Positions 1-64,000 of a DNA stretch of 64,000 bases are shown here, one piece after another. Every line of letters begins with the position of its first letter. The first letter of the stretch is position 1. Made by a program: the position numbers and the translations under genes. This stretch comes from Chiloscyllium plagiosum. Its lineage: Eukaryota. The stretch spans positions 2,248,458 to 2,312,457 of the forward strand of contig NC_057718.1 in assembly GCF_004010195.1 (NCBI RefSeq). Reading direction: 5' to 3'. The notes under the pieces were generated by a model. That model was not told the DNA's origin, searched no databases, and was given only the letters and a program-made list of their open reading frames with translations.

Positions 1-625
1 GAGCACGAATGAACCAGGCTCTACCCGTGACGAGGCTGAAAGGGAGGGTACATCGCTGTAGGCCGCACGCTCCTGGGAGTAAAAGGCACGCATAACACTA
101 GTTAGAGCAAGAACATAACTAATCATTGCTTCAGTCATGTGGTGGAAGTGGACTGAGAAGGGAGTTGAATCGTTCCAAGGGGTACGGAGGCGGTGACCAG
201 AGAGACTCTCAGCTGGAGACAGTCGTGTCTTGCCTGGAGACATGGATCGCAATTGGAATAAGGCCACAGGGATTAGCATAACCAGGAGAGGCCACACTCT
301 GCCACTAATTTGGCAAGTTTAGTCTTGAGTCTGGTTAAAACATTCAACAAGGTCGGCTGCCTGAGGATGATAAGCACCATGCAGTTGCTGACAAATACAA
401 AGCTGGGAACAGAGTTCTCCGTTAATATTACCTACAAAGTGTGGTCCATTGTCCGAGCTAATGCACGCAGGTATACTGAAGCAGGGAATTATTTCCTTAA
501 ACAAAATCTTCACCACAGTCTCAGCAGTAGCGTTAGGAGGAGGGTAGGCTTCAATCCACTTCGAAAAGACATCAGCAATAAGCAAAACACATTTATAGCA
601 ACTCAACTCATTTCTACAACTCAAT
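1..625 (-). mobile_element. Endogenous retrovirus / LTR element pol remnant, integrase core (frameshifted)
   Basis: ORF 319-639(-) has integrase motifs DVFSKWIEAYP, ISSDNGPHF and HGAYHPQAADLVECFN. After frameshifts it continues LKTKLAKLVAECGLSW...IPVALFQLRSMSPGKTRLSPAE, typical of class I retroviral integrases. Runs off the window start. Confidence 0.8.
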
Positions 626-1255
626 GAAGTCCAGTTCAAGGCCGAGATTGATAGATTCTTGTTGTCTCGAGGAATTAAGGGCTACGGGGAGAACGCTGGT
701 AAGTGGAGCTGAAATGCGCATCAGCCATGATTGAATGGCGGAGTGGACTCGATGGGCCGAATGGCCTTACTTCCACTCCTATGTCTTATGGTCTTATGGT
801 CTTATGGTCTTATGGTCTTATAACTTCCCAACTTTTATACTCAATGCCCTGACTGATGAAGGCCAGTGTGCCAAAAGCTTTCTTCACTGTCCTGTCTACC
901 TGGGACTCCACTTTCAGTGCACCTGAAGTCCAAGATCCCTCCTTAAAGCCCTACCATTCACCATGAAACTCCTACCTTGATTTGACTTTCCAAAATGCAA
1001 GATCTCACACTTATCTACATTAAACTCCATCTGCCATTTCCCAGTCCACTTTTCTGAAGAGGTTGTGAATCTTCGGAACTTGCTGCCCATAGAGATGTGA
1101 ATGCTCCATCATTGATGATATTTAAGGCAGGAATTGACAGGGAACCAAGGGAATAGGCAGTGGAGTTAAAACTATGGTCAGCCATGATTTATTGGATGAT
1201 GGAACAGACCCGATGGGCTGAATGTTCTACTTATGCTCTTATTTTTTATGTTCTT
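626..1255. mobile_element. Cluster of three CR1 LINE fragments (3' end plus, RT fragment minus, 3' end plus)
   Basis: CR1 3' UTR (cagccatgattgaatggcgg...gggccgaatggcct) ending in a (TCTTATGG)n tail at about 784-820, followed by degraded RT-region sequence. Confidence 0.75.
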
Positions 1256-2394
1256 ACATTGGTCAAACTGTTAGAATCATCTATAGCAACACAGAATCAC
1301 TACATCAGACCAGACCTCATCATTTCCTTTGAGTTCCCTAATTTGGTTACACTTTCATGTTATTCACCATAAACATTCATGATTCATGAAATACACAGTA
1401 AAAAAACCACACTCCCTATTATTACTGCAAAAATGGGTCAATAATGTATGGTAGGAAAGAGAGTCTACATGAATTATAAAATAAAACTCCAAACGCTGGG
1501 TTTTTACTCCAGTATTCATTTTGAAAGATATCACATGTCACATTTGAACTGCCCATTATTCTTACAAATGTGCAGAAGTTTGCAGACATTAAATGAGCAG
1601 TGAACTGACAGGGGAATATTATCATTAGTGTAAGTGACCCATCAATGTCAGGATCATCAATGACAATCAACCTCTTTCACCCAGCATGTGAACAGTGCTA
1701 GGTGTGAAGTCTCTCATTCCTTCAAGTTGTGAAGTGTTTTTTTTAAGAGAATTAAGTCTTTTTTTAAAACTTCCCTCCCCTGTCTCTCTTTCTATCTGAA
1801 TTTACTCCAATGTTTCTTTACTTCTATTCCTTTTTCTGTACTTGATTTGTCATAGAACTCCCCCACTCAAGTCCATCCTTTTTTCACTCCTTTCTTGATT
1901 TCTTAAGCGTTTACTCTCATGGTTAAGGAAATATACTGATGGTCATTCGGTTGTTTGGTAGAACAAAACTTGATATTGGTAAAAATAGACTATTTCCATC
2001 TTGCATGAAGACAGGCCAACAGTAAAGGGAACAACGGTGTGAGAAGACAGTGCTGACTAGTTAGTTACTCATTCAACAGTCAAGGTGTTGAAATGAAGAC
2101 TGCACCTGTTAGGTGATGACTGACAGTTAAATGTCAACACTTACTTAAATTTAAAACAGGCAGTTTGAATGTGATTGGTCAAGGCATTGCCTCAAGGAAT
2201 GAATCAGCTGTTTTGCAGAGTTGAAAAGGCACAACTTTCAGAAATAATTAGAGTCCTGTGTATTAATATCTGTAACCTCCAGTCTGCCCTAGTGTACCAC
2301 TGCAAGACTAACTGAAGATCTTAAATTGGTAAAATAAATCAAAGAACTGTGGATGCTGGAAATCAGAAACAAAACCAGAAATTGCTGCAAACAG

Positions 2395-2940
2395 TTGAAG
2401 AAACAGGAAGAGAGTCTCAGGCTATAGTCTGATATTGATCAGCTGGTAAATTGGGCAGAGCAATGGCAGATGGCATTTAATCCTGATAAGTGCAAGGTGA
2501 TGCATTTTGAGAGGTCTAATAAGGGAAGGGTATCCACAATGAATGGCTGGTCCCTAGGGAGTACTGAGGAACAAAGGGACCTTGGTGTACAATTCTACTG
2601 ATCCCTGAAGGTGTCAGCACAGGTAGACAGGGTGCGCAAGGCAGCATTTGGGAAGCTGTCCTCATTAGCTGGGGAGTAGCAAGGACATCTTGTTACAATT
2701 TTATAAAACATTGGTTAGGCCAAAATGGAAAATGGTGTGCCCTTGTGCTCGCCACACTATCGGAACGGCATGACTGAGGGGGTGCAGAGGAGATCACCAG
2801 GATGTTGCCTGGGATGGAAAGTCTGAGTTGTGAGGAGAGATCGGATAGGCTGGAGTTTGTTTCCTTGAAGCAGGGAGAGCCGGGGTGGTGTGTGGGGGGG
2901 GGGGGGGGAATCTGATGGAGGTATGCAGCATTATGAGGGG
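2395..2940 (+). mobile_element. CR1 LINE ORF2 (RT C-terminal) fragment, degraded
   Basis: Encodes WQMAFNPDKCKVMHF and QRDLGVQ-like motifs. Confidence 0.8.
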
Positions 2941-3409
2941 TGTCTGGGACATTATCTGAAAGGTATGATTCCGTGAGTCTGACTGTGTCAGGCTGTTGCT
3001 TAGCTAGTCTGTGAGAGAGCTCTCCCAGTTATGGCACTAGCCCCCAGACATTAGTGAGGATGACCATGTAGGGGCAACATGGCTGGTTCTACCGTTGTCT
3101 TTTCCAGTGCCTAGGTTGATGCCTGACCTTCTGCTCGGTTTCATTTCTTTGAGACTCTTTTTGATGGTTGCTTGAATTGAGTGGCTCCCTCAGTGATGTC
3201 AGGGGCAATTTTGAGTCTAGCACCTTCCTGTGGTTCTGGAGTCACATGGTCAGTAAGGGAAGGACAGTGGATTTCCGCCCTAATGGACATTGGTGAACTT
3301 GCTGGGTTTTTACAACAATTATACTCTCAAGTTTCCATTTATTGAATTCAAATGTCACCATCTGCTGCAGTGAGATTCAAATCCAGCTCCCCAGAACAGT
3401 ATGCAGAGA

Positions 3410-4270
3410 TCTTTCAGAATGATCTGGTTGGGGGAGTGGGCAAATCAATGGCAAATGTATTATAATTTGGGTAAATGTGACGTTATTCACTTTGGAAGCA
3501 AAACCAAGAAGCAGATTATGATCTGAATGGCTGTAAATTAGGAGGGGGGAGTGCAGCGGGACCTGGGTGTCCTTGTGCACCAGCCGCTGAAGGGAAGTGT
3601 GCAGATGCAGCAGGTGGTAAAGAAGGCAAATGGGATATTGGCCTTCACTGTGAGAGGTTTCAAGTCCAGGAGCAGGGATGTGTTGTTGTAGTTATACAGG
3701 GTCATGGTGAGGCCACACCTAGAATATTTGTGAAGTTTTAACCTCCCTTTCTGAGGAAGGATGCTTTTGCTCTCAAGGGAGTCCAGTGAAGGCTTCCCAC
3801 GCTGATTCCGGGGATGGCGGGACTGACGTATGAGAAGAGACTGACTGGGTTAGGATTGTTTTCACTGGAGCTCAGGGGTGATCTCATGGAGATTTATAAA
3901 ATTCTAACAGGACGAGCCAGGGTAGATGCAGGGAGGATGTTCCCGATGGTGGGTGTGTCCAGAACCAGGGAGTCACAGTCTGAGGGTTCAGAGTGGGCCA
4001 TTTAGGATGGAGGTGAGGAGTCACTTCTTTATCAAAAAAGTGGGAAACCTGTGGAATTCATTACCACAGGAAGGAGTTGATGCCAAAACATTGACTGTAT
4101 TCAAGAGGCAGCTAGATATAGCACCTGGGGCGAATGGGATCAAAGGTTATGGGGAGAAAGCAGGATTAGGTGTTGAGTTGAGATGATCAGCCATGATCGT
4201 AATGAATGGCAGAGTGGCTGGAAGTCCGAATGGCCTCCTCCTGCTTGTATCTTCTATGTTTCTATATATC
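3410..4270 (+). mobile_element. CR1 LINE 3' fragment
   Basis: ORFs 3814-4005 and 3926-4186 match the CR1 ORF2 C-terminus (RGDLMEIYKIL, NLWNSLP), then a 3' UTR and tail. Confidence 0.85.
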
Positions 4271-4324
4271 TAAGACCTGGCTGTCTGTGTACAATCCAGC
4301 AATAACCATCATACTATTGCCTCC

Positions 4325-5390
4325 TGGGAAAATGTGAGGTCATTGACAGGAAGGATGGAATATTAGTTAAATGCAAAATGCAGAGGTACAGGGGACCTGG
4401 GTAACCTTGTACATGCGTCACACAATGTTACTATACAGGTTACAGCAAGGAATTAGGAAAGCAAATAGGATGTGGTCTTTATTGTGAGGGAATGGAGTAA
4501 AAAAGAATTCTTGCTGCAACTGCTCAGGGTGCTGGTGAGATTGCACTTAGACTATGGTGTACAGGCTAGATCTCCTTGTTTAAGGAAGGATTTACTAGCA
4601 TTGGAAGCAGTTAACAGAACATTCAGGAGGCTGGATCATGGGATGAAGGTTGCTGTGAAAGGGTTGTGAAAAGCTTAACCTTGGAGGCTGCATTAAGCTC
4701 TGTTTACTCTGATGATACCGTGGCTGGGGGAATAGAGAAGGTTCACTCTGGTTTTGGAAGTGACACGTGTCATTGATGTATTCCGATAGTCTCTCAACAA
4801 TGTTAGACAAGCTAAGGTAATCTGTACTGAATATAGCAAGAACTTGTTGATGCTAAGTCCCACCAAAGGTTGATGGTCTACCATTAAAAACCAAACAGGG
4901 CCCTTCTTCCCAACGAAATAGGGCGAGTGGCAGCCAGATCCCCCCCAAAAGGTTACCGTCTCAGGGAAGGCTGAGCACGTTGTACCTATACCCATTGGGG
5001 CTTTGAAAAATGCAAGGTCATCCTTGTGAAATAATAAGATACTGAAGGTGTGTGTGTGTGTGGGGGGGGGGGCGTTGTTTGACCGGGTACACGCTGAGAG
5101 GATGTGTCCCCTCGTGGGGGTATCGAGAAAAGGAGCACAGTCTCAGCAGAAAGAGATTCCTTTTTAAGGATAAGGAGGAACTTCTTCCCTCAGAGGGGTG
5201 TTGGTGTTTGGGGAATTCATTCCCTCAGTGAGCACTGGAAGGTCATTAAGTATATTCAAGGCTGAATGGGGCAGATTTTGGATTCACAACGCAGCCTCGG
5301 TTTATACGGCCAGACAAATAGATCTTATTGATTGGTGAATCAGAGTCAAGGGACCCAAATGCCAGCTCCAATTTCCCTTGATCTACGTAT
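4325..5390 (+). mobile_element. Degraded CR1 fragment interrupted by an unrelated insert of about 310 bp (about 4685-5000)
   Basis: LVRLHLDYGVQARSPCLRKD motif before the insert; CR1 C-terminal and 3' UTR sequence resumes after about 5000. Confidence 0.65.
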
Positions 5391-5580
5391 AAGGACAGAA
5401 CACTGCTAATCATTTGCTTCTTGACCTTCTATTCAATAGATTAATTTGTCAGCAATGTCTAAAGCCAGGATGAAAGTAAACTTCTCCCTTCACCCTCCCT
5501 TCAGGAAATACTGGATTGAAACAGGAACCAAGGGAGCTGTTTGTTATCCTGGACAGTTAATCCAGTGACTGAAATACAGA

Positions 5581-5793
5581 TTAAAAATCAAAAGAACTAT
5601 GGATGCTGTAAATCAGAAACTAAAATTGCTGGAAAAGCTCAGCAGGCCTGGCAGCATCTGTGGAGAGAAATCAGAGTTAATGTTTCAGGTCAAGTGACCC
5701 TTCCTTCAGAACCTTTCCTCAGAAACGTTAACTCTGGTTTCTCTCCACACATGCTGCCAGACCTGGTGAGCTTTTCCAGCAATTTCCATTTGT
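5581..5793. mobile_element. Short fold-back Penelope-derived element (family B) with 16-bp TSD
   Basis: Inverted arms gctggaaaagctcagcagg...ctggcagcat / atgctgccagacctggtgagcttttccagc; flanking direct repeat GTGACTGAAATACAGA at 5565-5580 and 5794-5809. Confidence 0.8.
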
Positions 5794-5918
5794 GTGACTG
5801 AAATACAGAGGTCAGTAATTTGAGGACAATAAGAGACTGAAAATAACAGTATAACACGAGAATCAAAAGTGAAAAACAAATCATGAGCTTTTCTCCTGAT
5901 CTCTGTTCTCCATTCTTT

Positions 5919-6194
5919 AGAAACCCTACAGTGTGGATGCTGGCCATTCAGCCCGGACCAAAGAGCATCCCATCCAGACCCATCCCCCAACCTTATCCCT
6001 GTAACCCTATATTTCCCATGGCCAATCATTTAATCTGCACAACTTTGGACTGTGGGAGGAAACCGGAGCACCCGGGGGAAACCCACGCAGACACGGGGAG
6101 AATGTGCAAACTCCACACGGACTGTCACCCGAGGCAGGAATCAAACCTGGGTCCCTGGCGCTGTGAGGCAGCAATGCAAACCACCATGCCATCC
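5919..6194 (-). mobile_element. HE1-type V-SINE (tRNA-derived)
   Basis: Reverse complement carries a tRNA-like head and the V-SINE core gtgtggagtttgcacattctccccgtgtctgcgtgggtttc. Confidence 0.85.
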
Positions 6195-6382
6195 TTGCTT
6201 CTCTAACAGCTGACACCAAACTCCATGGTGAAGTTAACCACTGCCCTCCCACAACTATCCCAGTAGGTAGAGTTAAAACCCACATTGTTAACTTAAACTA
6301 TCAGCTATCTTTAATAACTTGAAGAGCTCCATCAATTGACCTTGACATTTGTAAAAATAACTCAATCATCTGAAATGATTGT

Positions 6383-6639
6383 GGGCGACACGGTGGCACA
6401 GTGGTTAGCACTGCTGCCTCACAGCGCCAGAGACCCGGGTTNNNNNNNNNNNNNNNNNNNNNNNNNNNNNNNNNNNNNNNNNNNNNNNNNNNNNNNNNNN
6501 NNNNNNNNNNNNNNNNNNNNNNNNNNNNNNNNNNNNNNNNNNNNNNNNNNNNNNNNNNNNNNNNNNNNNNNNNNNNNNNTTGTTGGGCCGAAGGGCCTGT
6601 TTCCACACTGTAAGTAATCTAATCTAATCTAATCTAATC
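6383..6639 (+). mobile_element. HE1-type V-SINE spanning an assembly gap
   Basis: Head ggcacagtggttagcactgctgcctcacagcgccagagacccgggtt; tail gggccgaagggcctgtttccacactgtaagt(aatct)n. Confidence 0.85.
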
Positions 6640-7589
6640 ATCACAACCACTCCCTATTTCATTTCTGGGTTGAATTGAGATTTGCTGCCACTTCATTGGC
6701 CCCCCTACCTTTCACAACAGTGTAGTTCATCTGAAACCCGAATATTTACATTCAAACATGTGCCGTGTCCTGTTCATTCATCACCTTCTGCACCCTCTAC
6801 CCCTACACTGGCTCCCAGTACATCAATACTCACCATTTTAGTATTTTTATCCATTTTCAAATCTCACCATTATCTTGTTCCTGTGGAACACTGCCATCTC
6901 CTCCAGTTCTGGAACCCTCTGAGATCTCTCTATTCATCTAATTCTGATTCTTATTCATTCCTGGCATTAATCATTCCACCAATAACAGTGATAGTTTCAG
7001 GTCCTGGACCCCCACACCATTCATTCTTAAACATCACCAGCTGTCCCTACTCCTTATAATCATGCTCGTTGAACAGCCTTTGCCTATTATAACGATCTGT
7101 GCAAGATGATATAAAAACCACACAAAGATTTTGTATGTTGAAGCTCATACAGCACCAGTATTTTGCATTCACATAGCAACATTACGGTAATAAACATCCC
7201 AAGATATTTCACAGGAACAAATTCAACTGAAAACGAACACAGAACAGATGGCAGGTCAGAGAGACTCGAAACATTTATACAGCAAAGCCTTCTTCACCAT
7301 CACTCCATTTCAATCTCATCACTTACAGGATTATAGGGAAAAGGTAGGGGAGTGTGATTGATGAGTTGTTCTTCCAGAGGACTAGCATGTACACAATGGG
7401 GTGGATGGCCTCGTTCTGTGCTGTTTCCATGCTACAATTCTAGGTAATAACATTTTCTTTCCCTCGACCCCTTCCAAAAACAGATCCTCTTCCTATTTCT
7501 CGACCGTGAACTCTATCAGTTCCGTTATCTCTCCAGCCTTTTGGCCCACTCACACACTCCCACTTTTTAAAAAAGTTTTCATTGTGTCA

Positions 7590-7685
7590 GACCTGAAGAA
7601 AGGTTAAACCCAAAACATCGACTTCTCCACCTCCTGATGCTGCCTGGCTTGCTGTGTTCTTCCAGCCTTCTGCTTGGCTACATAT
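7590..7685 (+). mobile_element. Penelope-derived terminal fragment with degenerate hammerhead core
   Basis: ctgaagaaaggttaaacccaaaacatcg followed by gatgctgcctggcttgctgtgttcttccagc. Confidence 0.65.
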
Positions 7686-7694
7686 TCCATTTTT

Positions 7695-8960
7695 GCATGT
7701 GTGGGAAATCATGTCTTACAAACTTGATTGAGTTTTTTGAAGAAGTAACAAAGAGGATTGATGAGATCAGAGCAGTAGATGTGATCTATATGGACTTCAG
7801 TAAGGTGTTTGACAAGGTTCCCCATGGGAGACTGGTTAGCAAGGTTAGATCTCATGGAATACAGGGAGAACTAGCCACTTGGATACAGAACTGGCTCAAA
7901 GGTAGAAGACAGAGGGTGGTGGTAGAGGGTTGTTTTTCAGACTGAAGGCATGTGACCAGTGGAGTGTCACAAGGATCGGTGCTGGGTCCACTACTTTTCA
8001 TCATTCATATAAATGATTTGGATGCGAACATAGAAGGCATAGTTATGACACCAAAATTGAAGGTGTAGTGGACAGCGAGGAAAGTTACCTCAGAATACAA
8101 CGGGACCTTGACCAAATGGGCCACTGGGCTGAGGAGTGGCAGATGGAGTTTAATTTAGATAAATGCGAGGTGCTGCGATTTTGGAAAGGTAAATCAAGGC
8201 AGGACTTATACACTTAATGGTAATGCCCTGGGGAGTGTTGCTGAATAAGGAGTCCTTGGAATGCAGGTTTATAGCTCCTTGAAAGTAGAGTAAGAGGTAG
8301 TTAGGATAGTGAAGAAGGCATTTGGTATGCTTTCCTTTATTAGTCAGAGTATTGAGTACGGGAGTACATGTACATGAGTACATGTTGTGGCTGTACAGGA
8401 TGTTGGTTAGGCCACTTTTGGAATATTGCGTGCAATTCTAGTCTCGTCTTATCAGAAGGACGTTGTGAAACTTGAAAAGGCTCGGTAAAGATTTACAAGA
8501 ATGTTGCCAGGGTTGGAGGGTTTGAGCTATAGGGAGGGGTTGAATAGGCTCGGGCTGTCTTCCCTGGAGCGTCGGAGACTGAGGGGTGACCTTATAGAGG
8601 TTTATAAAATCATGAGGGTCATGGATCGGGTAAATAGACAAGGTCTTTTCCCTGGGGTGGGATAGTCCAGAACGAGAGGCATAGTTTAGGGTGAGAGGGG
8701 AAAGATATAAAAGGGTTCTAAGGGGCAACGTTTTCACGCAGAGGGTGGTACATGTATGAAATGAGCTGCCAGAGGAAGTAGTGGAAGCTGGTACATTTAC
8801 AAAATTTAAAAGACATTTGGAAGAGGACATGAGTAGGAAAGGTTTGGAGGGATATGTGCCAAGTGCTGGTAAATGGGACCAGATTGGGTTGGGATATCTG
8901 GTTGACATGGACGGGTTGGACCGAAGGGTCTGTTTCCATGCTGTACACCTCTATGACTCT
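7695..8960 (+). mobile_element. CR1 LINE, RT domain to 3' end, degraded
   Basis: KSCLTNLIEFFEEVTK...VDVIYMDFSKVFDKVPH...WIQNWLKGRRQRVVV motifs, C-terminus and ctatgact tail. Confidence 0.92.
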
Positions 8961-9599
8961 GTCTGTGTGGGCTCATGTATACTTACCATGTATAAAGAGA
9001 AACAGTTTGTTCCGTGTGTGACTGTACATCTCCTGGACAGTGCGTTGTTAGCTCCTGTATGGATGGAGGGCATAGCAATGAAAACAAGGACATTTTGGTC
9101 CATTCCTGGCTGCATGTAGGGTCTGACAGGGAGTGGGCAGAGGTTACACCTCAGGGCAATCAGGGTGAGGAGTGAAAATGAGTTGGAGCATGAGTCATTG
9201 CTGTAACTTGACCCAGACAGAGTCATTGATGATTGGATTCAGGATCCCAGTGAGGCTGAACATCGTCCCACACATACAAGATCTGTCTACATATCAGCTC
9301 ATTTGCATACTTTTGACTGATGTACATCAGTGTAGAATTTTGTGAAAGTATTTTTTAAATGTTGACATCGCTGGGTAATACATTAGTGTCACATGAAAGC
9401 CAGAAGGGGTAAAGTTGGCAGATTTCTCTTCCTGAAGGGTGTTAGTGAAGCAAACAAAATAAAAACCAAAACAACCATAAATTCCCGAAATCAGAGACAA
9501 AAATAGAAATGGCTGGAGAAGCTCAGCAAGTCTGGCAGCATCTGTGCAGAGAAATCAGAGTTAATGTTGCGGGTCCAGTGACCCTTTCCCCAGAAGTAG

Positions 9600-9770
9600 A
9601 TGGGGCTTTCCTGACAATTGACAGTGGATTCATGGTCAACAATAGATTCTGAATTCCAGATTATTATTGAATTCAAATTCCAAATCTATCTGCCTTAGCA
9701 GGATTTGAACCCGGGGCCCAGAACATTAGCTGTGTTTCTGGATAATACCACTAGACCATCACTTCCCCAT
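9600..9770 (-). mobile_element. tRNA-derived SINE of a second shark family (5' part)
   Basis: Reverse complement shows a B-box-like cgggttcaaatcc and ggaatttgaattcaataa; related copies at about 3200-3400, 19610-19840, 23180-23380, 36940-37130 and 48765-48890. Confidence 0.6.
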
Positions 9771-10739
9771 AAAACCCCAGATGGGTTTTGACAACAATTC
9801 AATAATTTCACAGCCACTTTTAATTCCCAAACTTTTTAAAACTGAATTCAGATTCTCAGACAATCCCTGTTGGGATTTGAACTCATAGCCCCTGGGATCA
9901 GTAGCTCAAGTCTCAAGCCATCCCATACAGTAATTGTGACTACCCCCTAGCTTGTTAGATATGGGTTACTGTATTTAGAATGGGATTGGACGTATGAAAG
10001 TTGTGTTACAGCGTTCACAACAGCTTTCACTGGATGTATGAAGTTGTAAAAGCAGTTCAGGAAATGCCACCTGAAAGAACACAGGCTTTTTAGAGGATAG
10101 CATGCCTGTTTGTTCACAGCTCTGGTATTCAGTCATTCCCCACACTACAGCCCTGATCCATTCCCAGCTCCGAGCACTGACTGTGTATGTTCCTCCGACA
10201 GGAATAAGTCTGAGCTTGCTGCACAACTTGTCAGATGAGCTAAGAGCTAGCCTTGTGCTGGCTTGTCTGCCCATCACCCATCACTTGGGTTAGGGAGCTT
10301 CGATGTTAGATGGCTCTGAATGCTGAAAATTACACTGGGATTCGAGGGAGACAAATCACTGAATAATGACAGTCAAAAGGCACCCACTGTCACAATAACC
10401 ATGGCACAAATATTCAATAGATTCAGGCTGCTACTTAAAGGGAGATCATTCAGGATTACTTCAGAGACAATTAATCTACATTTTCAGCTGCAGTCATGCA
10501 GGAAACACCAGTAGCCAATCTGCGCACAGCAAGATTTCATAAACAGGTTGGAGATAAGTAACCAGGGAATCAGCTTTCAAGGGGGCTAAACATTGGTCAG
10601 GGACACAGAGGGAGAACTCCTCAGTTCCTGGGGAGGGTTTACATTGACAGGAGCTTGCTCTTCATGCCGGAAGGTTGGGGTCTACGGGACTGGGAATGAA
10701 CCTTCGGAAGCAAAGGGCAGCTTAACGAGTTGTCCCAGA

Positions 10740-11305
10740 GATTCACATCAAGAATTTCAAAGCCGTTCTCTTCAATCTCAGTGAGGCACTGCCAGGATGA
10801 ATCGGGGCTCACCCAAACCCTGACCGATTCGGAGGGAACCTCCTGTATCAATGACCTGAAGAGGAAAGGCCAGGCAGGCATGTCCGTATTCTCTAGAGTT
10901 GAGAACAGTCAGAGGGACCTTCACTGGAACATATCAGATCCAGAGGGGACTTGACCAAGTGGTTGTGGAAAGGATAGTTTCTCCTCAGGGAGAATCTAGA
11001 ATTAGGGAGCAGTTTAAAAATAAGGAAGTGCACATCTAAGACAGAAATGATGAAACACTTTTTTCTCATAGGGTTGAGTGTCCTTGGAATCCCCTTCCAC
11101 AAAAAAGGCAGTGGATGCAGGATCTTTAAATGTTTTTAAGGCAGAGGGCGGGAGATTCTTGATGACCCGGGGGGGGTGAAAGGTGAACAGGGATATATAG
11201 GAATGTAGAGTTGAGATTAAAATCAGATCATCCATCATTTAATTGAGTTGTGGAGCAGGCATGATGGGCTGAATGGCCTCTTCCCGTTCCTTGTTTGTAT
11301 GTTTG
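10740..11305 (+). mobile_element. CR1 LINE 3' fragment, degraded
   Basis: CR1 C-terminal sequence and 3' UTR (gatgggctgaatggcct). Confidence 0.65.
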
Positions 11306-11529
11306 CACCTCAAGGGCAATAAACACCTACTATCCCATCTCTGACCCCACAGTGAATGGAGCTGTGATTGAGAGAGGTGAGAGATATGGTGAGCATTGCT
11401 CCTGCGTCCTGATGTTCCCTGAAATGTTGTCCTGTAACCTCAGGAGCTGAACTCTGAAACATTTAAGAGACAATTCCAACCAGATATCAGCAGTAACAGG
11501 GCCACTAGAGCAGCTGCTCAATCCTGTTA

Positions 11530-12117
11530 TAGAACATAGAACACAGAAGAATACAGCGCAGTACAGGCCCTTTGGCCCTCGATGTTGCGCCGATCCAAGC
11601 CCACCTAACCTACACTAGCCCACTATCCTCCATATGCCTATCCAATGCCCGTTTAAATGCCCATAAAGAGGGAGAGTCCACCACTGCTACTGGCAGGGCA
11701 TTCCATGAACTCACGACTCGCTGAGTAAAGAATCTACCCCTAACATCTGTCCTATACCTACCCCCCCTTAATTTAAAGCTATGTCCCCTCGTAATAGCTG
11801 ACTCCATACATGGAAAAAGGTTCTCATGGTCAACCATATCTAAACCCCTAATCATCTTGTACACCTCTATCAAGCCACCCCAACTGCATCATGACCTCAG
11901 GACTCCGGAACTCAATTCCTCTACCAATAAAAGCCAGTACGCCATATGCCTTCTTCACCGCACTATCTACCTGGGTGGCAACTTTCAGAGATCTGTGTAC
12001 ATGGACACCAAGATCCCTCTGCTCATCCACACTACCAAATATCCGACCATTAGCCCAGTACCCCGTCTTTTTGTTACTCTTACCAAAGTGAATCACCTCA
12101 CACTTACCCACATTGAC
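11530..12117 (-). mobile_element. Young CR1 3' fragment with internal deletion
   Basis: ORFs 11848-12141 (KCEVIHFG...QRDLGVHV) and 11610-11873 (IEVYKMIRG...RFFTQRVV..WNALP); (ATAGAAC)n tail on plus. Confidence 0.9.
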
Positions 12118-12299
12118 ATGGCCTTCAGACAGCGGGAACACCCTGCACTCAGTGCTGACTCTGCGCTAAGGGGGTAATTAATAACTAATTTCTCTGGCAA
12201 AAAAAAGACAAAACAAAATTTTACAAGCATCCTTGCTGCAGATTATCCTTGCTAGCCCCTGGAGAGAGGGGAGATTTATGGAGCACCCTACTGTGATAA

Positions 12300-13140
12300 A
12301 AGCAGCAGTAGGCCATTTGGCCCGTCGAGCCTGCTCCACCAATCATTAAGATCATGGGTGGCACGGTGGCACAGTGGTTAGCACTGTTGCCTCACAGCGC
12401 CAGAGACCCGGGTTCAATTCCTACCTCAGGCAACTGTCTATGTGGAGTTTGCACATTCTTCCCCGTGTCTGCGTGGGTTTCCTCCGGGTGCTCCGGTTTC
12501 CTCCCATAGTCCAAAAATGTTCAGGTTAGGCGAATTGGCCATGCTAAATTGCCTGTAGTGTTAGGTGAAGGGGTAAATGTTGGGAAATGGGTCTGGGTGG
12601 GTTGCACTTCGGCGGGTCGGTGTTGACTTGTTGGGCCGAAGGGCCTGTTTTTACACTGTAAGTAATCTAATCTAATCATGGCTGATCTATCCATGGCCTT
12701 AGCTCCTCCCACTCTGTTATCTCCTTTACCATTAATTCCCCGACCGTGCAAAAACCCAACCAATTGTGTCTTCGATATATTTGATGAATCTGCCTCTATT
12801 GCTTCCTTGGGCAGAGAAGTCCATAGATTCATTACACTCTGGGAAAAGCAATTCTTCCTCATCTCTGTCCTAAATCTACTCCCCCTAATCTTGAGACCAT
12901 GTCCCCTAGTCCTAGTCTCACCCACCAGTGGAAACAACTTGCCTGCCTCTATCTTATCTATCCCTTCCCTAATTGTCTATGTTTCTGTAAGATCCGCACT
13001 CATTCTTCTAAATTCTCGTGAGTACAATCCCAGGCGGCTCAACCTCTCCTCGTAGGGTAACCCCCTCATCTCCAGAATCAACCTGGTGAACCTCCTCTGC
13101 ACTGCCTCCAAAGCCACTATATCCTTCCTCAGGTAAGGAT
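12300..13140 (-). mobile_element. CR1 3' fragment (host of a SINE insertion)
   Basis: PYLRKDIVALEAVQRRFTRLI and MFPLVGETRTRGH motifs. Confidence 0.85.
12356..12677 (+). mobile_element. Full-length HE1-type V-SINE
   Basis: A box tggcacagtgg, B box ggttcaattcc, V core and (taatc)n tail; inserted within aagatcatggctgatc of the CR1 3' UTR. Confidence 0.9.
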
Positions 13141-13489
13141 GGGATTCATTGGGATACTGTCCCACATCCCGAAACCTTTTCCAAGCCTCCCTCATACAAT
13201 AGGCAAGCCCTCAATTTCAAACTCAGCTTAGACAATGAAGCCTGAAATGTTTGAGAGAAAGTTATAAACACATTGAAGTTTTTAGATTAGATTAGATTAG
13301 ATTAGTTAGTGTGGAAACAGGCCCTTCGGCCCAACAAGTCCACACTGACCCTCTGAAGAGCAACCCTTCATCCAAACAAAATGATTCCTTCATAAATGAC
13401 CTTCTCAGTTTATAGTCTCTCTGTATTGAGCATCAGCACAGGTCAAGTGGGAAACAGACGGTTTGTTGTAGGGTCCTGCACACATGCAA

Positions 13490-14630
13490 ACTAGTAGCAG
13501 GAGGCAGGCCATTCAGCCCCATGGGCTCTGCCATTCAGTGAGACCTTGGCTGGTCAGACTGTGCCTTTGATTCCACTTCCCTCCTGATCCCCACGGCCCT
13601 CAGCTCCCTCAATAATCTAACTCCATCTTAAATAAACCCAATGACCCAACCTCCACCATTCTCTGGGAAACAGAGTTCCACTGACTAATGACCGTCTGAG
13701 GGAAAACAATTTCTCCTCACCTTTATCTTAAATAAAAAAGAATTCCCCATTTTTAAACTGAGCCCCTTAGTTCCAGACTCTCCTCCATCCTCTCAGAATC
13801 CATCCTGTCAAACCCCACTTCAGGATGTTTCAATAAGATCACCTCTCACTCTTCTCAGCTCCAAACAATACAGGCCTGACCTGGCCAAATTTCCCCAAAA
13901 GGTAACCCCCTCATCCCAGGAATCATCTTCAATGATGGTCTGCAAAGGGTTGTGACTGGTGCAAATTAACGGGGATAATTCACATTGAGAAGGGAAGGAA
14001 TCCTCATGAACCATTTGGAATTGTCCCTTCACTCTGAGACAGTCACCCTTGAGCCCTAGTCTCTCCTGCTAGTGGAAACACCTTCGCCATTCCATTGAGG
14101 CCTCTCAGCAACTTTCAATAAGATCCTTCTAAACTCCATCGAGCACAGACCCAGAGATCTCAATCACTTCTCATATGGCAAGCCCTTCACCCCCAGTGAA
14201 CCTCCTCTGGACTCCCTCCAAGGCCAGCAAATCCTTTCTTAGATAGGGAGCCCAAAATTGCTCACAATATTTCAAATGTGATCACCTTAGAGCCTTATAC
14301 AGCCTCAGCAGTGCATCCCTGCTTTTGTTTACCAACCCGAATGAAATGCATGCCAACAATATTTGCTTTCCTAACTACCAACTGAACCTGCATGTTAACC
14401 TTAAGAGAATCCTCAACCAGGACTCCTAAGTCCCTTTGCACTTAAATTTCCAAAGTCCTCCCCTGTTTACAGCATCATCTGTAACTCTATTCTTCATTCC
14501 AAAATGCATAACCTCACACTTTCCCGCATTGTATTGCATCTGCCATTTCTTGCCAACTCTGCTCGCCTGTCCAAGTCCTTCTGCAGCCTCCCTGGTTCCT
14601 CAACACTACCTGTCCTCCACTTATCACTGT
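13490..14630 (-). mobile_element. Two degraded CR1 fragments
   Basis: GLYCLELRRVRGDLIET motif and the reverse complement of WQMQYNAGKCEVMHF. Confidence 0.7.
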
Positions 14631-14914
14631 GCCATCTACAATCCTGAGCCTGTTATGAGTTGTCAATAACATGTGGAGTTCCAAGATATCAGGAAGGAGC
14701 ATAAATGAGTCAATACTCTGAATGTGAATCCATTCTCCGAATGGATATTTCACAGGAGTTTTGGGAGATGATACTGTCAGAAAACACGCATAAGTCACAA
14801 AGCAACAGGAAACAACACTGAAGCCAACTGTGTAATTTACTGAGATAATCGCAAGAACCAGAATTTGTATCTGTTGTTGGATTTATTTTTACTACCTAAT
14901 TTGTGGAAGTGCTG

Positions 14915-15305
14915 TCACCATTGAGGCCCAGCATTTATTGCCCCTTGAGAAGGTGGGGGTGAGCTGCCTTCTTGAACCACTGCAGTCCATGTGTTGTGGA
15001 TTGACCCAAAATGCCCTTAGGGAGGGAATTGAAGGATTTTGACTCAGTGACACTGAAGGAACGGTAATATATTTCCGGGTCAGGATGGTGAGTGGCTTGG
15101 AGGGGAACTTGCAGGTGGTGGTGTTCCCATGTATCTGCTGCCCTTGTCCTTCGAGATGGAAGTGATCATGGGGTTTGGAACGTGCTGTCTGAGGACCTTT
15201 GGTGAATATCTGCCCTGATCTTGTAGATAGTACACACTGCTGTGGCTGAATGTCGACGGTGGACAGAGTGGATGTTAATGCTGTTAGATGGAGGTCAATC
15301 AAGCT
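14915..15305 (-). mobile_element. 3' end of a second CR1-clade LINE family
   Basis: gggcaataaatgctgg 3' motif and GQQIHGNTTTCKFPSK-type text; same family at 50330-50640, 60577-61475 and 24430-25020. Confidence 0.7.
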
Positions 15306-16149
15306 CTTTGATCATTTGCCTGTTGATCTCTTACACTTCAGCTCTGAGGAAGGAAGCCACACATTAACTGTTCTATATCTGCCTTTTAGCTTTGTACATA
15401 AATTTTATTCCCGATATTCAATTCTTTGAGGGAGATTCCTGTAAAAACACTTACAGACCAACAAAAGGTAACCTAGAGCAACTCTACAGTGATTTTTCCC
15501 CTCACACCACCAGGATTGAGCATCCCATCCATAGGCACATCTCCAAGTCTGACGCAAGCTCACTGCTTCCCATGGATTGTTTGAAATTGGAATGTCTTTT
15601 CTGAAACCTCAAGGACAGAGTCGATATTTATTTCTTTTGCATTTTGCAATAGATTCATCAAAGCAGGAGAGTTGCGTCTGCGGGAGACCCTTCCTAGTCT
15701 CTGATGCTCTTTCATTTCTGGGCTGGTTTGAGGTCTATTCACTTTTAAACCAGTTTTGTTTGTTCCATTGCGTCAATGTGCATGCTGCACAGAAAGCCAC
15801 ATCCTTTCAAGCTGCAGCATGCACACAGCTGTGCTCTATTCAGGACAAATCTTTCAAACTGTTCCGTCAAAACCACTTTTGTCTTCTTTACCAGACACAG
15901 CAATTGAGGATGGGTCATTAGGTACATTCAAGACTGAGACAGACAGATTTTTAATGAGGAAGACAATGAAGGGTTGTGGGGAAAGTGGAATTGAGGGTTA
16001 TCAGATCAGCCATGGTTTCATTGAGTGGCATAACAGACATGATGGGCTGAATGGCCTAATTCTGATCCTACATCTTGAGGCCTTTGGCCTTACAGACCAG
16101 TGGGAAGGCTTCCTTTAATACCTTGTTCCGTGATTCCAGGCAGGTGATG

Positions 16150-16500
16150 CAAGTATATGTGAGCGTGTGCCCATCTGTGTGAGCTTGCTCATGGGTGTGA
16201 CCCTGTGTGTGTGAATGTGTCTGTTTGTGTTTTTCTATGTGCTTATGATTGTGTGTCAGAGTGTGTTTTTCTGTGTTTGTGAGCGTAAGAAATGTGTGTG
16301 CATGTTTGTATGTGTGAGCATGTGCGAGAGAGTGTGTACACTCGCGTATGAGTGTGTGAGATCATGCTTCTGTGTATGGTTGTGAGTGAGCTTACCTGTG
16401 TAAGTATATACGTGTGTGTGTATGTGTGTGTGTGTACATGTGTGTTTGAGAACAGAATACTGTGTGAGTACACATGTGCTTGTGTGAGTGTGTACAGATG
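16150..16500. repeat. Degenerate (TG)n microsatellite
   Basis: TG-rich low-complexity run. Confidence 0.85.
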
Positions 16501-16700
16501 AATGCTGTTAGTCAAAGGATTGCAGCTTCAGTAATTGAAGATAAATTAAATTCACTCACTAAGCCATTGGTCAAGCTCACTTTAATTCTTTGTAATATAC
16601 CCTTCACCTTGTGCTGTCTTTTACCAATCACATTTTATGTTCTAAATCTCTCCTGTTTACAGTAACCTATTTTTGGACAGCATTGTTAAATGAGCAGTGG

Positions 16701-16933
16701 TTAAAAATGTGTTGCTGGAAAAGCGCAGCAGGTCAGGCAGCATCAAAGGAGGAGAATCGATGTTTTGGGCATAAGCCCTTCATCAGGAATGAGGAGGAGC
16801 CTCATTCCTGAAGAAGGGCTTATGCCCGAAACGTCGATTCTCCTTCTCCTTTGATGCTGCCTGACCTGCTGCGCTTTTCCAGCAACACATTTTTAAGCTC
16901 TGATCCCCAGCACCTGCAGTCCTCACTTTCTCC
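16701..16933. mobile_element. Fold-back Penelope-derived element (family A) with 14-bp TSD
   Basis: Near-perfect inverted arms of about 90 bp (aaaatgtgttgctggaaaagcgcagcagg... / ...cctgctgcgcttttccagcaacacattttt); TSD TAAATGAGCAGTGG at 16687-16700 and 16934-16947. Confidence 0.88.
16808..16835 (+). ncRNA. Minimal type I hammerhead ribozyme core (Penelope-associated)
   Basis: CUGAAGA-A-GGGC-uuau-GCCC-GAAA-CGUC: both conserved boxes, a 4-bp stem II, palindromic ACGU in place of stem III, and a GUC cleavage triplet. Stem I pairing is short. Confidence 0.7.
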
Positions 16934-17799
16934 TAAATGAGCAGTGGGTCTGTTTTGGAGCTGCTGGCTGAGGTGTACATATTTTCCAGGGCATTAGGAT
17001 AGTACAATGGGATCGTTCCATCTACTGAGAGGCCAGAACATCAACTTAACATCTTCATCTGAAAATCAGCAAAACTGAGCCATTTGGCTGTTTGGAACTG
17101 GTTTCCCATTCTGTAGATCATGGCAGATCCAGTTCTGGTTTCAGCCTCACTTTCCCATCTGCACCTCCCAGACCCCGATGTCAAACAAAACATCTATCAA
17201 TCTCAATCATGAATAAATTCACCGAGTCAAACTCCACTGTTCCCTGAGGGAGAGAATTCTATCCATAAACTATCCTTCTCACCTCCATTTGGAAACAGAG
17301 GATGCTTATTCCTAAACTGTATTCCCAGAGTTTCAGTTTCTCCCTGAGGAGAACAAACATTGTTTCAACATCAACTCTGCACAGTCCCTTCAACATTTCA
17401 ATGGGATCATCATCTCTCATTACTCTGAATTCAAATCCTGGACAAGTTTAACAGCAGATAGAAACAAGAGGAGTCAGTCCAGAACTGATATTGACCTGTG
17501 TCGAAGCTGCTCTGGAGAGTAAAGGCCAAGTTTGACTCAGAACTTGTCGTTATTTGTAGATTATTCAATAAATCATTTTCATTTGTTAACCCAAAACTGC
17601 TGTTTGCCAATGCTTTATTTCATCAGTCTGAATACTCATTAAAGTAATTAGCAGAACCTTAGAAATTCTTGTTTTGTCAGGTTAATGACAAAACATTGGA
17701 GCAAACCAGAGATGCTGAATGACTTACTCCTTGTCCATTTTAGTGTGTGTGTAACACTCTGCCAAACTTATTGCAATGCAATCACTCAGAGGGACACTC

Positions 17800-18935
17800 A
17801 CTACTCCCTCAATTTAGTTAAGAAAGGATACACTGACATTGGAGCATTTCAAAGAGATTCATTAGACTGCCTTCTGGAAGAAGGAGTTGACTTAGCAAGA
17901 ATGGTTAAACATGATAGGTCTTTATTCAGAAGAGTTTAGAAGGATGAGGATTGATTTCAATGAAACATACAAGACTCTGAAGGGCTTAACAGGGTGTTAA
18001 TATTGAGAAGATGTTACTACAGCCTCAAGCAACTGTCTGTGTGGAGTTTGCACATTCACCTAGTGTCTGCGTGGGTTTCCTCCAGGTGCTCCAGTTTCCT
18101 CTCACAGTCCAAAGATGTACAGGTCAGGTGAATTGGCCATGGTAAATTACTCAGTGTTCAGGGTTGTGTAGGTTAGGTGCATTAATCAGGGGTAAATATA
18201 GGAATGCGGGACCAGTGTCTGCGTGGGTTTCCTCCAGGTGCTCCAGTTTCCTCTCACAGTCCAAAGATGCACAGGTCAGGTGAATTGGCCATGGTAAATT
18301 ACTCAGTGTTCAGGGTTGTGTAGGTTAGGTGCATTAATCAGGGGTAAATATAGGAATGCGGGATAGGGGAATGAGTCTGGGTGGGTTGCTCTTCAGAGGG
18401 TCGGTGTGGGCTTGTTAGGATAAAGGGACTGTTTCCTCACTGTAGGGATTCTATGAAATGGGGGAATCTCAAACCAGGGGACATAATTACAGAAAGTTTA
18501 ACATATGAGGAATGTTTGAGGACATTGGGCCTATACTTGACGGAGTTTAGAAGGATGAGGGGGGGATCTAATTGAAACATACAGAAAACTGAATGGCCTG
18601 GACAGGTTGGACATTGGGAAGAGCTTTCGATTGGTAGGAGAGACTAGGACCTGAGGACACAGCCTTAGAGTAAAGGGAAGACATTTTAGAACTGAAATAA
18701 GGAGAAATGTCTTCAGAGTGGGAAATCTATGGAATTCTTTGCCTCAGAAGGCCAGGTCATTGAGTATATTTAAAGACTGAGATAGATAGGTTCTTGATTA
18801 TCAAAGGGATCAAAGGTTATGGGGAGAAAGTGGGAGAATGGGATTGTGAAACGTATCAGCCATGATTGAATGGTGGAGCAGACTTGATGGGCTGAATGGC
18901 CTAATTTCTGCTCCTACGTCTTTATGGTCTTATGA
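17800..18935 (+). mobile_element. Nested CR1 fragments with an HE1-type SINE (about 18020-18455)
   Basis: CR1 C-terminal motifs (LTYEECLRTLGLYLTEFRRMRG), 3' UTR with tcttatgg tail, and V-SINE core. Confidence 0.8.
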
Positions 18936-19361
18936 TCAAATGGCGTTATGGTTGAATGAAGGGATACTCATTGAAAACTGAGATGGAAAAGGAATTTCTT
19001 CTCTAATGTGTGGGATTCTCTACCCCAGAGAATCCTGGGAGCTCAATGAATTAACTTATTTGGAAAGGTAGATAGATGTTTGAAATACCAGGCCAGGAGG
19101 AGTTGAGGCCTGGTGGGGCAGGCCTGAGAGGCTGCACAGTCTCCTCCTGCTCCTTTTCCTTACTTTCTCTTCATGGCTGTGCATCACTGCTCACACTTTA
19201 ACTCTGTCAAAGCTTTCACTCCTTCCCATTTTGGACATTTTCTCAGTGGGGCGTCAAATCTTGCAGGATCTAAATAAAATCCGGAATTCCACCTGGAATT
19301 ATCTTGCCATTACCTCTCCACCTATATATCCTGTGCCTGAGAGCCTCCCTCCACTTCAGAA

Positions 19362-19570
19362 CCTGTAAATCAGAAACAAAAACAGATATTGCTGGAAAAG
19401 CTCAGCAGGTCTGGCAGCATCTGTAGAGAGAAGTCAGAGTTGACGTTTCGGATCAATTGACCCTTGCAATTTTGAGGAAGGTTCACTGGATCTGAAATAT
19501 TATCTCTGCTTTCTCTCTACAGATGCTGCCAGACCTGCTGAGCTTTTCAAGCAATTTCTGTTTTTGTTTG
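19362..19570. mobile_element. Fold-back Penelope-derived element (family B)
   Basis: Inverted arms aaacaaaaacaga..gctggaaaagctcagcaggtctggcagcatctgtagagag / ctctctacagatgctgccagacctgctgagcttttc..tctgtttttgttt. Confidence 0.8.
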
Positions 19571-20921
19571 AAGCTCTGTGTTCATCAGGCCAATCTGGAT
19601 GAGGTACTTTGTTTTTTAATTCATCCCCAGGATAGTCATGTCACTGGCTAGGACCACATTGACTGTCCATCCCTAATTGCCCAGAGGATAGTTAAGAGTC
19701 AACCACATTGCTGGAGTCACATATATGCCAGATCATGTATGGCAGTTTCCTTCCTTAAAGGAGATTAGTGAACCAGATCGGTTTTTCCAACAATCAATAA
19801 TGGATTCATGATCATCATCAGACTCTTAATTCCAGATAGAGTCATAGAGCCATACAGCGCAGAAACAGACCCTTCAGTCCAACCAGTCCATGCCAAACCT
19901 AATCCCAAACTAAACTAGTCCCACCTGCCCATATCCCTCCAAACCTTTCAGCATTGGTAGTCAGTCTGTAAAGTTGATTTGCTTGCATACCCTATGTGGG
20001 GGATGTGACCTTCTCTGAACTGGAGATCCATATTAATCCCCTCTATCTCATGCAACAACAGCAACAGCAGATGGGTGAGGAGGAAGTGGCCACTGCTCCA
20101 TACAGCATTACTCCTCAGTTCATACCATTGCTGCTTCTCTCAAATGTCAGGGTTTGGCTGGAGGAGCTACTGCCCCACGTTACTTTGAAGGCTGACGTTT
20201 GATTAAAATTCCCACTTTTCCAAATAAGCAGAGGAAAACAGGAATCTGGGAATACTGATATACAAATTAAGGAAGCCAATGAATTAGAGAAACCAAGACA
20301 TTGATGGCAGTGGTGTGAAGAGGTCTATTCCCTGTGGGACAGAATTGATAAGCTGAGAAGTTACATTAAAAATTCTCCAGAATTTTGATTAGATCATATT
20401 TGGACGACTGTGAGCAGATTATAAAAAGGACATCAAAGTCTTGGAAAAGGTGCAAAAAGATCAGTTGTGATTACTGAGCTATCAGGAAAGAAACACTGGG
20501 CTTCAATTCTTTCCTCTCAGGCTGAGGGCTTGACTGAAAATGGCAGGATTTGTTTCTTGAGAAAAGAGTGATGAGGTATTTAGCATTAAGAAGATTTGAC
20601 AGAATTGACGTAGAGATGATGCTTTCAGTTCTGGATGCACCTTGAACTGGAGCTGTACATATAACAGTGGGTAAGAGTTCTGGATTCCAATGTCCCTCAT
20701 GTGAGGAAGTGTTTCCTCTCGAATTCAGTGATTGCCTCCCCATGTTCCAGGTCACTCCCAATCAATAGCAAGTCCATCTCGCTGTCAAATCCCCTCCCCA
20801 TTTCAAACAACTCAATCTGACCCCACCACCTTCCAGGTCAACAGGAATACATTCCCAGTCATTCCTAACAATCCAAACAGGAGTGTGTTGCTTGATAACA
20901 TTTTTTTGGAGCTCTGTGGTA

Positions 20922-21123
20922 CAGGTAGTTCTCTTATAATGCCATAGTTCAGTTGCCATGCCATCTCACTTAATAAGAAAATCATGCAATGCCAGCACCA
21001 TTTAAACTAATAGGGTCGGAATCATGTTACGGTCAATCCAGCTAAGGGAAATTCGTGTTCTCCAAATATCGGCCTAAATTCGGCCATCGTGTGTGAAACA
21101 CGTGCTGTAGGAGAAACCATCTG
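20922..21123. mobile_element. Non-autonomous Tc1/mariner (Tigger-like) MITE
   Basis: TA flanks both ends; imperfect TIRs caggtagttctcttata versus reverse complement cagatggtttctcctaca. Confidence 0.6.
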
Positions 21124-21264
21124 TACTCAGGCTGTGGAAATTCTCTACACCTATAAACAAACCAATTCCTTACCCACACCACTGCCCTCAAAATGGCCTT
21201 CAGAGACCTGACCCGCACTCAGCCAAGCTCGCCAACTGAACTCAGAATCACTTACTGGCAACAA

Positions 21265-21740
21265 CAACAACTGGCATTTGGGTGGCACCTTTAGGATAAG
21301 GTGCTTTGCCAGAACATTATAAAAAGACAATATGATGATATTTGAACCTTCCAGGGAGGTGACGAGGAGCTTATTCAAAGCGATAGATTGTAGGGGCTGT
21401 CAGAAAGACAAGAGGGGGTGGGGGAGGTGGAAGAGGTTTAAGGAGGGTATTTCAGAGGCTTGGGGTCCAGACAGCTGAAGACAAGACTAACAGGAGGAGA
21501 AATAGAGATGCTCAAGAGGCTGAAACTACAGGCACACAGAGATCTTATCTAGCTTTTGGGGTTGGAGGGGGTTACAGAGATAGGGAGGGGTGTAGGGGCG
21601 GGAACAAGTTACAGAGATAGGGAGGGGTCAAAGGGGTAGGAGAGGTATAGAGATAGGGAAGGGTGTAGCGGCTGCAGAAGGTTACAGAGCTAAAGAGAGG
21701 GGTCTAGGGACTGGAGGAGGTGACAGAGATACAGAGGGAC
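21265..21740 (-). mobile_element. L2-like LINE 3' fragment ending in a degenerate tandem repeat of about 40 bp
   Basis: Repeated gttacagagatagggagggg units at about 21560-21740, adjacent to L2-like 3' sequence; similar fragments at about 6690-7090 and 26900-27250. Confidence 0.5.
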
Positions 21741-21806
21741 ATATTAACGCGTGTTAAACAGATTTAATCACTTGAATAATGTCTTCTTAATAAGTTTTCA
21801 ACTTAC

Positions 21807-21979
21807 TTCTATTTTGAACAGTCTGTCCATTTGTCAAAATGAAGCTTATTCACATTATCAATAGACATTAACATAGATTTCTGATCAGTTTCTCTGCTCA
21901 CATGCCACCTTTTCTGATCTAGGATGGCTACTGAACGGTGTAAAATTGTGACAGCTTTTGGGAGAGGTGATGCGGATAA
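21807..21979 (-). other. Putative internal exon of a minus-strand transcript
   Basis: Acceptor tatttctccag| and donor GAA|GTAAGT; contains aaaATGg starting MDRLFKIE, which ends in phase 0 at the donor. Confidence 0.4.
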
Positions 21980-22439
21980 CTGGAGAAATAGTGTCACACT
22001 CAAACCACCCATTGGCACTGGCTCACCAGAAAACCCACAAAAAAAATCCCCACTTTCTTTGCACATCTCCTTTGATGCCAGCTCTGAAAAACAGCAGCAT
22101 GATCATCAGATGGTGTGATCCAAAATGCACACTTTACCTACAACAAAACTGCAAGCTTTCTGAAACTAATTTTTTTTCCACTCCGCCTCAGGGTGCACGT
22201 ACCTGCCAGGCTGGAAAATGAGTCTCAGTACCTTTCTTGTTGCAATGTTACTGAAAGTCAAACTCGGCGTAAGTGCTAGCTCTTGACATTCATAAATTTC
22301 TGACCCTTCAGGCAACAGAGAAAGACACACACATCGAGAGAGAGAGGGAGCCAGTGCAGATCATCCCAACATAGTTACTTCCTGATTCACCAGCTCAGTC
22401 CGATCTTTGCCAACCATTGAGTGAGTAGGCACCTTGCTT

Positions 22440-22900
22440 CAGACTTTAGTATTAACACCATTTCGACACAAACTGCGCGCCTCTTCGTGTAACTCTCTAC
22501 TGGAAGTTTACTCACCAACATTCAAGGTGTTTCTTTCCTCGAAACCCGGCCGCAGGTGAAGATTTTCACAGAGGAACCTCTCACAGAATTGACACACACA
22601 CACACAAAACTACCAGCAGAAAGTCACGCCCCTTGAAAACTTTCAGCCACTTCCTGGTGTTTGCGACTCCTTTACCTTAAAGTTCAGAAAAGAGCCTCAG
22701 TTGATGAAGACATCTGCCCCAGAGAGAGAGAGAGACACACACACTGTACAGAGCAACGCCCACGTGGCGGTGTGGGCGAACAGGTATTCGGAGTTTGTGG
22801 AATTCACTGCCCAGGGATATTGGTTTTTGTTTTGAAGTTCACGCTGATGAGGAATGTGTGCTGGAATTTTCACCTTGAGAGGGAGTGGAGGTAACTTTTG
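22440..22900. promoter_or_regulatory. Candidate (bidirectional) promoter / first-exon region
   Basis: Repeat-free and locally CpG-enriched; ETS-like CACTTCCTGGT (22648-22658), SP/KLF-like GTCACGCCCC (22623-22632), E-box CACGTG (22761-22766); minus-strand donor TTG|GTGAGTA at 22516/22515 and plus-strand donors CAG|GTATT and GAG|GTAAC. Confidence 0.5.
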
Positions 22901-24429
22901 GAAATTGTGCCAAGCTGTTTGGAATAACGCAAGGTCAATGGGCGAGTTTACACCCCAATTGGAAATGCTGGACCTTGCTCCTGCTCCTGTCAGCACTCCT
23001 CTGGTTCTCTGAGTATTGTCTGTTCCCCAGACCATCCTGCTGTCAGTATTGATAGTGGGTGGGGTTGAAGGTTAGGGCCATTGGACCAGTGAGGTTGATC
23101 TTTGGATGGAAATGGTATCATCATAACAGCTGGAGCAATTCCAATTCACCAGGATCAGGATCGGGATCAGAAAGCCTGTCTCAGTGATGGTGTCCATACA
23201 ACTGACATCAAATATCATGAAAACCCACCTGGGTCACCAATGCCCTTTAGGGATGGAAATCTGCCATCCTTACCTGGTCTGGCCAAATGTGACTCCAGAC
23301 CCACAGCGATGTGCGTGGCTCCTAACTGCCCCCTGACATGGGCAATGAATGCTGCCCTAGCCTCAGATGCCCACATCCCACGGGGCAGGGGTTTGAATGT
23401 TTGTTCTCATTGACAGGGAGGGTACCAACTGGTGGGAATCCCAGAGCTTTCCCACCTCCCCCTCAGGCCAGTGTGAGAAGGCCAGAAGAAGGCCTTGTTA
23501 TGTATCACTAACTGAGATCCATGCCCCCACCAGTATGTTCAACCAGCAATGGGCGGGGGGGGGGTCAGCACTTGGGCAGCAGAGGGCAATCACACTGTCC
23601 CTTTGATCAAAGGTTCCCAATTGGACCCACATTCAGATGGAGGAGTGGGGAGGGGTGAGGGCGGGGTCAGTGGCAATCACTGACAGCCACCTTCCTGCAC
23701 TTGCCTCCAAGCCCCTCACCCTCACAATGTCTACCCCTCGGATCCAATGACCACCATCTCTCCCCTCTGCCTGCCTCTGACCCTCAGCCTCGAGTGAGGC
23801 TAATGCTAGAAACCACATCTTCAGCCTCTGTTGGACAACTTTCAGCGTCCAATCAGATGTCAGGTCAGGGTCAGGGTGGGGCATTTCTACAGGGTATGAC
23901 CCCAGGGGAAGACTTTTGCTGGCCATGTGACCGGCACTCAATACAGGAGACTATCCTTAAAGGATATAATACAGTCTTCACACCAACTGTGCAGCCAATG
24001 GGTGAGATCCCTTGGTCTGCATTGATATGTCACCTTTAGCCTCAGGTCTCTTCATAAAAGCTCAGTATATAGCCCTTAATCTGCTGCATCCAGCATTCCT
24101 TATTGGAAAAAGTGCTGAACTCCCCATCGCTGAGGATGTGGATATTTGTAGAGCCTCCTCCTCCACTGAGTTTTTTAATTGTCGCGGATAAATATTTTTA
24201 CACATGTTCTTGTATACTGTAAATACAGAATTGTCGGTTGGAGCTGGGAACTGATGTTATCAGTGTATAGGTTGGAATGTGGATCCTGGATAGGTATGTG
24301 ATGCGTAAGGGCACCAATAGGAACAAAATGAGTCATAGCCCTCTTCCACCTCAGGCAGCCTACAGAATTAAACAGCTAGAGTCCTCATTTCATCAAGATA
24401 AAAGCCTGTTCATTTAAACATCAACACAT

Positions 24430-25020
24430 ATCAGTCCGCAATCGTTTATGCTTTGACTGTTGCTGGTGGGATTGTTTAGCTCTGTCTCTCACTTGCTGTT
24501 TATGCTGTTTGGAACGCAGGTAGTCCTGTTTGGTGCTTCACCAGGTTGGCATCTCATCTTCAGGTCTGCCTGGTGCTGCTCCTGGCATGCCCTCCTGCAC
24601 TCTCCATTGAACCCAGGGTTGATCCTCTGGTTTGATGGTAATGGGTGAGTGGGGGATATGCCGGGCCCTGAGGTTACAGATTGTGCTGGAGCACAGTTCT
24701 GCTGCTGTTGATGGTCCACAGCGTGTCATGGATTCCCAGTCCTGAGTTGCTAGATGTGATTGAAGGATATAATACATTTAGCACAGTGATACTGCCACAC
24801 AACACAATGGAGAGTATTCTCAATGTGAAGGTAGAACTTTGTCTCCACAAGGACTGTGCAATGGTCACTCTTACTGATACTGTCATGGACAGATGCAGCT
24901 ACAGCTGGCAGATTGATAAGGATGAGGTCAGGTATGTTTATCCCTCTTGTTGGTTCCTTCACCACCTGCTGCAGACCCAGTCTCGCAGCGATGTTCTTTA
25001 GGACCTGACCAGCTCCATCA
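24430..25020 (-). mobile_element. CR1-clade LINE ORF2 fragment (endonuclease end and linker)
   Basis: VKEPTRGINIPDLILINLP...SISKSDH endonuclease motif and IKPEDQPW. Confidence 0.75.
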
Positions 25021-25284
25021 GTAGCTCTCCGTCATTGAGGGAGCCACTCTTGCACAACGTATGATCATATCCGGGTTTTTGAGAAATGGTATACCACACC
25101 CATTTCCATGAACAACAATAATCTTTGCTAAGTACAACTTTTTACAGGGAGTGTGGGAGAGAACAACACTGAAAACTCCCACACTTAGATCCCAGTTACA
25201 TGTATCTACCCTTAATATGATGGAGATACTCACGCTCTGTCACAGCAGTGTCTACCATCTACAAGATACACTGTTGTTGGTTAA

Positions 25285-26370
25285 CTAACAGGAAGCAAAG
25301 AGAGGTGCTTTTCTGTGCTTTTCTGGTTGGCAGTCAGTGACTAATGGTGTCCCTCAGGGATTGGTGTTGGGCCACAATTATTCACAATTTACATAGATGA
25401 TGTGGAGTTGGGGACCATGTGTAGTGTGTTAAAGTTTGCAGATGACACTAAAATAGTCGGTAGAATGAAGTGTGCAGAGGACTGTGAAACTTTGCAAAGT
25501 GACATAAATACTTTAAGTGAGTGGGTAAAGGTGTGGCAGATGGCGTACAATGTTAATAAATGTGAAGTCATCCATTTTGGTCGGAGTAACAGTAACATTT
25601 GTTATTACTTGAATGGTAAAAAGAGTCAGCACGCTGCTGTGCAGAGGGACCTGGGTGTCCTTGTGCATGAATCATAGAAGGTTGGTCTGCAGGTACAACA
25701 CATAATTAGGAAGGCAAATGGAATTTTGTCCTTCATTGTTAAAGGGGTTGAGTTTAAAAGCAGGGAGGTTATGTTGCAGCTGTACAAGATGCTGGTCAGG
25801 CCACACCAGGAGTACTGTGTGCAGTTTTGGTCTCCTTACTTGAGAAAGGATGTACCTGCACTGGAGGGGGTGCAGAGGAGGTTCACTCGGTTGGTTCTGG
25901 AATGGAGAGGGTTGGCTTTTGGGGAGAGACTGAGTCAACAGGGATTATATTCATTGGAATTCAGAAGAATGAGAGGGGTTTTACAGAAACATCTAAAATT
26001 AAGAAAGAAGTAGATAAGATAGAAGTAGAGAGGATGTTTCCACTGGCAGGTGAAAGTAGGACAAGAGGGCATAGCCTCCAAATTAGGAGGAGCAGATTTA
26101 GGACTGAATTGAGAAGAAACTTCTTCACCCAGAGGGTTGGGAATCTGTGGAATTCCCTGCCCAGTGAAGTAGGCGAGGCTTCCTCAGTAAATGCTTTTAA
26201 AGCTAAAATAGATTTTGTTTTGATCATAAAGGAACTAAGGGTAATGGTGAGAGGGCGGGTAGGTGGGTCTGAGTCCATGAGAAGATCAGCCAGGATCTTA
26301 TTGAATGGGGGAGCAGGCTCGAGGGGCCAGACGGCCTACTCCTGCCCCTGGTTCTTATGGTCTTATGCTG
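25285..26370 (+). mobile_element. CR1 LINE RT to 3' end
   Basis: GVPQG, KFADDTK, NKCEVIHFG, LVRPHQEYCVQFWSPYLRKD and RNFFTQRV motifs; tcttatgg tail. Confidence 0.92.
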
Positions 26371-26565
26371 TCAGGAACCATAGCCTTTACAAGTAGCCAA
26401 TGTCTCCAACTGTTTTGTGATATCACGTGGAATGAATTGAATTGGCTGAAGACTGGGGACCACTGGAGGAAGCTGAGATGGATCTGTAATAAGCCCCTGC
26501 ATTGAAATCTGACTCTGTCTGGACCACAATAACCTGGGACTGACATCAATGCTTATTTGCATGAA

Positions 26566-26868
26566 CTCACACACACACAAGCACACGCATACACACACAC
26601 AGACACACACTCTTACAGACACACACATGTTCACTCATTCACACCCATAGACACACATACACATACACACACACACACACATATATTGACACATTCACAC
26701 TGACACACGCACTCCCACACCGACACAGATGCTCTCTCACACACACACAGATACACATATGCATACTCACACAAACATACAGACACACACAAACATACAG
26801 ATACACACACTGATACAGACATACACACTCATACAGACATACACATATTCACACACACACACACACAT
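26566..26868. repeat. Degenerate (CA)n microsatellite
   Basis: CA-rich low-complexity run. Confidence 0.9.
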
Positions 26869-27837
26869 AATTTGCTCATTAATATAATTACATTCTGTGA
26901 GCTCCATCCAACAATAACTGCTCTCTCTCAAATGTCATGTGCTCACTGGAAACAACATACAGCAATGTGCTGAGATACTTCAGAAGCTCATTATAGACAT
27001 GAACCAAAGAGAGTGGGGTCTGTCAGGGACCAAGAGTTCCGTTACAAATGTGGGTTTTAATGAGCCACTTAGGGGCAAGTTTCAGAAGAAACTTGCAGAC
27101 CTTTAGGCCCAGACAGCTTGGCACACAGCTGTACCAGACCACGCATGGTGCATCAATGTGTAAAAGAGGGATCTTGAAAGGATTTCAGGTTGGAGGAGAT
27201 GACAGAGGGATGGAGCTCTTAGACAAGGTCAAAAATTCCTGCCTTTATAAAGGGGGCAAGAAATGAAAGGGTTCTAACTGGGGGCAGGGGTTTTGGTGAA
27301 TTAGTTACCGGGATTGGAATATTGCAGACGTTTTTGAATTTATGGTTAATGTTCATGAGGTCTTTGTCTTCCTGAATGGAGCCTTTGATTTGACAGGGAC
27401 AGGAATGGGAAGAAGTTTGGCAAAGGACGGAGACTTATCTTTTCCTTTTCTGTTTTAATGAGAAACAGAGTAGATAGGAGCAGGAGTAGCCATTTGGCCC
27501 TTCGAGCCTGCTCTGTCTGGGGGCGTATACAGACACAGGGGCTTCCAGAGACCATCCTGCAGCTGCCGGCAGTGAACCCAGGACAATTCCAAAGGGGAAA
27601 TATCTGGATCATTCCTTTTGCCTCTTTAGGTGAACCCCAAAAAAGAGGCTTTCACTTGGCCCAGCTTTGGTAAGCAGCCCAGATAGTGAATGGACTCATT
27701 CCCTGATGCAGGAATGCAGCCAATCAAAAGGCAGCTCAAACACCAGTCACACATTCAACAATCCAACAACGAAACACACAATGTCCAAACTAGTCTTGCC
27801 CATGGGCCCAACTCTCTCTAACACATTGTATTGGAAC

Positions 27838-28036
27838 AAAAAAAGTCACCATAGTCTTACCAAGCTATAGGGCTCACTGAACAGAGAGAGAGCCAACTGG
27901 TGGGGTTTAACCTGAGGGTCACCATACCCCAGGTGAGGGGAGTTCCTTCACGGTAACCTCAGCTGGTGTGGGAATTGAACTCACGCTGTTGGCTTCACTA
28001 ACCAGCCATCCAGCCAACTGACCTACCCGTCCCCCC
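27838..28036 (-). mobile_element. tRNA-derived SINE (third family)
   Basis: Reverse complement begins gggg..taggtcagttgg (A box) ... gagttcaattcc (B box) and ends in a T-rich tail. Confidence 0.65.
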
Positions 28037-29324
28037 ACACTTTGTAACAACTCACCACTCCATTAGCTGAAACAGAGACTTCTCTGGGTTTGCAGAGGGA
28101 GCAGAAACATTTCCTGAAGCCTCTCAGTGTCATTAAAATATTTTAAATGGGGATTAATCTTGTGCTTCCCCCTGCAATCTCTTCTGCAGCCTCTGTGGGA
28201 CTGGCTGTGTGAGTGAACACCTGCCCTGGTCTCCTAACGCATCAATAACATGCAACTTTACAGCAATTTCTGTTTTATTTGGAAAGGGTGCTTCAGGTCT
28301 ATTCATTTCAATTCCTCAAACTGCAGGCCATCGGTGGATAAACTGGTCAATGGTTAGGCTTTAGAATGTGAGACACCGAAGGAACCCTGAAATTTGAATT
28401 CCTAAATTCTAGCAGTGCAATTGTCAGCTGGATGCCTGAAAGATGACAATGTACCAGTCTGAATCTGGTGAGGCCTAATGCTCTTCCAACAAAAAAACCA
28501 TCTGGAGTGGGCACCCAGTAAATAATCCATCAATGAGCTGAACACGACGTGATGGTCAGGAATCCCATGGCTGTCCCCTCCATCCATCAGCTGAAGCAGG
28601 GGGGAAGATTAGCTGCCTCTATCAGAGGGGTGGGTTCTCTCCCGTGGTGCCCCCACCCTGTCTGCACACTGGGGGTACACACTGCTGCTTGATGGTGGAC
28701 AGAGTGAATGTTGAAGGAGCCACCCAGTCAGGTTGCTGTGTCCTGGATGGTGCCGAGCACCATCACTGGGCGCTGTATGAACAAGGATCTCCAGAGCAGA
28801 ATGATATCACAGACACAGAGTGTCTCGTGAGAAACTGCCCAACATCAGTCATAATTCTTCCTGTTTCAGTGTCATGAGCAAAGTGAAAATATAGAAGTTG
28901 GTGACAGGGTGGCAGGAAATTAGCTGGCTTGGCTAAAACTGATACATAATTAAGGAAGTGAAAGCTCCTTTGACTGAATACAAAAGCCAATCTTTTCAAT
29001 AATTGAGCATCCACATCCCTCCGGGGCAGAGAGTTCCAAAGGGTACCCACCGCTGAATGCATTTTTCCCTGTCATCATGGTAAATTGCTGTTCCTGAGAG
29101 CAAGCTGTCTCAGTTTGATGATGATGTGGAGCTGGGTTGGAAAGCCCACTGTGAGTTGCACATGGAGGCTGCAATGAGTGGGCCCCAAGGTGAAAGCAAC
29201 TTAACCTGGCAAAGGATAAAACAGCAAATGGACAGAAGGACAGGAATCATACCTGCTTTAATTTCACAAGGTATGACTGTGATCGCATCTTATCCCTGTC
29301 TGCAATTTTAGGTTCAATATTTGT

Positions 29325-30250
29325 CATTTGCTGTTTGTCATTTTCATAAATGACCTGGATGAGGGCTTGGAAGGATGGGTTAGTAAATTTGTGGATGACA
29401 CTACAGTCAGTAGAGTTGTGTATAGTGCTGAAGGATATTGCAGGTTACAGAGGGACATAGATAGGCTGCAGAGCTGGGCTGAGAGGTGGCGAATAGAGTT
29501 TAATGCGGAAAAATGTGAGGTGATTCCTTTGGAAGGAGTAACAGGAATGCTGATATTGGGCTAAAGGTAAGATTCTTGGTTGTGTAGATGAGCAGCGAGA
29601 GCTCGGTGTCCAGGTACATAGATCCTTGAAAGTTGCCATCCAGGTTGATGGTGATGTAATGAAGGCGTACGGTGTGTTAGCTTTTATTGGTAGAGGGAGT
29701 AAGTTTCGGAGCCATGAGGTCATAATGCAGCTGTACAAAACTTTGATGCGACCGCACTTTGGGAATTGCGTACAGTTCTGGTCACTGCATTATAGGAAGG
29801 ATGTGGAAGCTTTGGAAAGGGTTCAGAGGAGATTAACTTAGGATGTTGCCTGGTACGAAGGGAAGGTCTCGTGAGAAAAGGCTGAGGGACTTGAGGCTGT
29901 TTTTGTTAGAGAGAAGCAGGTTAGATAGGGTGAACAGTGAGAGCCTTTTTCCTAGGATGGTGATGTCAAGCACGAGGGGACATTGCTTTAAATTGAGGGG
30001 TGATAGATGTAGAACAGATTCTGAGGTAGTTTCTTTACTCAGAGAGTAGAAGGGGCGTGGAACAGCCTGCCTGCAACAGTAGTAGACTCAACAACTTGAA
30101 GGGCATTTAAATGGTCATTGGATAAACATATGGACGAGAATAGAATAGTGTGGGTTAGATGGGTTTCAGATTGGTATCACAGGTCGGTACAACATCGAGG
30201 GCCGAAGGGCCTGTACTGCGCTGTAACGTCCTATGTTCTATGTTCTATTT
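29325..30250 (+). mobile_element. CR1 LINE RT to 3' end
   Basis: LFVIFINDLDEG..SKFVDDT and LYKTLMRPH motifs; (ctatgtt)n tail. Confidence 0.92.
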
Positions 30251-30491
30251 CAGCTTTGATTTCTGAAGATAGTGCAGTGAAGGTTCACGAGATAGGCCCC
30301 TGGAAACTAGTTGCATAGGAAAAGGAGGAGTTTGAACTTGGTTCATAATAAATAGGAAAGTGTGTTATACTGGAGTCAGATTTATCAGGACTGGTAAAGT
30401 TTATTGAGAGCTGTAGGGTTTATTAAGTTGAGACCAAGTTGAATAATGTTAATATACAGAAACTAAAGTAAAATAAAGTTAATGAAAGTGG

Positions 30492-30684
30492 CTGAAAATG
30501 TGTTGCTGGAAAAGCGCAGCAGGTCAGGCAACATCCAAGGAGCAGGAGAATCGACCCTTCTTCAGGAAGGCTCATGCCCGAAACGTCGATTCTCCTGTTC
30601 CTTGGATGCTGCCTGACCTGCTGCGCTTTTCCAGCAACACATTTTCAGCTCTGATCTCCAGCATCTGCAGACCTCACTTTCTCC
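30492..30684. mobile_element. Fold-back Penelope-derived element (family A) with 13-bp TSD
   Basis: Inverted arms; centre retains atgcccgaaacgtcga; TSD TTAATGAAAGTGG at 30479-30491 and 30685-30697. Confidence 0.88.
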
Positions 30685-30704
30685 TTAATGAAAGTGGGTC
30701 TAGT

Positions 30705-31670
30705 TAAGGCATGGCAGGGCAGCTCAATCCTGTGGAATGTGTAGTATGTGCGAGGTCATGGATTCAGCCTGTGAGCTAGGTAACCAAATGTGCAGAGCCT
30801 GAGCTTGAGTCGTGTCTGAAGTTAGGGTAGCATTGTTCACGAGGCTGAGGGCTCTATGACGAACATGCTCTGCGAGGTGGTCACATTACAGCCCTGAGAT
30901 ATAGAGCCAGACATGGAATGGATAGCCATCAGGCAGTCCTAGGGACACAGGCAGGAACTCTGGTCAGGGCAATGTCCCTCAGAGAAATTCAGTTGGAGCT
31001 AAGTTTGAGGAGCTCAGGTGTATGGCAGTGGGGGTGAGGAGGAGAAGAGGGGAAGACTAGCACTGATAGAGGATTCTTCAGTAAAAAGGAACAGACAGGC
31101 CTTTCTGAGGCTGGGAATGTGATTCCATGATGGTATATTGCCCCTTTGGTACCAGGATCAGGGGCTGTCGTTGTCGGAAATAGCTGTGGAGGAGAGTGAC
31201 CAGCCTGAGAACATGGTCCATGTACCTGTCAGTGAATTAGGTTCTGAAGTTCCTGGGAACAGGCAGACAGGCAGGAAATTGAAAGGCAGGACCTCAAGAG
31301 CTGTAAGCTCAGGAAGACTCCCAGTGCCATTTGCTAGTAAACAGAGAAGCGCAAGGGTGAGAGGCTGGAAAACTGGTGTAGACGGGAGGACTTCAGGTTT
31401 CAGAGGCTGGTCCAGGGGCAGCTAGGATTCATACAGGATGGACAGAGCGAGGCCAGGAGCAACATCCTTGTAGGGGGATTTGCTCGTGTTATAGAGAGAG
31501 AGGGATTGAGAGGGAACTCGATTCAAGAGAAACTGGGAGCAGCACGGAGAAAAGTAGCAAGCAAAGAGAGAAGACAGACAAAGCAACTGGCGAGAATCAG
31601 ATAACATCCCAATGGGAAATAATATCAAAGAAGCTGAATTAAAGGCACGATATCTGAATGCAGACAGTGC
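30705..31670 (+). mobile_element. Degraded CR1 5' region (ORF1 zinc-finger/esterase remnant)
   Basis: Colinear resemblance to ORF1 at 58737-59476 (gataggggattc = IGD-like, ..gattccatgatggtatattgcc.. region), with many stops. Confidence 0.6.
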
Positions 31671-32339
31671 TAGATGAGTTGAATGTGTAAACTGGGTAAA
31701 TGCAGAAGATGGGGCAAATGAGTTGAAACTGAGATGAGGAGGAATTTCTTCACTTAGAGGGTGATGAGTCTTTGGTATTCCCTAGCTCCCTGGGCCCTGC
31801 TGAAGATCGGTTAATGAGGAAGGTCAAAACTGAAAGGGATGGATCTCTTCAGGAGGCTGACACCATCAGGGATATCGAGGTACTGTGGGAAAATAGTATT
31901 GAGGAGAATTAATTGAATGGTGGAGCAGGTTTGATGGGCTGAATGGCCTATTCCTGTGCTGATGTTCACAAAGACAATTGTCCTACTGTAGTTCCAGTTT
32001 TTTCCTTGTTATCCTGAGAGGGTGAATCTCTAAGCTAGAGAAAATGAACTCTTAATATCTAACCTCTTACAGCAAGAGCAGTCAATACTGCACTGGCCGG
32101 CAACACCTTTAGCTCAAAACATTAAACAAAACCTTTTAATAACCTTTCAATGACATCACTGCTCAGTTTTCAAACCAGAGATCCAGTCAGCTCCATCTCT
32201 ACTTATTGGAAAAGCCTGTCATCACAGGAATCAACCTCATCAACTTTTGCTTCATGCTCCATAGGGAAGGATGCCTTTTCTTTGGGATAAGGACTTTAAG
32301 CGGATACACTATTCCCTGCTGTGGCCTCACTGTGGATTC

Positions 32340-33717
32340 ACATGTGATCCAAGGAAAGTGATGGGATCAGACGGAGTACAAGGCCGTGCACTCAGAGTAT
32401 GCGCAGATCAACCGGCAGAGGTCTTCTCGGACATCTTCAACCTCTCCCTGCAGCAGGCCACTGTCCCTGCCTGTTTCAAGAGGCCAACATCATCCCTGTA
32501 CCTAAGAAGGGTCATGCAGCATGTCTCAATGACTACCGCCCAGTGGCCCTAACCTCAGTGGTCATGAAGTGCTTTGAAAAACCGGTCATGGCATGAATCA
32601 TTATTCAACAATGATGAAGAGCTCCTGCCCAAAACGTTGATTTTCCTGCTCCTCGGATGTTGCCTGACCTGCTGTGCATTTCCAGCACCACTCTAATCTT
32701 GACATTAATGAACTCCAGCCTCCCCACTACTCTTGACCCACTCCAATTTGCCGATCTGACCAACAGATCCATATCAGATGCCATATCCCTTGCCCTTCAC
32801 TTCTCCCTAGAACATCTTGACACCAAGAACAGCTACGTAAGAATCCTACCCATTGACTACAGTTCAGCCTTCAACACTGTTATCCCCTCGAGACTGATTA
32901 CTAAACTTCCTGATCTCGGACTAAGCCCCATCCTCAGTTTCCTGACCCACAGGCCACAATCAGTGAAGACTGGGGACAATATTTCATCCTCACTAACACT
33001 CAACACTGAAGCCCCCCAGGGGTGCGTACTGTGACTCCTACTGTACTCACTGTATACCCATGACTGCGTCGCCACATACCAGACTAATACCATTTACAAG
33101 TTCGCTGACGACACCACTATAGTCGGTCGAATCTCAGATGGCGATGAAACAGACTACAGACAGGAGGTGGAAGACCTGGAAAAATGATGCACTGAGAAAA
33201 ACCTAGCTCTCAATGCTGGCAAAGTCAAGGAATGTATTATTGACTGTCAGTAGGATGTTACTCATGCCCCCTACACATTAACAGCACAGAGGTGGAATGA
33301 GTGGAGAGTGTCAAGCTCCTGGGAATGGTCATCCACAACAAGCTTTCTTGGACTCTTCATGTGGATGCACTGGTTACAAAGGCCTAACAACGTCTCTTCT
33401 TCATCAGGCGGCTGAGGAAATTTGGCATGATGGTGAATACCTTTCTCTGGATTAGTGGTGCTGGAAGAGCACAGCAGTTCAGGCAGCATCCAAGGAGCTT
33501 CGAAATCTACATTTCGGGCAAAAGCCCTTCATCAGGATTGACAACTTTTATAGGTGCATCATAGAGAGCATTCTGTCTGGATGTGTCACTACCTGGTATG
33601 GTAACTGTACCATTCAAGATTGGAGACGGTTACAGAGAGTGGTGAACTCGGCCCAGACAATCACAAAGGCCAACCTCCCATCTATAGAATCCATCTACCA
33701 GGCCCTCTGTCAAGGAA
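32340..33717 (+). mobile_element. Rex1/Babar-clade LINE RT fragment carrying two Penelope-derived insertions (about 32600-32705 and 33445-33537)
   Basis: ADQPAEVFSDIFNLSL, CLNDYRPVALTSVVMKCFE, LDPLQFA, DYSSAFNTVIP, PQGCVL and KFADD motifs; stops and frameshifts; ends at a gap. Confidence 0.88.
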
Positions 33718-34355
33718 NNNNNNNNNNNNNNNNNNNNNNNNNNNNNNNNNNNNNNNNNNNNNNNNNNNNNNNNNNNNNNNNNNNNNNNNNNNNNNNNNNN
33801 NNNNNNNNNNNNNNNNNNNNNNNNNNNNNNNNNNNNNNNNNNNNNNNNNNNNNNNNNNNNNNNNNNNNNNNNNNNNNNNNNNNNNNNNNNNNNNNNNNNN
33901 NNNNNNNNNNNNNNNNNNNNNNNNNNNNNNNNNNNNNNNNNNNNNNNNNNNNNNNNNNNNNNNNNNNNNNNNNNNNNNNNNNNNNNNNNNNNNNNNNNNN
34001 NNNNNNNNNNNNNNNNNNNNNNNNNNNNNNNNNNNNNNNNNNNNNNNNNNNNNNNNNNNNNNNNNNNNNNNNNNNNNNNNNNNNNNNNNNNNNNNNNNNN
34101 NNNNNNNNNNNNNNNNNNNNNNNNNNNNNNNNNNNNNNNNNNNNNNNNNNNNNNNNNNNNNNNNNNNNNNNNNNNNNNNNNNNNNNNNNNNNNNNNNNNN
34201 NNNNNNNNNNNNNNNNNNNNNNNNNNNNNNNNNNNNNNNNNNNNNNNNNNNNNNNNNNNNNNNNNNNNNNNNNNNNNNNNNNNNNNNNNNNNNNNNNNNN
34301 NNNNNNNNNNNNNNNNNNNNNNNNNNNNNNNNNNNNNNNNNNNNNNNNNNNNNNN

Positions 34356-36057
34356 TCAGGGTCACTCTCACTGACCTCAGGCCCAGGGTCACTCTCACTG
34401 ACCTCAGGGTTAGGGTCACTCTCACCGACCTCGGTCCCAGCCTCAGGGTCACTCTCACTGACCTCAGGGTTAGGGTCACTCTCACCGACCTCGGTCCCAG
34501 CCTCAGGGTCACTCTCACTGACCTCAGGGTTAGGGTCACTCTCACCGACCTCGGTCCCAGCCTCAGGGTCACTCTCACTGACCTCAGGGTTAGGGTCACT
34601 CTCACCGACCTCGGTCCCAGCCTCAGGGTCACTCTCACTGACCTCAGGGTTAGGGTCACTCTCACCGACCTCGGTCCCAGCCTCAGGGTCACTCTCACTG
34701 ACCTCAGGGTTAGGGTCACTCTCACCGACCTCGGTCCCAGCCTCAGGGTCACTCTCACTGACCTCAGGGTTAGGGTCACTCTCACCGACCTCGGTCCCAG
34801 CCTCAGGGTCACTCTCACTGACCTCAGGGTCACTCTCACTGACCTCAGGGTCACTCTCACTGACCTCAGGGTCACTCTCACTGACCTCAGGGTCACTCTC
34901 ACTGACCTCAGGGTTAGGGTCACTCTTACCGACCTCGGTCTCAGTCCCAGGGTTACTCTCACCGACCTCGGTCTCAGCCCCAGGGTCACTCTCACTGACC
35001 TCAGGGTTAGGGTCACTCTCACCGACCTCGGTCTCAGCCCCAGGGTCACTCTCACTGACCTCAGGGTCAGGGTCACTCTCACTGACCTCAGTCTCACACC
35101 CAGGGTCACTCTCACTGACCTTAGGATTAGGGTCACTCTCACTGACCTCGGTCTCAGTCTCAGGGTCACTCTCATTGACCTCCACCTCAGTCTCAGGGTC
35201 ACTCTCACTGACCTCAGGGTCACTCTCACTGACCTCGGTCTCAGTCTCAGGGTCACTCTCACTGACCTCAGGATCAGGGTCACTCTCACTGACCTCAGTT
35301 TCAGTCTCAGGGTCACTCTCAATGACCTCAGGGTCAGGGTCACTCTCACCGACCTCGGTCTTAGTCCCAGGGTCACTCTCACTGACCTCAGGGTTAGGGT
35401 CACTCTCACCGACCTCGGTCACAGTCCCAGGGTCACTCTCACTGACCTCGGTTTCAGCTCAGGGTCACTCTCACTGACCTCAGGGTCAGGGTCACTCTCA
35501 CTGACCTCGGTCTCAGCCCCAGGGTCACTTTGACCTCAGGGTTAGGGTCACTCTCACCAACCTCGGTTTCAGTCTCAGGGTCACTCTCACTGACCTCAGG
35601 GTCAGGGTCACTCTCACCGACCTCGGTCTCAGCCCCAGGGTCACTTTGACCTCAGGGTTAGGGTCACTCTCACCGACCTCGGTCTCAGCCCCAGGGTCAC
35701 TCTCACTGACCTCAGGGTTAGGGTCACTCACTGACCTCGGTCTCAGCCTCAGCGTCACTCTCACTGACCTCAGGGTCAGGGTCACTTTCACCGACCTCGG
35801 TCTCAGCGCCAGGGTCACTCTCACTGACCTTAGGATTAGGATTACTCTCACCGACCTCGGTCTCAGTCCCAGGGTCACTCTCGTTGACCCCCGCCTCAGT
35901 CTCAGGGTCACTCTCACTGACCTCAGGGCCAGGATCACTCTCACTGTCCTCTGTCTCAGTCCCAGGGTCACTCTCATTGACCTCCGCCTCAGTCTCAGGG
36001 TTACTCTCACTGATCTCAGAGTCAGGATCACTCTCACTGACCTGAGGGCCAGTCTCA
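34356..36057. repeat. Minisatellite: 21-bp monomer CAGGGTCACTCTCACTGACCT with 60-bp higher-order unit
   Basis: Six identical 60-mers at 34441-34800, pure 21-mers at about 34804-34910, degenerating rightwards; left end lost in the gap. Confidence 0.97.
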
Positions 36058-38236
36058 ATGTTAGTGTGAGTTGTGTTACAGACATGAGAGGATTAAGATT
36101 GCTTTTTTGGGGATATGCCTTTCATTTCAGGGAGAAATGAAAAGATTCTCTGTGGCCTGTTGTGGAGTTGGCTTGGCTGCAGACCGTCGAGGTTTGATTG
36201 TTGGAGACGATTGAGGACTCAGACTGTTACATCAGGGAAAAGAAGCAAGGTGTTATCAGGAAACAGACTTGAGTCTCCAAAGTCCCAGGGAACTCTGGGA
36301 GAATATCAGGTTGTAAATGTTTATGTTCTAAACTCTCTGTTTATTTCAAAGGTAAATGAATGGACCATCAGCATCTCTTCCTGGATACATGGTCCATGGG
36401 ATTCATATTGCCAGGGCTTTGAGAGGGAAAGAGTCTTTAGTATCCCAGAAATTAACAGAGAGGTTACCTGTTAAAATACAGGAAAGCGAGAGCAGCCGTA
36501 AGCAGCAAGATGTTGTGGCTCAGTGTGTGGGAAGGCAGGTCTGAGCTCACACTCAGTCTGAAAAGATCAAATGCACAAGAAGTTTATCAAAGGTGGAAAA
36601 TCTGCCCTAGTGAGTACTAGAGGGGAAAGCTCTGGGGAAAACAACACTGCAAAAGACAGGGGAATTGGCAATGTACTAGTATCGTTACTGGAGCTAATAC
36701 TTGAGAGTGTAAATTCAAAACTGGGGGAATCTATCTCAGCCTTGAATATACACAAGGACTGTGCCCTCACAGCTCTCTCTGAGCAAGGAGTTCCAAAGAT
36801 TCATAACCCTCTGAGAGAGGAAATCCCTCCTCCTCTCAGTCTGAAATCGGTGCCTCGTTATTCTGAGACTGTGCCCTCTGGTCCTAGACTGTCCCCATGA
36901 GGGGACCATAAAACCATTGATCATTTATTGTGCTGTTTATTAACATTCCATCTGGTTCAGAAATGCCCTTTGAGGAAGGAAATCTGCCATCCTGACCCAA
37001 TCTGGCCAACACGTCACTTCAGCAGTAATGTGGTTGACTCTTAACTGCCTTCTGAATTGCTGAAGCAGTCCACTCTGTTCAAAGACAATTAGGGCAGGCA
37101 CATTCTGATCTTGTAAATGATGCCCTCATTCTGTCATAGGAGTCATAAAGACATGCTCTGTGCCTTTTCTATCTCCTTTTTTTGAGGGTGCTATTCTTTT
37201 TCTTCAGCAGTGCGAGTTGTGATACCTGCTGGCAGGTTCCTACTTCTTACAGCCAATGGATTGTTCTGTCAGTGAAGCCTATCCTGTCCAGGCACGAGGT
37301 CTGCAAGTTCAATCATTGTGAATGGTCGGCTGAGGATCAACTCCTTTCAATCCTCTCATTTTCTTTCACCTTCTGGACCATGTCCAAGGAATCCTGTGAT
37401 CCACATGGAAGCATCCAGAACTTCATCAAACAATTCCTAACATTCGGTGTCTAATGTTAGAAATCACACCCTGACTATTTGTAATGGTGGTCACTATTTG
37501 TGGATGCTGGGTATTGTGTGACGGAAATGGTGAGCAGAGAGAGTTCAGTTGGGAAGTGTGTCAGACTGCTGGACTGATGCAGTTTGGAGCCCTTTAGAAG
37601 AATGCTATAATTGATTAATAATAAAAAGCAAAGCCAAGAACTGATGTCCTCTGGGAATAAGCCTCAACAGGTCCTCGAGGTTACACAGTGAGGTGGATTG
37701 TGCCTGGGGACCAAGCTGCCTTCCTCTTCAGATCTCCTCTGTGTGAGGAAGGGTCACCATGAATGATTTTATAAAGAGCCCTTTATTTGAATCTCTTCTA
37801 AGGGGACACGTCATTATCTGGAATATGCCCTTCCAGCATGTTTGTTGCAATATCTCAGATGTCATTTAGTTTAAAATGGTGGTGAGGTTGTATTGCAGAC
37901 TGACCTGTGTAAAAAGTGCAGTTAATGTTCATAGATTCACCTGTCACTCAAAGTTGAGTGTCTCAAAATGTTTGTGTTTTTTATATATTGTGGACTGAAA
38001 TGAAAATTAACTGTTTGAAGGTGAGTATTTTAAGGAATTGCTGCATGTCTTGAACAGCAAGTCACCTGACACTTGTGGGAAGCATTATTTAATCAGCGAC
38101 TTGACCAAGCGGGAAGTGAAGTGGTCGCAGACAAACTGCAGTCAAGGGGTTCTGCGTACAGATGCAGCTGGGTGGCAACAAGCTGTTGATTGTACTAAAG
38201 ACTGGTGACCAGTTATTGATGACAAATCCTTTTGCT

Positions 38237-38999
38237 TGTCAACACGGCAGTGAACCCTTCTGGAAATTAAACCAAACACCCAGAAAAGCTGACCTCACCT
38301 TGTAATCTGTTAAAGTAGGAGTGACAGAGAACTCCCAACTTCCACTATTTAAAGAAAGAAAAAACAATTTATTCATTAATTCTAAAATTGAACATTAACA
38401 ACAACTATTTACAACTCTAAACCTCCTTTCTCTTAAAGGTTTGTTACCTAACTCCAACTCTATCACAATGTACTAATCCAATAAAAGCTCCTATTAAAAT
38501 TACATCAACTTAATTTTCTAAACCACCCAGCAGCTGTTGTTATTGGTGTCGGTCTTTTATCAGCTACAGATCTCCCTGGGTCGTCTTTGGTCTTTTGCTG
38601 CAGAGATGTTTCAGATGAAAAAGGTACCTTTAATAAAGAGTGTTTTGATTGGCAGTCTCTCTCTTTTGATGGCAGTTTACTCTCTCACTGGCTAACTCTC
38701 AAAATGCTGGCTACTTTACATGCCAAGCATTGGATCGTCTCATTGGTTTAATGCTGTCAAAACAGTAAAATTCAAATTCACTTGGATTTTAGTGTCCTGG
38801 GCATAATTTAAACTGATTGGTTAAATTCAAATGGTAGTCAAAACAACTGAGGTCTCTAGTTTACAGCCAAATGTTACATATTTTAAATTTTCCAGTACAC
38901 TCTGAGAATGCTAGTCAGTCACATGACTGCAAACCCTCACTGCCAAAGCAGCCTTCACTCTCTTTTAAAGGTACAGTACACACCTTCAACTTCATAATA
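38237..38999. mobile_element. Solo LTR-like segment
   Basis: About 760 bp, begins TGT and ends cataata (decayed TAACA); non-coding; TSD not clear. Confidence 0.45.
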
Positions 39000-39464
39000 T
39001 TGGATAAAAGCTTTGACAAAGGATCAGTTAGACTCGAAACATCAGCTCTTTTCTCTCCTTACAGATGCTGTCAGACCTGCTGAGATTTTCCAGCCTTTTC
39101 TCTTTTGGTTTCATAACATTAGATCTTTGGGGCTCAGGATAGAAGTGTTTATATCTCCACCAGCTCAGCAGCTGTCTCTCTGTTCTCTGCAGCTGAAAAC
39201 TAACTGAAAGCTGATAAAAAGGAGTTCATCTTTCCTTTATCAACAGCTGTACACTGTGAGTTGTAATTGATATGTCAGAGACCAGTGAACAAGCCACCTT
39301 GTGTCTATTACAAACCTATTGAGTCATCCAGAGAAAGACAATTGGAAGGCCACATTCGGACCAACATAACAACCAAAAGGATCATCTCAGTAACCCATGA
39401 GTGGGATCCACTGAATTTGTTTCCCAGCTCTCCTCTCCATAGTTTATTCTTTCCAGTTGGTTGG

Positions 39465-39612
39465 TTATGTGTGCGTGTGTCTGTGTCTGTGTGTCTGTGT
39501 GTGTGTGAGAGAGAGAGAATATGTATGAATGTATATGTAAGTGTGTGTAAGCACATGTGCGTGTGTGTATATGAGCATGTGCATGTTTTTGTGAGTGTGT
39601 GTATGTATGCAT
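39465..39612. repeat. Degenerate (TG)n microsatellite
   Basis: TG-rich run. Confidence 0.85.
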
Positions 39613-39672
39613 GATGAACGGGAAGTTTATAAGAGAGCTAGAGTTTAATTTGTAATGTTATACACTCTCAGG

Positions 39673-39970
39673 TTTAGATTAGATTAGATTACATTACAGT
39701 GTGGAAACAGGCCCTTCGGCCCAACAAGTCCACACCGACCCGCTGAAGAGCAACCCACCCATACCCCTACATTTACCCCTTACCTAACACTACGGGCAAT
39801 TTAGCATGGCCAATTCACCTGACCTGCACATCTTTGGACTGTGGGAGGAAACCGGAGCACCCGGAGGAAACCCACGCAGACACGGGGAGAATGTGCAAAC
39901 TCCACACAGTCAGTCGCCTGAGGTGGGAATTGAACCCGGGTCTCTGGCGACTGTGAGGCAGCAGTGCTAG
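39673..39970 (-). mobile_element. HE1-type V-SINE
   Basis: (gatta)n tail on plus, V core and tRNA-like head. Confidence 0.9.
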
Positions 39971-40940
39971 GTTATAGCTGTTCACCTGTAGCCTTAGTCT
40001 AATTACTTGAAATAGTCATTCTTGCTGAGTACAGAATCTTGGTCTGTGCTTTCAATCAATCTGGATCCAAAAATCAGGTAAATTGGGGAATTTTGTGCAC
40101 TTATTTTAACGGTGGGGCTTCTGGTGCACTCCACTAGTGAGGTGTGGCCAGTGATGTGTGTTCAGCAATGAAAAGAAAAAGGCTAGTTTACAATCTAGGC
40201 TGAAGTCACCTTTTGTGGGTCAGTCAACAAAGTCTCAATTTGCAAAACCGATTGCACATAATAGGAATGATGTCAGAGCCAGAGAGAGGGGTGAAGACAT
40301 TGGTACACACTCTTCCTGAAGGCCCTTGACTCTCTTCCCTTCAAAAACCAAAAATGTTTGATGGCAGATTTCTCCATTTGGGTCGGTCAGAGGTTGGCTT
40401 GCCCATGTATTGACATTAAATTTTCAGACTCTGAGGTTTGCTTTCAGAATGCCCTCTCACTTAAGTTTTGTGTAAAGGAGTTAGGACCCTGGAGCAATGT
40501 CATAGTGATGGCACAGCTTTACACATCACTGGGTATAAATATCACAGAGTGGGTAGGGTTAGAACTGACAAGAACTCACATTGGAATGCGTGACTCTCTG
40601 GAAAACACATTAAGTGCATCTGCAAATGGATAATGAAAGAAGATAAATTAGTAATTTCCTATCATAAATATAAGTCAAAATCTGAGATATTTTACTGTGT
40701 GTAATAATAGTATGAATGTATAATAAAGAACATGACTGAAATTTAAGCCCAAAGACAGTCCTTGACTTGCCTTCTCCACAGTTAATCTATCACAAACCCA
40801 GACTCTTGGTTTGGTATCAGACACACGGCAAACATTGCTGGCAGGACTCAGCAGGTCTGGCAGTATCTGGAGAGAGAGAAACAGAGTTAATGTTTCACAT
40901 CTGTTACCACTCTTCTTCAGAATTGATTAAGAGTCATAAC

Positions 40941-41595
40941 GGTGACAATGCTGCTCCTTTAACAAGGTGATGTTGTCCTTGGGTTTTATTTTTTCCGAGA
41001 GGTTGTGAAAGACACAGACTCTGAAAAATCTAAGTTTGAAGAGGTTTAGGGGCAATTTGATTACAGGAACAGATATTGCCTCAAACAACAGGCTTTCAAG
41101 TTTCAAAAGCCTTGCACAATGAAAGGGGAATGGCCTGTTCTCCCAGCTCAGATTCTCTCTGGTTTGGTTTGGTTTTGGCAGTTTGTCTATTCATTGAAAG
41201 CAGTCAGGCAGTTGTAAAACCTGCTGGACCCAAAGAAGCAGCTCCATGCTGATCCTCTCTCTGACTTCTCTCCTGTAAAACCCTGTGTTTGATTTTACCT
41301 TTTGTGCCAAGAGGTGTTTATGGGGATTGTTGGAAGTTTTTGGAGCGGCATCCTTAAATTGGGATTATCTGTTAGGTTTTCGGATCGGTTAAGTCATTCA
41401 GTATTCTATTTACTTTCATCTGTGTTTCATTCGGTAATCTTGTAAATACATTCTGTTTTGTTTAAAACTATGTGGTTTGACCAACTGCATCCCTCCTGGA
41501 ATATCCACATTACACCTGATTAAAACAACGAGCAAAGTCAGGGTCAACGCAACCTCCTTGACATGTTTTGAGAGGGTCTGGCCTGGTACATAACA
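40941..41595 (+). mobile_element. Solo LTR inserted in a Penelope-derived fold-back element (arms about 40820-40940 and 41596-41712)
   Basis: 655-bp non-coding segment ending CATAACA; its removal rejoins gagtcat(a)actggactc and the two inverted arms. Confidence 0.6.
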
Positions 41596-42339
41596 AACTG
41601 GACTCAAAATATTAATCTGCTTTCTCCCCACTGATGCTGCCAGATCTGCTGAGTTTCTCCAGTCATTTCTGTTTTGGTTTCAGATCGCCAGCATCGACAG
41701 AAGTTTGCTTTTACACAATAAACGGTAGCATACACAACCGATAAAAGATGGTGGCAGCACAGGATTCACCTGTGCAGATCAAGAAACCAACTTGAGATGG
41801 TCTGGAGAAGAGAAGAATTCAGGAAAAAAACAATCTTTCTAAATATCATCAGAAAAGTTAGAAGCAACAGCGAGCAACTGAGAAAGACACAGACTGCAGC
41901 TTAGCCTCTGAATAAAAAACAGCTGGGACATGAAAAGAAACCTCCAAGCAAAAAAACTTTAACAGAAGTAATCTTCAGGAAAACACTGTAAGACAAAACA
42001 GAAGCTTTTTGCAGCCCGTAATGAGGGAAACAAGTTTTTAAAAGACTTTAAGAGCAGTAAAAAAACCCGATAGCAGCAAAGAGCATTGATCCAAAGTATG
42101 TAGTGAAAAAAGAACGAATTGTCAGACGCAAAGTAGGTTTGTTCGCTGAGAAAAAGAGGGTGAAAAACCATTAGGTTCACCTAAAAATGTTGGGATAGAA
42201 AGCCTGGGTGGCTCAGTGGTTAGCACTGCTACCTCGTCTCACTGACCTGTGTTCGATTCCACCCTCAGGTGACCGTCCGTGTGGGGTTTACACATTCTCC
42301 CTGTGTCTGTGTGCAAGTTAAGTGGATTGGCCTTGGTTA

Positions 42340-43490
42340 TAGACTTATACAGCGTGGAAGCAGATCATTTGGTCCAACTAGTCCACACTGACCAGGTATA
42401 TAAACTAAACTAGTCCCACCTGCTTGGATTTGGCTTATATTTCTCCAATCTTTCCTATTCATGTACTTATCCAAATGTCTTTTAAATGTTGTAACTATTT
42501 CTGTATCGATCACTTCCTCTGGCAGTTCATTCCACACACGAACCACTCTCTGCAAGAAAGCTTACCACTCATGTCTTTTTAAAATCTTTCTCTTCTCACT
42601 TTAAAAATATGTCCTCTAGTTTCATCTTGAGAAAAGGACTTTGCTATTTACCTTATCCAAACTCCTTATGGTTTTATAAACCTCTGTAAGGTCACTGTCA
42701 GAGAAATTTGCCCAATAGGTTAGAGATCACAAAACACTGCTGTAGTTTCCGATTTCTTAATCAGTGTCATTGTGCAGCATTGCTATAAAACTGGTCTCAT
42801 CCTCAGCTCTGGGAAGAGAAATTCTGATCTACCTGTAACACACTGTCAGTTCTATGTCAGCCTAGTCAATTTCTCTTCCAGCGATATCGCTTGCAATAAA
42901 CTGTTTTGTCAATTTCACTTCAAGCGGTGTTTTGTGATCTCTAACCTATTGGGCAAGTTTTCTCCGACAGTCACCCATCAATCTATGTTCCAGTGAAAAG
43001 GTTCCAGCCTGTCCAGCCTATTTTTATAACTCAAACTCTCCAGTACTGGCAACAGCACAGGAAATCTTTTCTGAATCCTCTCCAGCTTAATAGCCTCCTT
43101 CTTCTAACACAGCGACCAGAACTGGACATACTAGTCTAGAGGAGGCCTCACCAACATCTTGTACAACCTCTCCATGATGTCCTAACTCCTATACTCAAAG
43201 GTCTGAGCAATGAGGACAAGCATGCTAAATGCCTTCTTAATCAACCTGTCTACCTCTGACACAAAATTCAAAGAATTATGTATCTGAACCCCTAGGTCTC
43301 TCTGTTGTCCAACACTCCCCAGGGCCCTATCATTAATTTATAAATCCTGCTCTTGGTTTTTTACCAAAATGCAATCGTTCACATTTATTCAAATTAAAAT
43401 TCAGCTGCCACTTCCCAGCCTGTTGACCCAATTGATCAACATCTATTTGTAATCTTGAATACCCTTCTTCACTATACCACCAATTTTGGT
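42340..43490 (-). mobile_element. CR1 LINE RT C-terminus to 3' end
   Basis: RVVRVWNELPEEV and WQLNFNLNKCERLHFG motifs. Confidence 0.88.
42696..42969. mobile_element. 274-bp TGT...ACA element with 46-47-bp terminal inverted repeats and 5-bp TSD
   Basis: TIRs at 42696-42741 and 42923-42969 share a perfect 30-bp core TTGCCCAATAGGTTAGAGATCACAAAACAC; TSD GTCAC at 42691-42695 and 42970-42974; interrupts a CR1. Confidence 0.9.
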
Positions 43491-43757
43491 TACAGGGATA
43501 GGGTGAGGGTCTGGCTGGGATGCCCAACGGAGGATTGGTGAAGACTTGGATGAGCAAAATGGCCTGTTTTTGCATAATAGGGATTCCGTGTTTAAGTCGG
43601 TAAGCATTGATTTGAACATACTGTAAATAACTGATTTTAAAATAAGATGAAGGAGATCCAATATGAGAAATATCTTCAAAAGTAGTTTTAAGTAGATTGG
43701 TTGTTGGAATTCAAAGTTGATCTTTCAATATGTTTGACCATTAAAAAAAACAAATGT

Positions 43758-46700
43758 GGGGGGGATCCAAGATGGCAGCAGTCTGAGTGGTCTGCTGTGC
43801 TGGGCTCTCTGCCATACCCCAGGACAATGTGGACCTTCCCCCCCCCCCCCCCCCCCCACTTTTTTAACCACCCCAAGGAGAAAAAAGTATTAATTTAAAC
43901 TTACTGAATATTTGGAGCTGCTGAGACATCTTCAGGCCAGGATGAAGACCAGCAAAGGAAACGGCCCTAAAGGAGAACAGCAGAGAGGGCACTCCCCTGA
44001 TGTATGGGGGGTGCCTGCAGCCAGTACTCAGTCTCCCGAGACGGTCCCTTCAGGTCCAGCAGGACAGCAGCACTTACTCTCAGAGTTTGCTAAACATCCG
44101 AGAGTGGATTCAAGCAACAGTGGAGCCGCTGTCTGCCATGCTAAAAAAGCATGAGCAGGAAATCCAGCTCCTGGAACGAAGACTAGAGACAGTGGAGGAA
44201 AGGTCCGCGGCATCAGAGACCGTGGCTGAGGTATGGGGGTAGGGGGGGAAGGACCCGAACGCTGGAAGACCAGGTTTGGGTCCTTCAGGATCAAGTCAAT
44301 AATCTAGAAAATAAAAATAGAAGAAAAACATTATTGATTGTGGGCCTCACGGAATGTGAAGAAGGCAAGGATCTCGCTGGCTTCTTGCAGGGATGGCTCC
44401 TGAAGTTTCTCCAGTTAGAGTTGGAGTCAGGCCTGGTAAGTGTGGAGCAGGCCTACGGGATCACAACCCGCAGGCCCGGGCTGGACCAGCACCCCCATGT
44501 GGCCCGAGTGCAGCTCCTGTATTCAAGCAAAACAGTTAATAGTGGAAGCAGCAAGAGAATTGGGAAAGAATTCACAAATCTTAATGTATAACGGTTCAAA
44601 GGTAATGTTTTTTTCAAGATTTTTCAGGAGCCCTGGTCAAGAGGAGAAGAACATTTGATGATGTTAAAAAAGAATGAGGGAACATAAACATCCAATACTC
44701 CATGAGGTACCTGGCCGTGTTGTGTCTCACCCATGGGGGGGAACGGCATATAACTTTGACTCCGCTAAAAAGGTAAAGGACTTTGTGGAGTCTCTGGAAT
44801 GAAGGACCTGAGTTGGGATGGGAGGGGAGGGGAGGGGAGGGGGCATTATTCCGAACATTGGTTTGTGGGTTTTTTTTAATTACCCCCCTTTCTATTTCTC
44901 TTTCCCCCTTTCCCTCTTTCCTTTTTTTGAGTGATTATTGGTTGTACATGTATGATTCTGTTGTAAATTTGTTAAATTTGAACTATTTTATACACCGGTC
45001 GGTTGGGTAGTATCTAGGATTGTTTTTTTAATGCTATCTCTTTAATTTTGCATTTAGGGTGACTATATTTGTGACTAAGATGTGTGTGTGGGGGGGGGAT
45101 GGGGGTTGGTGAGAATGGGTATTCACTGTTTCACAATGTAAATAACAAGTCTTTTTTGTTTGTGAATTGCCTGGGGCTAGGGCACGGCAATAGGCACTGG
45201 GAAAGGTGCCCCCTACGAGCAGGGGGGAAGATCCCAAGTGAATAGGGGGTTATTTGTTTCAGTTAAATGTAGTGTTTTTTTTTAGATGTAGTTGTTTCTC
45301 TAGGAATAGTTTTCAGATTTAATAGCGTTAGTATCTTTGTAACTCATCACACCTCAGATATGTTCCTTCCTCCTGGGAAACCACAGGCTGTCCTAGATGA
45401 CCATGGCTAGTGATTTGTTCAGATAGTGCACCTGGAAAATAAAAGGGAGTAATTCTCCTGTTAAACGAAAGAAGGTCTTGTCGAGACTCAGGAAGGGAAG
45501 GGTGGATATTGCCTTGCTGCAAGATACGCACTTAATTGACAAGGAACATTTGAAATTACAGCAGGGGGAGTTATGCCAAGGTGTTTTTTCTCAACCTTCA
45601 GTTCTAAGAGCAGAGATGTAGCTATACTGATAAGAAGGCACCTCCCCTTCCAAGTAATGGAGCAGATTAGGGATGATCATGGAAGGTTTATTATTTTGAA
45701 AGCCCTTATATATGGAGAAAAACATGGTGTTCTGAATGCATATTGTCCCCCGGTGCACTCTCTTAAATTTCTAATTGATGCAGTGGCTAAATGAATGAAT
45801 CTTGGGGTTCATCGTATGATTATAGGAGGGGATTTTAATCGCCTTATAGATCCGAGATTGACAGGGTGCCAAAGGGCCTGGCAGGTGCACCTGCACAGTC
45901 TATACAGATGGTGGACACGTGTGATGAGTTGGGATTAGTGGGTGTGTGGACGTATTTCCACCCTAACGGAAGAGATTACATGTTCTATTCCAACCCACAC
46001 AAATGTCATATGCAAATTGATTTTTTTTAATGCCATCTGATGGCCTGGACAGAATATTTGCATGTAAAATAGGGAATCTAGCTGTTTCGGATCATGCGCC
46101 AGTATACTTAGATATTAAAGCCAAGGGCAGTGAAGCAAATGTATGTCACTGGTGCACGGATTCATTTTTGTTAGGGGCTAGTAAATTTATTGAATATATT
46201 ACAAGGGAATTCAGGACCTTTTGGGATATTAATTCAGGTACAGCTAGTAATCCGGCAATACTTTCGGAGACCACTAAGGCATATTTACGAGGTCTGATTA
46301 TTTCACATTCAGTGACTAGAAAAAGGCAGACGGAGGAACAGCAGGGGTTGCTGGAGGCCTGGCTGAAGGTAGCTGAGAAAACAGATTACAGTAAACCATC
46401 ATTGGTTAAACTTCAGCGGGTCACAGCTCTCCAGGCTGTCCTCGACTCAATACACACACAAGTGGCGAAAAAAGAGATCTCCTTTGCCAAACAAAGATAG
46501 TTCGAATTCGGTGATAAACCTGGTAAATATCTGGCTTATTTAGCGAGGAGGAAAAAATCCTCCCAATCTATTACCTCTGTTAGTGATAAGACTGGTACGA
46601 TTACCCATGAATCAAAAAAGATCAATGCTAGGTATGGGGAATATTTTGAAGAGTTATATTGGTCGGAGGGAAGTGAACACGGTACAATGGGAATGCAGTC

Positions 46701-47890
46701 CTTTGTTGAAAGTCTGGACCTCCCCAATATAAGTAAGGAGCAGGCTTCCCTTTTGAATGCACCTCTAACAATACAGGAAGTGGAGGAAGCAATAAGGCAT
46801 CTCCAAGGTGACAAAGCACCAGGGCCAGATTGATTCCCAACTAAATTCTATAATGAATTCATAAACGTATTAGTGGAACCACTCCTGGAGATGTACAAAT
46901 ATTCTTATACACAGGATTGTTTGCTGTCCACTCTTAGGGAGGCTAATATCTCCCTTATTTTAAAGAAGGGGGAGGACCCCAAAGAATATACTTCATACAG
47001 ACCGATCTCGCTACTGAATATAGATTTCAAAATTTTATCGAAGATGTTGGCTCTGCGATTGGGGAAAGTTTTGCCCCATATTATAAAAGACGACCAAACA
47101 GGTTTTATTAAGGGCCGCAGTTCCTCTAACAATATTGGGAGAGTACTGAATGCAGTACAGTATATCAGCAAAGATTGACTCCGGGGTTGGTGGTCTCCTT
47201 AGAGAAAAGGAGAACCCCTTAGAAAAAGCCTTTGATCAGATAGAATGGCCGTATCTATTTGAGGTTCGAGAGTGTTTTGGTTTGGGGGGACCCTTTGCCT
47301 GATGGGTAGCAGTTCTGTATAATGATCCTAAGGCAGCAGTTCTTACAAATGGTGTTAAGTCAAATAGCTTTAATATTAGAAGAGGTAGTCGACATGGGTA
47401 CCTTTATCACCGCTGCTATTTACCTTGGCGTTAGCTGAAACTATCAGAAAGGACTCTGAAATAGTAGCACCAAAGGTGGGAATGGGGAAACATAAGATTA
47501 CCCTATACACTGACGATGTTCTTTTATTCTTGGCCGAACCGGTGAGGTCTATTCACCGGCTGATCCAAACAATTAATTCATATGGTAGTTTTTCAGGTTA
47601 TAGGATCAATTTCACAAAATCGGAAACCATGATGGTAGGGGGGAGGGCGCTTAGAGGAGATGCCTAACTTGAAGGATAAAATGCAGTTCCCATTTAGGTG
47701 TTCACCAAAAGGTTTTCTGTATTTGGGAATTTTTATTACCCCTTCCTTTCACCTGCTGTATAAGGCAAACTTTGTACAATTACTAGAGAGGATAAGACAG
47801 GATTTGCAGCGATTACCATTATCATGGCTGGCCCGAATAGCTCTGATCAAGATGAATGTCCTTTCCAGAGTACCATGAGAATGCTCCCAC
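43758..47890 (+). mobile_element. L1-clade LINE: 5' UTR, ORF1, inter-ORF spacer and ORF2 (endonuclease + RT); degraded and 3'-truncated
   Basis: Starts GGGGGGGATCCAAGATGGC (YY1-like); ORF1 coiled coil and NLENKNRRK.LIVGL; ORF2 from 45403 (TWKIKGSNSPVKRKKV..DIALLQDTHL, GGDFN, SDH, YRPISLLNIDFKIL, YTDDVLLFL, IKMNVL). Confidence 0.93.
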
Positions 47891-47948
47891 TTCCAGATAT
47901 TTGTCTACCCACCATCCCCTCACCTGAGCCTGGCATCAGGATACTGGA

Positions 47949-48414
47949 TTCTGGATCAGTGGTGCTAGAAGAGCACAGCAATTCAGGCAGCATCCGAGGA
48001 CAAGCAAAATCGACGTTTCGGGCAAAGTTCACTGACATCTTCTACAAACCCACCGACTCCCACAGCTACCTGGATTACACCTCTTCCCACCCTACCTCTT
48101 GCAAAAATGCCATCCCGTATTCCCAATTCCTCCGCCTCCGCCGTATCTGCTCCCAGGAGGACCAGTTCCACCATAGAACACACCAGATGGCCTCCTTCTT
48201 TAAAGACCGCAATTTCCCTTCCCACGTGGTCAAAGATGCCCTCCAACGCATCTCATCCACATCCCGCAATTCCGCCCTCAGACTCAACCCCTCCAACCGC
48301 AACAAGGACAGAACGCCCCTGGTGCCCACCTCTCGGATGCTTCCTGAATTGCTGTGCTCTTCCAGCACCACTGATCCAGAATCTGGTTTCCAGCATCTGC
48401 AGTCATTGTTTTTA
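47949..48414 (+). mobile_element. Penelope-like element remnant: RT C-terminal coding fragment between inverted terminal arms, 15-bp TSD
   Basis: TDIFYKPTDSHSYLDYTSSHPTSCKNAIPYSQFLRLRRICS is diagnostic of Penelope RT; TSD CATCAGGATACTGGA at 47934-47948 and 48415-48429. Confidence 0.92.
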
Positions 48415-50644
48415 CATCAGGATACTGGAGACCATCGAGAACCCATCAGCCTTTGGCCCCGACATAACAGGGCTCTTCCGCAGTCTGATTGGCAGCTTCT
48501 CTCACAGGCCGCAGGTCATGACCCTGTAACAAAGTTGATTTCTGGATCCTGTTCACCTCTGTACCCGATACCCTGGGAGAGGGGGGGACCAGAAACCATA
48601 TCTCCATGTCAACTGGAAAGGCAGTCAAGGGATTGTCCAGGGATCGGAATGGAATCCAGAAAGTGAGAATTTGCAGTTGAGATTGAGTGTGGATTCTCCC
48701 AGTGTGACTGTTTTCCTCTTCAGCCTTGGTACTTCCAGTCTCATTGATTGAATATCACTTATTTATCTAGTTCACTAACATCCTTCAGGGAAGGAAACTG
48801 CCTGGTCTGGTCTGCATGTGACTCCAGACCCACTGCAATGTGGTTGACTCTTAATTGGGCAATAAGGGATGAGTCTTGTCAGCGACACCCACGTCTGTAC
48901 AGGGGTAAAGACTCTTTTACCTTGGTTCGAAATGCATTGGTGTCGGTCAATCTTCATTCAGAGTGGACTAGGCTCAACGTCCATCAGTCCCATATCTGGG
49001 GGAGCCTGGCCAGCTCAACAGTCAAACAGAGAGCTTTGTCACAGTCTCGGCAATCCACAGCTACATTGTGTGTTCCATACAGGCACTTTTATCAACCAAT
49101 TCCATCAAATCAATGGTGGAGTGCAAGTGTAGAACAGGTTACAGTAGCTAAGGGAATAACTCGAGTAAGCCAGATAATAAGCTGCAAGGTTGGAAGCCAG
49201 TCGAGGTAATGACATCAGAAAGATTGGGGAATATGAAGAGGTTTTTGATGGATTCCTTGAATCTGTGATTATTGCTCACAGTGAGGGGAGCACATGACAA
49301 CACTTCAGCAGATTTCATCCAGAAATGTTCACTGACAGAGTTTGAGCTAACGTAGTTCAGATTCCCCAAAGTACTGATCCATGCCGGAATACTGTGCCTT
49401 CAAATCTCTCTCTTTCTCTCTGATGTTTATCAACATAATGTACTTCTGCAAACCTTACAATGGGGACTGCTATTGTTAACATTCCAATGGGCTGTCAGTG
49501 GGGAACCTTGTCAGTCAGGAATCGTTGCTGCTAACTGTGTTAAAAGTATCCCCACTCACCACAGTCTCTGCCTCTCCACACACTGCCCTCGCTGGGGGAA
49601 ATGGCCATCTTCCACCTACATTCTGGAATGTCTCATTGTAAAGATGACCTGGCCAGGAACACGGTGGTATTTGTCGGGGGATTGACCCTGAACACCTCCA
49701 TGACACAAGGGCTGTGTACTGTTCCCATGCACTGGCAAACACTGACTGCACCCAGAACCCCAGCATTTCAGAGGAAGGTGCTCTTCATTCAGCCTGAAAC
49801 TTGCTGGTTTTCGAAGAACTTCCTGAAAGTCCAGGGCCAGCAGGAGAAATGTCTCTGCCCAGAGAGTGGGGAGCCTGTGGAATTCACTGCCCCACTGAAT
49901 GGCTGAGGCCAAAACATTACGTGTTTCCAAGAGGGTGGTAGATATAGCTCTTGTGGCTAAAGAGATGAAGGGATATGTGGGAGGACAGGATTAGGGCATT
50001 GAGCTCAATGATCAGCCAAGGTCATATTGAAGGTGGAACAGGCTCGAGGGTCTGAATGGCCTACTGCTGTTCTGACCTTCTCTGTTTCCATGTTTTGATG
50101 TAAAGGATTGTCAACAAACGAGTGTTGCAGATTGGATCTTGACAGAGCCCAGAACCATGTGCTGAGTGTGCACTGAAGGTCTGGGCAATTATTACAGAGA
50201 CATGATGGAGAGAGACTATGAGTCTGAAACCTTCCAATCATTCTTCAGGGAGTGGTTGGAAGTATAAATAAAACCCCTCAGGGTGCACATTTTGAAGAAT
50301 GTAAGACATAATCTATAAATGTGATTCTTCATTCACTCCCAGGACGTGGGTGTCACTGGCTGGGCCCAGCATTTATTGCTCATCCCTAGTTGCCCCTTGA
50401 TAAGGTCGGGGTGAGCTGCCTTCTTGAACCGCTGTGGTCCATGTACTGTAGGTTGACCCACAGTGTCCTTAGGGAGGAAATTCCAGGATTTTGATCCAGC
50501 GACAGTGAAGGAACAACGATATATTTCTGGGTCGGGATTGTGAGTGGCTTGGAGGGGATCTTGCAGGGGGTGGTGTTCCCATGTACCTGCTGCTCTTGTC
50601 CTTCTCGCAGGCAGTGGTCATGGGTTTGGATAGTGCTGTCTGAA

Positions 50645-51980
50645 TAAAGAACAATGCAGAACAGGAACAGGCCCTTCGGCCCTTCAAGCCTGTGCCTGCA
50701 TATTTTTCCCTTCCATACTAAAACAGTTTTCATCTTCAGGATCCATATCCCCATATTCCCTTCCTATTAGTGTATCCGTCTAGGTGCTTCATGAATGCTG
50801 CTATTGTGTCTGCTTCCACCCCCTCCTCTGGCAGCACGTTCCATGCACTCACCACCCTCTGTGTGAAAAACCTACCTCGCCCATCTCTTTTAAACATCCC
50901 CTCTTCGCATCTTGAACCTGTGTCCCCAAGTAATTGACCCCTCCACCCTGGGAAAAAGCCGCTTACTTTCCACTCTATCCATGCCAGTCACAATCTTATA
51001 AACATTTATCAACCTCCTGTGTTCCAGTGAAGACAAACTCAGTTTATGCAACCTTTCTTCCTTGCTAAAATCCCCCATCCGGGCAACATCCTGGTAAACT
51101 ACTTCTCTACCCTCTCCACATCCTTCTGGTACAAAAACTGAAGTTGCTGGAAAAGCTCAGCAGATCTGGAGCATCTGTGGAGAGAAGACAGAGTCAACAT
51201 TTCAGGTCCAGTGAACCTTTTTCAGAACTGGAACATCCTGATGACCAAAACTGTACACAATGTTCCAACTGTGGCTTAACTGAAGTTCTATAAAGCTGCA
51301 GCATAACCTGTCTATCCTTATATTCAGAGCCCCTTCCAATGAAGGCAAGCATGCCATCGGCCTTTTTTACTCTCTTATCTACCTACACTGCTACCTTCAG
51401 TGATCTGTGGATCTGCACACACAAACCCCTTGACATATCAATACTCCTAAGGGTTCTGCCATTCACTGTATCATTTCCACCTGCACTTGACCTTCCCAAA
51501 TACTTCACCTCACATTTGCTTGGATTAAACTCCATCTGCCATTTTTCTCCCCATGCCTCCAACTGATCTATATCCTGCTGTATCCTCTGATAATCCTCCT
51601 CACTATCCACAACTCCACCCATCTTTGTATCGTCTGCAACTCACTAATTAAGCCAGCTATGTTTTTCTCCAAATCATTTATGTTGACCACAAACAGCAGA
51701 GGTCCCAGCACGGACCCCTAGTCACAGTCCTCCATTCCGAAAAGCACCCTTCCTCTGTTAGCCTCAGTCTCCTGTGACTAAGCCAGTTCTGTATCCATCT
51801 TGCCAGCTCAGCCCTAATACCATGTGATTTCATCTTTTGTACCAGTCTGCTATGAGGGACCTTGTCAAAGGCTTTACTGAAGTCCAAGTAGACAACATCA
51901 ACCACTTTTCCTTCATCAATCATCTTCGTCACGTCCTCAAAAAACTTAATCAGGTTCATGAGGCACAACCTCTCCTGCAC
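50645..51980 (-). mobile_element. CR1 LINE RT to 3' end with a Penelope-derived insert at about 51132-51235
   Basis: VDVVYLDFSKAFDKVPH and WQMEFNPSKCEV motifs. Confidence 0.9.
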
Positions 51981-53149
51981 AAAATTATGCTGTCTGAGAA
52001 TCTTTGGTGAATTTCTGCAGTGCATCTTGTAGTTAGTACACACTGCAGCTACTGAGTGTCCATGGTAGAGGCAGTGGATATTTGTGGATGTGGGGAATTA
52101 GGAGGTGAGTTACTGCAGTATTCCTAGCTTCTGACCTGCTCTTGTAGCCATTGTGTTTATGTGGTGAGTCCAGTTGAGTTTATGGTCAATGTTAAACCCC
52201 AGGATGGTTATTGTGGAGAATTCAGTGATGGTAACACCATTGAATGTCAAGGGGCGGAGGTGGTTAGATTGTCTCTTGTTGGAGACTGTAATTTTAATTG
52301 TAAATGTGGAAAGGCATCTGACAATGCCTCATAATAAATTATCAGAAGTTGCACATTGTTATTTTTTATTTGAACCATTATGTAAAGGATTTTCACAGAT
52401 TATGAAGGCATAGTTTGGATATTTTTTAAAAATCATGAATTACATCAGCTCACATCATCAGAAAATGTCAAGGTATTTTTGACCTGGTTTAACTGCAGGG
52501 CCCCCAAGCTGTTAAAATGAGAAATTGCTGTGTGTGATGAGCTGACTTGTTAATAGCAAGCCCTCAGTGGCTGAGATCATTTCGATAAGCTGATTGCTGC
52601 TGGTTTACTGGAAGTGCAGGGAGAGGGAGGAGGAGGGAACAGGCTGCTGCCTATCAGCATGACACTCCCAGTCAGCTTCCCATTCAGTCCGAGAACAGGA
52701 GGATCGGGAAAAGCTAAGGCAGCTCTCCAACCAACCCGAGCTGCCTTTTAAGGAGGTGCTTTCTGAAGTGTTTGTAATTGGGTGGTTTCCCACAAGGCTT
52801 TCACACAGATTGTTCTTGCATTTCAGATGAATACAAGGGCAGGTTCTGAGTGAGCTTGTATTAACCCAGGATACAGTGCTGAGTGTGAGAACGTCTTGCA
52901 TTCGACAGCAGGACTGTGTTATTGTTTCTCACACTGAGATTCAGAGGGCAGCTGACTTCAACAGCCAATCAGCACAGCCAGCTTTATAGCTAGACCAGCG
53001 TTAAATGTGATCCCTTTGGAAGAAGGATCAAGTTCAGGGAATGGCAGCACACTGGGAAGCTCAGAGGGACAAAGGGATCTTCTTCACAAATCCCTGAAGG
53101 TGATTGGACAGGGTAATAGGGTTGTTTCAGAGGGCATATGTCTTTATAA

Positions 53150-53432
53150 GTCGAGATTGTGGTGCTGGAAAGGCACAACAGGTCAGGCAGCGTCTGAGAA
53201 GCAGGAGAGTCGACATTGCGGGCAAAAGCCCTTCATCAGTCCCCCCTTTCACCTACATGTCTTTATAAACCATGGTATAGATTATAAGCAGAGAAGAAAG
53301 TGAGGACTGCAGATGCTGGAGATCAGAATCGAGAGTGTGGTGTTGGAAAAGCACAGCAGGTCAGGCAGCATCTGAGGAGCAGGAGAATGCTGCGTGACGT
53401 GCAGTACTTTTCCAGCACCACACTCTCGACAT
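53150..53432. mobile_element. Two adjacent Penelope-derived short elements (family A)
   Basis: Arms gtgctggaaaggcac..caggtcaggcagc and gaaagtgaggactgcagatgctggagatc; duplicated flanks atgtctttataa and gattataag. Confidence 0.75.
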
Positions 53433-53951
53433 GGATTATAAGTGCCCTGACAGTGAGAGAAGAACCCACAGCTTAAGCCTCATAATCCTGAGTCTCTGGG
53501 ACTCCTCCTGACCAAGTGGTAGAGGCCGAGTCCTTGAATATCTGAAGGTGGAGGTGGGGGCCGGGGGAGAGGGGAGGGCGGGGAATGTGAAAGTCATCAG
53601 GGATAGGCAGCTGTTTGGATAATCAGATCCATCTTGAACTTATTGAATGGTAGAATAGGGTCAAGGGACCGAATGGCCAACTCCTGCTCCAAATGCGTTA
53701 TGTTCCCCTGTGATAAAGTGGCCGTGTTGTGGTTCAGCCCGCTGGTTGGGATTGAGCAGCAATGGCCCTTGCAGCTCTGGGTGGACACATTGCTATCCCT
53801 CCTCCGAGAGAAACAGAGACACAGCCAGGCAGGGTACTCAGGCCAGCACTACCCTCTCCCACAAAGCACTCATCAGTCAGTCCAGGGGGACGGAGAGGAA
53901 GAAATCAAAATGGAAATATTGAGGGAGGGGAGTGAATACAAATATAAATAG

Positions 53952-54555
53952 TGTTATGATCACTCCCTGAGTGAACTTTCCCAATTTCTTCAGAAGAGAC
54001 ACCTCAAATTGCTCAAGTCCCAGGTGAGGCGGGATGAATTGGCTCCACTTCTTCATTCACTCGGTCCTTTGGTTGATCATAATGAGATTTGGTTTTAAAC
54101 AGATCCCGTCTCACGTCGATCCCTTTCTCCCAGACTCAAGGAATTAACCGAGATTTCTTGAATTAACAACAAGAGTAAGTGTCATCATTACTGAAGGTGA
54201 GAACAATTAGAAAATCAACATAGATTTGAAATAACAGGCAGGTCCAGAAACATAATTGTAAAGAAAGCGAGCTACAAATCAGTTTCAGAATTGCTCAGGA
54301 TGAGTGGACATTTGAACGTTATAGTGGAAGTTATCAATTGCATTGACGTTGAGTTGCAGAGGTTTGGCCCTATTGGTTGATTGACATTCTTCTGTCCCAA
54401 TTCTTTTCATTAGTGGCTGACTAGCATCACTCAAAATGGGAGATGTCCTTTCTCTTTATTTTACATGCAGTGCAGGGGTGTTTAAATAGCTGTTCCCAGA
54501 GCTGTGACCCTCAAACACACTTGAGCACACATATAAGGAAGTCAGGTTACTAACA
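53952..54555. mobile_element. Possible solo LTR
   Basis: TGTTA...TAACA ends around about 600 bp of non-coding sequence; no matching TSD seen. Confidence 0.35.
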
Positions 54556-55902
54556 CACACAGACCAGAGAGAAAACTCACGCTTAACCACTGTTCCCATT
54601 CATTTTTGAGCAACTGTTGTACTGGACACAAAATATTAGCTTTCTCTCTCTCTCTCTGTCTCCTCCACAGTTCATAGATGCTGCTGGACTTGTTGAGTTT
54701 CTCCAGCATTCTCTGTGTTTGTTTTCAATTACCTGGGACTGGGAGCTGAGGGAAAAAGTTCAGATTGAGTTCTGCTGAAACCAGTCTCTGCATGTCATGC
54801 AAATAACTTTGGAAACAGATACGTTTCTAGATTATTAGAATTGCAAATTATACAATGTAGATAATTCTTGGGTTGCAAAGGATTGACTTTATGACATCTT
54901 GGAATTCCAAAATCAAAAGGTCAAAAAGAACTGGGGATTGTCTGCTGTTTATAAAAGTCGGCTGTGGAGAATATAAGTTGATACTTTAAAAGAGAGATGA
55001 GATCATCTTCATGATACTTATTGCGAGACAAACAGGGTTTCAGTACAGAGCTAGTGCTGTGTGTTGCCTAGCAACAGCCTCTGTACTTTTGATTTCAGTT
55101 TTCCCAGAGACTTAAACAACAGAGAATGATCACCAAGCTAAAACACGAAAACTCTGTCTGTTCTGAAAAATGGGAGTTTAAAGAAAGCTGACAGTTGCTG
55201 AAGAGGTTTGCAAGGAAAGTAGCTGTCTCTTTCTCTCTTTTGTTCTCAGTGAGTAAAAGAGAACCCTTAAGGAAACCCAGCTGAGGAGATATCTGGGGAA
55301 TAGTTTCTGGGAATCAGAGAAATTTCTAGAAATCAGAATCTCTGTTCTTCTCATGGACTGTGAAAAGTGACGTGTTAACTCAATCCAAAGACCTGGGTCA
55401 AACTGATCTTCTACCTAAACTGGTCTGTCTGACAACAATTGGATATTAATGATAGGACATCAAAGGAACTGTGAGAAGTCATCCCATTCTGTATTCTGCA
55501 CTTGAACCATTGACCTACCGAAACATTTTCCTTTATTACCTATTTTCGTCTGGTTCTGTAAGTTCCTGTTTGTTTGTGCTTCTTATAATGGGCGGGGGTG
55601 CACGAACGAGGGCAGTGGTATACTTTAATTCTACAAAGTGATAACTGATTTGCCACTTATTGTGAAAATATATTTTCCATTTAATAAACATACTATATTT
55701 GAGTTTATTGTTATAAGTTGGTAAATGTCTTTTTTTTCTAGTTAACAGGAATAAAGGGAAACAAATTGGCCATTTTCAGTAATTAGATAAAACACTTCCA
55801 CTTTTGTTCTGACTTGTGGCACAGTGAGATTCCAGCACGGCCCTCCTATCAGAGTTGTCCTGATTGATGATAAATGCTCTTCAGTGTACTCCAGCCTGTT
55901 TT

Positions 55903-58900
55903 CATAGAACATACATAGAACATAGAACAGTACAGCACAAAACAGGCCCTTCCGCCCACAAGGTTGTGCCGTCCATTGATCCTCATGTGAGGTAAACCTA
56001 ATGTATGAACCCTCAAATTTCTGTGGCCATATGCATGTCCAGCAGTCTCTTAAATATCCCCAATGACCTCGCTTCCACAACTGCTGCTGGCAACGCATTC
56101 CATGCTCTCACAACTCTGCATAAAGAACCCGCCTCTGACATCCCCTCTATACTTCTCCGCCAAACAGCTTAAAACTATGACCCCTTGTGTTAACAATTTC
56201 TGCCCTGGGAAAAAGTCTCTGGCTATCAACTCTGTCTATGCCTCTCATTATCTTGTACACCTTAATTAGGGCCCCTCTCTTCCTTCTTTTTTCCAATGAA
56301 AAAAGTCTGAGCTCAGACAACCTCTTTTCATAAGATAAGCCCTCCAGTCCAGGCAGCATCCTGATAAACCTCCTCTGAACCCTCTCCAAAACATCCACAT
56401 CTTTCCTATAATAGGGTGACCAGAACTGGACACAGTATTCCAAGTGCAGTCTAACCAAAGTTTTATAGAGCTGCAACAAGATCTCATGGCTCTTAAACTC
56501 AATCCCCCTGTTAATAAAAGCCAAAACACCATATGCTTTCTTAACAACCCTGTCCACTTGGGTGGCAATTTTAAGGGATCTATGTACCTGTACACCAAGA
56601 TCTCTCTGTTCCTCCACAGTGCCAAGAATCCTGTCTTTAATCCTACATTCAGCAATCGAATTCGACTTTCCAAAATGCATCACTTCGCATTTATCCAGGT
56701 TGAACTCCATCTGCCACCTCTCAGCCCATCTCTGTATCCTGTCAATGTCCCGCTGCAGCCTACAACAGCCCTCTATACTGTCAACGACACCTCCAACCTT
56801 TGTGTTGTCTGCAAACTTGCTAACCCATCCTTCAATCTCCTCATCCAAGTCATTAATAAAAATTATAAACAGTAGAGGCCCAAGGACAGAGCATTGTGGA
56901 ACATCACTCACCACTGACTTTCAGGCAGAATACTTTCCTTCCACGACCACGCGCTGTCTTCTGTCGACCAGCCAATTCTGTATCCAGACAGCTAAGTTCC
57001 CCTGTATCCCATTCCTCTGACCTTCTGAACCAGCCTACCATAGGGAACTTTATCAAGTGCCTTGCTGAAGTCCATATACACCACATCCACAACTCGACCC
57101 TCATCAACATTTCTCGTCACATCTTCAAAGAACTCAATAAGGTTTGTGAGGCATGACCTGCCCCTCACAAAACCGTGTTGACTGTATTTAATCAAGCCAT
57201 GATCTTCCAGATGGTCATAAATCCTATCCCTCAGAATCCTTTCTAACACCTTGCAGACGACAGACGTGAGACTGACGGGTCTGTAATTGCCGGGGATTTC
57301 CCTATTTCCTTTCTTGAAGAGAGGAATTACATTTGCCTCTCTCCAGTCCTCAGGTACGACTCCGGTGGAAAGCGACGGTGCAAAGATCATCACAAGTGGC
57401 GAAGCAATCACATTTCTCACTTCCCAAAGCAGCCGAGGACAAATCTGGTCCGGGCCTGGCGACTTGTCAATCTTAATGTTTGTCAAAATTTTCAGCACAT
57501 CAGCTTCCTCAATCTCTTATCTGTTCCAGCATGCTTACCTGCACCTCAATGGTTTCATTCACTACAAGTACCTTTTCTTTATTAAAGACAGAAGCAAAAA
57601 AACCATTTAGGGCTTCCCCTACCTCCTCAGACTCCACACACAAGTTCCCTATTCTATCCCTGATCGGCCCTACTCTTTCTTTGACCATTCTCTTATTCCT
57701 CACATACGTGTAAAATGCCTTTGGATTCTCCCTAATCCTTCCTGCCAAGCCTTTCTCGTGCCCCCTCCTGGCTCTCATTTTTGAGCTCCTTCATCACCTG
57801 CCTGTAATCCTCTAGAGCTGAGCAAGACCCTTGCTTCCTCCACCTTACGTGGGCTGGCTTCTTCCTTTTGACGAGAAGCTCCTCCGCTCTCGTCATCCAA
57901 GGTTCCTTTATCTTACCCCTTCTTGCCTGTCTCAGAGGGACANNNNNNNNNNNNNNNNNNNNNNNNNNNNNNNNNNNNNNNNNNNNNNNNNNNNNNNNNN
58001 NNNNNNNNNNNNNNNNNNNNNNNNNNNNNNNNNNNNNNNNNNNNNNNNNNNNNNNNNNNNNNNNNNNNNNNNNNNNNNNNNNNNNNNNNNNNNNNNNNNN
58101 NNNNNNNNNNNNNNNNNNNNNNNNNNNNNNNNNNNNNNNNNNNNNNNNNNNNNNNNNNNNNNNNNNNNNNNNNNNNNNNNNNNNNNNNNNNNNNNNNNNN
58201 NNNNNNNNNNNNNNNNNNNNNNNNNNNNNNNNNNNNNNNNNNNNNNNNNNNNNNNNNNNNNNNNNNNNNNNNNNNNNNNNNNNNNNNNNNNNNNNNNNNN
58301 NNNNNNNNNNNNNNNNNNNNNNNNNNNNNNNNNNNNNNNNNNNNNNNNNNNNNNNNNNNNNNNNNNNNNNNNNNNNNNNNNNNNNNNNNNNNNNNNNNNN
58401 NNNNNNNNNNNNNNNNNNNNNNNNNNNNNNNNNNNNNNNNNNNNNNNNNNNNNNNNNNNNNNNNNNNNNNNNNNNNNNNNNNNNNNNNNNNNNNNNNNNN
58501 NNNNNNNNNNNNNNNNNNNNNNNNNNNNNNNNNNNNNNNNNNNNNNNNNNNNNNNNNNNNNNNNNNNNNNNNNNNNNNNNNNNNNNNNNNNNNNNNNNNN
58601 NNNNNNNNNNNNNNNNNNNNNNNNNNNNNNNNNNNNNNNNNNNNNNNNNNNNNNNNNNNNNNNNNNNNNNNNNNNNNNNNNNNNNNNNNNNNNNNNNNNN
58701 NNNNNNNNNNNNNNNNNNNNNNNNNNNNNNNNNNNNCGCCTCGCTATCTCGTGGCACCGGTAGTAAACTAGAGAAAACTACTCTGTTCGTCCTGCTCTGC
58801 AGCTTCCATCCTAACTCCCTGAAATCACTTTTTATATCCTCGATCCTTTTCCTGGCTATATCATTAGTGCCAATATGTAACACGATTTCTGGCTGTTCGC

Positions 58901-59520
58901 CCTCCCCTTTTAGAACCTTATACACCCGATCGGAGACATCCCAGACCCTGGCACCAGGGAGGCAACATACCTTCCGGGAATCCCGATCCTGACCACAAAA
59001 TCTCCTGTCGATTCCCCTAACTATTGAGTCCTCTACCACTAGCGCTTTTCTATTCTGCCCCCTTCCCTTCTGGGCCACAGTGTCAGGCTCACTGCCAGAG
59101 AACTGACCACTATGGCTTTCCTCTGGTAGGTCTTCCCCCCCCAGCAGTATCCAAAACGATATACTTGTTGCTGAGGGGAATGCCCACAGAGTATCTCTGC
59201 ACTGTCCATCTGTCCCCTTTTCCTCCCCCTAACTGTAACCCATCTCTCCTTATCCTGAGCCTCAGGAGTGACCAACTGCCGGTAACTCCTCTCAATTACC
59301 CCCTCAGCCTCCCGAATGATCCGCAGTTCATCCAGCTCCAGCTCCAATTCCCTAACACGGTTTTCAAGGAACTGGAGTTGGCTGCACTTCCCGCAGATGT
59401 AGCCAGCGGAGACATGTGTCATGTCTCTCACCTGCCACATTCTGCAGGAGGAGCAAGCAACTGCCCTAGCATCCATACCCCACTTATCTGAACGCCCTCG
59501 CAATACTAAACAAGAAAGCT
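55903..59520 (-). mobile_element. Near-full-length CR1 LINE (ORF1 zinc finger + coiled coil + SGNH esterase; ORF2 RT; endonuclease mostly in the gap)
   Basis: ORF1 from 59476: MDARAVACSSCRMW..CGKC, LENRVRELELELDEL, VVEDSIVRG, CLPGAR, LHIGTNDI. ORF2: KSPGPD, NYRPVSLTS, MDFSKA, KFADNTK. (ATAGAAC)n tail. Several frameshifts. Confidence 0.95.
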
Positions 59521-59615
59521 TAATTCAATTGCTATAAAATCAAACTCATCTGTCAAAACAGGCTGAATCCAGGTGTGATATTGATACAATTTTATTGATA
59601 TATTCTTGATACATT

Positions 59616-59750
59616 GTGTAGGTTAGGTGCTTTAGGCAGGGATAAATATAGGGTAGGGGAAATGGGTCTGGGTGGGTTACTCTTTGGAGGGTTGGTGTGG
59701 ACTTGTTGGGCCGAAGGGCCTGTTTCCACACTGTCAAGATTCTATGATTC
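59616..59750 (+). mobile_element. HE1-type SINE 3' fragment
   Basis: gggtctgggtgggtt...gttgggccgaagggcctgtttccacactg. Confidence 0.8.
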
Positions 59751-59814
59751 ATATTTCAGACCTGGTAAATCATTAGTGCCTTTGTTCTGTTGCTGATCCA
59801 TTTGGACTTTGCAG

Positions 59815-59922
59815 AGATTGGTCGTTTCCATGAATTCAATGGAGGCGTTGTAAGAAGTGAAAGAGACCATTGCCTACTGAAGCGTTGGACACAGCTTAAA
59901 CCCGTGGCGGTGATGGATTTGC
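59815..59922 (+). other. Putative 108-nt exon
   Basis: Acceptor ggactttgcag| and donor |GTAAGT; open in phase 1-1 (IGRFHEFNGGVVRSERDHCLLKRWTQLKPVAVMDL); product not recognised. Confidence 0.4.
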
Positions 59923-60576
59923 GTAAGTACAGACTTTGTTAGAATCAGACACCGTTTCCTCCCATTGTCATGATTATTTGATCTTGTATTTCCTACATCA
60001 CAGCAGTGACCTACACATTCAAACTATTGGCTGTTGAACAGCTTGGAGAGGACATCCTGAGATTATGAAAGGTGATTATAAAACAAAAAGCAATTCATTT
60101 CTTCACAAAACCGTTGAAGTTAAAAAGGGAAACTGATCAATAGCAGTCGTCTTAAGCACAGAAGTCCATCAGAACTTTGATTAATGATAATGAACAAGAT
60201 GTTCGAAAGGACACAAGGAAAACCGCTATCAACTTACAAACTAAATCTCAGCCCGATAGTTGGTGCTTCAGGCTTTGATCTGATTTCATCTATTCCTGGT
60301 AAAGGCAAAAAGCTCAGGTGGGTTCCTACCTGGGGAGAGGCCAGGCATGTTAATCAGCTGGGGAGAAAGTTAATGAATGTTTCTTACAGGGAGAGAAATC
60401 ATCAAGGAATCCTTTCCAGACCATTTCAGGAAATTCACCACAATACACTGATTGTCTCCCTGGGAAAGGTGGATCAGAGCTTGTACCAGAGCCCAAGATT
60501 CAATGAGCTTGCTGCTTCCCAAATATTTTCCCACTGAGGGCACAGTTCAAAATGAGGAAGGTGTTTTGAAATTCCA

Positions 60577-61475
60577 GTGATCATTGGAGGTCAGTCATCT
60601 CAGCTCCAGGGCATCTCTGAAGGAGTTCCTCAGAGGAGTGTCCTAGGCCCAACCATCTTCAGCTGCTTCATCAATGACCTTCCCTCCATCATAAGGTCAG
60701 AGGTTGGGATGTTCGCCGATGATTGCACAATGCTCAGCACCATTCATGACTCTTCAGATACTGAGCAGTCCATGTTCAATTGCAACAAGGAGAAAGCGAG
60801 GACTGCAGATGCTGGAGATCAGAGTCAAAATGTGTGATATTGGAGAAGCACAGCAGGTCAGGCAGCATCCGAGGAGCATTTCAGGCATGAATCCTTCATC
60901 AGGAATGCAACAAGGTCCGGATAATATCTGGGAGCTTGACTGAAAAGTGACAAGTAACAAATATTCACACCACACAAATGCCAGGCAATGACTATCTCCA
61001 ACAAGAGAGAATCTAAACATTTCATCATGGACACCATCCACGGACAAAGCAGCCGCTTGATTGGTATCATATCTACAAACATCCACACCCTCCACTACCG
61101 ATGCTCAGTAGCAGCAGTGTGTACTATCTACGAGATGCACTGCAGAAACACATCAAAGATCCTCAGACAGCACCTTCCAAACTCACGACCACTTCCATCT
61201 GAAGGACAAGGGCAGCAGGTACATGGGAACACCATCCCCTACAAGATCCCCTCTGAGACACTCACCATCCCGATGTGGAAACATATTGCCGTTCCTTCAC
61301 TGCCACTGGGTCAAAATCCTGGAATTCCTCTCTAAGAGCATTGGGTGTCAACCTGCAGCACCTGGACTGCAGTGGTTCAAGAAGACAGCTCACTCCCACC
61401 TTCTCAAGGGCCAACTAGGGACGGGCAATAAATGTTGGGCCAGCCAGTGAAACCCACCTCCTGCGAATGAATTCA
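60577..61475 (+). mobile_element. CR1-clade LINE RT to 3' end with a Penelope-derived insert (60791-60905)
   Basis: GVPQRSVLGPTIFSCFINDLP..MFADD motif; insert flanked by TGCAACAAGG at 60781-60790 and 60906-60915. Confidence 0.85.
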
Positions 61476-62049
61476 GAAAAAGAAACTGGAGCAGATGCAA
61501 GGAGGTTCTGGGACACTGGGCCGGCACAGAAAGACTCTAACAGAAACAAGTAGCCTTGGAGATTTAACAGGCTTATTAAATCAACCTGAAATCATAAATT
61601 TCAATATCTGGTATAATAGGAAATGAAATGGACTGTAAATATGGGCAGCTCAGAGCCAACAATCCATTTTAATGGTGTCTATCAGCTGGGTGATCCATGA
61701 GTCTTCATTCTCTCCGATCATTTGAAGTCTTCAGGCATTTGCAGAGGGTTCTCTAAACAGAACTGATCTGATTCACTCTGCCAAACCTGATGCAGTAGTG
61801 AGCTGTCACTACCACTTTCTGAGATCATCATCATTACTTCACTCAAATCATTGTGGAATTCACTCCCCCAGAGTGTAGGAGGTGCTAGGGTATTAAATAA
61901 TTTTAAGGAGGAGATAGACAGATTTTTACTTAGTACTGAAGGATTATAGTGAGCAGGAAAGTGGAGTTGAAGCTGAGATGTGATGAGCCATGATTGTATT
62001 AAATAACAGAACAAGCTCGAGGGACTGAATGGCCCACTGCTGCCCCTAT

Positions 62050-64000
62050 ATCTACATGGATTGAGCAGGGACAGGAATGGTTGATTCAAGTCCTGGGGCT
62101 TAGGTGTTTCAGTAAGAATAGGGAAGATGGTTAAAAAAAAGGGGAAGATGTGGCTTTGTTAGTCAAGGACAGTATTACGGTGACAGAAAAGACATTTGAT
62201 GAGGACTTGTCGGCTGAGGTTAAAAAGGAGTTGTCATCCTGTTGGAAGTCTTCTGAAAAGTTCCAGAGATGTAGAGGAAAGGATTGCAAAAATGATTCTG
62301 GATAGGAGCGAAAGTAATATTGACTGAAATGCTATACTTTGAGTATCTTATGTGGGTCAGTTTTTGTCCAATGTGTGCAGAATGGTTTCCTGACACAGTA
62401 TGTAGACAGGCCAACAAGGGGCGAAGCCACATTGGATTTGATACTGAGTAACAAACCAGGCCAGGGGTAGAATTGGAGGTAGGTGAGCACTTTGGTGATA
62501 GTGACCACAATTCGGTTATGTTTACTTTAACAATGGAAAGGGATAAGTATATACCACAAGCACAAGAGTTATTGCGGGGCGAAAGGCAATTATGATGTGA
62601 TTAGGTAAGATTTAGGATGAGGAAGGAAACTGCAAGGGCTGGGCACAACTGAAATGTGGCGATTATTCAAGGAGCAGCTACTGCATGTCCTCGATAAGTA
62701 AGTACCTGTCAGACAGGGGGAGGAAGTGGCTGAGCGAGAGAGCCATGGTTTACTAAAGAAGCTGAATCTCTTGTCAAGAGGAAGAAGGAGGCCTGTGTTA
62801 GGATGAGACGTGAAGGCTCAGTTCGGGCGCTTGAGAGTTACAAGATAGCCAGGAAGGACCTAAAGAAAGAGCTAAGAAGAGCCAGGAGGGGACATGAGAA
62901 GTCGTTGGCAGGTAGGTCCAAGGAAAACCTATAGGTTTTCTATAAGCTTTCTATAGGTATGTCAGGAACAAAAGAATGCCTAGAGTAAGATTGGGGTGGC
63001 ATGGTGGCTCAGTGGTTAGGACTGCCTCTGTCAGTGTGGAGTTTGCATGTTTTCCCCGTGTCTGTGTGGGTTTCCTCCGGGTGCTCTGGTTTCCTCCCAC
63101 AATCCAAAGATGTGCAGGTTGGGTGAATTGACCATGCTAAATTGCCCATAGTGTTAGGTACATTAGTCAGGGGTAAATATAGGGTAAGGGAATGGGTCTG
63201 CGTGGGTTACCCTTCAGAGGGTCAGTGTGGACCTGTTGGGCCAAAAGGCCTGTTTCCATGGTGTAGGGAGTCTAATCTAAAAAAACATTAGGGCCACTTA
63301 AGGACATTAGTAGGAAGTTGTACGTGGAGTCCAAAGAGATAGGAGAGACGCTAAATGAATATTTTTCATCAGTACTCACACAGGAAAAAGACAGTGTTAT
63401 CGAGAAGAATACTGAGATGCAGGCTATTGACTAGATGGGATTGAGGTTAATAAGAAGGATGCGTTAGCAATTCTGGAGAGTGTGAAAAGTCCGCTGGGCT
63501 GGATGGGATTTATCCTCGGATTCTCTGGGAAGCTAGGGAGGAGATTGCCGAGCCTTTGGCTTTGATCTTTATGTCATCATTTTCCACAGGAATAGTGCCA
63601 GAAGACTGGAGGATAGCAAATGTTGTCCCCGTGTTCAAGAAGGGGAGTAGAGACAACCCTGGGAATTATGGACCAGTGAGGCTTACTTTGGTTGTGGGTA
63701 AAGTGTTGGAAAAGGTTATAAGCATTAGGATTTATACTAATCTAGAAAGTTATAATTTGATTAGAGATAATCAACATAGTTTTGTGAAGGGTAGGTCATG
63801 CCTCACAAACCTTATTGAGGTCTTTGAGAAGGTGACCAAACAGAGGGTAAAGCAGTTGGTGTGGTGTATATGGATTTCACTAAGGCATTTGATAAGGTTC
63901 CGCACGTTAGGCTATTGTACAAAATACAGAGGCATGGGATTGAGGGTGATTTAGTGTTTGGATCAGAAATTGGCTAGCTGAAAGAAGACAGAGGGTGGTG
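62050..64000 (+). mobile_element. CR1 ORF2 (endonuclease end to RT), degraded, running off the window
   Basis: SDH motif, VPEDWRIANVVPVFKKG..NYGPV and SCLTNLIE. Confidence 0.9.
62993..63280 (+). mobile_element. HE1-type V-SINE inserted in CR1
   Basis: ggtggctcagtggttag head, V core and taatctaa tail. Confidence 0.85.

Follow-up and report, generated by a model that had tools for sequence, protein, structure and literature searches.

In Penelope-like elements (PLEs), an inverted, 5′-truncated pseudo-LTR (pLTR) accompanied by a tail of 30-40 bp is typical (PMC8557442, PMC3846280, PMC8969392). The complex insertions of endonuclease-bearing (EN+) PLEs share with the shark copies reported here a head-to-head inverted pLTR, a one-sided tail, a target-site duplication (TSD) of variable length and microhomology junctions (PMC8557442, PMC3846280). 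They differ in that most shark copies consist of the pLTR alone (90-230 bp) and occur about once per 3.5 kb in the 64-kb stretch of Chiloscyllium plagiosum DNA that was analyzed, hereafter the window. The minimal hammerheads of metazoan PLEs (PMC4209133) have the same CUGANGA core, extra base before stem II, G10.1-C11.1 pair, palindromic stem III stub, short stem I and covarying families as those of the shark, and opposed minimal hammerheads lying 100-700 bp apart were already noted in that report in 2014. In the shark, however, stem II comprises 4-5 bp and about 20 bp separate the opposed cores; the available text of that report makes no mention of sharks. Poseidon of Anolis carolinensis (PAc; PMC11167929) likewise carries a hammerhead at the pLTR/ORF start, has two fixed 3′ ends that bound a tail, and is copied from uncleaved RNA, as we propose for the shark element. 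In contrast to the shark relatives, which have a Neptune/Nematis linker, PAc belongs to the Poseidon clade, and the available part of the PAc paper leaves fold-back products and a preferred 5′ end undiscussed. Animal non-LTR retrozymes (PMC7229834; bioRxiv 10.64898/2026.07.22.740005) are likewise short and noncoding and combine a type I hammerhead with kinship to PLE pLTRs, but they form head-to-tail tandems with one ribozyme per unit and circular RNA, whereas the shark copies are head-to-head or solo. Palindromic Penelope derivatives are not described in the available text of Kojima 2018 (PMC5753468). In searches of a largely open-access literature, none of the papers listed dealt with these shark families, with twin priming by PLEs, or with a favored 5′ end at the hammerhead.

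The locus studied here, 16701-16933, had been proposed to belong to a self-propagating, retrozyme-like family of fold-backs with a ribozyme on either strand. Our analysis indicates that the fold-back with its hammerhead is most likely a truncated PLE by-product, a new lineage example of a known insertion pattern, and most likely not a new self-copying ribozyme element. In particular, we assign a probability of about 0.7 to the reading that it represents a dead-on-arrival insertion of an endonuclease-bearing Neptune/Nematis-type PLE, in which the fold-back is made anew at each insertion by the joining of two cDNAs. The 233-bp element is flanked by an exact 14-bp direct repeat and is built as follows.

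16687-16700, plus strand: left TSD of 14 bp, an exact match to 16934-16947
16701-16794, minus strand: inverted, tail-less pLTR arm of 94 bp, from arm-versus-arm comparison
16759-16786, minus strand: decayed mirror hammerhead core, in which A replaces G12 at 16766 and a change at 16761 disrupts the stem III palindrome; fails the descriptor
16795-16799, no strand: head-to-head junction and hairpin loop of 5 nt, from folding; in no other copy of the window
16800-16896, plus strand: direct pLTR arm of 97 bp, from profile search and arm comparison
16804-16839, plus strand: minimal type I hammerhead, a predicted ribozyme, from descriptor match and covariation
16897-16933, plus strand: one-sided PLE tail of 37 bp, unmirrored in the fold, with loose ends behind 16888-16893 and 16934
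16934-16947, plus strand: right TSD, the first T of which is possibly the last tail base

The two arms differ by 3 substitutions and one 3-nt indel, and the segment 16897-16933, which had gone unnamed in the original prediction, lacks a mirror partner and constitutes the tail. In silico, the plus strand folds as a single hairpin (−179.1 kcal/mol, z of −24). The predicted 233-bp element with inverted arms and a 14-bp TSD was borne out, and long hairpins in read-through transcripts were likewise supported. Reads and contigs of public runs were aligned to positions 16772-17010 at 85% likeness. Loose ends ahead of 16798-16800 have a pyrimidine-rich consensus in common, and therefore longer copies among these reads and contigs extend upstream of the arm. 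The tail-flank border of the focal copy was crossed by one contig in each of the two DNA runs, X5 and X11; the tail-side overlaps, 24 and 20 letters, fall below the 31-letter rule, so that the insertion may be common to both source organisms. None of the reads of the RNA run, X21, reached the right flank of the focal copy.

The predicted hammerhead comprises the 5′ strand of stem I (16804-16807), C3 (16808), stem II (16816-16819/16824-16827), G12 (16828), the palindromic stem III (16831-16834) and H17 (16835), which places the putative cut between 16835 and 16836. The core at 16808-16835 is intact, with the catalytic core, stem II, palindromic stem III and NUH site, and the descriptor confirmed the claim of an intact minimal core on this strand. 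Only two descriptor matches were obtained in the window (C3 at 16808, plus strand, and 33535, minus strand), compared with a total of two in 200 shuffled windows. Among the 24 arms recovered, the focal direct arm is the only one with a fully intact core, since the match at 33535 passes the descriptor without the palindrome. The proposed CpG decay of the mirror copy was confirmed as well: the changes at 16766 and 16761 are both of the CpG type, and therefore no intact ribozyme is present there. For the focal copy, the notion of a ribozyme on either strand fails, because G12 is missing from the mirror and the intact core is tied up in the hairpin. The energy needed to impose the hammerhead fold is 48.9 kcal/mol for the full element versus 2.2-3.8 kcal/mol for a solo arm, and the probability of stem II drops from 0.88-0.97 in the solo arm to about 0 in the full fold-back. 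In a search against Rfam up to an E value of 10, none of the 21 matches was a hammerhead; the top matches, hairpin microRNA models scoring far under the gathering threshold, were rejected. Core pattern scans of viral and metagenome contigs yielded no matches.

Covariation was assessed in 12 of the 13 core-bearing arms, with the arm at 60791 excluded because of a deletion and with two misregistered rows retained in the set. Stems I and II were 75.7% paired in these 12 arms, while slid pairs reached at most 46.7%. At pair 4 of stem II, C-G occurs in 5 of the 12 arms and U-A in another 5, and two-sided changes amounted to 13 cells, a value as high in 3 of 500 shuffles, although they reflect few independent events. 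The number of covarying pairs was not above that in shuffles (144/500). Stem II covaries between families as had been proposed. Because of the covariation in stems I and II, the hammerhead motif is real at the family level, and most copies are decayed. The terminal U of GACCU, one of the stem II strands given originally, is probably a product of CpG decay, since the copy at 9455 has a C there. In the two DNA runs, A accounted for about 10% and 14% of the depth at G12, similar to nearby CpG sites, which were altered at 6-14%. The core shows no sign of protection after insertion.

Relatives were collected over the window by an iterated nhmmer search with a self-built profile, which revealed 24 arms belonging to 18 elements; together they span 2665 bases, 4.3% of the called sequence. 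The arms fall into two sequence families, A and B. All 14 relatives listed earlier were recovered, the one at 2335 as a tail-side fragment only (E value of 4e-4), and those at 41620, 47949 and 53290 were additional. Besides the focal element, the copies are the following.

2347-2390, minus strand: family B tail-side fragment, E value of 4e-4 with the self-built profile
5581-5793, minus strand: family B fold-back with tail, 16-bp TSD
7589-7669, plus strand: divergent single arm, from profile search
9487-9597, minus strand: family B single arm, from profile search
19362-19569, no strand: family B fold-back, TSD not found by search
30492-30684, plus strand: closest relative, a fold-back with arms 87-92% identical, a different junction, no complete core and a 13-bp TSD
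32607-32700, plus strand: family A single arm with decayed core, from profile search
33445-33539, minus strand: family A single arm, second descriptor match (C3 at 33535), palindrome decayed
39009-39112, plus strand: single arm of family B, stem I pairs compensatory, weak 11-bp TSD
40826-40924, minus strand: family B single arm, from profile search
41599-41700, plus strand: family B single arm starting within stem II, from profile search
47949-48414, plus strand: inverted arm, PLE reverse transcriptase (RT)-thumb ORF fragment (48031-48330), direct arm and tail, all inside a 15-bp TSD
51130-51229, minus strand: family B single arm, from profile search
53150-53256, plus strand: inverted arm of about 90 bp joined to the last about 20 nt of a tail (tail identity by eye), 3-nt microhomology joint, 12-bp TSD
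53290-53430, minus strand: fold-back ending short of the hammerhead core and thus coreless, TSD of 9 bp exact (or 12 with one mismatch)
54624-54724, plus strand: family B single arm, decayed, from profile search
60791-60905, minus strand: single arm and tail starting from stem I (A-4), internal deletion past the core, 10-bp TSD

Target duplications flank 7 of the 18 elements (exact repeats of 16, 14, 13, 15, 12 and 10 bp, and the 9-bp exact or 12-bp mismatched repeat at 53290), a weak one accompanies the copy at 39010, and a search around the remaining 10 found none; in the null set, scores of at least 10 were seen at 7 of 290 random sites. Accordingly, the statement that several copies have TSDs of their own holds for these seven, at 9-16 bp, and their own duplications support independent insertion. 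One-sided tails like the 37-bp tail of the focal element are found at 30492, 47949, 53290 and 5581. Seven of the 18 copies are two-sided and 11 are single arms or fragments. Short elements with inverted arms and flanking duplications would also be expected of a MITE-like DNA transposon that had captured pLTR sequence and moved via its inverted ends. This reading is largely refuted by the variable length of the duplications, 9-16 bp, and by the asymmetry imposed by the one-sided tail; the predominance of single arms or fragments (11 of 18) and the presence of a PLE RT fragment in one copy further argue against it, and we regard it as scarcely credible.

Several positional features of the copies were observed. 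The targets of 16701 and 30492 are alike, each with TAATGA, a short gap, AGTGG and then GTCT (16687-16700/16934-16951 and 30479-30491/30685-30701), which could be a nuclease target preference of the subfamily; the duplications of other copies differ from these targets, and the loose ends behind the tail are mixed. At 53138-53442, two separate insertions with about 30 bp between them each have a duplication that includes TTATAA, possibly a local insertion hot spot. At 32607-33539, two single arms in opposite orientation are separated by 761 bp within an older LINE RT fragment (weak RVT_1 match), which we take to be Rex1-like, and the arms could pair in a read-through transcript. Elsewhere in the window, a long array of alternating 27- and 33-bp units, open in several frames, lies beside an N gap at 34283-36100. 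A reading frame at 319-681 on the minus strand resembles a retroelement integrase fragment in its motifs, and a run of reading frames with an RVT_1 match at 46021-47178 is probably a decayed ORF2 of an L1/Tx1-type LINE.

The original prediction held that the fold-back is the mobile unit, that is, a non-autonomous retrozyme-like element which is transcribed, cleaves itself and is re-inserted as a palindrome. The high density of short, similarly sized copies (18 copies, 4.3% of called bases), their fixed outer ends and own target duplications, the family reads in both directions in X21, and the finding that pLTR sequence alone can be mobilized in trans (PMC3846280) are all in keeping with such a family. 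The inner junctions, however, are not: the seven two-sided copies (5581, 16701, 19362, 30492, 47949, 53150 and 53290) have seven different ones, and even in the closest pair, 16701 and 30492, both junction and length differ. In the DNA runs, summed depth left of the focal junction was 0.02% (X5) and 0.04% (X11) of arm depth; contig depth is not copy number and palindromes assemble badly, yet a 31-fold overlap bias would allow 0.7-1.3% at most. No head-to-tail hammerhead tandem was found among the 18 copies within the window. Low-depth joints back to 16804 and 16813 (depth of 70-210, kind unstated) could be rare tandem units elsewhere. In addition, the core is buried by 49 kcal/mol in the fold-back, a single arm of 24 is fully intact, and the start/end pile-up table is empty in X21, a weak test given its library. 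A joint of X21 from 16773 to 16853, reported as joining opposite strands, was rejected as a fold-back junction and fits sense reads matching the mirror piece of the reference. The self-propagating fold-back family is therefore not supported, and we consider it very unlikely.

The distribution of the ends bears on the same question. Among the joints listed, arm ends at 16792-16797 are followed by restarts at 16853, 16857, 16898, 16907 and 16914, and the intervening letters are available for a minority of these joints. The outer ends are fixed: tail-less arms stop just ahead of the tail in both families, and loose ends in the public runs concentrate behind 16888-16893 and 16934. Random breakpoints in every copy had been named in advance as a sign of independent truncation products. 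This sign is about half present: the inner ends vary from copy to copy yet cluster, and the outer ends are fixed. Fixed outer ends together with variable but clustered inner ends are explained by internal RT starts of a PLE and do not call for a fold-back master. In the six elements with two alignable arms, the nearest relative of each arm is its partner (12 of 12 arms), although for three of the six pairs the margin does not exceed 0.4 percentage points, and gene conversion between arms could produce such a pattern as well.

A Penelope-like origin is supported by the RT fragment between the arms of 47949-48414. This 300-bp ORF fragment is 91-95% identical to three proteins of Chiloscyllium punctatum, also a carpet shark, and longer relatives carry RVT_1 and GIY-YIG domains; a Pfam search did not recognize the thumb fragment itself, and the assignment is one of protein homology. 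Five of six relatives checked have the CX2-5CxxC linker, while the sixth ends ahead of the linker site, and three of the six, all outside the window, show the GIY-YIG pattern. This linker marks Neptune and Nematis and is absent from Penelope and Poseidon (PMC8557442). The source element would thus be an EN+ PLE of the Neptune/Nematis type, the two taken as one undistinguished group. The ORF is linked directly to one subfamily of family A, and no direct link was found for family B. The copy at 47949 also resembles a Pen2 derivative of rotifers, in which an internally deleted copy lies between inverted pLTRs (PMC8557442, PMC3846280).

A hammerhead-like motif is present in 18 of 80 related PLE loci drawn from metagenomes; in most of the motif-bearing loci inspected, it lies roughly 100-300 bp past the end of the ORF. 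At L002, L008 and L009, it overlaps the start of an ORF of 989-1139 codons. L005 and L029 carry opposed hammerheads in inverted arms of 600 and 338 bp flanking a partial ORF, and L005 has a one-sided tail. The contig ends of L008, L009, L042, L050 and L054 repeat each other, with a full PLE ORF in L008 and L009, and these contigs are likely collapsed tandem PLE units. Since the hammerhead of the relatives lies after one ORF end or at the next ORF start, the shark arms correspond to the first 90-130 nt of the next PLE unit; each arm is the part of a longer PLE between the hammerhead and either of two fixed ends, which are separated by 33-38 nt. A conserved ATG at 16854 opens a frame through the tail (16854-16933), with a similar peptide at 16701, 47949 and 60791; the frame is shifted in 30492 and 53290 and closed in 5581. 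The PLE ORF may begin at this ATG. By eye, the first part of the tail (16897-16915; 5597-5625 on the minus strand in family B) resembles a splice acceptor in both families, with a pyrimidine run followed by YAG. PLE pLTRs can hold introns.

As for the mechanism, it is known from L1 twin priming that a second nick can prime an inverted cDNA, which provides an analogy to the shark fold-backs, and retroviral strong-stop DNA, a short discrete cDNA started internally near the 5′ end of the RNA, provides one to the arms. The enzymes differ, and the shark copies lack the poly(A) tail or tRNA primer of those systems. In vitro, the protein of the anole Poseidon element nicks both strands of the target and extends them, its two internal RT starts bound the tail, and its template is uncleaved RNA (PMC11167929). 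By analogy with this Poseidon-clade element, from which the two-start-site scheme for a Neptune-type element would be borrowed, the GIY-YIG nuclease would nick both target strands 10-16 bp apart, and each nick would prime RT at one of two internal start sites on the uncleaved RNA, so that one cDNA would receive the tail and the other would not. The cDNAs would end at different places, frequently where hammerhead stem I begins, which is perhaps the RNA 5′ end, and 1-5 nt of microhomology or filler would connect them head to head. One cDNA per nick and start site would account for the fixed outer ends, the one-sided tail, the variable junction and partner arms of a single template. The hammerhead would be inherited from the pLTR and, locked in the duplex of the fold-back, would decay neutrally. 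This de novo model is founded on 18 copies with flanks, 10 of which show no target duplication.

Alternatively, the PLE origin could be the same and the inverted arm could arise by snap-back self-priming of one strand, with no second nick. Self-priming has been inferred from palindromes at inverted junctions of rotifer Penelope elements (PMC3846280), and the nearly symmetric focal junction with its 5-nt loop, as well as the near identity of partner arms, would fit it. However, at 53150 the inverted arm measures about 90 nt against about 20 nt on the direct side, and at 47949 the inverted arm extends further 5′ than the direct arm. The inverted arms of both copies hold sequence missing from the direct arm and were thus not copied from it. 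The junctions of 30492 and 5581 are asymmetric, and the tail-less arms of the two families share one stopping point, as would be expected of a second fixed RT start. We therefore consider snap-back improbable and favor the joining of two independently primed cDNAs.

The clustered inner ends deserve separate attention. Among the listed 5′ loose ends that have unlike flanks, position 16804, at which hammerhead stem I begins, has the strongest support in all three informative runs (X21, 185 of 3003 partly aligned reads; X5, 233 of 5013 contigs; X11, 301 of 6696 contigs), forming a peak rather than a majority; both focal arms extend 4-6 nt beyond this stem I boundary. An A four bases ahead of C3 is found in 9 of 11 non-focal core-bearing arms, with a C before it in 7, and the likeness fades upstream. 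The site resembles a transcription initiator. In the related metagenome PLE loci L005, L012, L033 and L063, a TATA-like motif about 33-39 nt before C3 was observed, pointing to a putative transcription start just ahead of the hammerhead in that related family. Penelope of Drosophila virilis has an internal promoter (PMC2377424), and the Drosophila-type downstream promoter element described there showed no fit by eye. If transcription starts at the A of the 16804 type, the copies would be strong-stop-like cDNAs, and the clustered inner ends suggest such cDNAs of the mRNA 5′ end; stalling of RT at the ribozyme fold is an alternative. A broader proposal, which we hold as tentative and rather doubtful, is that the arm is a discrete RNA module reaching from the initiator-like A and stem I start to RT starts 90-130 nt further on, and that Neptune mass-makes strong-stop-like cDNAs, some of which are remobilized in a SINE-like manner. 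On this view, every copy would retain the transcription start together with both RT starts, and this could allow renewed transcription and mobilization of some of them.

The RNA run X21, a poly(A) single-cell library, contained 3011 family reads in both directions and no tabulated pile-up of starts or ends, although a library of this kind is a weak test of cleavage or RNA monomers. A>G plus T>C accounted for 28 of 74 variable places in X21 versus 8 of 47 and 5 of 39 in the DNA runs (Fisher P values of 0.015 and 0.005). All five listed A>G sites were higher in one mate direction and five of seven T>C sites in the other. The excess fits A-to-I editing, confounded by uneven expression of paralogues and by different individuals. 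Heavy editing of Penelope is described for a lizard (PMC5625713). Copies inside host transcripts would be a source of double-stranded RNA, which probably undergoes A-to-I editing. Shark SINE pieces in inverted pairs at 6144-6441 and 12599-13366 constitute a further source of double-stranded RNA. We take these pieces to be HE1-like.

The shark copies offer a natural data set for the open question of how PLEs make an inverted pLTR with a tail: short and numerous, they display fixed RT starts and variable joints together and match a mechanism so far seen only in vitro, for the lizard element. If the module proposal is true, the element would release strong-stop-like cDNAs either singly or as twin-primed fold-backs, some of them possibly forming a SINE-like family without a tRNA or 7SL head, through which ADAR substrates would be placed ready-made in shark transcripts. 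Should the clustered 5′ end be a transcription start, it would also account for the numerous scattered minimal hammerheads in animal genomes. Making up about 4% of the window, such copies could be a chief contributor to double-stranded RNA and A-to-I editing in sharks.
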